Positions 1 to 64,000 of a DNA stretch of 64,000 bases are shown here, one piece after another. A model generated the notes under the pieces. The model was not told where the DNA came from, ran no database searches, and saw only the letters and a program-made list of their open reading frames with translations. Source of the stretch: Eutreptiella sp. 'Long Island Sound 2002' (lineage: Eukaryota > Protista > Euglenida); contig OZ038379.1 in the NCBI GenBank assembly GCA_964036045.1, positions 23,932,001-23,996,000 on the forward strand, read 5' to 3'. A program made the position numbers and the translations under genes. Position 1 is the first letter of the stretch. Each line of letters begins with the position of its first letter.

Positions 1-547
1 GTCTAGGTGCAGTTTGCGCAGACGTTGCGGTGCAACCATTTGAGAGACAGCTTGCACACATGGAAAGGCATTCCAAGCAATGGATGATTGGCGTTACAAA
101 AAAAAAAGCACCGCAGTTAGGGTAAGTCGCCAAATGCGCGCCGATTTTGGCCCGTCCTTCACAGTCGGCCGAAATTCTCTAAAAAATTTTCGGATTTCCT
201 GGAAATTTCTGGATGGGTCTACAGAATGGGACCCAGGCTACTGGCCCATAGCATCAGATCCGGATTCGGTGCTAAAAATCGCCAGATATCTGGCTGGGAA
301 CAGAGCGCCCTCAGCAATTGCGCAAAAATGCGCATTTGCCAAATGACGGCTTAATTCGCTGCCCGTCACAGTGGCGCTTCGTTTGCCCGTTACACAGCAC
401 CAAATCTTATAATTTGTGGTTCTGCGGGTAGATCCAGACCCAGGCTACTCGGGAGGGAGGGTCCCAGGCCCTTCGGCGATGCCGGTCCGGCTTTTGCCTG
501 TCGGCACTGTAGCAACCCTTGCTTGAGCTTGGTGCTTCTCTTGTTTT

Positions 548-2368
548 TTGCCAATGGTGTCCATGGAGGAAACCCCCTGGGGCAGCCACCCTGGTCTCAA
601 TGAAAGCAAAAATTTTTTGTCTTTTAATTGGACAGATTCCACAAGTCTCCGGTTGGCTAAACAAGACCCATTTGCTTGTGCAATGTTGGATGAGTTAGAT
701 GAGGGCAGTGTTGGTTTGAGTCGAGAACAGTCTTCAAGTTCGGAGGGACTGTTGTTCTCCGATAGTGACGAGGTGGCAGAGTCCGAGGACGAAGGTATGA
801 CAACCAAAAAGGTTTGTGGTGAAGAAGAAGACATTGTCCCTTGTTCCCAACCCGATTCTGACGTGGAGATTTGTCCCAATGACATTTCTCCTCAAGAGGA
901 TCGGGTAGATGTCACCAAAGAGTTAAATCGTAGTGGCCGCCCGGTGCGGGCCGCTTCGCTTGGTGTTGGTCAATACTTAGTTGCGGCAAGGGCGGCCGCG
1001 GCATCTCGCGCTTGCGTTGAGGCAGGTCCAAGAGGTGCCCGGACCGATCGTCAAAGGCGGGCCCTAAGCCAAACTGCAATGCGAAGGGCAATGACGGATG
1101 TTCAGCCTTACGATCGTAATGAGGCTGTTCCGCAATCTGCCACGCAACCCGCTCCTCTCACTTCTGCCTCTTTGCTGCTTCACAAGTACGTTGCAGATTT
1201 CGAGAAACTGCCATTACGATTTCTGCAATGCAAGGATCGCAACATGTCATCTCTAGATCGTGCGGACATGGAGCGGTTTGTTCAGGAGTTTGGGGACGTG
1301 TACAATAAAGGCGTAACCGAACCAAACCTGGTAAACGGCTTTGCTGACTTAGGATTGTGGCCGTTTTCATGGGAAAAGGTTAGCAAAAAGTTGGATGGAT
1401 TCCGAGCACGGGAAGCAATGCAAAGAGCCCATGATGAACAACAGGATTCCGCAATTAGAGAGGAACTGGCGGTGGCAGCAGCCGAGAGGCCCGAACGCAC
1501 GGTGCGTGTGGTGGTTGAATGGCCCGGGTCACCACGCGATGGTTCTGCTTCTCCCTTGTCTGCTCCTGTCCCGCCCACGCCCACCGCCTCTGTCCGCAGC
1601 TCTAGTGTTAGTACGTGTGTCGGTGGGTCTCCACCCGGCATGACGACTGCCGGCACGCAGGTGTCACCGGGCCTGGGGGTGCGGAAGCGCCTGTGGAAGA
1701 AAAAACCTGATGGGCCCGGTGTGTCAAAGCCCAGGCGCCTGGATCTGGTGTTGATCCGGGGCGGGGAGTTGACCAACGAGGAGGTAGTGGCGGACCTGCG
1801 TGCGGACCAAGCGGACAAGGAACAGAAAAGGGCAGAGGTGGAACAACGGAAAAAGGAAAGGGAAGACAAGCGGGAGCAAAGGAAGAAGGACGAGGAGGAG
1901 AGAAAGAAAAAACAGGAGGAACGGAAACACGCGGCGGAAGAGAAAAAGAGGCGCGCAGCGGAGGAAAAACGGAAGCGAGAGGAGGAACGGGCGGCAACAC
2001 AACGGAGGAAAGAGGAGGAACGGGTGGCCACCCAAAGGCGGAAAGAAGAGGAAAGGGCGGCCAGGCCAAAGCGGGGAGTGAAGCGGAAGGCCGGTCCCGA
2101 ACAGTGGGATGATGGGACCACGTGCCCTTGCGGCAATGATGTCGGGACCGGCCTCACTGAAAACTGGGCCCAGTGTGACACCTGCGAAGCGTGGATTCAC
2201 GACGGCTGCTTTGGCTTGGAATGGGCACGGGACGGCCCATACATTGAGCAGCCTGACAGCCGGTGGCAATGTGCCCGGTGCCGGCCCGCGTCCGATGATG
2301 GAGACGATGGTGACGACTCTGACGCTGACCATTCCCAGCCCTCCATGGCTGGGAGTGATAGCGCATAA
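548..2368 (+). CDS. pogo/Fot1-like (Tc1/mariner superfamily) transposase-derived ORF, N-terminally incomplete, with coiled coil and C-terminal PHD-type finger
   Basis: 606-aa open frame. QPYD resembles the pogo QPLD motif. VYNKGVTEPNLVNGFADLGLWPF resembles the pogo AxxKAxTxxNIxxGFxxxGIxP motif. A K/E/R-rich coiled coil follows, then CPC...CDTCEAWIHDGC...WQCARC (PHD-like). No HTH or upstream DDE motifs recognised. Confidence 0.6.
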   Translation: MPMVSMEETPWGSHPGLNESKNFLSFNWTDSTSLRLAKQDPFACAMLDELDEGSVGLSREQSSSSEGLLFSDSDEVAESEDEGMTTKKVCGEEEDIVPCSQPDSDVEICPNDISPQEDRVDVTKELNRSGRPVRAASLGVGQYLVAARAAAASRACVEAGPRGARTDRQRRALSQTAMRRAMTDVQPYDRNEAVPQSATQPAPLTSASLLLHKYVADFEKLPLRFLQCKDRNMSSLDRADMERFVQEFGDVYNKGVTEPNLVNGFADLGLWPFSWEKVSKKLDGFRAREAMQRAHDEQQDSAIREELAVAAAERPERTVRVVVEWPGSPRDGSASPLSAPVPPTPTASVRSSSVSTCVGGSPPGMTTAGTQVSPGLGVRKRLWKKKPDGPGVSKPRRLDLVLIRGGELTNEEVVADLRADQADKEQKRAEVEQRKKEREDKREQRKKDEEERKKKQEERKHAAEEKKRRAAEEKRKREEERAATQRRKEEERVATQRRKEEERAARPKRGVKRKAGPEQWDDGTTCPCGNDVGTGLTENWAQCDTCEAWIHDGCFGLEWARDGPYIEQPDSRWQCARCRPASDDGDDGDDSDADHSQPSMAGSDSA

Positions 2369-4670
2369 AGAGTCGTAGATGGGGGGAGGGGGGGGGAGGG
2401 GGGGTGGGTGAAAAAGGGGGTGGGATGCCATGGACACCGTTGGAGAGGACAGAGAACCCAAGTGAGAGCGGGGGCAATGCCCCATACACCAAAGGTATAC
2501 CCACCCCCCCATAGTGTAGCAGAGCCCAATTATGGCAGAACGCAGATTTCTGACGAATTTGCGTGCTAGCCATGTAGGTCGGGCTAGATAACACCATTTG
2601 ACACGAACTATGCATGTTTTGAGTAGCGTGGATCGTCCTCTACGCGATGAGCAACTTTGTTTTTGCGTGGTGTGCCGTTTACCCCTCTCCCGAAGCGCGA
2701 CCGTGATCCAACCAAAACAGAAAACTCAGAAATTGAGCTTCTGGGCAGCAAAGACCTCGGTAAGATGGCTTCCCTCCGATGGGTAAATCGGCTCGATATA
2801 GGGTACCGAACGCATTTCTAAGTAGCGTGGGTCAAGACGCACGCGTGCATATCTTTAGATTTTGCCAACTCACCGGTGACGTCACGCACCAAGCGCGACC
2901 GTGACGCGCGCACATCTGGGGACGTCATTTGGCCAGCTTTGGATAAACGGCAAGTTACCCTAACTTTTCACAAAAAATCACAAAGTGACAAACATGTTCA
3001 CATGAAGTAGAATCGACGGCTTTGTGAGCAGGCGCCAGCTCGATGCATACCTCGAGCGGGAGTGAGCGTCACCCTCTGGGCCACACCCCTCACAACCCAC
3101 ACATCCGCAACCTTTCCTAATTCATGAAATCCGCCGTCGCATCTCGCAACTCGCAACGAGGTAAATAACGCCCACGCACAGGCCTCGCATTCGCAACTTT
3201 AACCAATTTGATAAAATCGCCGCTCGCGAACAACCATGTCACTAGACCTCGAAACCAAGGAGATTTCGCGGACGCATCAAGGGGGGGGGTTGAGTTGGTC
3301 CACGCCTGCCCGCCATAGCACCTACTATTACCAAAGAGCTTTCTCTTGTCTCAAAATTTCTTTTGGATTTCTTTCTCTTTTAATTCTCCCCACACCATAG
3401 CATATTGTGTTGGGCCTTGGATTTTGCCTCTTTGCCTCTGCTCTCAAGATCACATGATGACGATGATGTGGTTGATGTAGGTATTGGTACAATTTCCTCA
3501 TCATGAAGCTGCACATGCAAAATCCACAAAATCTGCAAAATCCGCGGAATCCGCAGGTTGGGGGGGTGGGGGGTTAGTAGGGCAGGATCCGCGGAATCCA
3601 CGGCGTCACGAAACCTCCCAAGCGATCTGGTCATGTAGTTTGCCACGGCAAAATTCAGCCAATGTGTTGCGCACAAGTAAAATGCAAGCACCGGAGAAGA
3701 AGACACCAAAGAAACGATCTCCAACCTCCCTCGGCAACTCAAGAATGGAATCTCGTAGCTTCAAGTGGGAGGTGCACAATGCGCGCATAAACTGATGTGA
3801 ATCCATGCTCACGCGCCACGACGGGCACTAGGCCTTGTTTGGCAAGCGGGTTTGTTTTCATCTCCGCGATAGTGAAAGTATGCGCGACAGTGGTAGTACG
3901 AGGGACGAATACGAGTGGGACAAGTGGCTGTGGCACAGAGGTAGGGCAGCCATGGAATGGTCTCCCACCGCCTTGTAGCACAACATGCGCATCATGCATT
4001 AGCAGAGAACCGAAAGGTGGGGTGCACAGGGAGAGTAGGCATGGGGCCAACAGAACAGGAATTTTACCGGGGTGTGAGCAACACGAGCATCCATGCGTAA
4101 GGAAAGGTGGACAAATTACCTGCGCCATTTGCACGTTATGCACGGGTGATATGCCTGTCTCATACATGATGTGTTGTTATTCCAACAGTCTCTGTACCAC
4201 GTGCAGCCTCATGATCATCGCTAAGCTCCAAAATAGGTTTTTTTTTGGGTGGTTGCGAGGTAGTTGAGTGTCCGCAACAAGACACGACATGGGACCAATG
4301 AGTCAAAATCCCTTCAAATGTAGACTTTGAAAACTCCAAAGGCGCCCTTTCCTGTGGACACGGTCAAAGGAACTTGGTGGGTCAATCATTTGTATACATT
4401 GCTTGCTATGCTCCATATCCCAACTCATACCATCATGAAAAGGGTGCCGAACCCCCGTTCGAAAACCCGTGAGCTACAACTGAGGCACCATGGCCCACAA
4501 TGCACATACACCCGCGTTGGGTGTGATGCTATTCAGGTGGTGTCAAACCCACATGTACACCCACACACATAGTTGCGAGCGGTGGGGGGACTAGTCGCTA
4601 GGTTTTCATGGGGGATTGGTTGTTCGCTGATCTTGGTGCCTTCTATGCGCTTGACTCACGAAGCTACTGC

Positions 4671-4704
4671 CTTTGCTAGCTCTTTGCCGGCCCACACTCT
4701 CCAG
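4671..4704 (+). promoter_or_regulatory. Pyrimidine tract plus CAG, candidate 3' (trans-)splice acceptor just upstream of the GNAT ATG
   Basis: ctttgctagctctttgccggcccacactctccag ends 8 nt before ATG 4713; no upstream donor identified. Confidence 0.3.
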
Positions 4705-4712
4705 CCCAAAAA

Positions 4713-5652
4713 ATGCCAAGTGCTTTGGATACCGCCCTGCCCTCCCCATCGCTGGCCTCCATCGTCATCCCATCGACATTAGAGTCTTTCATCGAGCAGT
4801 GCCAACCCGTGTGTCCCCCTCTTTTGCACCCCCTTGCTTGCATGCTCTACCCCATGGCCAAGACTGCTCGATTGTCAGGCCTCGTCCAGGCGCACACCCC
4901 TACCTCCCACGCTCTGCTCTGCTTCACCCTCACCGACTCTGGCTTCCTTGTGATATGTTCCTCCCATGAAAGTGACTGCAGCCCACACTTCGATGAGGCA
5001 TTGCGTGCGTTGCTACGCCATTTGCGGACGCAACGAACCCTAATCTCAAGAATTTTCGGGGCCCCAGGGCTTCGTGCCGTGCTGGAGGCTGTGACCGATG
5101 AAGGTATTGCACAAGTGGAGCCATACCTCAGTTGCGTAGGGCTGCAAGCTCCTGCGCTTGCAGACAAACCAATGTTGCCTCAAGACATGCGTTGGAGGGT
5201 TTGTGGTGAAGGTGATACCCAACTACTTCGGGATTGGATGCAAGCGTTCAATGTAGAATTGCAGCTGGTCACACCGGACCTGGACGGACTCGTTATGAAG
5301 TTGGTGCGGGAACAAACAGCGTTTTTGCTATGCAGTGGTGCGCCTGATAACCAAGCTGTGGCCCTGTGTTGTGCACAAGGGGACTGCCAAGTCTCTGCAG
5401 ATGTGCGGTTATCCCGTATCACAGCGCTCTACACACCCCCGGAGCTCAGAGGCCAGGGGCAGGGGCCAGGGGCACGCCAAGGCATTGGTGTTGCAGACAC
5501 AGTGGCATCTCCAACAAGTGCGGGAGGGCAGCGCCGTTCGATTATATGTGGACGCCCACAACGCCAAGACCCGAAAGTTCTATGCAGGCGCAGGTTACAA
5601 GGAGCAGGACGATGGACGGGTCTATGAGTGCGTGAAAGTCACGTGGGCTTAG
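4713..5652 (+). pseudogene. Intronless GNAT-family acetyltransferase with one frameshift at ~5451-5473
   Basis: ORF 4713 reads to ITALYTPPELRGQG; ORF 5335-5652 continues HAKALVLQ...VRLYVDAHNAKTRKFYAGAGY. Removing 13 nt (5461-5473) gives the acetyl-CoA motif LRGQGHAKAL and a TAG stop at 5650-5652. Confidence 0.75.
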
Positions 5653-5898
5653 TGTGATTACGAGACACCACTGCCTAGTGGTTGCAATGGGCGCCTCAGA
5701 GATCCTAGAGATCCTTCTTGGTGACGTGCATGGGGAAAATGGGATGACTTCTCAGTACGGTCGTGGGCTGAGATGTCCTCATGCAAACGTTGCAAAGTGT
5801 GTTGCTTTGCCCATTCACAACCTCGCTGTCATCCCTCCTAGCGTCTGTCAAACTTTTGTTATGAGCGTGTAGTTGCATAGTACTCCCCTGAGCACTCC

Positions 5899-8461
5899 AT
5901 GTCACGCTTCTGCGTCACCCTGCACAAGAAGGGGCAACACTTCCGAAGGGGTTTGGGTTTTTTACATGCCGGGGGTTTGCAGGGACCCCAGGAGCCTCAG
6001 CAACGAACGCTGGAGATCTTCCCCTTGCCCATTTCATTTCAGTTTTATTGCATCAAATTGCTGGGGTCCCTTGGATCCTTTTTGCTTTGGTTTGTTGTTG
6101 TGTCATTGCTATGCAGCAGCTGCTGCTCCTGCTGCTGTTGTTGATGTTGCTATTGCTGCTGGTGGTGGTGCTGCTGGTTATGGTTTTGGTAGTGGTGCTG
6201 CTAGGAGTGTGTCTTGGCATTTGCGCATATGGTGCGTGTTGGGGCCAAGCGGTACAACGGGGTACTATGGCTTCTGCATATTCTTCTGCACCAGTCTCAT
6301 GATCATCTGGGGAGTTTCTTCGCGTTTTGTGCTTGCCCCTGCAGTCTGAATAATGTTGTGGCATGTGATGGATCAGCATTTAAGTATCCCCCTCTTGCCT
6401 TGCCCCCCCGCCCCCCCCATCCCCGCCCCTGCCCTGCCCAACCGCAGCGCCTGCCTAGCAGGCAGCCCATCATCGCGGACTAACGCAAAACACCAAATAC
6501 GGATGTCTTCGCTTGCAAAACTTCTAACCTTCAGCGCTTCAGCCCATGTCCCAGTATGGTTGCAATGGGATTCTACAATATCAGCAGAGAGACCATTCTT
6601 CTCCCCTTGTGCCCTGTGCATGAACTGTGCGTCCCCAGCATAAACAAGGGCCGGAAACATGATCTACCTCTACAAAAAATTGTTCATTGCTTTGAGTGAT
6701 GCGATTCAGAAAAAGAACGGTTGAAGGAATTTGACTTGTTCAGAGTTAACTGGGTAAATCCCAGTGATCAATGCTGCGGAGGTGAACACACAGGCAACAA
6801 GTGCATATGCAACCAGGCAAGCGCACACACGATGAGACGAGTATGCAAGCAACCCAAAACCTGCCAACATTCATGACTCAAACTGATGTCCATCACACAT
6901 TCATTATTCTGAGGTATGCATCGTGGGAGAAACGGTTTCGAAGATGTTGTATTGGGGCCCGTTTTCAAGCCATCGCCAGCCTTGAGGACAACCCTTTGGT
7001 TTAGGCTCCGTGACAAGAGCCCTATTTCAGGAGGTCACCACCACAAAGACACTGAGGGCAGGTTCAGGTCTTTTCTGTGGCATACTGGCAGTTGTTACCT
7101 ACTTGCTATATCTGTTTGGTTGCTGACCTGCTTTCCCTGCCCTGGAATCCACCAGCATACCCAGGATTCCTGTTGGGTGTTTGCTGATCCCCTCACCGCT
7201 GTCTGAAGCCCCATGAACAGCGGAGGACATGGCGATCCTTCTGACATTGTCTTTGCCGTTGTGTGCGGTGAGCGTCGCGCGCAGGGTGGGGGATGTCTTG
7301 GCCAGCCAATCCATGTGCCAGGGGTGTAGCCACACAGAACGGAAACGTGCTGTGTGCTCCACAAAGGAAGAGTCTGGGATTGCATGACTGGTTGTTGGTT
7401 CGTTGGGGTGTTACTGGGGATTGCTCAACTTGTTCAAGGATGTGCCGTTTTTCGGAGCGCTGTTGGTGCCTGTTCGGACCTGGAAAGTCTGCCAGGGCAG
7501 GCTGGGCTTGGGGTGGGTGACCTGCCTGCATGGGCTGGGCTGGGGAAGTGGAAAACCATCTGCGGGGCGGAGGGGGGGGGGGCTTCACGTGGAGTATGAC
7601 AAAGAACGGGAGCGGGGGAGATGTGTGGAGCATTGTGGTGTTTGATTCGTGTGGACGGAGCCACTGCCAACACTGACTCCGTCCGTCAGCCCCAACCTGC
7701 CTCGTGTGCAACTCCCTGGGGGAGGGGGGGGGGTGTCAAACAGCCGTAAAACAGTCACCGGTGTCTTCGCTCGCCGCGAGCATGGCTGCCATACTCTGCG
7801 CAGCCACTTGAGGTACCCCCGAGGATGTACATGCCCATCATGAGGCCCCTCACAGTCAGTCTGTGCTGCTACTGTGCCCCGCCGCTGATGCACTGGTCCT
7901 CGGAACATCGGAGGGGCATCAGCACAGGGATAACACATATTGTGAATATGGAGTGGGGAAGGCCCCGCACGGGTGTCGATCGCAAAGAGCTGTTGATTTC
8001 CCCTCTGCATAACTTCAAAATGCAGGACAGGAACTGCGGACAGATATCGCCGCACATTTTGGGTCACGCGATCCAAACTGAAGGGCGATGCGGAGTGCTT
8101 GGGAGGGTCCGCCCGGACTTTATCCAGGGCTTCCATTCAGTAGGTTGGTACGTTTTGACTGCGACGGACATGACATAGGTGCATGATGGGGTACAGCCTA
8201 CTTGTGGTGCTCTGCCCACTGGTGTATGTCCACTGACCGTCAGTGAGCAATGTCGTTGAATACTGCTTTCTTCCATGCCCAAATGGAATGTCATGTGCAG
8301 ATTCCAGGATCAGATCAGATCAGATCAGATCAACACCTCATGCTACGGGAATGACGTTCGTGTGGTCGGTGTCTTCCCTTTGGGTGAGTCTCCCCCGCAT
8401 GCTTTGGATGTGGCACCCATGGGAGTAATCTGCTTCTCCCTATGTGGTGGTCCCGATGTCC
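5899..8461 (+). CDS. Putative upstream exons (long N-terminal region) of the kinase gene; approximate model
   Basis: Hand-built phase-compatible GT-AG chain with candidate introns 5951-5982, 6090-6204, 6386-6542, 6696-6743, 6782-6913, 7062-7208, 7268-7329, ~7513-7754 (frame link not verified), 8140-8307 and 8462-8503. In-frame stops fall inside the introns. No domain recognised and individual boundaries are uncertain. Confidence 0.4.
6095..6200. repeat. Compound TGT/TGC/GGT trinucleotide microsatellite inside a putative intron
   Basis: Visible runs of tgc, tgt and ggt triplets between GT 6090 and AG 6204. Confidence 0.85.
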
Positions 8462-8503
8462 GTGAGTCCTGATACAATCCATTTGCTGACAACTGTGGAT
8501 AAG

Positions 8504-8589
8504 AGGGTCCGTTTCCCAGACCTTGGGACTCTCTGAATACCGCCCACCCACAAGTCGTCACTCTGCGGACACCTTGTCCAGTCACGCCG
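8504..8589 (+). CDS. Kinase-gene exon immediately left of the inverted blocks (GPFPRPWDSLNTAHPQVVTLRTPCPVTP)
   Basis: Preceded by a 42-nt GTGAGT..CTGAC..AAG intron (8462-8503). Its donor exists only after re-inversion: G8590 + TGAG from the reverse complement of 9962. Confidence 0.55.
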
Positions 8590-8590
8590 G

Positions 8591-8732
8591 CCGAAGTGGC
8601 TGTGCCACTTTGTACGTGTCCCCCATGTGCTGCATTAAATCTGCAGAAGCTTTTGTAGCCGCCAGCGGATCTACTGGTGCTTCGGAACCGAGAAGTCTAA
8701 TCTCCTTGAACTCCTCTTCGAGTGCAGTGAGT
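8591..8732 (-). CDS. Kinase-gene exon part ending block A (LTALEEEFKE...GDTYKVAQPLR), leading into the Gly-rich loop
   Basis: Acceptor gagtaaccgaaaagcag| at 8733. Ends at 8591 with no splice donor and joins in frame to 10170(-): YKVAQPLR|TGKLGTVYK. Confidence 0.75.
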
Positions 8733-9016
8733 CTGCTTTTCGGTTACTCATGTTCTCGGGTTCTACTGTCTCCCCTGATACCTCAACCGAGCTCCAATGG
8801 GTGCGGACGATGGACCATGGCTGCATCGTGGCCCATGGTGGCCCATCACAACCTAGGAATCCTGCAGATGTGACTGTCACAGAGGCTGATGCAAGGCATG
8901 TTGAGATGCAACGAGAGGCAATACAACACAATGAGGAAAGAAATTGCATCCCGGCAGTATCCGCTTTAGCCGGAGGTAGCAGGGCGAAGCTTTTCTGGCT
9001 CAGGGAGCGGTGTGAC

Positions 9017-9221
9017 CTCGGTCTCAAGATAGTAGAATCAATGCTATGATAGTTCCGGAGAGACACGGTTGCGGACATGACAACTTGTGAGGTACTGCTG
9101 AATCCATTTCCAATTGGTGTTGCCAAGCCATGGGCCCACGCCAGACACACGTAATGATGAACCCCTCCCTCTACTGTGTGCCACGCATTCCCTCCTGGCC
9201 GCAGGAGATAGGTATTTCCAT
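9017..9221 (-). CDS. Kinase-gene exon in inverted block A (GNTYLLRPGG...DSTILRP)
   Basis: Open frame with matching phases. Donor AG|GTCACA at 9016; an alternative phase-2 donor GTGTTG lies at 8929. Confidence 0.5.
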
Positions 9222-9269
9222 CTTCAGTTCTCTTTTTCTTGGTCTAATCGTCAGTTGTCTATCCACTAC

Positions 9270-9465
9270 GGTCCCAATAGCTGGCAGTGGGGCTTCTGTG
9301 TATGCAGACAATCTCATTTTGTGTTACAGCGGCACAGAAAGTGTTGCGGTGGTCCAGGAAATTTAAGGCCAACTGAAGATTTTTGGGACTTTCGGGGTAT
9401 ACGGAACCATCTGCAGGAAACTGTACGACTGTCAAAAACCAGCGAGTTGCAGAGTACATGACAAC
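9270..9465 (-). CDS. Kinase-gene exon in inverted block A (VVMYSATRWF...PTASYWD)
   Basis: 65 codons + 1 nt, open. Followed by a 48-nt GT..ACTGAC..AAG intron (9269-9222) that contains both TAG stops of this frame. Confidence 0.6.
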
Positions 9466-9535
9466 CTTACGGAACCATCTGCAGGAAACTGTACGACTGT
9501 CAAAAACCAGCGAGTTGCAGAGTACATGACAACCT
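9400..9535. repeat. Perfect 68-bp tandem duplication (2 copies) in coding sequence
   Basis: 9400-9467 and 9468-9535 are identical. Confidence 0.97.
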
Positions 9536-9605
9536 TTGAGTTCCTGGGCATGTCCAAACAATTTGTGTTACTTGGGACAAAGACTTGGTAATATCTTGGT
9601 ATCAG
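9534..9605 (-). CDS. Kinase-gene exon in inverted block A (LIPRYYQVFVPSNTNCLDMPRNSK)
   Basis: Minus-strand acceptor cacctgtcccag| at 9606; phase 0 matches the exon ending at 8589; followed by AAG|GT at 9533. Confidence 0.65.
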
Positions 9606-9962
9606 CTGGGACAGGTGGGTGATTATTACAAATCATGCGTCTAGACTAACTCTACAACAGGGAATTAGACCGGCATTCATGTTGTCCACTTAGGACGACC
9701 TTTTCAATGCAACCTGTTGCCTTAACGCAAGCAGTGGTAGGCTGGGCTAGGCAGCAGGAGTAGTAGATAGAGGAGTGTGGGATTTCTTGTGCAGTGAGCT
9801 AGAATCTGAGAACAACATGTACGCTTGTGCGTTTTGCATTGCATATGGTGTGCTTGTGTGTGGCGCCAAAACACACATCACTGACGGCACATCAACCACA
9901 TGGGCACAAGGATAAGTTGTCAAATACATCTGACGGACCTAGGGAAACCCCGATGAATCTCA

Positions 9963-10170
9963 ACAGGAACGCATCAAAGAGCCGGACACAATGCGGTGAC
10001 TTGATATGCTTCAAGATTTCAATCTCATGCAATATTCGCCTCCATTGATCCGTCTGGCAGGCTGGAGGCTTGTTTATCACCTTCACTGCGTACCAATCCC
10101 CGACTGTGGGACCATCCTCAGTACGGGCTTTGATACACTGGGACTTGTAGACAGTGCCCAGCTTCCCAGT
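9963..10170 (-). CDS. Kinase subdomains I-IV in inverted block B
   Basis: TGKLGTVYK...WYAVKVINK...HEIEILKHIKSPHCVRLFDAFL: Gly loop, catalytic Lys, alphaC Glu and subdomain IV, on the strand opposite to the rest of the kinase domain. 208 nt = 69 codons + 1. Confidence 0.92.
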
Positions 10171-10259
10171 CCGACTGTGCGGTGTTTCTTGTTCTGGAAT
10201 ATGTTAGCGGAGGAGAATTATTTCACTTCGTTCGAAATCGAGGCTACATGTCAGAACAG
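10171..10259 (+). CDS. Kinase subdomain V exon part (DCAVFLVLEYVSGGELFHFVRNRGYMSEQ)
   Basis: CAMK-type LEYVSGGELF hinge; donor CAG|GTGTTG at 10260. No acceptor at its 5' end, which joins block B in frame (ttc ctg t|cc gac). Confidence 0.92.
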
Positions 10260-10375
10260 GTGTTGGTGGTGGTGTTGATGTTGGCTTGTCGAGTCGTGTT
10301 GTGTCGTGTTGAATTAAGCGGTGTTGTGCTGTGCTGTGCTGTGCTGAGGTTGTGTTGTGATGTACTGTGCTGGGA
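10260..10375. repeat. GT-rich degenerate pentamer microsatellite (GTGTT/GTGCT)
   Basis: gtgttgtgtcgtgttg...gtgctgtgctgtgctg directly after the donor; abuts a LINE 3' end. Confidence 0.8.
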
Positions 10376-11640
10376 TGCGCCGAAGGTGCTGTTACCAGAA
10401 GGCAATGGCCGGGATGTCTACCCACAGGTACAGGTAAACGGGAGGCCTGTGTGTATAGCATGCGTGCTGTGTGCAAGTGTGTGGATATGGGCAGAAAGAG
10501 GGGAGTAGGGGAAACCTGGAGGTCACCCACCAGGCGACTGCTATCAGCCCAGAAGCTCCCACTGCACGCCCTCTCTCTCTCCGCCTACTGGTGCAAGCGC
10601 AGCTCGTGCAGCAGGCACGCCATCATGCTGTTCGGGCCCAAGCGGGCCTTTAGCAACGTGGCACGCGCCTTGGCGTGGGCATACCAAACTCTGATGGGCT
10701 CCTCGATGACGTGGTGTATGAACTCAGTCCCCAGTGCGTGGGGCCCAGAGCACTCCATGTGGCCCCGCTACATGGAGGGGGTGCGCAACGCTGCCGCCCA
10801 CTGTTCCAGAACATCCGGCTCCAACAGCTGGTTGCGCACCGACACAGCCGGATTCCCCATTTTCTGGTCTAACCACTCCGTGAGTCGCCGGTGAGCCGGC
10901 CTCCACTTGTGCGACTGGGCCGAGCAGGCCCAGAGGTGGGGCGCCGTTTCTGGCTGTGCCCCACAGAGGAGTCAGGTGGTGTCTAGCACCATGTTACGGT
11001 GGGACGAATGGTGCGCCAGGACGGTCATCGTTGGGGTGTTGTCCATACGGTGCGCTGATATATGGCGCTGCTGGTCAGTGTCTAAGCAGTTGAGGGGGAG
11101 GCCACTCCCCGGTGCGTAGTTTGCTCCCCATCGAGCCTCATCTTCGACCCGTGCCAGAATGGAGGCTTGATCCTGTAACCAGTCGCCCAGCGCCGTGGGG
11201 GAAAGTTGGCACTGGTCCCGGTAGGTCACCGGGGGGAGAAAGGAGAAGCAGCAACAGAGGAGCCACATGAGGTCCACTTCCGTTGGCTCCTGCGTCGCCG
11301 CATCCACGCGGACGTTGCGGTCTGTGATCCAGTGCGACGGCGTGGTGACCACATTGATGGCCGAGGCTGGGGAGAGGCGGCGGCCCCCCAAGACTGTGGC
11401 ATACATGTGGGGTATGCCATCTCCACAGTGGCCCCCAATTTACTGGTTTTCAGCTTCCAGTCGAAGAACTCTGTCACATTCCCAAAGGGAATGAATTCCG
11501 AGTAATTCTGCAGCTGCGGAGTGGCCATCAGGTAACACCGACAAGAACTCTTCTGAAAGGATTTATGTGGGGAAAGCAGTTGGCCATGGCCTGGATCTTC
11601 GGGGTTTTGGGTTGAAACTCTGCATCAACATCCAGGTATC
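10376..11640 (-). mobile_element. 3' end of a degenerate non-LTR retrotransposon (family A)
   Basis: Homologous to 25996-26530 (gccgaagg.gctgttacca...ccgggatgtctacccac) and to 62500-63100. Decayed C-terminal ORF (IRVWYAHAKARATLLKARLG). Confidence 0.7.
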
Positions 11641-11879
11641 ACTGAACAGCAACCCTTCCGCCCCCCCCCCCCAAACCCTCACATAAATGTTGCACAACAT
11701 TCGCACGACAGTCACACAACATGACATGCAACACTGTCACACCACTCACACCACACTAACACCTTACTTACAGAACACTCTAAGCACTCACAGCACTCAC
11801 ACGATGCTTGCACAACACTCTAACGATGCTCACACAACATGAATAATTGGCTCCCCAAATGTGGTAGCTCCACCTGGGG

Positions 11880-12420
11880 CGCCTGTGTGTGTGTGTCCCA
11901 CGGCTGGGTCATCCTGAGGTATTGCACTCGGTGCGTCATGATTCATGCACAGCCATCTGCAGCCCTCGACCAACAGAAGCGCAGACCTATTTTGCAACTG
12001 CCTTCTTGGGCAAAAGGCAGGTGGTTAGCTTGAGTGGATCTGCTGATGTGCCAGTCCATACATGCCAATGATCTGCACCAATGTTCAGGTTGTCCTCCTC
12101 GGGGAAAACAAATAAACTTGCAGTCATGCAGACACAGTCATGCAACACAGACAGGGAAATCCCGTTACCCCCCAATGCCTGCACAAGCCTTTATCTAGTT
12201 CAACAAAATCCAGGCTGCGGACTTCAATTGCAACTCATCATTGCAATAGTGGGTCGCAATGCTGTGACCATCCACCGGACGCCGCACGCGCCATCTCCCC
12301 TCGGGTCCATTGTCCCACCCCCACTCGTGGAAGATGGACCACCTCCCGCCCACACTGAAGGAGGTCTCCCAGGGTCTACAGTGGGACATGCTCCTGGGGC
12401 AGGGGTGACATAAGAGCGTT
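11880..12420 (-). mobile_element. Diverged family-A-like LINE C-terminal fragment next to a CA-rich tract (11690-11840)
   Basis: Minus-strand TASLFVFPEEDNLNIG peptide resembles the family-A C-terminal region; similarity judged by eye. Confidence 0.4.
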
Positions 12421-12454
12421 TGGAAGGTGTGCGTTTGGGGACTCTTCAAGGGCA

Positions 12455-13900
12455 ACCTGGTCTAAAAAGTAGCGCGCAGTGCGCGCGCACTGTAAGGGCT
12501 CCCCCGGTGGGCCATATTGCTGCCCGCACTGTTCAAGGGATAAAGGATGAATGAGCCTTAAGACAATTGTATAGCCCTAGGGGGAGCCTTAAGCGCAGTG
12601 CGCGTGCAGTGCGCGCGCACTGCAACTATTTGGGCGTCCGGCCGTACTAGAGACCCATACTTTGAGATACTAGGGGCCCCTAGGGGCATCATGGTGACCC
12701 CTAGCGCAGGTTTTGACTTCTGATTTTGTCCCCCTTTGTTTGGGTGTGCCGAAGGTGATTGAGCATATCTTGCGGTTCGGCAAGGGTAACCACTTACCAA
12801 GGGATGAGGAAAGTGTAATTATTCAGGATGGGCTTGATGGCCAACCATTCTCTGAAGGCGGCAGTGAAGCGCCAACACTGCAGCCTGCGATTGACCGTTT
12901 GCGCCATGAGAAAAGAGAGAGAGAGAGGCCAAGAAACAAGCAAAACATGCGCGGCAGGTCCTAGAAAAGCGGCAACACACACTGGATGCTTTTTGTGTTG
13001 CTGCGCCCCCTCGGGCCGATGTGGCTTCGTCCAGCTCCAATCTCCCTCAACCCTCTCAGTCCTCGCAACCCCCTGTGGCTACACAATCTCAACCCCAATC
13101 CGATTCCCAAACCGCAAGGGAATGGAGAGAGCCCCTTCCTCACAACCAAAACCACGCATGCGGCACTGGGGCATCGTAAGGAACATGTGTGTGTTATGTT
13201 AAGGGAAGGTAGTTTGCAACTTTCTTGAGCTGGGGCAGTTTGGGTCACCTAATTCTAAGGGCGTTTCCAAGGGGTGTGCTTGGGGGCTCTTCGGGGGGAA
13301 CATAGTCTAAAAGTAGCGTGCAGTGCGCGCGCAGTGCAAAGATTCCCCCCTAGAAGCACATGGAAATACCCACTTTTAAAGACACTAGTTGTGCGGTGGG
13401 TCAGCTTTGCTAGACGTACAATCCACCGCCCAGGGAAACGCACCTGAGCAGAGTATCTGCATAATGGAACTGGAACTCAGGGCACATGTGGGGGCGCACT
13501 TAGCGCAGTGCGCGCGCCGTGCAAGCGCAGTGCAACTATTTGGGCATGTGGCCGTACTAGAGACCCATACTTTGTGATTCTAGGGGGGCATCATTGTTGT
13601 TTGAGAGTAGGTTTTGATACTTCTTCCACATTGGGGATATGGCATTTTTGGATTTTCACCTACTTTCACCAATTCCCCCCCCTTTTTCACACTTTTTTGC
13701 TCATTTCCACCACATCCACCCTTTCCTAGGTTGATTTCTCCCCACCATGGGACCTCGAAAAGCAGAGGTGATGTATCCATGTTGTTTCCCCCCCATCATG
13801 GGGACCCCGAGCAGGCACGGCTGATGTCGGACCTCAGTATCATGATCAAGGCTGAGGGACAATCTAGCATTCTCTCCAACTATTGTATCATGTCCAAGTA
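12455..13900. repeat. Two nearby copies of a dispersed non-coding (MITE-like) repeat
   Basis: gcagtgcgcgc..gtgcaactatttggg..ggccgtactagagacccatacttt occurs at ~12595 and ~13505, and inverted at ~53830-54095. Confidence 0.7.
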
Positions 13901-15949
13901 CTATAATCGAAGGTGACCTCGCTTGATCAACGCCAAGGATCCTTCGTGCTAGCCAAGACGTACCATGCCATCATCCCGAGACGGTCGGCAGCGGGGCTAT
14001 GCTAGACGGCCATACCCAGCACCTCACCGCCGCTTCGGAGTCCGACACCCACTAGTACACGCCCGGCTGCTCGGCTAGCCGCCGGACGTAACACAGGAGG
14101 ACCATGGCTTCCCCTTCTTGGGAGGTGCCCACTCCGGAGGCAACGTGAGCCCGGTAGGCCCCATGCCCACTCTAGGCGACCCCTGCCATAGCCATGCCCG
14201 CCGGTGTCGTCCCAGCATCCATCGCAGCTATAGTTCTGCATAGGGTTGCTAGTTCCGGCAGGTCATGGAACCACATATTGGGTTTGGTGTTTGGGGCCAT
14301 GACCTGAGGGGGATCGGTGGCCAAGCCGTGGAGTGCCGGAAGGGCTAGGCCCCCGTGGTGCTAGCGGAGGTCGGACTTCAGGGCCGGGTGGAGCTCGGCC
14401 GGCAACATACCCAGGGTGCTTAGCGATTAGTTTAGGGGCCCTTTGTACGGGTGCCCTGGGCACCTGTGCGCCACGCACTCCGCGGGGTATTTGAACTTTC
14501 CCACCGCGGCTATAGTGATGGCAATCCACGGCCACGGCGGCACTGTGGTGGTTACTGTCAGCAGGGGGGCTGGCGACGCTTGCACCCACTGCCAATACGC
14601 CGCCGCCGGCTGCTTGGACAACCAGATGATCTCCTGTCTGCCCCTGTTTTTCTGTGATGCCAGGTTGGTGGTGCCCAACTAGGTGATTTCGATCCTGCGT
14701 TGTTGCTTGTGTGAACGTGGGCCCGTGTACCCCTGTGCCCTGGAGATGGTCTAGGAGCACATGTTGGTGGTCATTCCACAGCCGGGTGTGCAGAGGTGCA
14801 TTTACCTGCTCCTGCACGCGTACCCGGCGGCCGCAGCGCCTGAGGGCTTGCTCCGCACCGTGAATGCCTCTTCCCCTGTGGCAGAGGCGCCCGCAGTGCA
14901 CCCATGACACGGAAGTGAGGACGAGGATGTCCAAGCGGCGGACCCGGACCTGGGCCGAGAGCTTGACCCCGACGAGGACGATGAGTACCTCCTTGGCTAG
15001 TCACACACCCCCCCCCCCCCGGGCCGCCCGCCACCTCCCCCGCCAGCTGGGGGGAGGGGGGGCGCTCGCCGCCGGCGCAGCCCGTGGGCAGAAGCCCACG
15101 CCGTAGGCCGGATATCCGGCACCAGGCGCGCCCCTAGGGCAACCCCGCCGCCGCATGCACGCGGGGCAAAGCCCCGGCGGGCCATGCGTCACCCCGCCCG
15201 GGAGCCCACACGCGGCACCGCACCCCCTCCGCCCCCCCCCGGCACCTTGACCACAGCCCACGTGTGGGGCATAGGCTGACGCCACAGCCCCAGCGTGTGC
15301 TCCCACGCCCCGGGATGGGATCACTAGCGTCCCAAGCGGCCCAGGTGCGACCCCGCGGCAAGCCCTCACTGCACAGTGGCCTCGGCGGGCCATGGCCCCG
15401 CCTCCCGGGGCCCAGAGGCACGCCAACCCTAGGTGCACGCTAGAGACCCCAACATTGTTCCAGCCTAGAACGGCTAGGACGGCTAGGACGAAAGAAAGTG
15501 GGGGTTACCCCGATCCATGGGCTTAGGGGGTCATGGGTTTGAAGGGTGCAACTTGGACCCCAAGCACCGTAGGGGGTCCATATTTTGTTTTCCACAAAAA
15601 CACATTTTGACGTGAATTTCAGCAAAAAAAAAAGCCGTTCTAGCGACGTTCTTGCGCCATTCTACCCAGCTCACTACAACGGCGCTAGAAGGGCGCTAGA
15701 ACGTTTGACTAGAACATCGCTAGAACAAAAACATTCACGCATGTTTCGCATGTAAGGCACACCAAAGTTGGGTGGGGGGGGTAATGCACATACACTCATA
15801 GAAACCAACACACTTGACACATGCATAGGCTTGTGGGGTATGTGTGGTCCCACACACACACACACACAGTTTGGCATAGGCATATGCACAACACAACACA
15901 CAACATAAGATGTCAATGGTGGGGAGGGGTGGGTAAGAGGGCAAACACA

Positions 15950-17160
15950 AACACCGCACAAGCACCCCCTCAGTGTTGGGCTAACACCCCCCGCCCCCTC
16001 CAACCCTTCCATGTAGCGGTGTGAGTGCTGGGGCTCACATGCTTGTTGGGCTTAAGGTAAGGGAGGCTAGCCGGCTGTTGCGCACCAGCCACACCGGGAG
16101 CTTCTTGGCAAGGCAGAGGTGGAGGACCGCCGAAAGCAGGCGGTTGGGGGTCCCTGACGCCAGGGCCTCTAGGATGCCCACCAGGACCTGCAGGCCGAAG
16201 CCTGGCAGGGGGGACACTAGGGGCCGCGGCAGCTTGTTGAGGGATGTGGCCGGGGACCCCTTTTTGATAGCGACCTCCATTTCGTGGTAAGTAAGTCGGC
16301 GTAGCCCATGCGACCGGCAGTTCCGGCGGCCGGGGCAGCGCTGCGCGCATGCGCGAGATGAAGTCTGGGTTGTCCGGGGGGTCGCCAGGGTGCACAACGG
16401 CCTAGAGGCGCGTGAGGTCTAGGGGAAGGCCGGCGCGGCCACAGTGCAGCTCCTGCGCCTGCCGGAGGAGCTCCTCCTGGAAGGCCTCGGGTGTCTCCCG
16501 GAAGTGGAAGCCGTCGACGCTGACCTCCGTGAGGAGGCGAAACTTGGGCAGCCGGAGGCGCAACACACGTCCCCGTTGGGACGTCAGAGCCACTCCCTTC
16601 AGCTTGGCCTTCTCCACGCGCAGGAGGGCCCTGTACGCCGCGTCGTTGCGTTCCTGCCACCATGCCTGGACCGCGTCCGCCGTCGTGGATCCGACGCCCA
16701 CATCCAGCTCCCGGGCCGCTTGTTGGAAATCACGGACCGGGGGACGCCATGAGTCCTTCTAAGAGGGCACCAGGCCCTCTAGGGCGGCCCACACCGCCTG
16801 GACGGCCCCATCTGGGGTCTAGCGGGCGTGGGCCGACCGCCACGGGGCTAGCGAGGCCGCCGCTGCCGCGGGCGCCTACTGCTCCAGCCTGAGCTACGAC
16901 CAGCGCAAGCGTCGCAAGGAGGGGTCCGCCACCGCGCAGGTGCGGCCCCGGGCTGGGAGGGGGAGGGGGGGGGGGGGGCAGGTCTTACCCGCAGGGGGAG
17001 GCTGGCTCTCTGATCCTCTCTACCGTGCCTTCCAGGGGGGGCGGCATCAAGGGTGGCCCTGCCTCCTTGGGGGAGGGGGGGGGGCGGGGACTCCACGCGG
17101 ACACCCACCCGGGGCCCGCACACCTGGGTCAGGGCCTGTGAACATATATCGCACGAAGTC
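15950..17160 (-). mobile_element. Family-A LINE fragment, start of reverse transcriptase domain
   Basis: LTYHEMEVAIKKGSP...LHLCLAKKLPVWLVRNSRLASL resembles non-LTR RT domains 0-1; paralogous to 22300-23200. Confidence 0.7.
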
Positions 17161-17164
17161 GCCC

Positions 17165-18105
17165 CCCCCTACCTTGGAGGTAGGGGGGGGGTTGGGGGGG
17201 GGTAGGGGGGGGGTTGGGGGGGGAGGTAGGGGGGGTAGGGGGGGGAGGTAGGGGGGGGTAGGGGGGGGAGGTAGGGGGGGGGTCGAGAAGGTAGGGGGGG
17301 GTATGGGGGGGGAAAGCGGTGCACACACAAGGCGGAACACACAAAAGGCGGCCCGTGGCCACCGCAGGAGTCTTGTTATTTAAGGGGCCACAGGCAAGGC
17401 GGTGCACACAGAAGGCGGTGCACACACAAGGCGGAACACACAAAAGGCGGTCTGTGGCCACCGCAGGAGTCTTGTTATTTAAGGGGCCACAGGCAAGGCG
17501 GTACACACAGAAGGCGGTGCACACACAAGGCGGAACACACAAAAGGCGGAACACACAAAAGGCGGTCTGTAGCCACCGCAGGAGTCTTGTTATTTAAGGG
17601 GCCACAGGAAAGGCGGTACACACAGAAGGCGGTGCACACACAAGGCGAAACACACAAAAGGCGGTCTGTAGCCACCGCAGGAGTCTTGTTATTTAAGGGG
17701 CCGCAGGCAAGGCGGTACACACAGAAGGCGGTGCACACACAAGGCGGAACACACAAAAGGCGGACTGTGGCCACCGCAGGAGTCTTGTTATTTAAGGGGC
17801 CACAAGCAAGGCGGTACACACAAAAGGCGGTGCACACACAAGGCGGTCTGTGGCCACCGCAGGAGTCATGTTATTTAAGGGGGGTGCGGGGGCTGGCCCC
17901 CGCGTCCAGCGAAGCGAGTCGTCTGTCGAGCGAAGCGAGCCGAAGGTAGGGGGGGGAGGTAGGGGGGGGGAGGTAGGCGGGGGAGGTAGGCGGGGGAGGT
18001 AGGGGGGGGAGGTAGGGGGGGGGGTAGGGGGGGGGTTGGGGGGGGTAGGGGGGGTATTGGGGGGGTAGGGGGGGGGTAGGTAGGGGGGGGGGGTAGGGGG
18101 GGGCG
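17165..18105. repeat. ~99-bp tandem repeat (6 cores) flanked on both sides by (G)nTA G-tracts
   Basis: gccaccgcaggagtcttgttatttaagggg cores at 17358, 17457, 17572, 17671, 17770 and 17853. G-rich tracts at 17165-17315 and 17945-18105. Confidence 0.9.
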
Positions 18106-19650
18106 ACTTCGTGCATACTATCCTGTGAAAGACGACCTACATGCACCCCGCGGCGTTGCTGCCACGCCTGCACAAGCTCTCGGGGGAGCCACGTCCACAT
18201 GGCGGCGTCCGCGTCTATGCGCGGGTGCTTGTGCTGCTGGAGCAGCTGGGGATTCTCCGGGCCGGGCAGCACCACGTACCGCACTGCATAGACCCGGGGG
18301 ATTGAGGCCAGTACCGCCTGGGCGACAGGTCCAGGGGCATGGCTCCGGGCCGGTAGCCCGGGAGGAGGCAAAGGAGGGTGCTGTTGCGGGTGATGCCCAC
18401 CTAGTGGCCCCCAAACTCCTCAGCTTTGCCGTTCCACCCCTCGACCATGAGCGCCCTTTGGTTCGGCGCCTGGGCCAGGCCGGAGGAATGGGGGCGCTGC
18501 GGCGGCGAACTGGGAGAGGGCCCAGATCCCAAAGGGGCGACGGCAGCGGGGCCACTGCGTCCGGCACCACTCCCCGTCCCCAATGTAGATGGGGGACCGC
18601 CAAAGTGGGGCGCCGTCGCTGTACCGCCGGCGGTAGGCTTTGTGGAAGGTAGTCCTAGCAATGGCGAGGCCCTCGGGGACCTGTTACAGCGGCGAAAACA
18701 CCCATTGGCTGTTCGCCCCCGTGGCGGTCCAGTGGAGGAAGCTTTCCATGAGGATGTCCTCCAGCCTGAGCTGGCCTAGGAGCAACGCCCCGACAACGTG
18801 TAGCGCCCATGTGCGGGAGGCCCGCCGGCGGCGATCGGGTCACCTGGCCCAGCCAGAGGCGGAGGGCAGGCACCGGGTCTTACCGCGCCACCCAGCGGCC
18901 CGTCTGCTGCCCCCACATGTTCCATCAACCAGGGGTCACGGGCAGCACTCCGTGCCGGCCTCGTTCTAAAGGGGTCAGCATCGAGAGGGCCTAGTAGGGA
19001 GGGGGGGTACGTCACATTGCGCCTCATCATTGTGCTTATAGCTATACCTAAGATCCGGAGCGCACTGGACGGCCCCCGTACCTCCCTAGGGGGGGAGGGG
19101 AGGGGGGCGCCGTCCAGGCATGTCCGGGTCCACAGCCGTGGTCACGCCTTTTTCAAACATTCGACCAGGGTGGCTGTGCCCCTGGGCATGGTGGCTAGTT
19201 GTTGCTAGCGCAGACCCAGATGGTGTTTGCCGAAAACAAGGGGGGGGGGGTTGGTAGTAGTTAGGGCCCAAAAATCAGTGCTCCCCGCGGCTGACCCCTG
19301 TCCCCCCGCGCAACCGGCCCACCGTCGCCCACTCTCTTGTCCGGCGGTCGCTCGCCCATCTGGGCCCTCCAGGTCCGCCACGTCCCGCACCCTTGGATCT
19401 CACCCGGGGCTGCACGCTGTGCCCGCACCACAGGTTGCACACAATAGACAGTGTGGGCGTGGCGACAGGGTGTGCACGGGTAAAGTTTGTGACGATATTC
19501 TTGCTATGCTATGGGTCCACCGTCGTCAACCGGTATGTTCGCGGGTTGCCGCGGCGCAGCTGTCGGCGTGCGACACGGCCCTTGACCTCCGGGGGAACCC
19601 GCTTAGACTAGGCAGCTTTGCGCGCTGCTAAGGTAAAGGGGTCGGGGAGG
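18105..19650 (-). mobile_element. Degenerate retroelement fragment with an inverted paralog at 20270-20830
   Basis: Minus-strand LMVEGWNGKAEEFGGH...YAVRYVVLP matches plus-strand LLVEGWDEVAQESGGHW...YAVWYVVLP at 20270-20833. Confidence 0.55.
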
Positions 19651-21589
19651 GGCTTGGGTATGCTTATGGCCTAGAGTGTCCATAAGAGGGCCGCCGTACA
19701 GCCATGGATGGCACCTCCAACGATGAGACACGGTCGGTTGCAAACACCAACAAAAAAAGGAGCTACTAGACACACAAGAACACGCAGCAGTAGACTATGC
19801 AGAGAGAAAAAAACAAACAGAGACAAGGCATTAGAACCTTGCTAGAACGCCTCGCTAGAACGCCGGTAGAACGGCAAAATGAAATGTTTATAGCACCCCC
19901 AAGGACCCTTCTAGTGGCTGCAAATACATGTCCACAGTCACACACACCATGCAGCAACACCACACAGCATGCCGCATGGTGCCCAACCAACAGACAGCAT
20001 GCTACAGCACATGTGCACACACCCAACTAACGAACAAACCCAAGCCAGACACCAAGCAACCAAACAACTAGGCAGCTAGCCAAACTCGGCAGCCCTCGAA
20101 CCAACCTACCAACAACCAACCAAGCAACCCAAAGAAACCAAGAGCCAACCAACCAACAAGCCCAGTCCCAATGCACATTGGGGGGGAGATTCCATAACTT
20201 GGGGGGGGGGGGGGGGGGCAAAGCACAGCACAACCTCACACCCCACAACCCCACACAACACAACTCAAGATGGGGCTCCTCCACTCGACGGCTACAGGGG
20301 CGGCGCTGCAGCGGGTCCCCAAGGGCCTAGCAGTGTCCGGGCCCGTGCTCCACAAGGCCCTCACTTGGAGGTACGGCGGGCACGCTGCCCGATTGGGTTG
20401 CTCCTCTGCTGGTGCCCCGCGTCCCCTCCCCGCCCGCCGCGGCGGGGCCTCCACCCCGCAAACCTCGACCACCGGCCCGCAGCGCCGCGCGCTCTTGGTT
20501 GAGGGGTGGGACGAAGTGGCGCAGGAGTCCGGGGGCCATTGGGTGGGTGTCACCCACCACGGCACCATCCTGTGCCTTTTCCGGGGCAACCGGCCCCTCG
20601 CCATGCCCCTGGAGCTGTATGTGGCGGCAGGTGCGGTACTGGCCTTGATCTCCAAGGTATACGCCGTGTGGTATGTGGTGTTGCCTGCCCCGGGGGCGCC
20701 CCCGCGGCCCCTGCAACACCAGTACCCCCGCGCGGGGGAAGATGCCACCGCGCGGGCGTGGCTCGCCGCCCGCAAGCTCGTGTGGGCGTGGCCGAAGCAC
20801 CGCAAGGTGCACGCCGTCCTTCACGCGCCCTAACGCAGGTGTGCAGGCCCCAAGTGGGCATCCGCCGGCGCCTTTGTGCCCCTCCCTCGCCCGATCTCCC
20901 CCTACACCCCCCCCCCCTGCCCAGGCCCCCTCTCCAAGCCGGGTGCGCGTGCCTCCCTCCCCTCCCCACTCCTCACCCAGCTCGCGGCACGGGGACAGGC
21001 CTGCCCCCCCCTCCCCCCGGCCCGCGGACGCGGACAGGGGTTGCACTACATGCATGGCCGGCCGATACGCAGAGTCGTCGGGAGAGCCATCGAGCACCCC
21101 CCAGGCGGCCTGTGAGCCTCAAGATTGGCCCTTAAATAAAATCAAATCAAATCCCGGCCCAGGGCACCGTGGTTTGGCCTCCCCCCCCCCCCCCCCGGCC
21201 CGCGTAGGCGGACGGGGCATGGATCACAGGCATTGCTGGCCGATATGCAGAGTCGTCTAGAAAGCATCGTGCACCCCCTAGGCAGCCTGTGAGCCTCAAG
21301 GTCGGCCGTGAAATCGACTCAAATCGTCCACAACCCCACATCCACACTGCCCCTTTAGCCCGCTCTTCCATGCCCACCCTCCCTTTTTGGAAGTGCGACC
21401 ACCCCCGTACGGGGCTTGGATGGTTGCATGGGGGGAAACCAGGTTTGAGAGAGGGGGTGTATAACAAACACCACAGGCACATATAGCAGGGCGGGAGGGA
21501 AGGAGTAACACACCTACCGGTCAATGCGTGTCCACGGCACCGCCACTTTGAAAACGCATGTTGGAAAAAATGCCACACGTGCAAAAAGG

Positions 21590-24500
21590 AAACAGATACC
21601 CATGCTGGAGCCCTAACTCCGGTAGCTGCAGACGGGCGTCATGCGGGACCCCAAGGTGACCCGCCGGGAGCTCAGGCGCGCCGTGCCCCGGGAGCACTTC
21701 GCCTACCGGTGGCAGCTGTCGGGCCAGACTCTGGCCCTAGCCTACCGCCGGGTGTTGGCTGGTTCGGCGATCCGGCACGGCGCGATCTGGTCAGACGACT
21801 CGGATGAGGCAAATCCCTTTTGCAACCTGAACCGCGAGGCCGCCGGGGCGTGGGACCATGAAGCCTCCCAGGAGTCTCTGTCGCACTGGCTTTAGACCTT
21901 CAATGATGGGCTAGACGTGTACCGTAGCCAAAGGTGGCAAAGGACGAGGTGGTACACCTTCAACTTGCCCACCTGCGCCGAGCCGCCCGCCGCCACGCAT
22001 GTCACGGCGCAAATGCCCATGAGGCAGACTAGGCCCCAACCCGTTAGGGAGAAGTGGCTCTTGTTGTCGCTGAAGGGGACCTAAGGGAGGAAGCCATGAG
22101 GGGCAGCACGCTGCCGCGGGACGTAGGCGGCAGCATCCCGGCCGCAAGGCCTCCGGGTGTAGCCGCTCTCGGACGGCATACCGGAGGTACTCCGTCCGCT
22201 TCTCCGAGACCTTCGAGGAGTACCCCACCCCCTGGCTCTGTTGCTGTGGGGCCCCCCATGGCGTAGCTTGTACAAGCCGGCCAAGCTCTGCAGGGAGGCA
22301 ACCTAGATCTCCAGCCTATCGTAGAAGCGCTGAAGCTAGGGCAACAACGACTCCTCGAGGGATTTGTGGTCCCACGCCCTAGCCACCTCGCGGTCTGGGT
22401 TGCAGAAGGAGTTCACCTCGTCCTAGTCATCCAACTAGACCGCCCCATGTTGGATCGCCCAGCCCGCCAGCAGCCAGCAGCAAGTCGAGGCCAACGTTTG
22501 GCTAGGTGGATGCCGGCGGTACGCGGAGTGCTTGGGGGGCACCGTACGTCGGTGCCGTGGTGGGTAACACGGCGCTCTTGCACAACCCCCATCTCTAGCC
22601 GCCGGAGGTAGGGCTCCAGCATGATCGGCAGGCTGTTACGCACCAGCCAAGCCGGGAGCTTCTTAGTGAGGTAGAGGTGCAGGGTCGCCGAGAGCAGGCG
22701 GCTGAGCGTCCTGGACGCCAAGATGCCGCAGGATGTCCACACGAGGGGCCAACACGAGGGGTTGGGGCAGCTCGTTGAGGGACGTGGCTGGAGACCCCTT
22801 GTGGACGGCCAGCTCCATCTTGTGGTAAGTCAGCGGAGCCCCCGTCACCGGTAGCTCCGGCGGCCGGAGTAGCGCCGCCTGCATTCACGAGACAAAGTCC
22901 GGGTTGTCTACCGGGTCGTCTGGGCGGACCGGGGCCATGAGGCGGGTGAGGTCCAAGGGTAGATCCACGTGGCCACAGTGCTGCTCCTGCGCTTGGCAGA
23001 GGAGCTCCGCCTGGAAGGCCTCGGGCGTCTCCGGGAAGCGGACGCCATTGGGGTTGACCTCGGTGAGGAGGCCCAGCATTCTCCCTGTTTGGGACGTCAA
23101 GGCCATCCTTTCAAGTTTGGCCTTCTCCACACAGAGCAAGGCCCCGTACGTGGCGTCTTGGCGCTCCTGCCACCACACGTGGACCGCATTAGCGGTTGCA
23201 GAGCCAACATCCCCATCCAGCTCACGGGCCGCTCTCAAAACGGCCTGGTCCGGGGGGCGCCACAAGTCCTGCTCGGAGGGCACCAGGTCTTCCAAAGCGG
23301 TCCACACTGCGTGAATGGCACCGTTGGGGCTCAGGCAGGCGTGGGCCGACCACCATAGCGCGAGTAAGGCGGCCGCTGCCGCGCGTGCCCGCTGCCTTGG
23401 CCGGAGCTGTGACCGCCGGAAGCGGCGGCATGATGGGTCCGCCGACGCAACGGTGCGCTCCGCGAACCCCACGCCGCACTCCACCATTTGGTGGGTGCTG
23501 AGGCCTAGGCGCACGATATTCTCCGCCCGGCTGAATGAGGACCCAATCCAACTTGCGTTTGGAGGGGCGCCCCACATGCCAGACAACGTTAGTTGGGTCG
23601 CCTGGGCGGGACGGGGCTCGCAACTCTGACAGTCGGCCCTTGGGACCTAGGGCCTTGGAGGGCCACCCGCCGCGAGGGCCCAGAGGCTTGTTCAGGTCGC
23701 CAGCCGCCACTTTGACGCTGGCGCCCGCCGTGCGCAAGAAGGCAGACACGTCCCCTACGACCACCCGGCGCCTGGCCGCTGGCAGGGCTAGCAGCAGATG
23801 CAGGTTGATGGCTGCCAACACCGCCCCGCGGGCTGGCTCCGCCTAGACCATGAGGCTGTGCTCCTGCGCATGCATGCGCGCCCGAGCACCGTTCAGCAAG
23901 TGGGCGTGCACCAGGGTGACGACCCCCCCCCTCCCCCCAAAAAGAGGGGCCCACGCACATGCGGTGCGGCTGGCCTACGAGCCACGTTGCGACAAATTGC
24001 GGGCCGGCCTCGTGCAGGTCGGCGACACTGGGCACTATGCTGACGAGGTACACGATGAGGCGGGCGATCTTCCGGCCGTCCGACCCCAAGCCTCTGCAAT
24101 TGGAGCTGACCATGCGGAGGCAACCGACGTCCAGGGGGCTGCACCGCAAGTGCTCCAAGGGGTTGTGCGGCTGATGCTCCAAGTACAAGGCGTGCTCTTG
24201 GGGGGGGGGGGGGGCATGGGCTCGGGGATGGCGGCGTGCACGTGATGCCCTACAGGCGCCCGACTGGGACAGCCCCTGGCTGGGCTATCCCTCCGATCTC
24301 TTCGAGGGCGTCAAGGCGGTTATAGAACCTCCCCGGTTCCGGGGTACCCGGGGGTCGTGCGGAGGTCTGACGCACCCCGGCTGTGCGGAGCTTTCTGCAG
24401 GTGGAACACTGGGGCCCAGGGCGTACACAGTCGCCGGCGCGGCTGCAGGAGCCGCACCCGGGCCCAACCGGCCATGGTCTCCGGTGTCGTAATCCCAGCC

Positions 24501-25935
24501 CAGGGGGCTGTCTTGCAGAAGTCCGCTGTCTCAGGGGCCCCACGCGCACACGACAACGTGCACGGCCACCAAGGGGAGGGATGGGACGTTGGCGCAGAGC
24601 CTCTGGGTGGAGCGGCTCACCACCTGCACCCATGCTCAAAGCATGCTGAGCATACCACAGGCCGGCATCACGGGTAGCTTGGACCGGGCGAGGTCGCCGA
24701 ATGCCTGGTACCGTGCGCGCTGCTGGCCCCCTCGCTGCCGGGAGCTAGAGTGCCTCCTGTGAGCCGTAGGCGGGGCAGCTTGCGAGGGCGCCCTCCGCCG
24801 GGCGCCCGTACCATGCACCACAGTGTAGGCATACACGGCTCTTGTGTGCCGGGCCTTCCCGGTCTTGGTCGGGGTGCGGGGGTGCGGGGGGGGCATCCCT
24901 GAAGAGGTTGGCCAAGACACTGGACAGTGCTCTCACCTGGGGAGGGGTCGGGAGGGGCAGGAGGGCCGCCAGTAGAGCTCGGAGCGGGCTCAGGCATCGG
25001 TCCCCTAAGGGGAGGTGGAGGGGCAGTCAGTACCCCCCTGCACGGCCACCCGGCACCCCGGGCGCCTGGGTTGCGGCCCCTTGGGGTGGCCACGCCGCAG
25101 GTGCCGCTGGGAGCATGGTCGGGTACGGCGCCAGTTGCTGCGCCAGGAGCCAGGGCGGGCCCTACGGCGAGCCCTGGGGCGGACAGGCTGGGGGTAGCAG
25201 GAACGCCGGTGGTTGGGGCAGCGAGGCCACCGGGGCGGGGTGTTGCTGCACCACGGGAGGCTGCTGGGGTGGTTGCTGCACCTTCACTTTCTTCTTGGGG
25301 GGCTGGCCTGACTCCGGGGGGAAGGTAAAGAGGGTGCCGTCCGTGTGGTGGGAGCGTAGTGTCACGGACAGTGACCCGGCCGCTGTCATCACGGGCATCA
25401 GCGCGCGGGTCTGGTCGCCGGTGAACGAGTGCCACACTGCCTCAAAGCAGGCGATAGTCGTAACCCCGCTGGAGGACGTTCAACGGGAGGTTCTTGTGGA
25501 TCCCTAGATGGGCCTTCAGAGCGTCCCGCACCGTAGCTGGCGTCATGGTCTTGGGGTTGAGGCCTGAAACCTGAATGACGAGTTGGCGGGATGCGGGCGA
25601 CCCGACCCGGGCCACCAGGGCGGGGGGCGGGGCCTAGTGCGCTGCCGGCCGGGGGGCAGGGGCCGCTGGGGGTGGGCTCGACCAAGGTGCTAGTGCGGGG
25701 CCGGGGGCTGGGGGGCCACCTGGGACCACCGGGCCAGGGCCAGGGCCGTGGCGGAGACCGATGGGGTCGGTGTCCCTAGAGGGGTTGCTGACCTGTTCCT
25801 GAGGCCTATGCGGACGGTACTAGGGGGCTGCAGAATCCTGGGGCTGGTGCTTAGCGCTGGGAGTGGTGCCCAGGTCCTGTTGAGTGGGCTTTGCACCCGG
25901 CACCCAGTCCATGGGTAGGGCTCGGGGGAACTCAG
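21590..25935 (-). mobile_element. 5' part of a family-A L1/Tx1-like LINE: 5' end, ORF1-like region, APE endonuclease and RT start, all decayed
   Basis: RMVSSNCRGLG...VADLHE and RRVVVGDVSA resemble APE motifs (SWNVRG, LQET, GDFN). RT start at 22300-23200. 5' end homologous to 40300-40500. Confidence 0.75.
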
Positions 25936-25995
25936 GGTGTGGTGTGGTGTGATGTGGTCTGTTGCAGTGCGGTGCGGTGCGGTGTGGTGTGGTGT
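25936..25995. repeat. (GTGTG)n pentamer microsatellite separating two head-to-tail LINE copies
   Basis: ggtgtggtgtggtgtgatgtgg...gtgcggtgcggtgtggtgtggtgt lies between a 5' end (left) and a 3' end (right). Confidence 0.85.
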
Positions 25996-26537
25996 GCCGA
26001 AGGCGCTGTTACCAAAAGGCAAAAGGCCGGGATGTCTACCCACGGGTAACTGGGCTGTGTGTGTTGTGTGCGCGCCGTGCGTAAGTGTGTAGGCCTCGGC
26101 AGGGGGAGGGGGAGTCGGGGAGACCTGGTGAGTTCGCCTCTGGCAACCGCGCTTATTCCAGGAGCTCCCGCTGCACCCCTTCCCTTTCTGCTTGCTGGTG
26201 CAGGCGCAGCTCCTGCAACGCCCACGCCATCGTGCTGCCCGGGCCCAGGCGGGCCTTCAGCAGTGTGGCACGCGCCTTGGCGTGGGCGTACCAGATCCGT
26301 ATGGACTCCTCCACGACGTGGCGGAGGAACTCCGTGCCCAGCGAGTGGGGCCCCGTACACTCCAGGTGGGCCAGCTGCATGGAGGGGGTCCGCAGGGCTG
26401 CCGCCCACTGCTCCAGCACAGTCGGTTCCCACAGCTGGTGACGCACTGGGGCCGCCCGTGGCCCCACCTTCTGGTCGAGCCACGCTGCGAGGCGCCGGCG
26501 GGCTGGCCCCCACTCGTGCGATTGAGCCGAGCAGCCC
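25996..26537 (-). mobile_element. 3' end of a second family-A LINE copy, cut off by the satellite
   Basis: Homologous to 10376-10930; EFLRHVVEESIRIWYAHAKARATLLKARLG. Similarity to the first copy stops at ~26533 where the array begins. Confidence 0.75.
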
Positions 26538-29500
26538 CTCCTGCAATACACTACCTCACTGCCCGGGGGCAACGGGCAGCGGACCTCCTGCAATGCACTG
26601 CCCCACTGCCCTGGGGGCAGTGGGCAGTGGACCTCCTGCAATGCACAGCCTCGCCGCTTGGGGGCAGTGGGCAGTGGAACTCCTGCAATGCACTGCCCCA
26701 CTGCCTGGAGGCAGTGGGCAGTGGACCTCCTGCAATCCACTGCCTCACTGCCTGGGGCAGTGGGCAGTGCAATTCCTGCAATGCACTGCCTCACTGCCCG
26801 GGGGCAGTGGGCAGTGCAACTCCTGCAATACACTGCCCCACTGCCTGGGGGCAGTGGGCAGTGGACCTCCTGCAACACACTGCCTCACTGCCTGGGGGCA
26901 GTGGGCAGTGGACCTCCTTCAATGCACTGCCCCACTGCCTGGGGGCAGTGGGCAGTGGACCTCCTGCAATACACTGCCTCACTGCCTGGGGGCAGTGGGC
27001 AGCGCAACTCCTGCAGGCACTGCCGCACCGCCTGGGGGCAGTGGGCAGTGGACCTCCTGCAATACACTGCCTCACTGCCTGGGGGCAGTGGGCAGTGGAA
27101 CTCGTGCAATACACTGCCCCACTGCCTGGGGGCAGTGGGCAGTGCAACTCCTGCAATCCACTGCCTCACTGCCTGGGGGCAGTGGGCAGTGCAACTCCTG
27201 CAATGCACTGCCCCACCGCCTTGGGGCAGTGGGCAGTGCAACTCCCGCAATACATTGCCTCATTGCTTGGGGGCAGCGGGCAGTGCACATCCCCCAATGC
27301 ACTGCCCCCATTCCTGGGGGCAAGGGGCAGTGGACTTCCTGCAATACACTGCCTCACTGCCTGGGGGCAGTGGGTAGTGGACCTCCTGCAATACACCGCC
27401 TCACTGCCTGGGGGAAGCAGGCAGTGCAACTCCTGCAATGCACTGCCTCACTGCCTGGGGGCAGTGGGCAGTGGAACCCCTGCAATGCACTGCCCCACTG
27501 CCTGGGGGCAGTGGGCAGTGCAACTCCTGCAACGCACTGCCTCACTGCCTGGGGGCAGTGGGCAGTGCAATTTCTGCAATGCACTGCCTCACTGCCCTGG
27601 GGCAGTAGGCAGTGGAACTCCTGCAATGCACTGCCTCACTGCCTGGGAGCAGTCGGCAGTGCAACTCCTGCAATGCACTGCCTCACTGCCCTGAGGGCAG
27701 TGGGCAGTGCAACTCATGCAATGCACTACCTCACTGCCTGGGGGCAGTGGGCAGTGCAACTCCTGCAATGCACTGCCTCACTGCCTGGGAGCAGTGGGCA
27801 GTGCAACTCCTACAATGCACTGCCTCACTGCCTGGGGGCAGTGGACAGTGCAGCTTCTGCAATGCACTGCCTCACTGCCTGGGGGCAGTAGGCAGTGGAA
27901 CTCCTGCAATGCACTGCCTCACTGCCTAGGAGCAGTGGGCAGTGGAACTCCTACACTGCACTACCCCACTGCCTGGGGGCAGTGGACAGTGCAGCTTCTG
28001 CAATGCACTGCCTCACTGCCTGGGGGCAGTGGACAGTGCAACTTCTGCAATGCACTACCCCACTGCCTGGGGGCAGTGGGCAGTGGACCTCCGGCAATAC
28101 ACTGCCGCACTGCCTGGGGGCAGTGGGCAGTGCAACTCTTGCAATGCACTGCCTCACTGCCTGGGGGCAGTGGGCAGTGGAACTCCTGCAATGCCCCGCT
28201 TCATTGCCTGGGGGCAGTGGGCAGCACAACTCCTGCAATGCACTGCCTCACTGCCTGGGGGCAGTGGACAGCGCAACTCGTGCAATGCACTGCCCCACTG
28301 TCTGGGGGCGGTGGGCAGTGGACCTCCTGCAATCCACTGCCTCACCGCCTTGGGGCAGTGGGCAGCGCAACTCCTGCAATGCACTGCCCCACTGCCTGGG
28401 GGCAGTGGGCAGTGCAACTCCTGCAATACACTGCCGCACTGTCCGGGGGCGGTGGGCAGCGCATCTCCTGCAATGCACTGCCTCACTGCCCTGGGGCAGT
28501 GGGCAGTGCAACTTCTGCAATGCATTGCCTCACTGCCTGGGGCCAGTGGGCAGTGCAACTCCTGCAATGCACTGCCCCACTGCCTGGGGGCAATAGACAG
28601 TGCAACTTTTGCATTGCACTGCCTCACTGCCCTGGGGACAGTGGGCAGTGCAACTTTTGCAATGCACTGCCCCACTGCCTGGGGGCAGTGGGCAGTGGAA
28701 CCCCTGCAATCCACGGCCTTACTGCCTGGGGGCAGTGGGCAGTGTAACTCCTGCAATACACTGCCGCACTGTATGGGGGCAGTGGGCAGCCCAACTCCTG
28801 CAATGCACTGCCGTACTGCCTGGGAGCAGTGGGCAGTGGACCTCCGGCAATACATTGCCGGACTGCCGGGGGGCAGTGGGCAGTGCAACTCCCGCAATGC
28901 GCTGCCGCACTGCCTGGGGGCAGTGGGCAGTGGACCTCCTACGATGCACTGCCTCACTGCCTGGGGGCAGTGGACAGTGCAACTCCTGCAATGCACTGCC
29001 GCACTGCCTGGGGGAAGTGGGCAGTGGAACTCCTGCAATGCACTGCCTCACTGCCTGGGGGCAGTGGACAGTGCAACTCCTGCAATGCACTGCCGCACTG
29101 CCTGGGGGCAGTGGGCAGTGCAACTCCTGCAATGCACTGCCCCACCGCCTGGGAGCAGTGGACAGTGCAACCTCTGCAATGCACTGCCCCACCGCCGGGG
29201 GGCAGTGGGCAGTGGAACTTCTGCAATGCACTGCCCCACCGCCGGGGGGCAGTGGGCAGTGGAACCCCTGCAATGCGCTGCCTCAGTGCCCTGGGGGCCG
29301 TGGGCAGCGCAATTCCGGCAACGCACTGCCTCACTGCCTGGGGGCAGTGGGCAGTGCAACTCCTGCAATACACTGCCGCACTGTCTGAGGGCAGTGGGCA
29401 GCGGAACTCCTGCAATGCACTGCCCCACTGCCTGGGGGCAGTGGGCAGTGCAACTCCTGCAACACACTGCCGCACTTTCAGGGGGCAGTGGGCAGCGCAA

Positions 29501-32500
29501 CTCCTGCAATGCACTGCCTCACTACCCTGGGGGCAGTGGGCAGTGGAACTTCTGCAATGCACTGCCTCATTGCCCCGGGGGCAGTGGGCAGTGCAATTCC
29601 TGCAATGCACTGCCTCACTGCCTGGGGGCAGTGGGCAGCGCAACTCCTGCAATGCACTGCCTCACTGCCCTGGGGGCAGTGGGCAGTGGAACTTCTGCAA
29701 TGCACTGCCTCATTGCCCCGGGGGCAGTGGGCAGTGCAATTCCTGCAATGCACTGCCTCACTGCCTGGGGGCAGTGGGCAGTGCAACTCCTGCAATGCAC
29801 TGCCTCACTGCCTGGGGGCAGTGGGCAGTGGACCTCCGGCAATACACTGCCGCACTGCCTGGGGGCAGTGGGCAGTGCAACTCCTGCAATGCACTGCCTC
29901 ATCGCATGGGGGCAATGGGCAGTGGACCTCCGGCAATACACTGCCGCACTGCCTGGGGGCAGTGGGCAGTGCAACTGCTGCAATGCACTGCCTCACTGCC
30001 TGGGGGCAGTGGGCAGTGGAACCCCTGCAATGCACTGCCCCACCGCCGGGGGGCAGTGGACAGTGCAACTCCTGCAATACACTGCCGCACTGTCTGAGGG
30101 CAGTGGGCAGCGGAACTCCTGCAATGCACTGCCCCACTGCCTGGGGGCAGTGGGCAGTGCAACTCCTGCAACACACTGCCGCACTTTCAGGGGGCAGTGG
30201 GCAGCGCAACTCCTGCAATGCACTGCCTCACTACCCTGGGGGCAGTGGGCAGTGGAACTTCTGCAATGCACTGCCTCATTGCCCCGGGGGCAGTGGGCAG
30301 TGCAATTCCTGCAATGCACTGCCTCACTGCCTGGGGGCAGTGGGCAGCGCAACTCCTGCAATGCACTGCCTCACTGCCCTGGGGGCAGTGGGCAGTGGAA
30401 CTTCTGCAATGCACTGCCTCATTGCCCCGGGGGCAGTGGGCAGTGCAATTCCTGCAATGCACTGCCTCACTGCCTGGGGGCAGTGGGCAGTGCAACTCCT
30501 GCAATGCACTGCCTCACTGCCTGGGGGCAGTGGGCAGTGGACCTCCGGCAATACACTGCCGCACTGCCTGGGGGCAGTGGGCAGTGCAACTCCTGCAATG
30601 CACTGCCTCATCGCATGGGGGCAGTGGGCAGTGGACCTCCGGCAATACACTGCCGCACTGCCTGGGGGCAGTGGGCAGTGCAACTGCTGCAATGCACTGC
30701 CTCACTGCCTGGGGGCAGTGGGCAGTGGAACCCCTGCAATGCACTGCCCCACCGCCGGGGGGCAGTGGACAGTGCAACTCCTGCAATGCACTGCCTCACT
30801 GCCTGGGGGCAGTGGGCAGTGCAACTGCTGCAATGCACTGCCTCACTGCCTGGGGGCAGTGGACAGTGCACCACTGCAATGCACTGCTGCACTGCCTGGG
30901 GGCAGTGGGCAGTGCAACTCCTGCAATGCACTACCTCGCTGCCTGGGGGCAGTGGGCAGTGCAACTTCTGCAATGCACTGCCTCACTGCCTGGGGGCAGT
31001 GGGCAGTGGACCTCCGGCAATACACTGCCGCACTGCCTGGGGGCAGTGGGCAGTGCAACTCCTGCAATGCACTGCCTCACTGCATGGGGGCAGTGGGCAG
31101 TGGACCTCCGGCAATACACTGCCGCACTGCCTGGGGGCAGTGGGCAGTGCAACTCCTGCAATGCACTGCCTCACTGCCTGGGCGCAGTGGGCAGTGGAAC
31201 CCCTGCAATGCACTGCCCCACCGCCTGGGGGCAGTGGACAGTGCAACTCCTGCAATGCACTGCCTCACTGCCTGGGGGCAGTGGGCAGTGCAACTGCTGC
31301 AATGCACTGCCTCACTGCCTGGGGGCAGTGGACAGTGCAACTCCTGCAATACACTGCCGCACTGTCTGAGGGCAGTGGGCAGCGGAACTCCTGCAATGCA
31401 CTACCTCGCTGCCTGGGGGCAGTGGACAGTGCAACTCCTGCAGTGCACTGCCCCATTGCTTGGGGGCAGTGGGCAATGGAACTCCTGCAATGCACTGCCC
31501 CACTGCCTGGGAGCAGTGGACAGTGCAACCTCTGCATTGCACTGCCTCACTGCCCTGGGGGCAGTGGGCAGTGCAACTTCTGCAATGCACTGCCGCACTG
31601 CCGGGGGGCAGTGGGCACTGGAACCCCTGCAATGCACTGCCTCACTGCCCTTGGGGCAGTGGGCAGTGCAACTCTTGCAATGCACTGCCGCACTGTCTGG
31701 GGGCAGTGGGCAGCGCAACTCCTGCAATGCACTGCCCCACTGCCTGGGGGCAGTGGGCAGTGGACCTCCGGCAATACACTGCCGCACTACCTGGGGGCAG
31801 TGGGCAGTGCAACTCCTGCAATGCACTGCCTCACTGCCTAGGGGCAGTGGGCAGTGGACCTTCTGCAATGCATTGCCTCTCTGCCTAGGGCCAGTGGACA
31901 GTGCAACTTCTGCAACGCACTGCCCCACTGTCTAGGGGCAGTGGGCAGTGCAACTCCTGCAATACACTGCCGCACTGTCTTGGGCAGTGGGCAGCGGAAC
32001 TCCTCTAATGCACTGCCCCACTGCCTGGGGGCAGTGGGCAGTGGACCTCCGGCAATACACTGCCACACTGCCTGGGGGCAGTGGGCAGTGCAACTCTTGC
32101 AATGCACTGCCACACTGCCTGGGGGCAGTGGGCAGTGGACCTCCTGCAATGCACTGCCTCAGTGCTTGGGGGCAGTGGACAGTGCAACTCCTGCAACGCA
32201 CTGCCCCACTGTCTAGGGGCAGTGGGCAGTGCAACTCCTGCAATACACTGCCGCACTGTCTTGGGCAGTGGGCAGCGGAACTCCTCTAATGCACTGCCCC
32301 ACTGCCTGGGGGCAGTGGGCAGTGGACCTCCGGCAATACACTGCCACACTGCCTGGGGGCAGTGGGCAGTGCAACTCTTGCAATGCACTGCCACACTGCC
32401 TGGGGGCAGTGGGCAGTGGACCTCCTGCAATGCACTGCCTCAGTGCTTGGGGGCAGTGGACAATGCAACTTCTGCAACGCACTGCCCCACTGCCTAGGGG

Positions 32501-33747
32501 CAGTGGGCAATGCAACTCCTGCAATGCACTGCCTCACTGCCTGGGGGCAGTGGACAGTGCAACTCCTGCAATGCACTGCCCCACTGCCTGGGGGCAGTGG
32601 GCAGTGCAACTCCTGCAATGCACTGCCCCACTTCCTGGGGCAGTGGACAGTGCAACTTTTGCAATGCGCTGCCTCACTGCCCTGGGGGCATTGGGCAGTG
32701 GAACTTCTGCAATGCACTGCCTCACTGCCTGGGGGCAGTGGGCAGTGGAACCCCTGCAATGCACTGCCTCTCTGCCTTGGGGGCAGTGGGCAGTGCAATT
32801 CCTGCAATGCACCGCCTCACTGCCTGGGGGCAGTGGGCGGTGCAGCTCCTGCAATACACTGCCGCACTGTCTGGGGGCAGTGGGCGGCGCAATTCCTGCA
32901 GTGCATTGCCGCGCTGCCGGGGGCAGTGGGCAGTGGACCTCCGGCAATACATTGCCGCACTGCCTGGGGGCAGTGGGCAATGCAACTGCTGCAATGCACT
33001 GCCTTACTGCCTGGGGGCAGTAGGCAGTGCAACTCCTGCAATGCACTGCCTCACTGCCTGGGGGCAGTGGACAGTGCAACTCCTGCAAGGCACTGCCCCA
33101 CTGCCTGGGGGCAGTGGGCAGTGCAACTCCTGCAATACATTGCCGCACTGTCTGGGGGCAGTGGACAGTGCAACTCGTGCAATGCACTGCCTCACTGCCT
33201 GGGCGCAGTGGGCAGTGGAACCCCTGCAATGCACTGCCCCACTGCCTGGGGGCAGTGGACAGTGCAACTCCTGCAATACACTACCGCACTGCTTGGGGGC
33301 AGTGGGCAGCGCAACTCCTGCAACGCACTGCCTCACTGCCTGGGAGCAGTGGGCAGCGCAACTCCTGCAACGCACTGCCTCACTGCCTGGGAGCAGTGGG
33401 CAGTGCAACTCCTGCAATGCACTACCTCACTGCCTGGGGGCAGTGGACAGTGCAACTCTTGCAATGCACTGCCCCACCGCCTGGGGGCAGTGGGCAGTGC
33501 AACTCCTGTAATACACTGCCGCACCGCCTGGGGGCAGTGGACAGTGCAACTTCTGCAATGCACTGCCCCGCTGCCTGGGAGCAGTGGGCAGTGCAACTCC
33601 TGCAATGCACTGCCTCACTGCCTGGGGGCAGTGGGCAGCGCAACTCCTGCAACGCGCTGCCTCACTGCCTGGGATCAGTGGGCAGTGCAACTCCCGCAAT
33701 GCACTGCCTCACTGCCTGGGGGCAGTGGGCAGTGCAACTTTTGCAAT
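26538..33747. repeat. 47-bp hairpin-forming satellite, ~150 copies
   Basis: Consensus GGCAGTGGGCAGTGCAACTCCTGCAATGCACTGCCTCACTGCCTGGG; larger duplicated blocks at 709-bp and 281-bp spacing. Confidence 0.97.
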
Positions 33748-36700
33748 GGGTGGTCGGAGTGTCCTGCAGGGCCTGTGGGGATGTACTACCCGGCGCACCA
33801 GCCTGGGGGGATGGGGAGTCCACCCCAGGGGGTGGTCGGGGCATCCTTCAGGGCCTATGGGGGGCCATCATCTTCGGAGAACCGGGCGCACCGGCCTGGG
33901 GGGGGACGGGGAGTCCAGCCCAGGGGGTGGTCGGAGCCTCCTGCAAGGCCCATGGGGAGCCAGCATCTTCCAAGAACCGGGCGCACCGGCCTGGGGGGAC
34001 GGGGGGTCCTGCCCAGTGGGTGGCCGGAGTATTCTTCAGAGCGCATGGGGAGGCGTCATCTTCGGAGAACCGGGCGCACCGGCCTGGGGGGGACGGAGAG
34101 TCCAGCTCAGGGGGTGTTCAGAGCCTCCTGCAAGGCCCACGCGGAGCCATCCTCTTCTAATAACCGGGCGCACCGGCCTGGGGGGGACGGGGAGTCCAGC
34201 CCAGGGGGTGGTCGGAATCTCCTGCAAGGCCCATGGCGAGCCATCCTCTTCCAATAACCAGGCGCACCGGTCTGGGGGGGACGGGGAGTCCAGCCCAGGG
34301 GGTGGTCGGAGTATCCTGCAGGGCCCATGGGGAGGCATCATCCTTCAAAAACCGGGCGCACCGGCCTGGGGGGGACGGGGAGTCCACCCCAGGGGGTGGT
34401 CGGGGCATCCTTCAGGGCCTATGGGGGGCCATCTGCTTCGGAGAACCGGGTGCACCGGCCTGGGGGGGGCGGGGAGTCCAGCCCAGGGGGTGTTCGGAGC
34501 CTCCTACATGGCCCGTGGGGAGCCATCATCCTTCAAGAACCGGGCGCACCGGCCTGGGGGGGACGGGGAGTCCTGCCCTGGGGGTGGTCGGGGCATCCTT
34601 CAAGGCCAATGGGGGGCCATCTGCTCCGGAGAACCGGGCGCACCGGCCCGGGGGGGACAGGGAGTCCTGCCCAGGGGGTGTTCGGAGTCTCCTGCCAGGC
34701 CAATGGGGGGCCATCTTCTTCAGAGAACCGGGCGCACCGGCCTCGGGGGGACGGGGAGTCCTGCCCAGGGGGTGTTCGGAGCCTCCTGCAAGGCCAGTGG
34801 GGGGCCATCTTCTTCAGAGAACCGGGCGCACCGGCCTGGGGGGGACGGGGAGTCCTGCCCTGGGGGTGTTCGGAGCCTCCTACCAGGCCAATGGGGGGCC
34901 ATCTTCCTCAGAGAACCGGGCGCACTGGCCTGGGGGGGACGGGGAGTCCTGCCCTGGGGGTGTTCGGAGCCTCCTGCCAGGCCAGTGGGGGGCCATCGTC
35001 TTCAGAGAACCGGGCGCACCGGCCTGGGGGGGACGGGGAGTCCTGCCCAGGGGGTGTTCGGAGTCTCCTGCCAGGCCAATGGGGGGCCATCTTCTTCAGA
35101 GAACCGGGCGCACCGGCCTGGGGGGGACGGGGAGTCCTGCCCAGGGGGTGTTCGGAGTCTCCTGCCACGCCCATGGGGGGCCATCTTCTTCAGAGAACCG
35201 GGCGCACCGGCCCGGGGGGGACGGGGAGTCCTGCCCAAGGGGGTGTTCGGAGCCTCCTGCCAGGCCTACGGGGGGCGACCTTCTTCAGAGAACCGGGCGC
35301 ACCGGCCTGGGGGGGACGGGGAGCCCAGCCCAGGGGGTGTTCGGAGCCTCCTGCCAGGCCAGTGGGGGGCCAATATCTTCGGAGAACCGGGCGCACCGGC
35401 CTGGGGGGGACGGGGAGTCCAGCCCAGGGGGTGTTCGGAGCCTCCTGCCTGGGCCAGTGGGGGGCCATCTTCTTCAGAGAACCGGGCGCACCGGCCTGGG
35501 GGGGACGGGGAGTCCTGCCCTGGGGGTGTTCGGAGCCTTCTGCCAGGCCAATGGGGGGCCATCTTCCTCAGAGAACCGGGCGCACTGGCCTGGGGGGGAC
35601 GGGGAGTCTTGCCCAAGGGGTGTTAGGAGCCTCCTGCCAGGCCTACGGGGGGCGACCTTCTTCAGAGAACCGGGCGCACTGGCCTGGGGGGGACGGGGAG
35701 CCCAGCCCAGGGGGTGTTCGGAGCCTCCTGCCAGGCCAGTGGGGGGCCAATATCTTCGGAGAACCGGGCGCACCGGCCTGGGGGGGGACGGGGAGTCCAG
35801 CCCAGGGGGTGGTCGGAGCCTCCTGCAAGGCCCATGGGGAGCCAGCATCTTCCAAGAACCGGGCGCACCGGCCTGGGGGGACGGGGGGTCCTGCCCAGTC
35901 GGTGGCCGGAGTATTCTTCAGAGCGCATGGGGAGGCGTCATCTTCGGAGAACCGGGCGCACCGGCCTGGGGGGGACGGAGAGTCCAGCTCAGGGGGTGTT
36001 CAGAGCCTCCTGCAAGGCCCACGCGGAGCCATCCTCTTCTAATAACCGGGCGCACCGGCCTGGGGGGGACGGGGAGTCCAGCCCAGGGGGTGGTCGGAAT
36101 CTCCTGCAAGGCCCATGGGGAGCCATCCTCTTCCAATAACCAGGCGCACCGGTCTGGGGGGGACGGGGAGTCCAGCCCAGGGGGTGGGCGGAGTATCCTG
36201 CAGGGCCCATGGGGAGGCATCATCCTTCAAAAACCGGGCGCACCGGCCTGGGGGGGACGGGGAGTCCACCCCAGGGGGTGGTCGGGGCATCCTTCAGGGC
36301 CTATGGGGGGCCATCTGCTTCGGAGAACCGGGTGCACCGGCCTGGGGGGGGCGGGGAGTCCAGCCCAGGGGGTGTTCGGAGCCTCCTACATGGCCCGTGG
36401 GGAGCCATCATCCTTCAAGAGCCGGGCGCACCGGCCTGGGGGGGACGGGGAGTCCTGCCCTGGGGGTGGTCGGGGCATCCTTCAAGGCCAATGGGGGGCC
36501 ATCTGCTCCGGAGAACCGGGCGCACCGGCCCGGGGGGGACAGGGAGTCCTGCCCAGGGGGTGTTCGGAGTCTCCTGCCAGGCCAATGGGGGGCCATCTTC
36601 TTCAGAGAACCGGGCGCACCGGCCTGGGGGGGACGGGGAGTCCTGCCCAGGGGGTGTTCGGAGCCTCCTGCAAGGCCAGTGGGGGGCCATCTTCTTCAGA

Positions 36701-39025
36701 GAACCGGGCGCACCGGCCTGGGGGGGACGGGGAGTCCTGCCCTGGGGGTGTTCGGAGCCTCCTGCCAGGCCAATGGGGGGCCATCTTCCTCAGAGAACCG
36801 GGCGCACTGGCCTGGGGGAAACGGGGAGTCCTGCCCAAGGGGTGTTAGGAGCCTCCTGCCAGGCCTACGGGGGGCGACCTTCTTCAGAGAACCGGGCGCA
36901 CCGGCCTGGGGGGGACGGGGAGCCCAGCCCAGGGGGTGTTCGGAGCCTCCTGCCAGGCCAGTGGGGGGCCAATATCTTCGGAGAACCGGGCGCACCGGCC
37001 TGGGGGGGACGGGGAGTCCTGCCCAGGGGGTGTTCGGAGCCTCCTGCCAGGGCTAGTGGCGGGCCATCTTCTTCAGAGAACCGGGCGCACCGGCCCGGGG
37101 GGGACGGGGAGTCCTGCCCAGGGGGTGTTCGGAGTCTCCTGCCAGGCCAATGGGGGGCCATCGTCTTCAGAGAACCGGGCGCACCGGCCCGGGGGGGACG
37201 GGGAGTCCTGCCCAGGGGGTGTTCGGAGTCTCCTGCCAGGCCAATGGGGGGCCATCTTCTTCAGAGAACCGGGCGCACCGGCCCGGGGGGGACGGGGAGT
37301 CCTGCCCAGGGGGTGTTCGGAGCCTCCTGCCAGGGCAATGGGGGGCCATCTTCTTCAGAGAACCGGGCGCACCGGCCTGGGGGGGACGGGGAGTCCTGCC
37401 CAGGGGGTGTTCGGAGCCTCCTGCCAGGCCAATGGGGGGCCATCTTCTTCAGAGAACCGGGCGCACCGGCCCGGGGGGGACGGGGAGTCCTGCCCAGGGG
37501 GTGTTCGGAGTCTCCTGCAAGGCCAATGGGGGGCCATCTTCTTCGGAGAACCGGGCGCACCGGCCTGGGGGGGACGGGGAGTCCTGCCCAGGGGGTGTTC
37601 GGAGCCTCCTGCCAGGGCAATGGGGGGCCATCTTCTTCAGAGAACCGGGCGCACCGGCCCGGGGGGGACGGGGAGTCCTGCCCTGGGGGTGTTCGGAGCC
37701 TCTTGCCAGGGCCAATGGGGGGCCATCTTCTTCAGAGAACCGGGCGCACCGGCCTGGGGGGGACGGGGAGTCCTGCCCAGGGGGTGTTCGGAGCCTCCTG
37801 CAAGGCCAGTGGGGGGCCATCTTCTTCAGAGAACCGGGCGCACCGGCCTGGGGGGGACGGGGAGTCCTGCCCAGGGGGTGTTCGGAGTCTCCTGCCAGGC
37901 CAATGGGGGGCCATCTTCTTCAGAGAACCGGGCGCACCGGCCTGGGGGGGACAGGGAGTCCTGCCCAGGGGGTGTTTGGAGTCTCCTGCCAGGCCAATGG
38001 GGGGCCATCTTCTTCAGAGAACCGGGCGCACCGGCCCGGGGGGGACGGGGAGTCCTGCCCAGGGGGTGTTCGGAGTCTCCTGCAAGGCCAATGGGGGGCC
38101 ATCTTCTTCGGAGAACCGGGCGCACCGGCCCGGGGGGGACGGGGAGTCCTGTCCAGGGAGTGTTCGGAGCCTCCTGCCAGGGCCAATGGGGGGCCATCTT
38201 CTTCAGAGAACCGGGCGCACCGGCCCGGGGGGGACGGGGAGTCCTGCCCAGGGGGTGTTCGGAGCCTCCTGCAAGGCCAGTGGGGGGCCATCGTCTTCAG
38301 AGAACCGGGCGCACCGGCCTGGGGGGGACGGGGAGTCCTGCCCAGGGGGTGTTCGGAGTCTCGTGCCAGGCCAATGGGGGGCCATCTTCTTCAGAGAACC
38401 GGGCGCACCGGCCTGGGGGGGACGGGGAGTCCTGCCCAGGGGGTGTTCGGAGTCTCCTGCCACGCCCATGGGGGGCCATCTTCTTCAGAGAACCGGGCGC
38501 ACCGGCCCGGGGGGGACGGGGAGTCCTGCCCTGGGGGTGTTCGGAGTCTCCTGCAAGGCCAGTGGGGGGCCATCTTCTTCAGAGAACCGGGCGCACCGGC
38601 CCGGGGGGGACAGGGAGTCCTGTCCAGGGGGTGTTCGGAGCCTCCTGCCAGGGCAATGGGGGGCCATCTTCTTCAGAGAACCGGGCGCACCGGCCTGGGG
38701 GGGACGGGGAGTCCTGCCCAGGGGGTGTTCGGAGCCTCCTGCCAGGGCCAATGGGGGGCCATCTTCTTCAGAGAACCGGGCGCACCGGCCCGGGGGGGAC
38801 GGGGAGTCCTGCCCAGGGGGTGTTCGGAGCCTCCTGCCAGGGCCAATGGGGGGCCATCTTCTTCAGAGAACCGGGCGCACCGGCCTGGGGGGGACGGGGA
38901 GTCCTGCCCAGGGGGTGTTCGGAGCCTCCTGCCAGGCCAGTGGGGGGCCTGTATCTTCGGAGAACCGGGCGCACCGGCCCGGGGGGGACGGGGAGCCCAG
39001 CCCACGGGGTGTTCGGAGCCTCCGG
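33748..39025. repeat. 94-bp satellite, ~56 copies, with a 1882-bp higher-order duplication
   Basis: Consensus GGGGGGCCATCTTCTTCAGAGAACCGGGCGCACCGGCCTGGGGGGGACGGGGAGTCCTGCCCAGGGGGTGTTCGGAGCCTCCTGCCAGGCCAAT; repeat-derived ORF ends recur at 94-bp steps; e.g. 34036/35918 and 34327/36209 are 1882 apart. Confidence 0.97.
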
Positions 39026-40500
39026 CAGGACCCGTGGGTACCCCCTCCTACCTCTTAGCAGCAGCAGGCAAGTAAGCAGGCAGTACCGGGGGTCAGAACC
39101 CCGGGGTAACAGTATCTGGGACTCAACGTGAGTCCTCTTAACCAGGAACAACCCCAAACACCGCCGGGGCTTAACTCCCGAACGTAACGGTGTTTGGGGC
39201 CCCCGTGGGCCTTATGAGCCCACGGAGTGTACTGAGGCGTGGCTACCAGCACTTAAAGTCTGGCCTGCCATACCCATTTCTGGGCTCGCCTCAGTACGAC
39301 CGGTCGGGTCCGGCTCTGGGGGCTGCGCACTAAACCGGCACCGGGAGAGGGCCGTTTTACCCGGTTAAGCATTACTTATGGCAGTAGGCACTAATTATTA
39401 CATTAGGGTTTTACTCAGCGCATTTGTTTACCCCGCAGACATGCCCCTCCAGTGGTGCGCTCACCTTTGGGGCTGCTTTTGGGGGACCGGGGGCTGTTAC
39501 CCCTCCCGGACGCCCTCCCTGGTGTTGGCGCCGGGGTGGTGGCCGGGGGGCCTTATACCGTACCTCAAAGGATGCTGGATACCAAATACCGGGGCGTCCA
39601 GCCGGACGGGGACAGGGGCGGATCCTTGAGCAACGGCGTGGGGGCATGCACCCCTTGTTTTATGTCTACCACCTCGTTCCTGTTTAAACCACCGGCCGTT
39701 GGGCCACAGAGCGGACAAGGGCAGCGTGGCCTCGAACCGCCATCACCAGCGGGGCCACACTGCCCTTCCGGCATTGTCCTGCCGGCTGCACTCAGGCAGG
39801 CTTGGTAAGGCAGGTCTTGCAGGGCGGGGGGTCGTTTTTGAGGCCCCCCGCGCATGTCTGGGCCACAGGCCTTCCAGGCTCTGCGGTGCCGCTCCGCTCT
39901 CTCAGCCTCCCGTAGTCCCTCTAAATCTCACACCCACTCACACACCCTGCATACCCCTGTTGGCCCTGCTGCGCCACTGAAGCCCCTGCATGGGGGCCTC
40001 CTCGGTGCGGCTGATACCCTCACGCGGCCGGCCGCCGATGCGGGGCCCTGGGGGCGCGCCGCTCGGGCGCTGCCAGCCTGCAAGGGGAGTAGGGCTAGGG
40101 AGGGTTTTGGGATGGGTGAGGCAGCAGGGGGCGAGGAGAGGAGGCAGCACAGGGGCGGCCGTCGGGGCGCGCGGAGGGGCGGCCGTGGGGGGGCTGGGGC
40201 AGGAGCGCGGGGGGGGGCGCATGTCTGGGCTGCGGTGCGGGCCCTGTACGTGGGCGGGCGTGTAGGGGAAGAGAGGAGGGGGAGGCTTGGTCAGCCGTCC
40301 TCTACTGGGGGTCGCTGACCGTTCCCAGGGCCGAGGCGGCCGGTACTAGGGGCCGCGGGGTCCCTGGGGATGGTGCTTGGCACTGGGACGTGCGCGCACC
40401 CGACACTGTTAGTACACCGCCTATTGGCAGTGCCCGGGCCCTGTCGTCCGGGGCTTCGCACCCGGCACCCAGCCCGTGGGTAGAGCTGGGGAGTACTCAG
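39026..40500 (-). mobile_element. 5' end of the second family-A LINE copy
   Basis: 40300-40500 is homologous to 25770-25935 (gcacccggcacccag...gggtag.gct.gggg...actcag) and is followed by a GT-rich microsatellite. Confidence 0.65.
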
Positions 40501-40585
40501 GGTGTGGTGTGGTGTGGTGGGGTGGGGTGCTGTTGTGGCGTCTGCGCTGTGTTGTGTTGTGGCGTGTAATGTTTTGTGATGTTGT
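40501..40585. repeat. GT-rich pentamer microsatellite just upstream of the intron acceptor
   Basis: ggtgtggtgtggtgtggtgg...gtgttgtgttgtggcg...gttgttgtgt then aaaacacag|. Confidence 0.85.
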
Positions 40586-40599
40586 TGTGTAAAACACAG

Positions 40600-40775
40600 G
40601 AGGCTGTGCAGATCACCAAGCAGTTGATGAACGTGCTTTGTCACCTGCACACCGATCAACAAGTGGTACACCGAGACCTGAAGCCAGAGAACATCCTCAT
40701 GGTCGAGGATACGATGCAGATCAAGATCATCGACTTCGGATTTGCAAAGTTCTATGGGCAGCACTGCCCCAGCGG
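40600..40775 (+). CDS. Kinase subdomains VIa-VII exon (HRDLKPEN, DFG)
   Basis: EAVQITKQLMNVLCHLHTDQQVVHRDLKPENILMVEDTMQIKIIDFGFAKFYGQHCPS; GT donor at 40776 (phase 2). Confidence 0.93.
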
Positions 40776-42928
40776 GTATTATTCCCACTCTACCTAACCC
40801 CACTCGTCCAAGATGCATTGTTACAGCTAGTATGAGCAATCCGGTATTTTCCATTGTGCAGACAAAAAAGGAGGCAACCTTCCCTTTACGCCCAGCATCC
40901 TCCCATCCCATCTCATCCTCCATGCATACCATTCCTACTAACCCCCTACCATGCTTTCCAGTGTCATCCCATCCCCTTGTAGCTTTTCCCCGTAACATCC
41001 TCCCATGCCATGGCCTCAAATCATGACTCCAGACTATTCCCTCATATTGTACCAACCCCCGCATACCATCTCCCCATACCGCCTCCCTGCACTGCCACGA
41101 CATACTATCCCCGCGTACTCGTCCTCCATACCATCCCCACGTACCATCTCACTGTACAATTATACCAGTGCCCCGTATTGCCCCCCAATACCATCCTCCA
41201 CTTAGCTTTTGAGTGCATCCTGGTTCCGCTGTGTGATCATGGGGGGCTAGTGGCCATTGGTGCCCCCCTGGTCAGATTATCACTAGTTTGGCCTCAGCCG
41301 GTTGAAACGGGCTGGGGGCTAGAAATGGTAGTGGGCCAGCGGCCTCCCACAAATTCCAACCCGTAATCCCTGACACCCGCGCGTCCTTGCCTGGTTGCCG
41401 TGTTGCATCATGCTGCTTCCTTGGAGCGCAGCAGTCCGCTGCTGCCCCAAGCCGTCATATGGCTACCTCCGCAAAGCATGGCACCCTGCTGCTACCCTGA
41501 AGCACAGCATTCTACAACTGCCCCAAAGTATAGCACCCCGCCCTGCAACAGCAAACCTTGCGGCTACCCCAAGTCACAGCCCCCTGCTACTGTCCGAGCG
41601 CGCAGCGCCCTGCTGCTAGCCCAGAGCACAGCACACCATTGCACCCCACTTTACTGCTGACCCACACCCCGGTAACCTGCTGCTGCTGTGGGGCACAGCA
41701 CCAGGCTGGCGCCCACTTGGTGTGCTTCTGCCCAAAGGGAGGGTTGGGGGCGGCCCACACCCTTTGTGCCCCTGCCCCGCATGCGATCGGAGCAAAGCAC
41801 GCTTATCTTGTGCTCCTGCAGGAGCAAGGTCGATCCATGCCAGGTTCACCCCAGTGCTCGCAGTGGGGCGCGTTCGGAAAGGGGGCAGGGTTTCCGGAGC
41901 TACCCACGCTCCCAGTAAACCCGTGGAGCAATTGGCGCTAAAGTGGACCCAGAGAGCCACCTGTGCTCCCTTGGAGTCCGCCAGGCTGGGAGTGAAACCT
42001 TGGGGCTCTCAACCGGAGGTTGGGGGTGGGACTCAGGGCTGAGTAGCAATCGCGGGCACCAACAGGGTGCCCGTCCTGGTGGCTGTCGGCCCCCAGTCAG
42101 CACCGACCTGCCCCCACTGGGGCCGTGCGGAGATCAGGATTGGGATCGCCGCCGGTGTGCCCTGGTCAGGGCTGGGCAGTCACAGTAGGCTCACACCCCG
42201 CCCCCATGGCCTTTCATCGCAAGTTGAAGGTTGTTATGTGCTCCCGTCGGGGTAGTGACCTCGCAAGTGGACATGGGCCCAACAGCTGCTGTTAGGGAGG
42301 ATTCCCCCACCGCCGGTATGGGGGGTCCAGTTGGACAGTGGCGAGGGCTGTTGCCCTCCTCTGTGTGGACCCGACACGGAGCAGTGAAACAGGGACCGTC
42401 CGGGGCTCCGGTGGCACAACCTACCAAGGGAAAGCAAAGGTAGGTAAGGATAGGCCATATCTGGTGAGCAAGGGCACTAGGTGGTGAGAGGCCAGAGGGC
42501 ACCGCCGGGAAGTGGCGAGAGGCCAATAGGCGCCGCCAGCTTCAGACAGCATTCTGCCCAGGCGTCATGCCAGCCCCCCGCCTTCAAGGGCGGTCCGTGC
42601 ATGGGTGTGCATGGATGCAGGGCTGGTGTGTGGTGAGTTTTCTCGAATGCCGTTAAGGCCCCCCTTCCGTGGCCTGCAGGCCTTGGCATCGGCCATCAAA
42701 TCCCAATCTAAAATCCAACCATCTTCCCCAAACCATCACTTCATGGGATTCTCGCAAATGCCCCCCCCCCCCCCTACAGTCTCCCTGCACTTCCCCCATA
42801 CCCTTATCCATCACGTGCCTCAATTCCACCTTCCCATGACATCCCCCCATGCCATCTTCCCACACTGCCAATGTCCCACCCAGCCCCCACCCTCCCTCTA
42901 TGCTTCTGCATCTCTGTCATGTCACCAG

Positions 42929-43745
42929 GTATTGCATGGCTTCAGATACACCCTGTGATCCATCGGCGATCAAATTCCTCTCACCTGAGGCCAGTGAAGT
43001 CACCACTCCATCAGATTTGTTGCTGGGCAGTCCGTTGGGATCTCTAAATTACTGCGCGCCCGAGGTGCTGAAGCACTGGAGGTCCACGGTATGCCCTCGG
43101 GTTACGACTAGGATGGACATCCAGAAACTCGACGTGTTCGCAGCAGGGGTCGTTACCTTCGTAATGCTGAGCGGAAAGTTCCCGTTCCACTCCAAATCTG
43201 GACTGCGCTCTCTGGCAGAGCAGATCGAACGAGGCCCAAGGTTTGATGACAAGCACTGGGAAGGCATCTCGGAAGATGCGAAGGAGTATTGCCGCTGGTT
43301 GATGCACACAGACCGCAAAAAGAGGCCGTTCGCGCATGAGGCACTCTCGCATCCGTGGCTGAAAACCGCTGCCCCGCAGACGCCGTTTGGTTGTTGGGAA
43401 AATGATGACAACAAGCCCGTTGATGAACAGCTCTTTGACGATCTTCGGGAGCTCGACCAGGAATTCGAAGATAAAGAGCCCAGTGAAGAGGACTACAAAC
43501 TTGCGGAGCAGACGTTTGCATCCACCGGGATTGACACGGAGAAGATCTGGGAGCACCGTGGTCCCGTGCTGCGTCGAATCCAGGAGTTCACAGAGTCCGG
43601 CGCCACACAAGAGGCTTTGATGATGCAACACGCCTACAATCTTCTCGTGGCCAGAGCAGCAAGGCAATGCGGAGGTGCATTCGAGACGGTGCCGATGAAA
43701 CTGAAGGGAATTGTGTTGAAGTTGCCCAAAAGCCACCAAACGTAG
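42929..43745 (+). CDS. Terminal kinase exon, subdomains VIII-XI plus C-tail (CAMK-like Ser/Thr kinase)
   Basis: Acceptor caccag| at 42928. GSLNYCAPEVL, DVFAAGVVTFVMLSGKFPF, ISEDAKE...RPFAHEALSHPWL; TAG stop at 43743-43745; no lesions. Confidence 0.93.
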
Positions 43746-45759
43746 AACCATCTGCCCTGGGGTGCACTGTGCACAGGTGTCCCGGTCGTGATGTGCGCGC
43801 TGTGCATATCTGTTCTGCATTTCCCCCACTGAGCAGACACGTAGGCCCCTGTCATGGGGGTCATGGTAATTTTGTTAAAAAATATACAGCACAGGCGCCT
43901 AAAATATCAAGAAGCTACGTGGTCACACAGTGAAAAATATAAGTTCACAAGTTGCAGATGAAGATTTGAAGGTGTGTTTTGTATGTATTGTATATGCAAT
44001 GGATACAGGTACGAAACAATAGGACACCACCCTTCGGCAAAGTGGGAGATAAAGGCACCACCCTTGGGCAAGGTGCGACCCAAATTTTGGTGGTTGAAAT
44101 CATTCTTGGATCTGTTTGTGGGACACCACTGTGGATGTCAGGACCAGAGAGAAAGCCACCAAGGTGGGTGGCTCTTTACAATATCTGCTGTGTCACATAA
44201 TAAATGTGGGAAATGCAATCTGGGAAAGTACGGGGTAGTTGACTTCAGCGCGGTGGGGGGGGGGAGACAGTTGCAAACCACCCCCAGAGCCGGAAGCGAC
44301 CAGCCCCAGTGAGTCTTTTCCCTTTCAATTCCTTCCCCTCCCCGTACACAGTGTGCACCCTGGCCTCCCCCGGCCCATGACAGAAGACTGAAACATGGAA
44401 GAAAGGAACAGGGGGGGATTAGGGGAAAGAAAATTGCACATGGTCTGGCAGTAGGCTGACGAATGCCACGAGGCAAGGGCAGAGCACAGGAATGTTACGG
44501 AGAATTGTCATCACTGAAATATTACATTGCATATCTCTAGAGATATGTATAGCAGAATACCCCGCCCCTGTATTGCCACACCTTTGGGCTTTGGGAGGCA
44601 AGTAGGGACCCCCCGCCCATTTTGAGGGTGGGGAACTGAAAAAAGAACATGTCTTGGTAATTGGTTGGATGGGGCTGGGTATTGAGGCCCATGAAGGGGT
44701 AGGAAGGGCTAGAAATAGGGTATGACGTCACGTTTTTTCAAACTTTCTGGCAGTGGATTTGACCATGTAGGTAAAGCTGTCTGTACTTTGGTTTTGCAAG
44801 CAGAGATGGCATTTGGCTGAAACAGTTGCTCCGAAATGTGCCCCTTTCTGGTATTTTTTTTTACGGTGCTGGTGCTGTAAAAGATGAGCCAAGAAATATA
44901 TCAAGGTCATGAACAACTACCATTTACTACTCAGTTTTTTGACAGACAAGGGCTGTTTTGAGGCAACGAACCTTGCTTCAGGCCTATTACCCTCCACTGC
45001 CGAAGGTGTACAGCCTGTGTATGGGGCAGCAAAACGTAGGCAGAAAATATGAACTTTTAGTTGACCTGCCACACAAGTTTTTCAAAGCAGCCATAAGAAA
45101 ACACCAATAACAAAAATTTACATTTTGCCCTGAAAGGGTGTCCCACTGTCAAACAGGTGTGCCTCGTGCGAACCCGTGCATTTATCATATTGTGGCCCCT
45201 GCTCGGGGCATTCCTGTGCATAGTGCATCCCAAGTCAGCACGCCCCAATGCTTGACCAAGAGAGTGTCCAGCAACAACCCACATGACCTTACACTGTGGA
45301 GGACAAGATGGAGGCCGGCAATTTTCAGGAAACTCTCCCCGGTTTGAAGACCACTTCCCCACCACAAGATGTTTGGCAACCTTCTGGTGCCCCTGCGTAA
45401 AGTACAGTTGAGGCCTGAGGGGACCTGAACAACACAACCCAAAAAAGAGGGACCAGTCCATACAATCCGTTGTTTGGCGTTTGTTCAATTTTTTGTGCAA
45501 GCACCCCAACAGCCTGCTTGCGGTTGTTGCTGAGCAGCACAATGTGTGGGTCACTCCCTGTGTATCTGATATGAGCGGTGTTGCTGTTCTTTGGGTATTG
45601 TTCTGATAAAGGCCTGTGGGCAGATGTTCTGGTGTGCTGCTGTTGCATTGTGTCAAGTTGTTGGAGTGGCGTCTTCTGACAAGGGCCTGTGAGCATGCAT
45701 GTGAGCTTGCCTCTCAATCAGTGAAGGCCAAATAGTGCTGCGGTGCAGACAGATTGTCA

Positions 45760-45880
45760 CACACACACACACACACACACACATGGCAGAGCAACAGACT
45801 TTTGAAGTCATAGTTCAGCTGATGTACAGGGTTCTAGGCGTTGAAACTCGGAGTGGATGTGATTTGAGTTGTCTTGGGCA

Positions 45881-45934
<54 letters not shown>

Positions 45935-45952
45935 ACACACACACACACACAC
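45760..45952. repeat. (CA)n microsatellites
   Basis: Runs at ~45760-45783 and ~45881-45952. Confidence 0.95.
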
Positions 45953-48317
45953 CACAGCCGCCAACTCTGCCGGCTCCTGTGCCACAGGAACTGGCGGACA
46001 AAGTAAGATTTTGTCAGCCAAGTACTTTTGGTGACCGCCCAGGGAACAGCTTATAGCTCAATCAACCTTCCAGAGGTTCTGACCCTGCAGAATGGCTTGG
46101 CAGACACGGCAAAGTAGTGAAGTGTCATCCTCCGCCCCACAGCTGCACAAGGCTCCCCTTCTAATAGCAATCTGCCCTCATTAATAGCAGTGCAAGAGTA
46201 TCTTGGACCTTAAAAGACCTCTGCGCTCATCAATAGCAGCAAATCAGGCCCGGACAAGCTAGAGAGGCACCTACAGTCCAGGACCTTGCAAGAGGGGCGG
46301 TTGCATTGGCTGTGCTGGCCCGTAGGGGCACGGGCCGGCCTATAAGGAATCGACCTGACCCAAATGACCGCATGGACGGAGGCTACAGGACTACAGGGCT
46401 AGGGCAACTCTAACGCCACAACACTCCGGCTGCCATCGGGCTCACAAGTGTCTAGGACTTGAAAAGGGGGGGCTGCAGCTGCAGCTGGGCGCTATGCCCT
46501 TCGAAGGGCCGGTGCGAGCGCCGGCTCCCTCGCCCAGGGGAGAGGGGGGGAGGTCCAGCAGGGCCGCGAGCGGCGGTGCTGCCCAACGGTGGCTCGCACG
46601 GGCCGCAGCACGGCCACGGGAGGGCCTCTGAGGAGGGCACATAGCCCATGGCGGGCGCCCTTCCACCGCGTTGCGCCACACCGGGGGGGCAGAGGTGGGA
46701 TAGGGCAGGCCACAGGCAGGCTCTAACCCGCTAACCTCTAACCCTCCTGTCGCAAGAGCGGCCGGGACATTAACAGTTGCCAACCCTCATGAATTGCACA
46801 GAGCACACACACACATGCACACACCAACCTTTTGCAGGGGTTGGATGATGCTGTTTCCCTCTGGGCAGGTGTGACTGCACACCATTGCTCTTTGGGTGGG
46901 TGGCGGGGGGGGGGCTGATACTCAGGGTGGACCTGCAATGGTGGGTGGTGGGAACCCTGAGACCGTCATTTCGTGATAGTCCCAGGGTGCGGGAGCTGTA
47001 CAAAAGGTTCTTTTGAGGGTTTCCAACCGGTTTGCAATGATGGATTTATTTATCTTGGTTGTCTGTCATGTTTATGTCTCTGACTCTGATCAGGGACCTC
47101 CTCACCTCAGTCCATTTGGCTCAGGCAATTGTACCAGTGTGCTGCGTCATGAACACAAAAAACAGGTATTTGCTTTGCGAATACTGAGGCTGCAGTTCCT
47201 CTCGGAGTATTGCACACACTGCGCCACTATGTTTTGTTTGTGTTCATGGCTACAGCATAATAACTGCAGGTCTTCAGGCGCTGGGTGCATTGGCTTTTTG
47301 TTGCATATCTAATGCCACATTAAAGCCGTTGTTTCAATCAGACCGCATCTGTTCACAAATCTGGGTTTATGGTCACCCCGAGTTTCCCGCCTTTTGTGGT
47401 CTAAGCCCAGTGCCCCGGGGGAAGTGGGGGTGCACAGTGCAAAAAAAAAAAAAGGCTTATAAAGGCCATGTTTTTAAAATGCACACTACACGCCTCGATA
47501 TACATAGGTGGTTCTGCATCATATCAAGTGAGGCTGTTGGTTTCGCAGTATTGGTGGGTTTTGTTCATTGGTGAGAATGGTCATTTTGATTAAGATTGTG
47601 CCGCATTGCATTGTTCATATCCTGGGCTGTGCCTCAAAAACTGGCTGAAATCTTTGGTTCCTTTACTGCCTGCTGCATGTGAAATATGAGAACATCTGCA
47701 GTGGCGACACCATTTCCAAAATATCAAACGTGTTGTGGACTCCAATGAATGGGGAGAACGCAAGAAAACACAGAGGACCCCAATCTCTTGTTTCACATTG
47801 AGGAAGCATGCAACTTTTGGAACAAAGACCACATACGGTGAATTTGCTGTGGCCGACAAAGCAATGATCTTTGGAAGATCCCCAGTATGCAAGAATATGA
47901 TTTTCTCATGTTCTTCTGCTTGTGGGACTGGATACTTTTGGAAATATGCAAGGAGCTTTGAAGCTTCTTTGGGTAGATATGCCAGAAATGGGTGTTGCAT
48001 TGCACCAAAGGCGGGTTTTCTCATGCATGACAAGGAATGTGCATATTACGGTGGGTTGAGGCCATGCCAAGGAGTTGGGTATGTACAGAAGGTAGGGGAG
48101 TTTCAATTTCAATACCCCATTTTTTGAGAGTCATTTACAGCATCAACTGGTTCTAGGGTTGATGTCCCCCTTCGCATATGGTTTAGGAGGCTGAAGTGGT
48201 TGACTCAAAGTGAGGTGTGTATGTAGTATTGGATCTTGAAGTTGAAGAGGAAATGATGTGGGTGTGTGGTTTACATTTCGGTGTGTTGTATGTGATTGTT
48301 GGTTTTTAGAACTTAGT

Positions 48318-48320
<3 letters not shown>

Positions 48321-48362
<42 letters not shown>
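48321..48362. repeat. (GT)n microsatellite
   Basis: Direct run of gt dinucleotides. Confidence 0.95.
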
Positions 48363-48367
<5 letters not shown>

Positions 48368-49289
48368 AAATGTGAATTTGAGTATTTAGAGGGGGAGGGG
48401 GGGCATATGGTGGGCTGCACGAGTGTGCAACCAATACTTGGTGGATCATTGGACACTGAATATTTGGATCACACGTATTTATTTTTTGAATTGTCTTTGT
48501 GGTTGACACAGGTGATTTCTTGCACTGCTCTCTTGTGATTCCTTGCATTTCCCTATATTTTTGTTTGGTTTTTTTTTTGCTCCTTCGGAATCGTTGTGTC
48601 TAGCTCTTTGACAAGGTGTTGGCTTACTTGCCGGTGCCGTGTGCGCATTTTTGTGGTGCTGCAGTGGGTTGTGGTTGGCTTGGTGCAGCATCGCTTTGCG
48701 TGTGTGTTTGTCGTGCTGTGGTGGGTCGTGGTTGAGTTGGTATGTCGAAGTCGGGTGCCCGTGTCATTACAATGCAGAGATTACAATGGAGTAAGGGACT
48801 GGTTTAGGGCAAACTCAAGGACTTGAAAGAGCTCTCACCATGTACCACCTCTCGCCACTGGCGCCGCCGCCAACGCCGCCGTGGAAAGTGATCTAAGAGA
48901 AAGAGGTCTCGAATGTTTTGCACCAATCTGGTAAACTGGTTTTCAAACACTTTCTTCTTAGGGGGTGTGGCATCTTTTGAAAAATAGCGGTTTTCAGGTT
49001 TCTACTTGACGATTTGTTCCTTTACCACGATAGGGGTGCAACCATGGGGAAGCCGTAATGAAAGTGTGCGGTTGAACCCGGTTGAACCACGGTTTCACTT
49101 GGGGAATTTAAGGGTACCTGATCCAAACGAGCACGTGGGGAGGCAGCACCCCCTGCCACTCATGTGGCTGGCAAAAACAACCAGTCTAATGCCAAGAAGC
49201 GCCGGCTCAATTGGCTCGCCAAGAGCCGCATGAGGACGGGGGTGGACGTGAAGGTCCCTAAAGAGGGATAGAGGGGCGCCTCCCAAGAG

Positions 49290-49720
49290 GATGAGTTGTT
49301 TTTTGCAATCACAAATCGAATTGGGGACCAGGTGTTCAAGGCAATCTTGGACACAAGAGCCGCTCTGTCTATCGTAGCCAGAACAGAAGACCAAAACAGT
49401 GGTTAGTACGGGGGGGGGGGGGTTGCAGGACCATTCACTCCCTTCGGGGGAGTTGGATGTGACAGTATGTCTTGGCAATGTACAAATGACCCAGCATTGT
49501 AGAGTACTGGACTCAAACGCCTTTGACATAGTCATTGGCACAGATTTTTTGCACCAAAATCCCCAAGTGAAGTTGTTGTCCCTGCCACCTCCTTGCACGC
49601 TACATTGCGTCTTTGGAAGGGGCCTCTTCTCCTTCTCTTTGAGCTGTCCGGACGAAAAGAATCTTGTCTTCGCTACACGAACCGGTGTTATCGGACTAAG
49701 AATTACTAGTTGTTACAATT
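49290..49720 (+). mobile_element. Decayed retropepsin (aspartic protease) of an LTR-type retroelement
   Basis: FKAILDTRAALSIVA resembles LDTGA-SIV; after a frameshift, HCRVLDSNAFDIVIGTDFL resembles D-ILG-DFL. Confidence 0.65.
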
Positions 49721-52700
49721 AGTCCTCGAGAAGGGATCGGCCGGCCTACAAGTAGACCTGAATGACACGGAGTTTCGATTGTTTGCGACCACGGAGCAAT
49801 ATCTGATTGAACTCTACTTTTCGCAAAATCTCAATAATGCCTGTCGTTTCTATTGGAAGGTTTGGGGTTAGTGCTATGCTAACTCTGAACTCTCTCAGCT
49901 CGCAAAGGTCTTAACTAAGATCGCCTTTGAATGAGGTTACGTAGTCTTGTGTACTCCCGTTTGGGGTACCTCTATGGGGCATGCCTATTGGAAGCATCTA
50001 CTGGAGCGTATGACCGTGGGAAGGACTGAAATGCCCAACGCCACTATCTATGTCCATGACGACTCTCACGAGACTATGCCTGCCCTTGAAAGGGGTAGTT
50101 TTTTGCCCATCGTTGATGGTTCTTTGAACCCCGTATTGGTGAGTGAGCTTGACTAGGAAGTAGTGAAAGAGTTGATGGCCAACAATTGTTGTGTTACCTT
50201 CCATGACAGCAAAAAGAGATCATCTGAGTGACCTTCAGTCAATACGAAGAGTGGCGACAATTATGATAAGGTGCATATTGCTGCAATCTCCTCTCTTATG
50301 GCAGATGCTGACAACCGCCTAAGTGAGATCACGCACGCCGGCCAACATCAAATCAGCCAGGCATGCAAGGGTCATAACGGGAACGGTGTAGACCTGGCTA
50401 GCGACACCATGGTGTGTCACGCCAGCCGACGACCATACCCCCGGACAGAACAAAACACCACAACTGGACCATTACACGACGGACCAACCAACATCAACGA
50501 ACTACACCGAACCCTCCGGCCTCCCGGGAGAGCGCAAGGTCGACCGAGTCAAAACACAAAAGCACGCATCACGCCAAGCAAGTCCCGTAGCACGTGCTTC
50601 ATCAAGTTGTCTTATGCCTACTGAAAACCAACCCGGGTGACGATGAGCAGGACACACTTCGGCCCTTGGATCTCAGAAACCGGAGGTTGATACAGAGACG
50701 CGATGGGACCCTCTCCCACATGTTATCCGCCCAAAGGATGAGGATGTGAGACTTCGGTCGAACATGGGTTACCCCTCTGGGCAGAAGCCGCTGGAATGTA
50801 ATGCTCGCGGCGATTGGGCCCTTCCCCTTGAGTGGAGAAGCCGCTTTGTGTGGGCACGTGAAGTTAGGGCCGTGGGTAGGTGAGCCAAAGCCCCATGGTA
50901 AGTCCCTTTCAAGTGCCACCCCAGTCCCGACATGACCTACCCACCTACCTTGTCCTCAAGTCATCTAGAAAATGGGCAAAGGAGGCGGAGGAAAGACAGT
51001 CCGATCGCGCAACCGAGGACTTCAAGGCAATAGCCAAGGGGTCCCTACGCCCTAGATTCTCGAGGGCCTCCGACATCAAAGTGGACACCTCGGTAGGAAA
51101 AGAAACAGTAAGTAGGACGACATAATCGTCCACCTCTGTATTCTTCTTCGCTTCTCTTGTTATAATATGCTCTCTCTAAGAGCCAATCGGTTGTCCTCTT
51201 CCGTTTGTAGATACCACGCTTCGTTTCTCGAGATCGTCTGCCTTTGGCTTGGCGGTGATGGGGACGGTCTGGGCACTTAACACCACAAATATGGTAACAT
51301 TCTACTTTTTCTTCATGTCGTGTTCGTGTTGTAGGAGGGCTCGTGCTCAAGCTTACAAAGACAAAACCTCTGGTACCAGAAAGATATTCTAGTTTGCCAA
51401 TTAGTTGTGTTGAGAACCTTGCAGTTTTCTCCGATAGTTTTTGATGGACAAAACCTCATTGCTTTTCAAAATAGTCAAAGTAGTCAGGCACGAATGGCAC
51501 CAGAGCACCAGGATCAAACTGAGGATGTAGTTCCTTCCAAATCAATAGGATGTAACAAAGAGGGGCTGTAGATGGACAATGCATACTTAAGTACAAAGCT
51601 TCAATGGTTTATAAACAAAGGAAATAATTTTAGTGTGCAAACTAAGAGCCATCTGGCCCAGTAAATCGTGATAGGCACTTGATGTGCACTGCTTTGGAAG
51701 CAATAGAGTTGGTTAAGAATCTGGGTAAAATAGGTTGGGCCAAACACAAAATATGGCTTGGCCAGCTTTGCTAAGAAACTGAACTCATACCCAGTTACAC
51801 AATAGGACCACAATCAGTAGATGCAGCTTTTGAGTATCTGGGTCCTGAGGTGCTAGACCACTAGGCTTAACTTTATGGAAAAGGGCATGAAATGCCTACT
51901 TTATTTCGGTATATACATCCATGAAAGAAAATACCTCCGCTCCCTTGAGTGGTAAGGGTCAACTTCACGGAGAGTTCGGGTTATTACCCTAGTTACTTTG
52001 AAAAATGTGCTTTATGCCTTAAAAGAATAGAGAAAATGATTAAATGTTGGTCTTTATTACTTCCCAAAGAATAGGGAGCGGGGGCTTGGCTTGGATCAAG
52101 TCCTCCACAAAAGACTGCGAAGTGACTTTTTCTTACTTTGTGCTTCATAATAGATTTATCAAAACAACCCGGACATCATGCGATCCGTCGCCAAATGCAT
52201 CATGCACACAAATATCAGTCCCATCTCCCTTTGCCCGTTCCTTTCTCTTGCATAGCCCCCATTTGTTGACAACTATCACTTTTTTTCGGCAACTAACGGA
52301 AAGTTTTTCAGCGAGCATCAATGTCTCGGCAGATTTGGCGTTGTTTTCTTCAACATATTATGCTTTCAATACAGCATTAGCTCATGTATAGAAATTTTGA
52401 AACATCGCGCTAGAAACAACTCCGCCGCATATCAATGCTTTTTATGTATGGTTTTGCACATCCGAAGAAATATTGCTTATAGCCAAAAAAAAATTGTTAT
52501 GAACAAACCAGTGGATGCACCAAATCTCATGCTCTCCAATTGCTGCATGCTATGTAATGGTTATGATGGAAAATAACCAATGTAGTATAAAAATTGTGAA
52601 GCTGAAACTGAAGTCTGCCTTTTGTGATCATCACCAACAAATATGCGCAACAGCCAAGAGGTTTGTAGTAGCACTTGTTTGTGTGCCACCTTTGCGCATT

Positions 52701-53829
52701 GTCTTTTACAAAAACATCCTGGTGTATGAAGAAAATATAAAACTTAACAAAACCATATAGGTTCAATCCGTCTGTTCGTCAAACCATGAACATTGAGATC
52801 CACCGCCTCAACCTCCGCGCAACTCCTTCCCCCTTTGCCGTTTTAATGTCCCGCTTCAGCCCATCCCCAACCCTCACTTCGCATTTCTGCAAAACATTGT
52901 CTCTGCCAACTTTGGTATCTCTTGTGGCATACAAGATGACCATCCAAAACCTCTTGACTTAGGCTCCAAGACAACAAAAATTTCCCACTCGTCCATGCCT
53001 TAATGCCTTCAGCTTGGCCTTTTGCCAGGTGTCACAGTTTTGCCTGCTCCACCTGTAGAAAATTGCAGTTCCGATATGTTCTTGCTGCCCTGGAACCCTC
53101 TATGATACCTTGAAATTCCCCAAATGGCCTGCACCCTCCGGTGTGGTAGGCACCTTGCCCTTCGTCGTGTAACCATGTCCACCGCCCGTGCATGGAGCTT
53201 CCTTGGCAACGGTCGTGCCTTGGGGGGAATCCTTGAACTGCGTGCTACTTTTGCATTACGTTCTCCCCGACGAGCCCATGCACACCCCTTGGAAACGCCC
53301 TCAGAATTAGGTGACCAAATATGCCCCAGCTCAAGAAAATTGCAAACTAACTTCCCTACGGATAACACACATCATGCACAACTGGAAATTATGAACAGCG
53401 CATTGGTCGCCACCTTCAACACCACACAATGTCTTTTTGTTCCATTGTCAACTAAATACAAATTGACAATACACAACTTGTGTGCACAACATTAAGCAGT
53501 TGCGGAATTAAAAACATATCACATTGTGGTGTGTGTGTGTGTGTCAATGCAATCCATTCAATATTGCACTTCACACTTGTTACACATAGGCATCTTTTCA
53601 ATGTTAGACTTGGTGCAACAAAAAGCACAAACATCCCCATCATCACCCACAACATCCTCATCATCATCGTCTTGCTGTGTAGGTGCAGTCCATACATGTG
53701 GGCCACACCGAAGCCTAGGAGTCCATATCCCCAACTCAAACGGCCACACCAAACTGTGGGAGTCCATATCCCCAACTCAAAGGGCCACACCGAAGCGTGG
53801 GAAGAAGGCCCACAATTGGGCTGATTGGC

Positions 53830-54095
53830 TACATCACCCCTGCCTTCTCGGGGTCCCCATGGTGGGGAGAAATCGACATACAAAAAGAGTTGATGTGGTG
53901 AAAATGTGCAAACAAAAAGAGTTGTGCAGCAAGGTAGAAATGGGTGAAGCAAGGTGAAAATCCAAAAATGCCATATCCCCAATATATCAGAACCTACTAC
54001 CAAACAACAATGATGCCCAAAATACCACAAAGTATGGGTTTCTACTGCGGCCAGACACCCAAATAGTTGCACTGTGCGCGCACTGCGCTTGAGGC
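53830..54095 (-). repeat. Inverted copy of the dispersed repeat at 13500-13790
   Basis: Its reverse complement aligns by eye to 13500-13790 (catcattgttgtttg..gtaggtt..ttggggatatggcatttttggattttcacc..gatttctccccaccatggg). Confidence 0.8.
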
Positions 54096-55399
54096 GCCCC
54101 CTTGGTTTCAGGTCGTTGTTGCCCTCCTCGGCGGTTTTTGGTGTGCCTCGCCTCTTGGCGGGGCTCCACCTACCATTCCCTGCCTTGGCGGTGCCTCGGC
54201 ACCTGCCTTCTTTCACAAACCTTGAATTCACAATATTGTTGTGCTCAGCACTGTGTCCTGAGGTGCATCCAACTTATATCAATTTGAAATCACCTGCCCA
54301 AAAAAAGCACCTCAACAACTTTTCAAACTTGTTGGTTAAAAACGCATTCACCTAGAAATCCAAACCTCAAATAGAGACTTGCATGCCACCTCACACATTC
54401 AAAGTTGAGTCCTTATCTTTGCATGTTTCTACATTTTGTGTCATATTTGGGTGTCTGAGACGACAGCTGGCAGGTGCAAATGAGAATGTGGGTGTGGATG
54501 CACAACAATAACCCTGAAATCCTGAAATACCAAAAACGAAAAGGGGCCCTGTGACACAATATGCAGGCATCTGATGTGACCCGATGACATATTGTTCCCC
54601 TTCAGGCTCTTGGGGTCATCCTGTCCAATCATAGTAGTCAAAATAAAGAATCATGGTTGACAAATCTACAATCTAATTTGTCTTCACTGCCCCCTGCCAG
54701 CGGTGAAACATGTCTTGTCCGAAAATAGGAGCACCTGAAATGCTCAGATTTGTGCACTATCATGAGGCTGTGCACCCCCCCCCCTCCAACCACAAATAGA
54801 TTACAGCAATTGCTCATCAAATGCCAGCGCACCTAAAACTGCTGACAGACACAAGCATTGCTGCAGCAGGATGTTAACAGACCCCAATTCGCTCTGCACA
54901 GGATGCATGCCACGGCATGAATGACATGCTATCTCATATAAATACACACACAAATCCCCACATGAGCGTGCATGCATGGAAGCGGAACTGAAAAGAAATT
55001 CTAGGCCCATGCCCCAAAAAATGACCTAATGGCGACCCGTCTTCAATGCAGAGGACCAGACTGAATATGACTTTCCTCTTCCTGTCCTCTGCCAATATCC
55101 TCCAACCCATTGTACATTTTGCTTCCAGTTAATTGTGCAATTCAGCAAGCAATAGCTAAGCGGCATGTAAGCACATTGCCTGCGAAATCCAACGATAGAT
55201 TCGGGCGCCACCTTGATGGTTGAATAGTTGTTTGGATGAGGAAGTAAATGGGAACTGTGAGCCTATTCCTCCCCGTCTTTCAACATTTGATAACAAGAAC
55301 CCTTTGAAAGAAGGGCACAAACTGTGATCTCAGCATCAGACACCTGTGACAGCTACCTCAAAATAAAGTGAACACAATGAAGACCAAGCAGTTGTGTTC

Positions 55400-58300
55400 C
55401 AATGCACACAAAACAATTTACACTATTACCTCTCACTGTGCCAAATGCCCATACACCTCAAAGCATGACAACACCAAAGCATTGGTTCCACGAGAATTCC
55501 CGTTGTCTGCGAGCACGACTCGGAACTGACTGAAGAACTCTCCAAGGCCATCAACAGGCCATGATGCTGAGAAACCCCTTGGGCCCAATGTTTCATCATG
55601 CACATGCTCACGGATGATGGTCCACTCCATTCCATCTTTTGACCCCTCAAACCTCCTGCAAAATGGAGAATTGGAAATATGAAGGCAAGCAGGAGGCAGG
55701 GCATAGGTCTGCAGAACCCAATGTATCTTTGGATCCTTGTGCTTGCCCCTCCCTGACGGTTCGGCTTGGTGGGTGCGATTACCCCCCCCCCTGCGATTTT
55801 CCCCTCTTTCCCTCGAACACCTTCACCATTGCCAGGCCCCCTTACCTGCGCTCCCTGCCCCTGCACTGGCACCGAGAAACCTGTAATTTTATGAGCATGA
55901 GCTCCCCAATTTCTCCACCTTGCCCCGTTTCCCACAATTCTCATTCAGCTCATTTCACAAAGGGCCTGGTAAAATTGATGAAAATTGCGGGTATTCTGAG
56001 CCAGGGGGCAAGGCTCTGATGACATTTGCTGCAGATGCAATCTCACCAAAAACTTTCTCTTCTCGACAACCACCAAAAGAGCAAACAAACAATGGCTCAG
56101 CCCGAAAAATTTCAAAGATGTGTAGTGATATATGTGACTGGAAGTTGATAGAACTGCGCAAGACTGCTATGAGCCAGAAAAGGCCCCTTGAAAGGGTTGG
56201 TGGTTTTATTTGTTGCATTGCATTGTTCTCGGCAGCCCTTCTACTTCTTCCCTGCGCGAGACTGAATCAGAAGAGTGGCCATCAGGTCGCAATAGGGCGG
56301 AGAGTACCAGTTTCTCACAAAGAAATCGTTCATGGCACAACGATGGGACATCGAGTAGAATGTGGGAGACACCAAATTTTTCTTGAGGTCAATCGAGACC
56401 CATGAGCCTGGAACAACGTGCACCAGCCAAGAGTACGAGGAATCGTGGGCGACGAAACCCAATTGACAGATAGAGAATGGGAGCCAAAGGGACAGGATAA
56501 GGAGCAAACGAATGCTTGGCCACCACCACAGGGAAAGTGCGTAGATACGCAGCACACCAGTGATGGATAACACTTGGTGATCCGGAACCCTCTGGTGATG
56601 TGTCATAGATGGATTGTGGTGGAGAGCACCCCTGTGAGCAGAGGGACAACTGTCCCACTCTTGCCCCACCAAAAATGCTTTTCCCCACCGCCTGTGGGCA
56701 AACAATGTACGCAATTTCCTCCTGCAAACCAAAGTAGTGTGTCCACTATTACCAATTCCGAATTACCAACCTCCCCTCCCCCTACATAGCCCCCTCCAGA
56801 GCCACACACAGTCCAGAGGCAGGTCTCCACAACAGACAGCCAAGTGGGTTAGAACTGGAAGTACCAACTGGCAAACTGCCCCCACTTTAAGTTAACTTTC
56901 ACAAAAATCTCAGCCCACTGGTCGGGATATTGAAGTGTTAACAAAAACGGGCTCTCTCTGTTCAGGTGAGCCTTCAGAAGGCAGGGAAAACCTTGAGCAG
57001 ATGCGATGTGATGTGATGTGATGTGATAGGACGTGACGTGATGTGACGTGACCTGAGGTAATGTGACGTGATATGATGTGATGTGACAAAATTGTCCCAA
57101 GTGGGTTGCTGCCCTGTGGATTGGACAATGGTAGAGGGGTCTCCCAAAGGCCATGTTTGATTTAACACATGGTGGGTCAGTTGGTCAATCTACCAAAATG
57201 TCAACAAAAACGGGGTGTTGACAAAGTGGTACAAGGTCGTGCACCCAGGCGACTTTTTTTTGCATCATCAGCTTAGATTCCAAACAAAAAAATTTTCGAT
57301 GCGTTGACCGCGGGAAACTTACCAATGGTTGTTGATCATTGTGGGTGGTCACAATATAGATTTTGGCATTTCCGAATTTTTCAGCATTTGACATTGACAA
57401 AATACTGCAGCACTCTTGCTCCCACACCACCTGGTGGCAAAAAAAGGCGAAAAATGACTTCAAGTGGTGTGAAACATGCTTCACCCGTGTGATGTAGTTT
57501 TCACCCTTTTTGGCCACTGGGTGGGGCCCTGGGTCCATGGGCCAGGCGTGGTGCACAAACTGCTTCGGTAGTCTTCAGTTTCAACAGCTGAAAAATTCGA
57601 AAATTCAAAAATTGAGGTGGGGTCCATGGGCAAGAGGTGGTGCCGTTTGTGAACACACTGTTTCACCCACTCATCCATTGCAGGATGATGGATCCATTGC
57701 GGAACAATGAACGAGGGGTGGGGGTGGTGCAGTGCAAGAAACCGGAGGGTGGCTAGACCAAAAAGGTGGCGTAAAATCCCCGTGCAGACCCTGTTTTCAA
57801 TTCAAACAGTGATACTCTGGCTTTTCAATGGGTCAAGGCTGGCCCTTGGCGGGGCCAGAGGCCGTAAAACATATCCTTTTGCATCCTACCATGGGTATAC
57901 TGTCATCCATGTCATCGCCAGTGCCACGGCTCCAAGAGGTTCCACAGGGTAGCTCATTTTCAGTGAAAGCAGCAACACATCTATTTTTCAAACGGGCCAC
58001 GTGCGAGAGGCTCGTCCCTTTTACCACCCTCCACAGGGGCACCACAACAACTCTGAGGGTGCCGAAACCACATTCTGTGCTTGTCAGCTAAACAGCCTTA
58101 AACTGCATGAGCAACTGCCCATGGCGCAAGCAGGCCCCACAGATCAAAATCGAAAAAAATTGCACAAATGTTGTGTCCTTGCAATCAACAAATTGGTGGG
58201 TCATTTTTTCAGACCCCGCCCCTGCTTTTTGACAGCCAGGTTGATCGAACAACGTAGCTAGCAATATGATTTTGTTTGTATGCCAAAGCCCACCAGAACA

Positions 58301-58620
58301 ACAGCCAAACTAGGTTTGGGAGGAATGGGTCCGAGCAAAATTCCACCCGACAACCAAGGAATTTGTACAGCGGGTGCTGTGGCATAAACTCCTGGTCCAT
58401 GACCGCATTTTTACACTCATAGGCACCACCGACTGCCCCCTCTGTGGAAAAAAAGAAACTATAAGGCATGCTCTCTCGGAATGCAAATTTTACCCTGTGA
58501 TTTTTGACTTCTTAAATAAATCCTGGGGCCCCACCAAGTCCCTGGGATCCATACACCAGGTCTCTTATGGATACCAATGAAACTGAGGCAGGGGGGGGGT
58601 ACTCTACAAGGGCAAAACAA
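55400..58620 (+). mobile_element. Decayed L1/Tx1-like LINE (family B) with C-terminal zinc knuckle
   Basis: TDCPLCGKKETIRHALSEC (zf-RVT type) at ~58430-58490. Upstream RT-like remnants are weak and heavily disrupted, so the left boundary is approximate. Confidence 0.55.
56998..57088. repeat. (GATGT/GACGT)n pentamer microsatellite
   Basis: gatgtgatgtgatgtgat...gacgtgacgtgatgtgacgtgac. Confidence 0.9.
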
Positions 58621-61600
58621 GTGCGGCCAGACGCACCTGGTCCGTCAGCCCCAGACTTGAGGGCACGACTGGGTCAGCGATGTCTGACAATTATGTGGTG
58701 AGGGGCAGGGAACCCGGGATTCTGAATGTGGAGGAAGGTGGGGTTTGGAAAGCTTTTTGAACCCAACCCCCCTCCGACAAAGGCTATGGAGTATGCTACA
58801 CCATGGGGTGTTCTGCTGGAAATCCGGCACATCATCGGGCTGGGCTCATTGCATTCACAGACTGCCTCCTGGACTCTCTGCCTCGTTGTGCCACATATTC
58901 CTGTTTTCGGCTTCGGATGAGATCCAGGCCCTCCTCGTCTTGGGCTCAACACTGAAGGCTGTTGTCCACCCCGTCCATCTGGGTGGTGTCTCTTTGTGGG
59001 CAACAGCAGCAGTAACCCCCCCCCCTCCCCCCTCCGTGGAGGGGACACTATCAAAGAATGGGGCTCCAAGGGCCTACCACTTTTGGAGCCCTTTTTTGGG
59101 TGCCAGGCCCCTGGTGCCCTTTTCTGAAGGTCCCTGGTTGATGACCCTTGGAGACCTTCTCCTCAACGGCGGTCCCTGTGAGGAGATGGGCCGTCTCCTC
59201 CACAGCATCACCTTCCGACCCGCCCCGGAGATGTGGGGCTCCAAAAGGGCTCCCTACTACAGGCTAGAGGAGATCCGGGGCGAGTCTCGAAATCAACAGC
59301 ACTTGCCCCCCCCCCCCGGGGGGGGGGGGGGGGTGACTGAAGAGGCAGGATGATGACTGACTCGGGTACATGTGCACAGCAGCTCACACTTCAAGAGCAG
59401 TTGACGGCTGGTGGACAGGACAGACTGGACACACCGCTGACTCGCGCAAACAGGTTGTGGCCACAAACCAGGACCAATGACGGGGGCGGGGGTTTGGGTA
59501 CAGCTCCTGCAGCTGTGGTCACACGTGAGTGTCCCCCTTTTCGCCAAGACAGGCAGCAGGCGGCCAGTGGTACCTGGGATGTTATCCGTGTAGAAGATCT
59601 GTTCACTGAAGGTGTGCTCACAGACTTCCGCACCAACCCGTGTACCTGCCACAGTGGAAGCGAAAAATGGACAGATTGGTGCACAGGCTGCGTGGCGGGC
59701 GGAATTTCAACCCCCCCCTTTGCGCCAGCACATTGTTGGCGCACAAGGACGGTGGGACTATGCCCAGCGGTAACCTATGATGGTTCCACTGCACAAAAGA
59801 GAGGCAAACAGAACACACACAGGACACAGGAAACAAGAGACACAAGCCCCTGAGCAATAGCACCTTGCAATGGTTTCATGCTACGCGCCTCCACGCGTCT
59901 ACGCAGCTGAGACTAAAAAGAGCGTTCGACCCATGTGGGCAGCCCTCGATGGCATCAGAGAGACCATTTGTGAAAAGGACTGCATCTTGCTGCTATGTAC
60001 CCGAACCATGGCCCACACACTTGTGATACTTGCTGACAAGCAGCCTGCCCCCGTGCCCAGTAAGCAACGTACTCTGTATCGCGGCGGTACCACACTCACT
60101 GGTTTTGTTACTATGCATTTGTGTTCTTGGCTGCTCACCCTTCGTTCTGCAGGTGGTTCCACCCTCTGCCATGCACAGGGTGCGGATATGGGATGCAAAA
60201 CCAATAGAAAAAAACAAGCAGCAACGACTTCAATATAACTCACATGGACTTCAGTTCTTAGGTCAACAGTGCACAAACTGCAATATCCACAATTAGGCAG
60301 GTTACCCAAACTGGGCGCCGCAGGGGGGCAACGTGGCAACTTGGCAGCGCACCCCCCTGTGTACATGGTACGTGACTTATGGCATATGTGGTGAACGCAG
60401 TGTTTTCACACCACCAGCGTGAAACTACACGTGCGCGCGCACACACACACCTCGTTTGATGGTGCTGGCCGCGACATTGACCAAGCCAGCGAGTGCAGGA
60501 TTTTTCCATGCCCCCCTGCCTGCAACAGTTCCAAGGTGATAAATAACTCCCTGCAGATGTGGACAGTGCATTCAAGTAACCACAGCAGGAAGCAGTCAAA
60601 ATGTGAAGGCAAGCCAATCCCATTGGTGCCCACACCCAAATAACACCAAAAAGCGCCCCTGCATCAACATCTGCTGGAGGCTCAACCACCAACTCACCAT
60701 CAGCCCGTCCGGGTAGCAGCCCAATTTTTTTCCCGTTTGAGGTGAATGCCCTGGGAGCAGACGATGCGTTTGCACAGCAATCCAGATATATTGAGGTTGG
60801 ACGGAAACGCCGCTTAAAAAGGCCGCAAATCCAGGAGTTCAATCACGCTTTTGCCCCATTAATTGCCTATCACAGGTGCGGTTGTGGTGTCTCTGTTCAA
60901 CATTTAGGTGCAATTGTTCGACCTGCAGCATGTACCCACTGCGCACTTCCACATATCTGTTGCCAGCCACATTGTGGGTACGGACCAAAGCCTCAAAATT
61001 TTACGTCTTTCCTTTGTTCCCCCCACAAAGATCCAAACCCTAAACACCTGCACTGGACCACCAGACCCAAAACCAGGGGAGACGTCAGCAGAATACCTTT
61101 TTGTCTTGTGTTTCAGTGAAAGGAAATTCCTTGACGGTTTTGCCAGGGGGGACTCGGAGCGGTGCCGAAGCAGGAATGGGCGGGGCTGTTGGGGCGATCC
61201 TGCCCCCCTTGGCTCCTTTGCCCTTCCCTCCCTTGCTCGATGGTTGCGACGGGTGACTGGGCTGTGGTGCGCCGGGGACAAAACTGCCTCTTCCTGCATC
61301 TCCCTTGCCACCTGCAAATGGGGCGCCAAAGTGCAAACAATCCGATTGGAGACCTGCAATCTGGAGGCAGGGGGCATCACCTGCCGCCTCGAGCCCCGTC
61401 GATAAGAGTACTGCCGCAAACGACGAGGCAGGCCCCCCCTCACCGGACGCCAAGCTATGCCCACCCCTCTCCCCTGTGCCACGGGCCCCAGCTCAAAGCC
61501 TTGCGTGCCCACGACAGAGAACCTCCACACCTCCCATGGGTGGACCCAGTGGTGCTGGGACCCTTGGGCAGACTTTCCATCATTGCAACCCCATGCACCA

Positions 61601-62339
61601 TTCACGCGTGCCCACACTTGTTGTCTGTGAGTGCGTGCAGAGGATTCGCAAACATGAATAGATGGTCATTGCAATTAAATTGAGAGATGTCGACGATTTT
61701 TGCGAGGTGAGCGACTGAGTGCTTCAACGTTGCACTCCCAAAGGGAGGGTTGTTGCGGCTGTGGAGTGTTGTTGTGGGTCATATTAAATGCATTGTCCAG
61801 GGTTGTGGAGGAATGTTGACCAGGTTGTGGGCTTGGGGAGGCTGCGGAGGGCAGGCAGGAGGGAGGGGTTTGCAGCACCCATGACTTTCTTAACCGCCAC
61901 CACCTTTTTTCCCACTATCCCCTTGAAAAAAACAAGCATAGAAGCAAGCAGTCATGTGTTGCACAATGCACATATCCAGGCTTCCGCTTGAAAGGGGGGG
62001 GGGGGGGGGCAACCCTGACCCCCTTCTATCGGCTAAAGGTCAGCCGTGCTGACAGTTTTTGCTGCCATCCAAATGGGCCTCTGATTGGTTATAATCTGTC
62101 ACAAGCTTACATAAGCATTCATAAGCTGTTATAAGCTGTCATAGCTGAGGCCTCACCATGACGTCCTGTGGACGGGCAGGCGGCAAACATGTGGGCACTT
62201 TGCATATTTGCCGCCAGGGGAAAGAACACCGCAGTGAGGCAGACACAATTGACACAAAAAGGACCAGCACCTGCTTACAAACACTGGTCTCTGATTGAAT
62301 ATCTGGTCACGCTGCAGCCACAAGACGAGCTAGAGCAGA

Positions 62340-63100
62340 GGTGGGACACACACGCACACACGCACACGACACGGCAGAACACACCATAGCACACGACACC
62401 ACACCACACCACACCACACCACACTACACACACACACATAAACAAAGACACACACCAACTGACCACACATGCCATCAACTGACCATGCAGGAGGGTACTT
62501 ACTGGACCCCTGACTGGGAGGCATTTTCACGGGCCCTGCAAACGTTGCAGTAGGGGGGCCACTTTAGGGAGGGCCACCGCGCATGTCCAGCCCTACAGTG
62601 TCATCAACGTTGTAAGTGCCCCCTTGCACTAGACGACCAACCTCAATGTGCACATGGACACGGCAAACAAGGGCGATCCGGATGTGGCCCTTACCTGGCC
62701 GCTCTAACATCCGTATGCCAAGGTGTTGCCGCAGCCATCTAGGGACCAATGCGAGCGAGCACCCCCACAGAGCACCCCCACACATCCAAGAGTGGCTAGC
62801 CGAACAGGCAGCAGCCCCACAGGTGTGATCCACAAAGACCACTGGGAGTTCCACCACCAGCCAAGGCTTGGCCTCCCTGTGAACTGGTTCCACTCAGACG
62901 AGCAGTGGCATATCACTACACACTGCATGAGGAACTTGCCCACCATGGTAGTCTTGGTGGGGTGGAGCAAGCTGTGCTCTAGCATATGATGCTGGACACC
63001 ATGTGCATGCTCTGTGGATGCACATGCAAGCAGACCCAGTCTGCTAGAAGCGCCGGGACCTTTGAGGCAGTGCACTGCAGAAAACTGGCCCTAATCTCCA
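62340..63100 (+). mobile_element. (CACAC)n tract followed by a family-A-like LINE C-terminal fragment
   Basis: GLPVNWFHSDEQWHITTHCMRNLPTMVVL is similar to minus-strand GLPLNCLDTDQQRHISAHRMDNTPTMTVL at ~11020-11110. Confidence 0.55.
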
Positions 63101-64000
63101 ACCTCCCATCTCCACATTCATTTCCCTCAATTCACTTGCCTCCACTCCAGCCCTGAGAGCTAGTGGGGCAACCCCTGCAGGCCTAGGCTTCTGTGCGCAG
63201 GCGGAACCTTGGCAGCAATTTGTAGCATTGCCCCCCTATGGCTGGGGGGCAGCATTCCCGATTGGTAGAGGGCTGCACCCGGGTCTTCTGGCCATGCCAA
63301 CAGACAATAATGCACAGCACATCAAAATGGGTGCACCAATGAGGGGAAGAGGCTTTGTTGCATTGGGAGTGAGGAAGCTGCAAGAGAATGCTTTTTGCGC
63401 ACCACAGGGTTACAAAAACCTGATTTATTGCAGATTATTGAGGAAATGAACCATACAACTAAGAAACAATGCAAATTGATCTTTTGACACCGTCGCTCCA
63501 CCAATAAGATTACTACGCTTGGCTCAACGTGCCAGAGCGTGGATGTGAATCTCACCCTTCTAATGTGGTTCTGGAGGAGGGGCGTTACTCCCTCAGTCAG
63601 AAAAAGCAGAGCCCCAATACTACTTCTTTCCCCGTACCCCTTGGATCAAGCATCATGATCCCTCACTGCACATACCAACAAAATGCCCAGTCATGTTGCT
63701 CTCGCTAACTGAGCCTACAAACACAGTGCCTACTCCTGTCATTCTGCGGCGAATGCTTTCCTGAGTGCCTACTCCCATTGTTCTGTGGCAACTGCATTTG
63801 GTGAGGTTTAGCTTTGAGCACATGCATTTTTGGGTTTGGGCTCATGGCCGCTTTTCCAACCGCTGATGTCCACCCCAACCCCCCATATTAACTGGATCTT
63901 CCCCTCAAACACATCCCTACCCCTCCTTGTGTCATGGGCCACTGGGCTGCAGCCTTTCATCAAACAATTTCCACCTCCAGAGACCAGCACGCAGTTCAGG

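Follow-up and report, generated by a model that had tools for sequence, protein, structure and literature searches.

A conserved protein kinase gene in this DNA carries its catalytic subdomains on both strands. This raises the question of how its pieces are arranged, whether the arrangement is real, whether a full kinase can still be made from it and how it came about. The original prediction was that two adjacent blocks, A (8591-9962) and B (9963-10170), had each been inverted in place in an otherwise intact gene. We examined the gene in the window, the 64,000-nucleotide stretch of DNA analysed here, and found a different geometry.

The pieces of the kinase gene

Judged from its sequence, the gene is a CAMK-like Ser/Thr protein kinase (PF00069). 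Subdomains I-IV lie on the minus strand in block B (9963-10170), which translates without a stop as TGKLGTVYKSQC...AVKVINK...LHEIEILKHIKSPHCVRLFDAFL, from TGKLG to RLFDAFL plus one nucleotide. It holds the remainder of the G-loop, the VAIK lysine and the alphaC glutamate. Block B matched positions 10-67 of Pfam Pkinase with E=7e-6 and 26.1 bits, which is below the 31.7-bit cut-off, as expected for a 69-residue piece; in tblastn against the window its match to homologues reached E=2e-16. Directly after block B, the plus strand from 10171 reads (S)DCAVFLVLEYVSGGELF..., and subdomains I-IV and V thus abut head-to-head at 10170/10171. Subdomain V is encoded by E3 (10171-10259, plus strand, (S)DCAVFLVLEYVSGGELFHFVRNRGYMSEQ), which is followed by a GT donor at 10260. 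The remaining plus-strand pieces are E4 (40600-40764, subdomains VIa-VII with HRDLKPEN and DFG, acceptor cacag| at 40599) and E5 (42936-43745 including the stop codon, coding to 43742), which carries subdomains VIII-XI and a C-terminal tail. E5 is the called protein P0001, which has 269 amino acids, carries PF00069 and has an intact frame. E3, E4 and E5 are still colinear and are separated by GT-AG introns, and HRD, DFG and APE lie at 40669, 40732 and 43056. The original prediction was therefore right that subdomains I-IV run on the minus strand (10170->9963) and that V resumes on the plus strand at 10171, but it left unstated that VI-XI (HRD and DFG in E4, APE to XI in E5) lie about 30 kb downstream of E3 on that same strand. 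It was also right that the catalytic lysine, the alphaC glutamate, HRD, DFG and APE are intact: AVKV, LHEIEIL, HRDLKPEN, DFG and APE are all present.

The first coding piece was found with homologues. With E5 as query, the protein collection returned its own called protein and three related kinases, P0002-P0004, at 45-57% identity. These sit on short JGI contigs that are probably transcript-derived, and the kinase gene is conserved and expressed in the related organisms they come from. In tblastn against the window, P0002 and P0004 matched 11504-11433 on the minus strand (E=1e-3 and 4e-4), and the contig of P0003 backs this placement with the upstream frame ..NYTELVPFAEVTDYFDW..KLGEGTFG. The piece, E1 (11433-11528, minus strand), has its ATG at 11528, in line with the start of the homologues. 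It comprises 32 codons that end in ..KTSKLG, reads MATPQLQNYSEFIPFGNVTEFFDWKLKTSKLG along minus 11528->11433, and is now downstream of and antisense to E3.

All three homologues put the N-terminal segment, just before the glycine loop, outside block A. The original prediction had given that block exons of its own and had joined it to B as YKVAQPLR|TGKLG; the reverse complement of block A reads ..MQHMGDTYKVAQPLR and is without homology to the family, and the true partner of B is E1. The terminal inverted repeat of block A (4/14) is at the level of chance. Block A appears to be single-copy, non-coding DNA that borders the B-tail breakpoint on its left side. It contains a perfect 68-bp tandem duplication (9400-9535; 2.0 copies, 100% identity) in single-copy DNA.

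Once joined, E1, B and E3 form an ancestral exon of about 393 nt that is colinear with the homologues. The conceptual E1+B+E3+E4 is in frame and is 60% identical to P0002 over 179 amino acids (E=5e-75), with a sole gap of one amino acid distant from both joints. The E1|B joint would read ..AAATTGGGG|ACTGGGAAG.. and restores G-T-G-K-L-G (LG|TGKLG), the GxGxxG loop, which is formed only across that joint. The B|E3 joint would read ..GTTCCTGT|CCGACTGTG.. and is codon-exact against the homologues, the last base of B completing the split codon T|CC. In this joint the original prediction was exact, and its statement that no base had been lost holds for the coding bases, as both joints align without a gap.

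On the plus strand the layout is therefore as follows: the flank up to 9962, the reverse complement of B, E3 with about 1.2 kb of repeat, the reverse complement of E1 and its upstream DNA, and then E4 and E5. Breakpoint 1 (9962/9963) joins the flank to the tail of B. Breakpoint 2 (10170/10171) joins the heads of B and E3 with 2 nt of microhomology. Breakpoint 3 (11432/11433) joins the repeat end (..CACAGTGGC) to the tail of E1. The repeat-derived DNA between E3 and the inverted E1 (10260-11432) consists of a GT-rich microsatellite followed by a high-copy repeat; together with E3 it makes up block C (10171-11432), the 1262 nt that lie between E1 and B.

The E3-E4 interval, about 29-30 kb, is a block of 63-71% G+C filled with high-copy repeats and satellite arrays. 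One array (26538-33748) has 153 copies of a 47-bp unit and starts exactly at the end of a repeat copy (25939-26538), and another (33788-39027) has 56 copies of a 94-bp unit. Both ends of this intron (10260-10380 and 40480-40599) consist of GT-rich microsatellite resembling (GTGTTG)n, and the microsatellite at the 5' end belongs to a repeat family. The intron may have started out short or transposon-derived and have expanded later. The E4-E5 intron has a putative border GG|GTATTA (40770-40780) and is followed by cag|GTATTG (42925-42935), which gives a direct repeat of GTATT. Direct repeats at intron borders occur in transposon-derived introns. A short repeat with the palindrome GCAGTGCGCGCGCACTGC is found at 12580-12680, and also at 13490-13586 and 54004-54088 (other strand). 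Its summed depth is about 7x10^5 to 10^6 against a baseline of 27, which places it among the most abundant sequences of the genome.

Read data and possible messages

Contigs from public runs (Logan) were placed on 7001-13000. Runs X1 and X3 are different samples with a word depth of 27-33x. In each of them 8034-9429 and 9507-10255 are each covered by one contig with 0 differences, the first spanning 8590/1 and the second both 9962/3 and 10170/1, and an X1 contig (11365-12380) crosses breakpoint 3, again with 0 differences. The gap at 9430-9506 is where the 68-bp duplication collapses in short-read contigs; we found no evidence that this duplication is exonic. The 10170/10171 junction is exact also in an X5 contig (10134-10255), from a low-depth run labelled as another organism, and in an X6 contig (10088-10238), from the RNA library of an estuary metatranscriptome. 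The X6 fragments may be pre-mRNA, antisense RNA or contaminating DNA. A further X6 contig (8453-8690) is colinear across 8590/8591, where the original prediction had placed its first join, and that join falls away.

The scrambled arrangement is genuine DNA in several independent data sets. Only one orientation was seen in X1, X3, X5 and X6, in contigs, which lose rare variants and may miss a minority form. At the junctions these contigs carry the scrambled order and no colinear form. No alternative joints or loose ends at the breakpoints are listed in the contigs of any run. Because the alternative joint is absent from every run, the rearrangement is apparently homozygous or fixed in the sampled populations, rather than a single allele. 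Exon depth in X1 and X3 equals the depth of neighbouring unique non-coding DNA.

We considered several ways in which a full kinase message could be made from this DNA. The boundaries of the pieces carry no splice signals. The minus-strand spacer between E1 and B begins with GC and ends with GG, and its boundary slides by 2 nt only; the other introns of the kinase gene are GT-AG. Block C was rejected as an intron of a minus-strand gene on account of these GC..GG ends and the 2-nt slide. Trans-splicing of B to E3, which lie on opposite strands, was also rejected, because a message spliced from the sole GT at the tail of B to the AG preceding E3 would be in the wrong frame. Flipping block C at its 6-bp inverted repeats would leave B out and place E1 next to E3 in the wrong frame. 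The original prediction had held splicing powerless to repair the gene, and we see no ordinary route either. If minus-strand RNA were read unspliced from the ATG, E1 would be followed by 68 codons of unrelated sequence. The frame that E3 uses on the plus strand is interrupted by a stop at 10131-10133, 37 nt before the junction, and offers no ATG until the end of E3.

Searches for a product or a second copy gave the following results. Neither a product with a restored joint nor a paralogue was present in the protein collection, where only the window's own open reading frames matched, and scans of JGI metagenome contigs with block B and with the repeat end gave no match. The protein atlas matched only generic kinases. 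The notion that two partial paralogues face each other was rejected, as the window holds no second B, E3, E4 or E5 and the protein collection holds no second E5-like protein from this assembly. A dinoflagellate spliced-leader relic and Rfam families were sought, and none was found.

Origin of the rearrangement and its rival readings

The original prediction explained the order of the pieces by two inversions, one of block A and one of block B. The pieces are in fact U (E1 with its upstream DNA), B and C (E3 with the repeat), and they now lie in the order -B, +C, -U. Treated as a signed permutation, the change from (U, B, C) to (-B, +C, -U) needs at least three reversals, and all six minimal paths reuse breakpoints. 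We infer that the route was either at least three inversions that reused breakpoints or a single four-break event with conservative re-ligation.

Several features of the breakpoints bear on how this may have happened. The repeat at 10260-11432 has a summed depth of 1e3-8e4 against a baseline of 27, contains no Pfam domain that we could find, and has a copy, 75% identical, at 25939-26538. A paralogous repeat contig from X5 ends at 11436, which places the end of the high-copy repeat at 11432-11436. This clue and those that follow are post hoc and each weak alone: block C has a terminal inverted repeat (CCGACTGTG...CACAGTGGC) matching at 8/14, as do about 2% of random blocks (p about 0.02), with 6 perfect bp at +4 to +9 from each end, so that its ends read ..ACTGTG / CACAGT.. 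(CACAGT-type); block B has one matching at 7/14, all seven in the outer ten bases (p about 0.06); and there are 2 nt of microhomology at each ancestral joint (E1|B and B|E3). No target-site duplication was seen at the repeat end, and a scan for other copies of this end was empty. Among called genes within +/-10 kb and the tested open frames of 10260-11432, no recombinase was found with Pfam.

Two further observations concern this region. On the plus strand at 10161-10172 the frame of E3 continues over the breakpoint as ..ASQ|SDCAV.., which mimics the ..AFQ|SETAV.. of the homologues; this mimicry, like the acceptor-like CTTCCCAG| at the same place, arises because there is an imperfect inverted repeat at both ends of B. 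Farther to the left, a frame of 604 amino acids (554-2365, plus strand, open from 527) has a weak C-terminal PHD-finger match that is below the cut-off (E=0.0018). It contains a ..GFADLGLWPF.. motif that we take to resemble pogo or DDE transposases, and no Pfam transposase domain was detected in it.

Based on these data, we propose that the locus is a real complex rearrangement that has recently broken a conserved kinase gene and left a young pseudogene, and we hold this reading to be probable. The exon would have been broken at two codon-exact points, and double-strand-break repair would have re-ligated the pieces. Transposable elements are abundant in this region, and the cuts may have been made by a transposase, possibly at one true end and one cryptic end. 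E1, B and E3 would then have been rejoined in altered order and orientation without the loss of any coding base. We favour such an origin because the repeat ends at a breakpoint, CACAGT-type inverted repeats flank block C and the joints share 2 nt of microhomology. Without a full-length kinase mRNA, the locus would be a young pseudogene that yields at most truncated N-lobe or C-lobe products. The original prediction had included a complex rearrangement killing one allele among its readings. This is now the best supported of them, but it would not concern a single allele, since no alternative joint occurs in any run.

This proposal carries two tensions. First, the frames of all pieces are still open, that of the 269-residue last exon included, and no catalytic motif has been lost, which means that the break is very recent or that the gene is still used somehow. 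Second, the scrambled form was found in every source examined, and a loss-of-function allele would thus have to have spread widely.

One alternative is that the two halves survive as separate transcription units, with a short minus-strand N-lobe peptide and a plus-strand C-lobe pseudokinase that has a new or residual role. Splicing of the plus-strand unit would rely on the acceptor-like CTTCCCAG| at 10169, which leads in frame into E3-E4-E5 (cag|TCC GAC...). The colinear E3, E4 and E5 with their GT-AG introns, the intact frame of E5 and the RNA-library fragments at 10088-10238 and 8453-8690 are all consistent with such units. However, the fragment at 10088-10238 passes the putative acceptor unspliced, the plus frame meets the stop at 10131-10133 and finds its first ATG only at the end of E3, and the product would lack the ATP-binding lobe. 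The unspliced minus-strand RNA would add only unrelated codons (68 of them) to E1, and a 30-kb, satellite-filled intron lies between E3 and E4. We therefore regard separate units as unlikely.

A second alternative is that the gene is encrypted and is reordered into a full kinase gene by a programmed DNA rearrangement, by a recombinase or transposase, or by a process at the RNA level, in an unsampled stage or nucleus. Breaks that are codon-exact and cost no coding base, the intact motifs, the short terminal inverted repeats on blocks B and C and the wide occurrence of the scrambled form in natural samples would all fit this idea, which the original prediction had also raised. It fits the remaining data poorly. 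The two deep runs show the scrambled junctions only, with no second orientation and with exons no deeper than their flanks, and the sole RNA-library fragment over a breakpoint follows the scrambled DNA. The ‘pointers’ measure 2 nt only, the inverted repeats are imperfect and 6-7 bp long, no recombinase gene was recognised beside the locus, and the restored protein fragment is absent from the protein collection. We consider an encrypted gene very improbable. Equally improbable, in our judgement, is the broader proposal that many genes in this genome, the kinase among them, have exons inverted or permuted base-exactly by an activity derived from a transposase or recombinase, perhaps reversed in another life stage or nucleus; if true, it would be programmed gene unscrambling outside ciliates.

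Weakest is the idea that the true genome is colinear and the order an artefact of assembly or amplification, as the original prediction had allowed: the window does come from a metagenome-type long-read assembly (contig ctg9829_38x_l), but independent contigs from the two deep runs, a low-depth run and the metatranscriptome hold the junctions with 0 mismatches and none is colinear, which leaves this idea next to no probability.

The recent breakage of the gene thus remains our preferred reading. The locus is a clean natural example of a multi-break rearrangement, in which a conserved exon lies in three pieces with no coding base lost, as seen in independent read sets. We take it as the probable record of a gene lost very recently in a wild microbial eukaryote. 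If base-exact inversions elsewhere in this genome proved real and numerous, an active process that generates inversions would be indicated for this lineage, and it might be driven by a transposase or be reversible.

Comparison with known systems

Adjacent DNA segments that differ in orientation recall the shufflons and invertons of bacteria. Unlike those, the present locus is in a eukaryotic genome, is seen in one orientation and has neither conserved recombination sites nor an adjacent recombinase; the inverted repeats of B (7/14) and C (8/14) are only marginally above chance.

The scrambled genes of Oxytricha and Stylonychia are closer in form. As here, a single gene has its segments permuted and inverted, with exact junctions, and its product is colinear only after reordering. 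In contrast to the ciliate genes, no unscrambled copy is present in the DNA data for this locus, which are contigs and can miss rare forms, and the ‘pointers’ at E1|B and B|E3 are 2 nt long rather than several bp. The long GT-AG introns and the 58% G+C of the window also fit a ciliate genome poorly.

Alternative or aberrant transposition, for example by reversed Ac/Ds ends or at cryptic recombination signals, inverts DNA base-exactly and reshuffles it locally, with a transposon end as the anchor. The ends of block C (..ACTGTG / CACAGT..) and the high-copy repeat that ends at breakpoint 3 resemble this. The locus differs from such events in that neither a transposase nor complete terminal inverted repeats nor a target-site duplication was found there, and in that kinase coding sequence forms the left ‘end’ of block C.

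The last comparison is with balanced germline rearrangements of the chromothripsis or chromoplexy type, in which shattered DNA is repaired by end joining. The kinase locus differs from chromothripsis in its tiny scale, with three of its four breaks within about 1.5 kb of one exon, and in the repeat terminus and CACAGT-like inverted ends at its breakpoints. It resembles these rearrangements in its clustered breaks, in fragments of 0.2-1.3 kb whose order and orientation changed on re-ligation while nothing was lost, in microhomology of 0-2 nt, and in the disruption of a gene.
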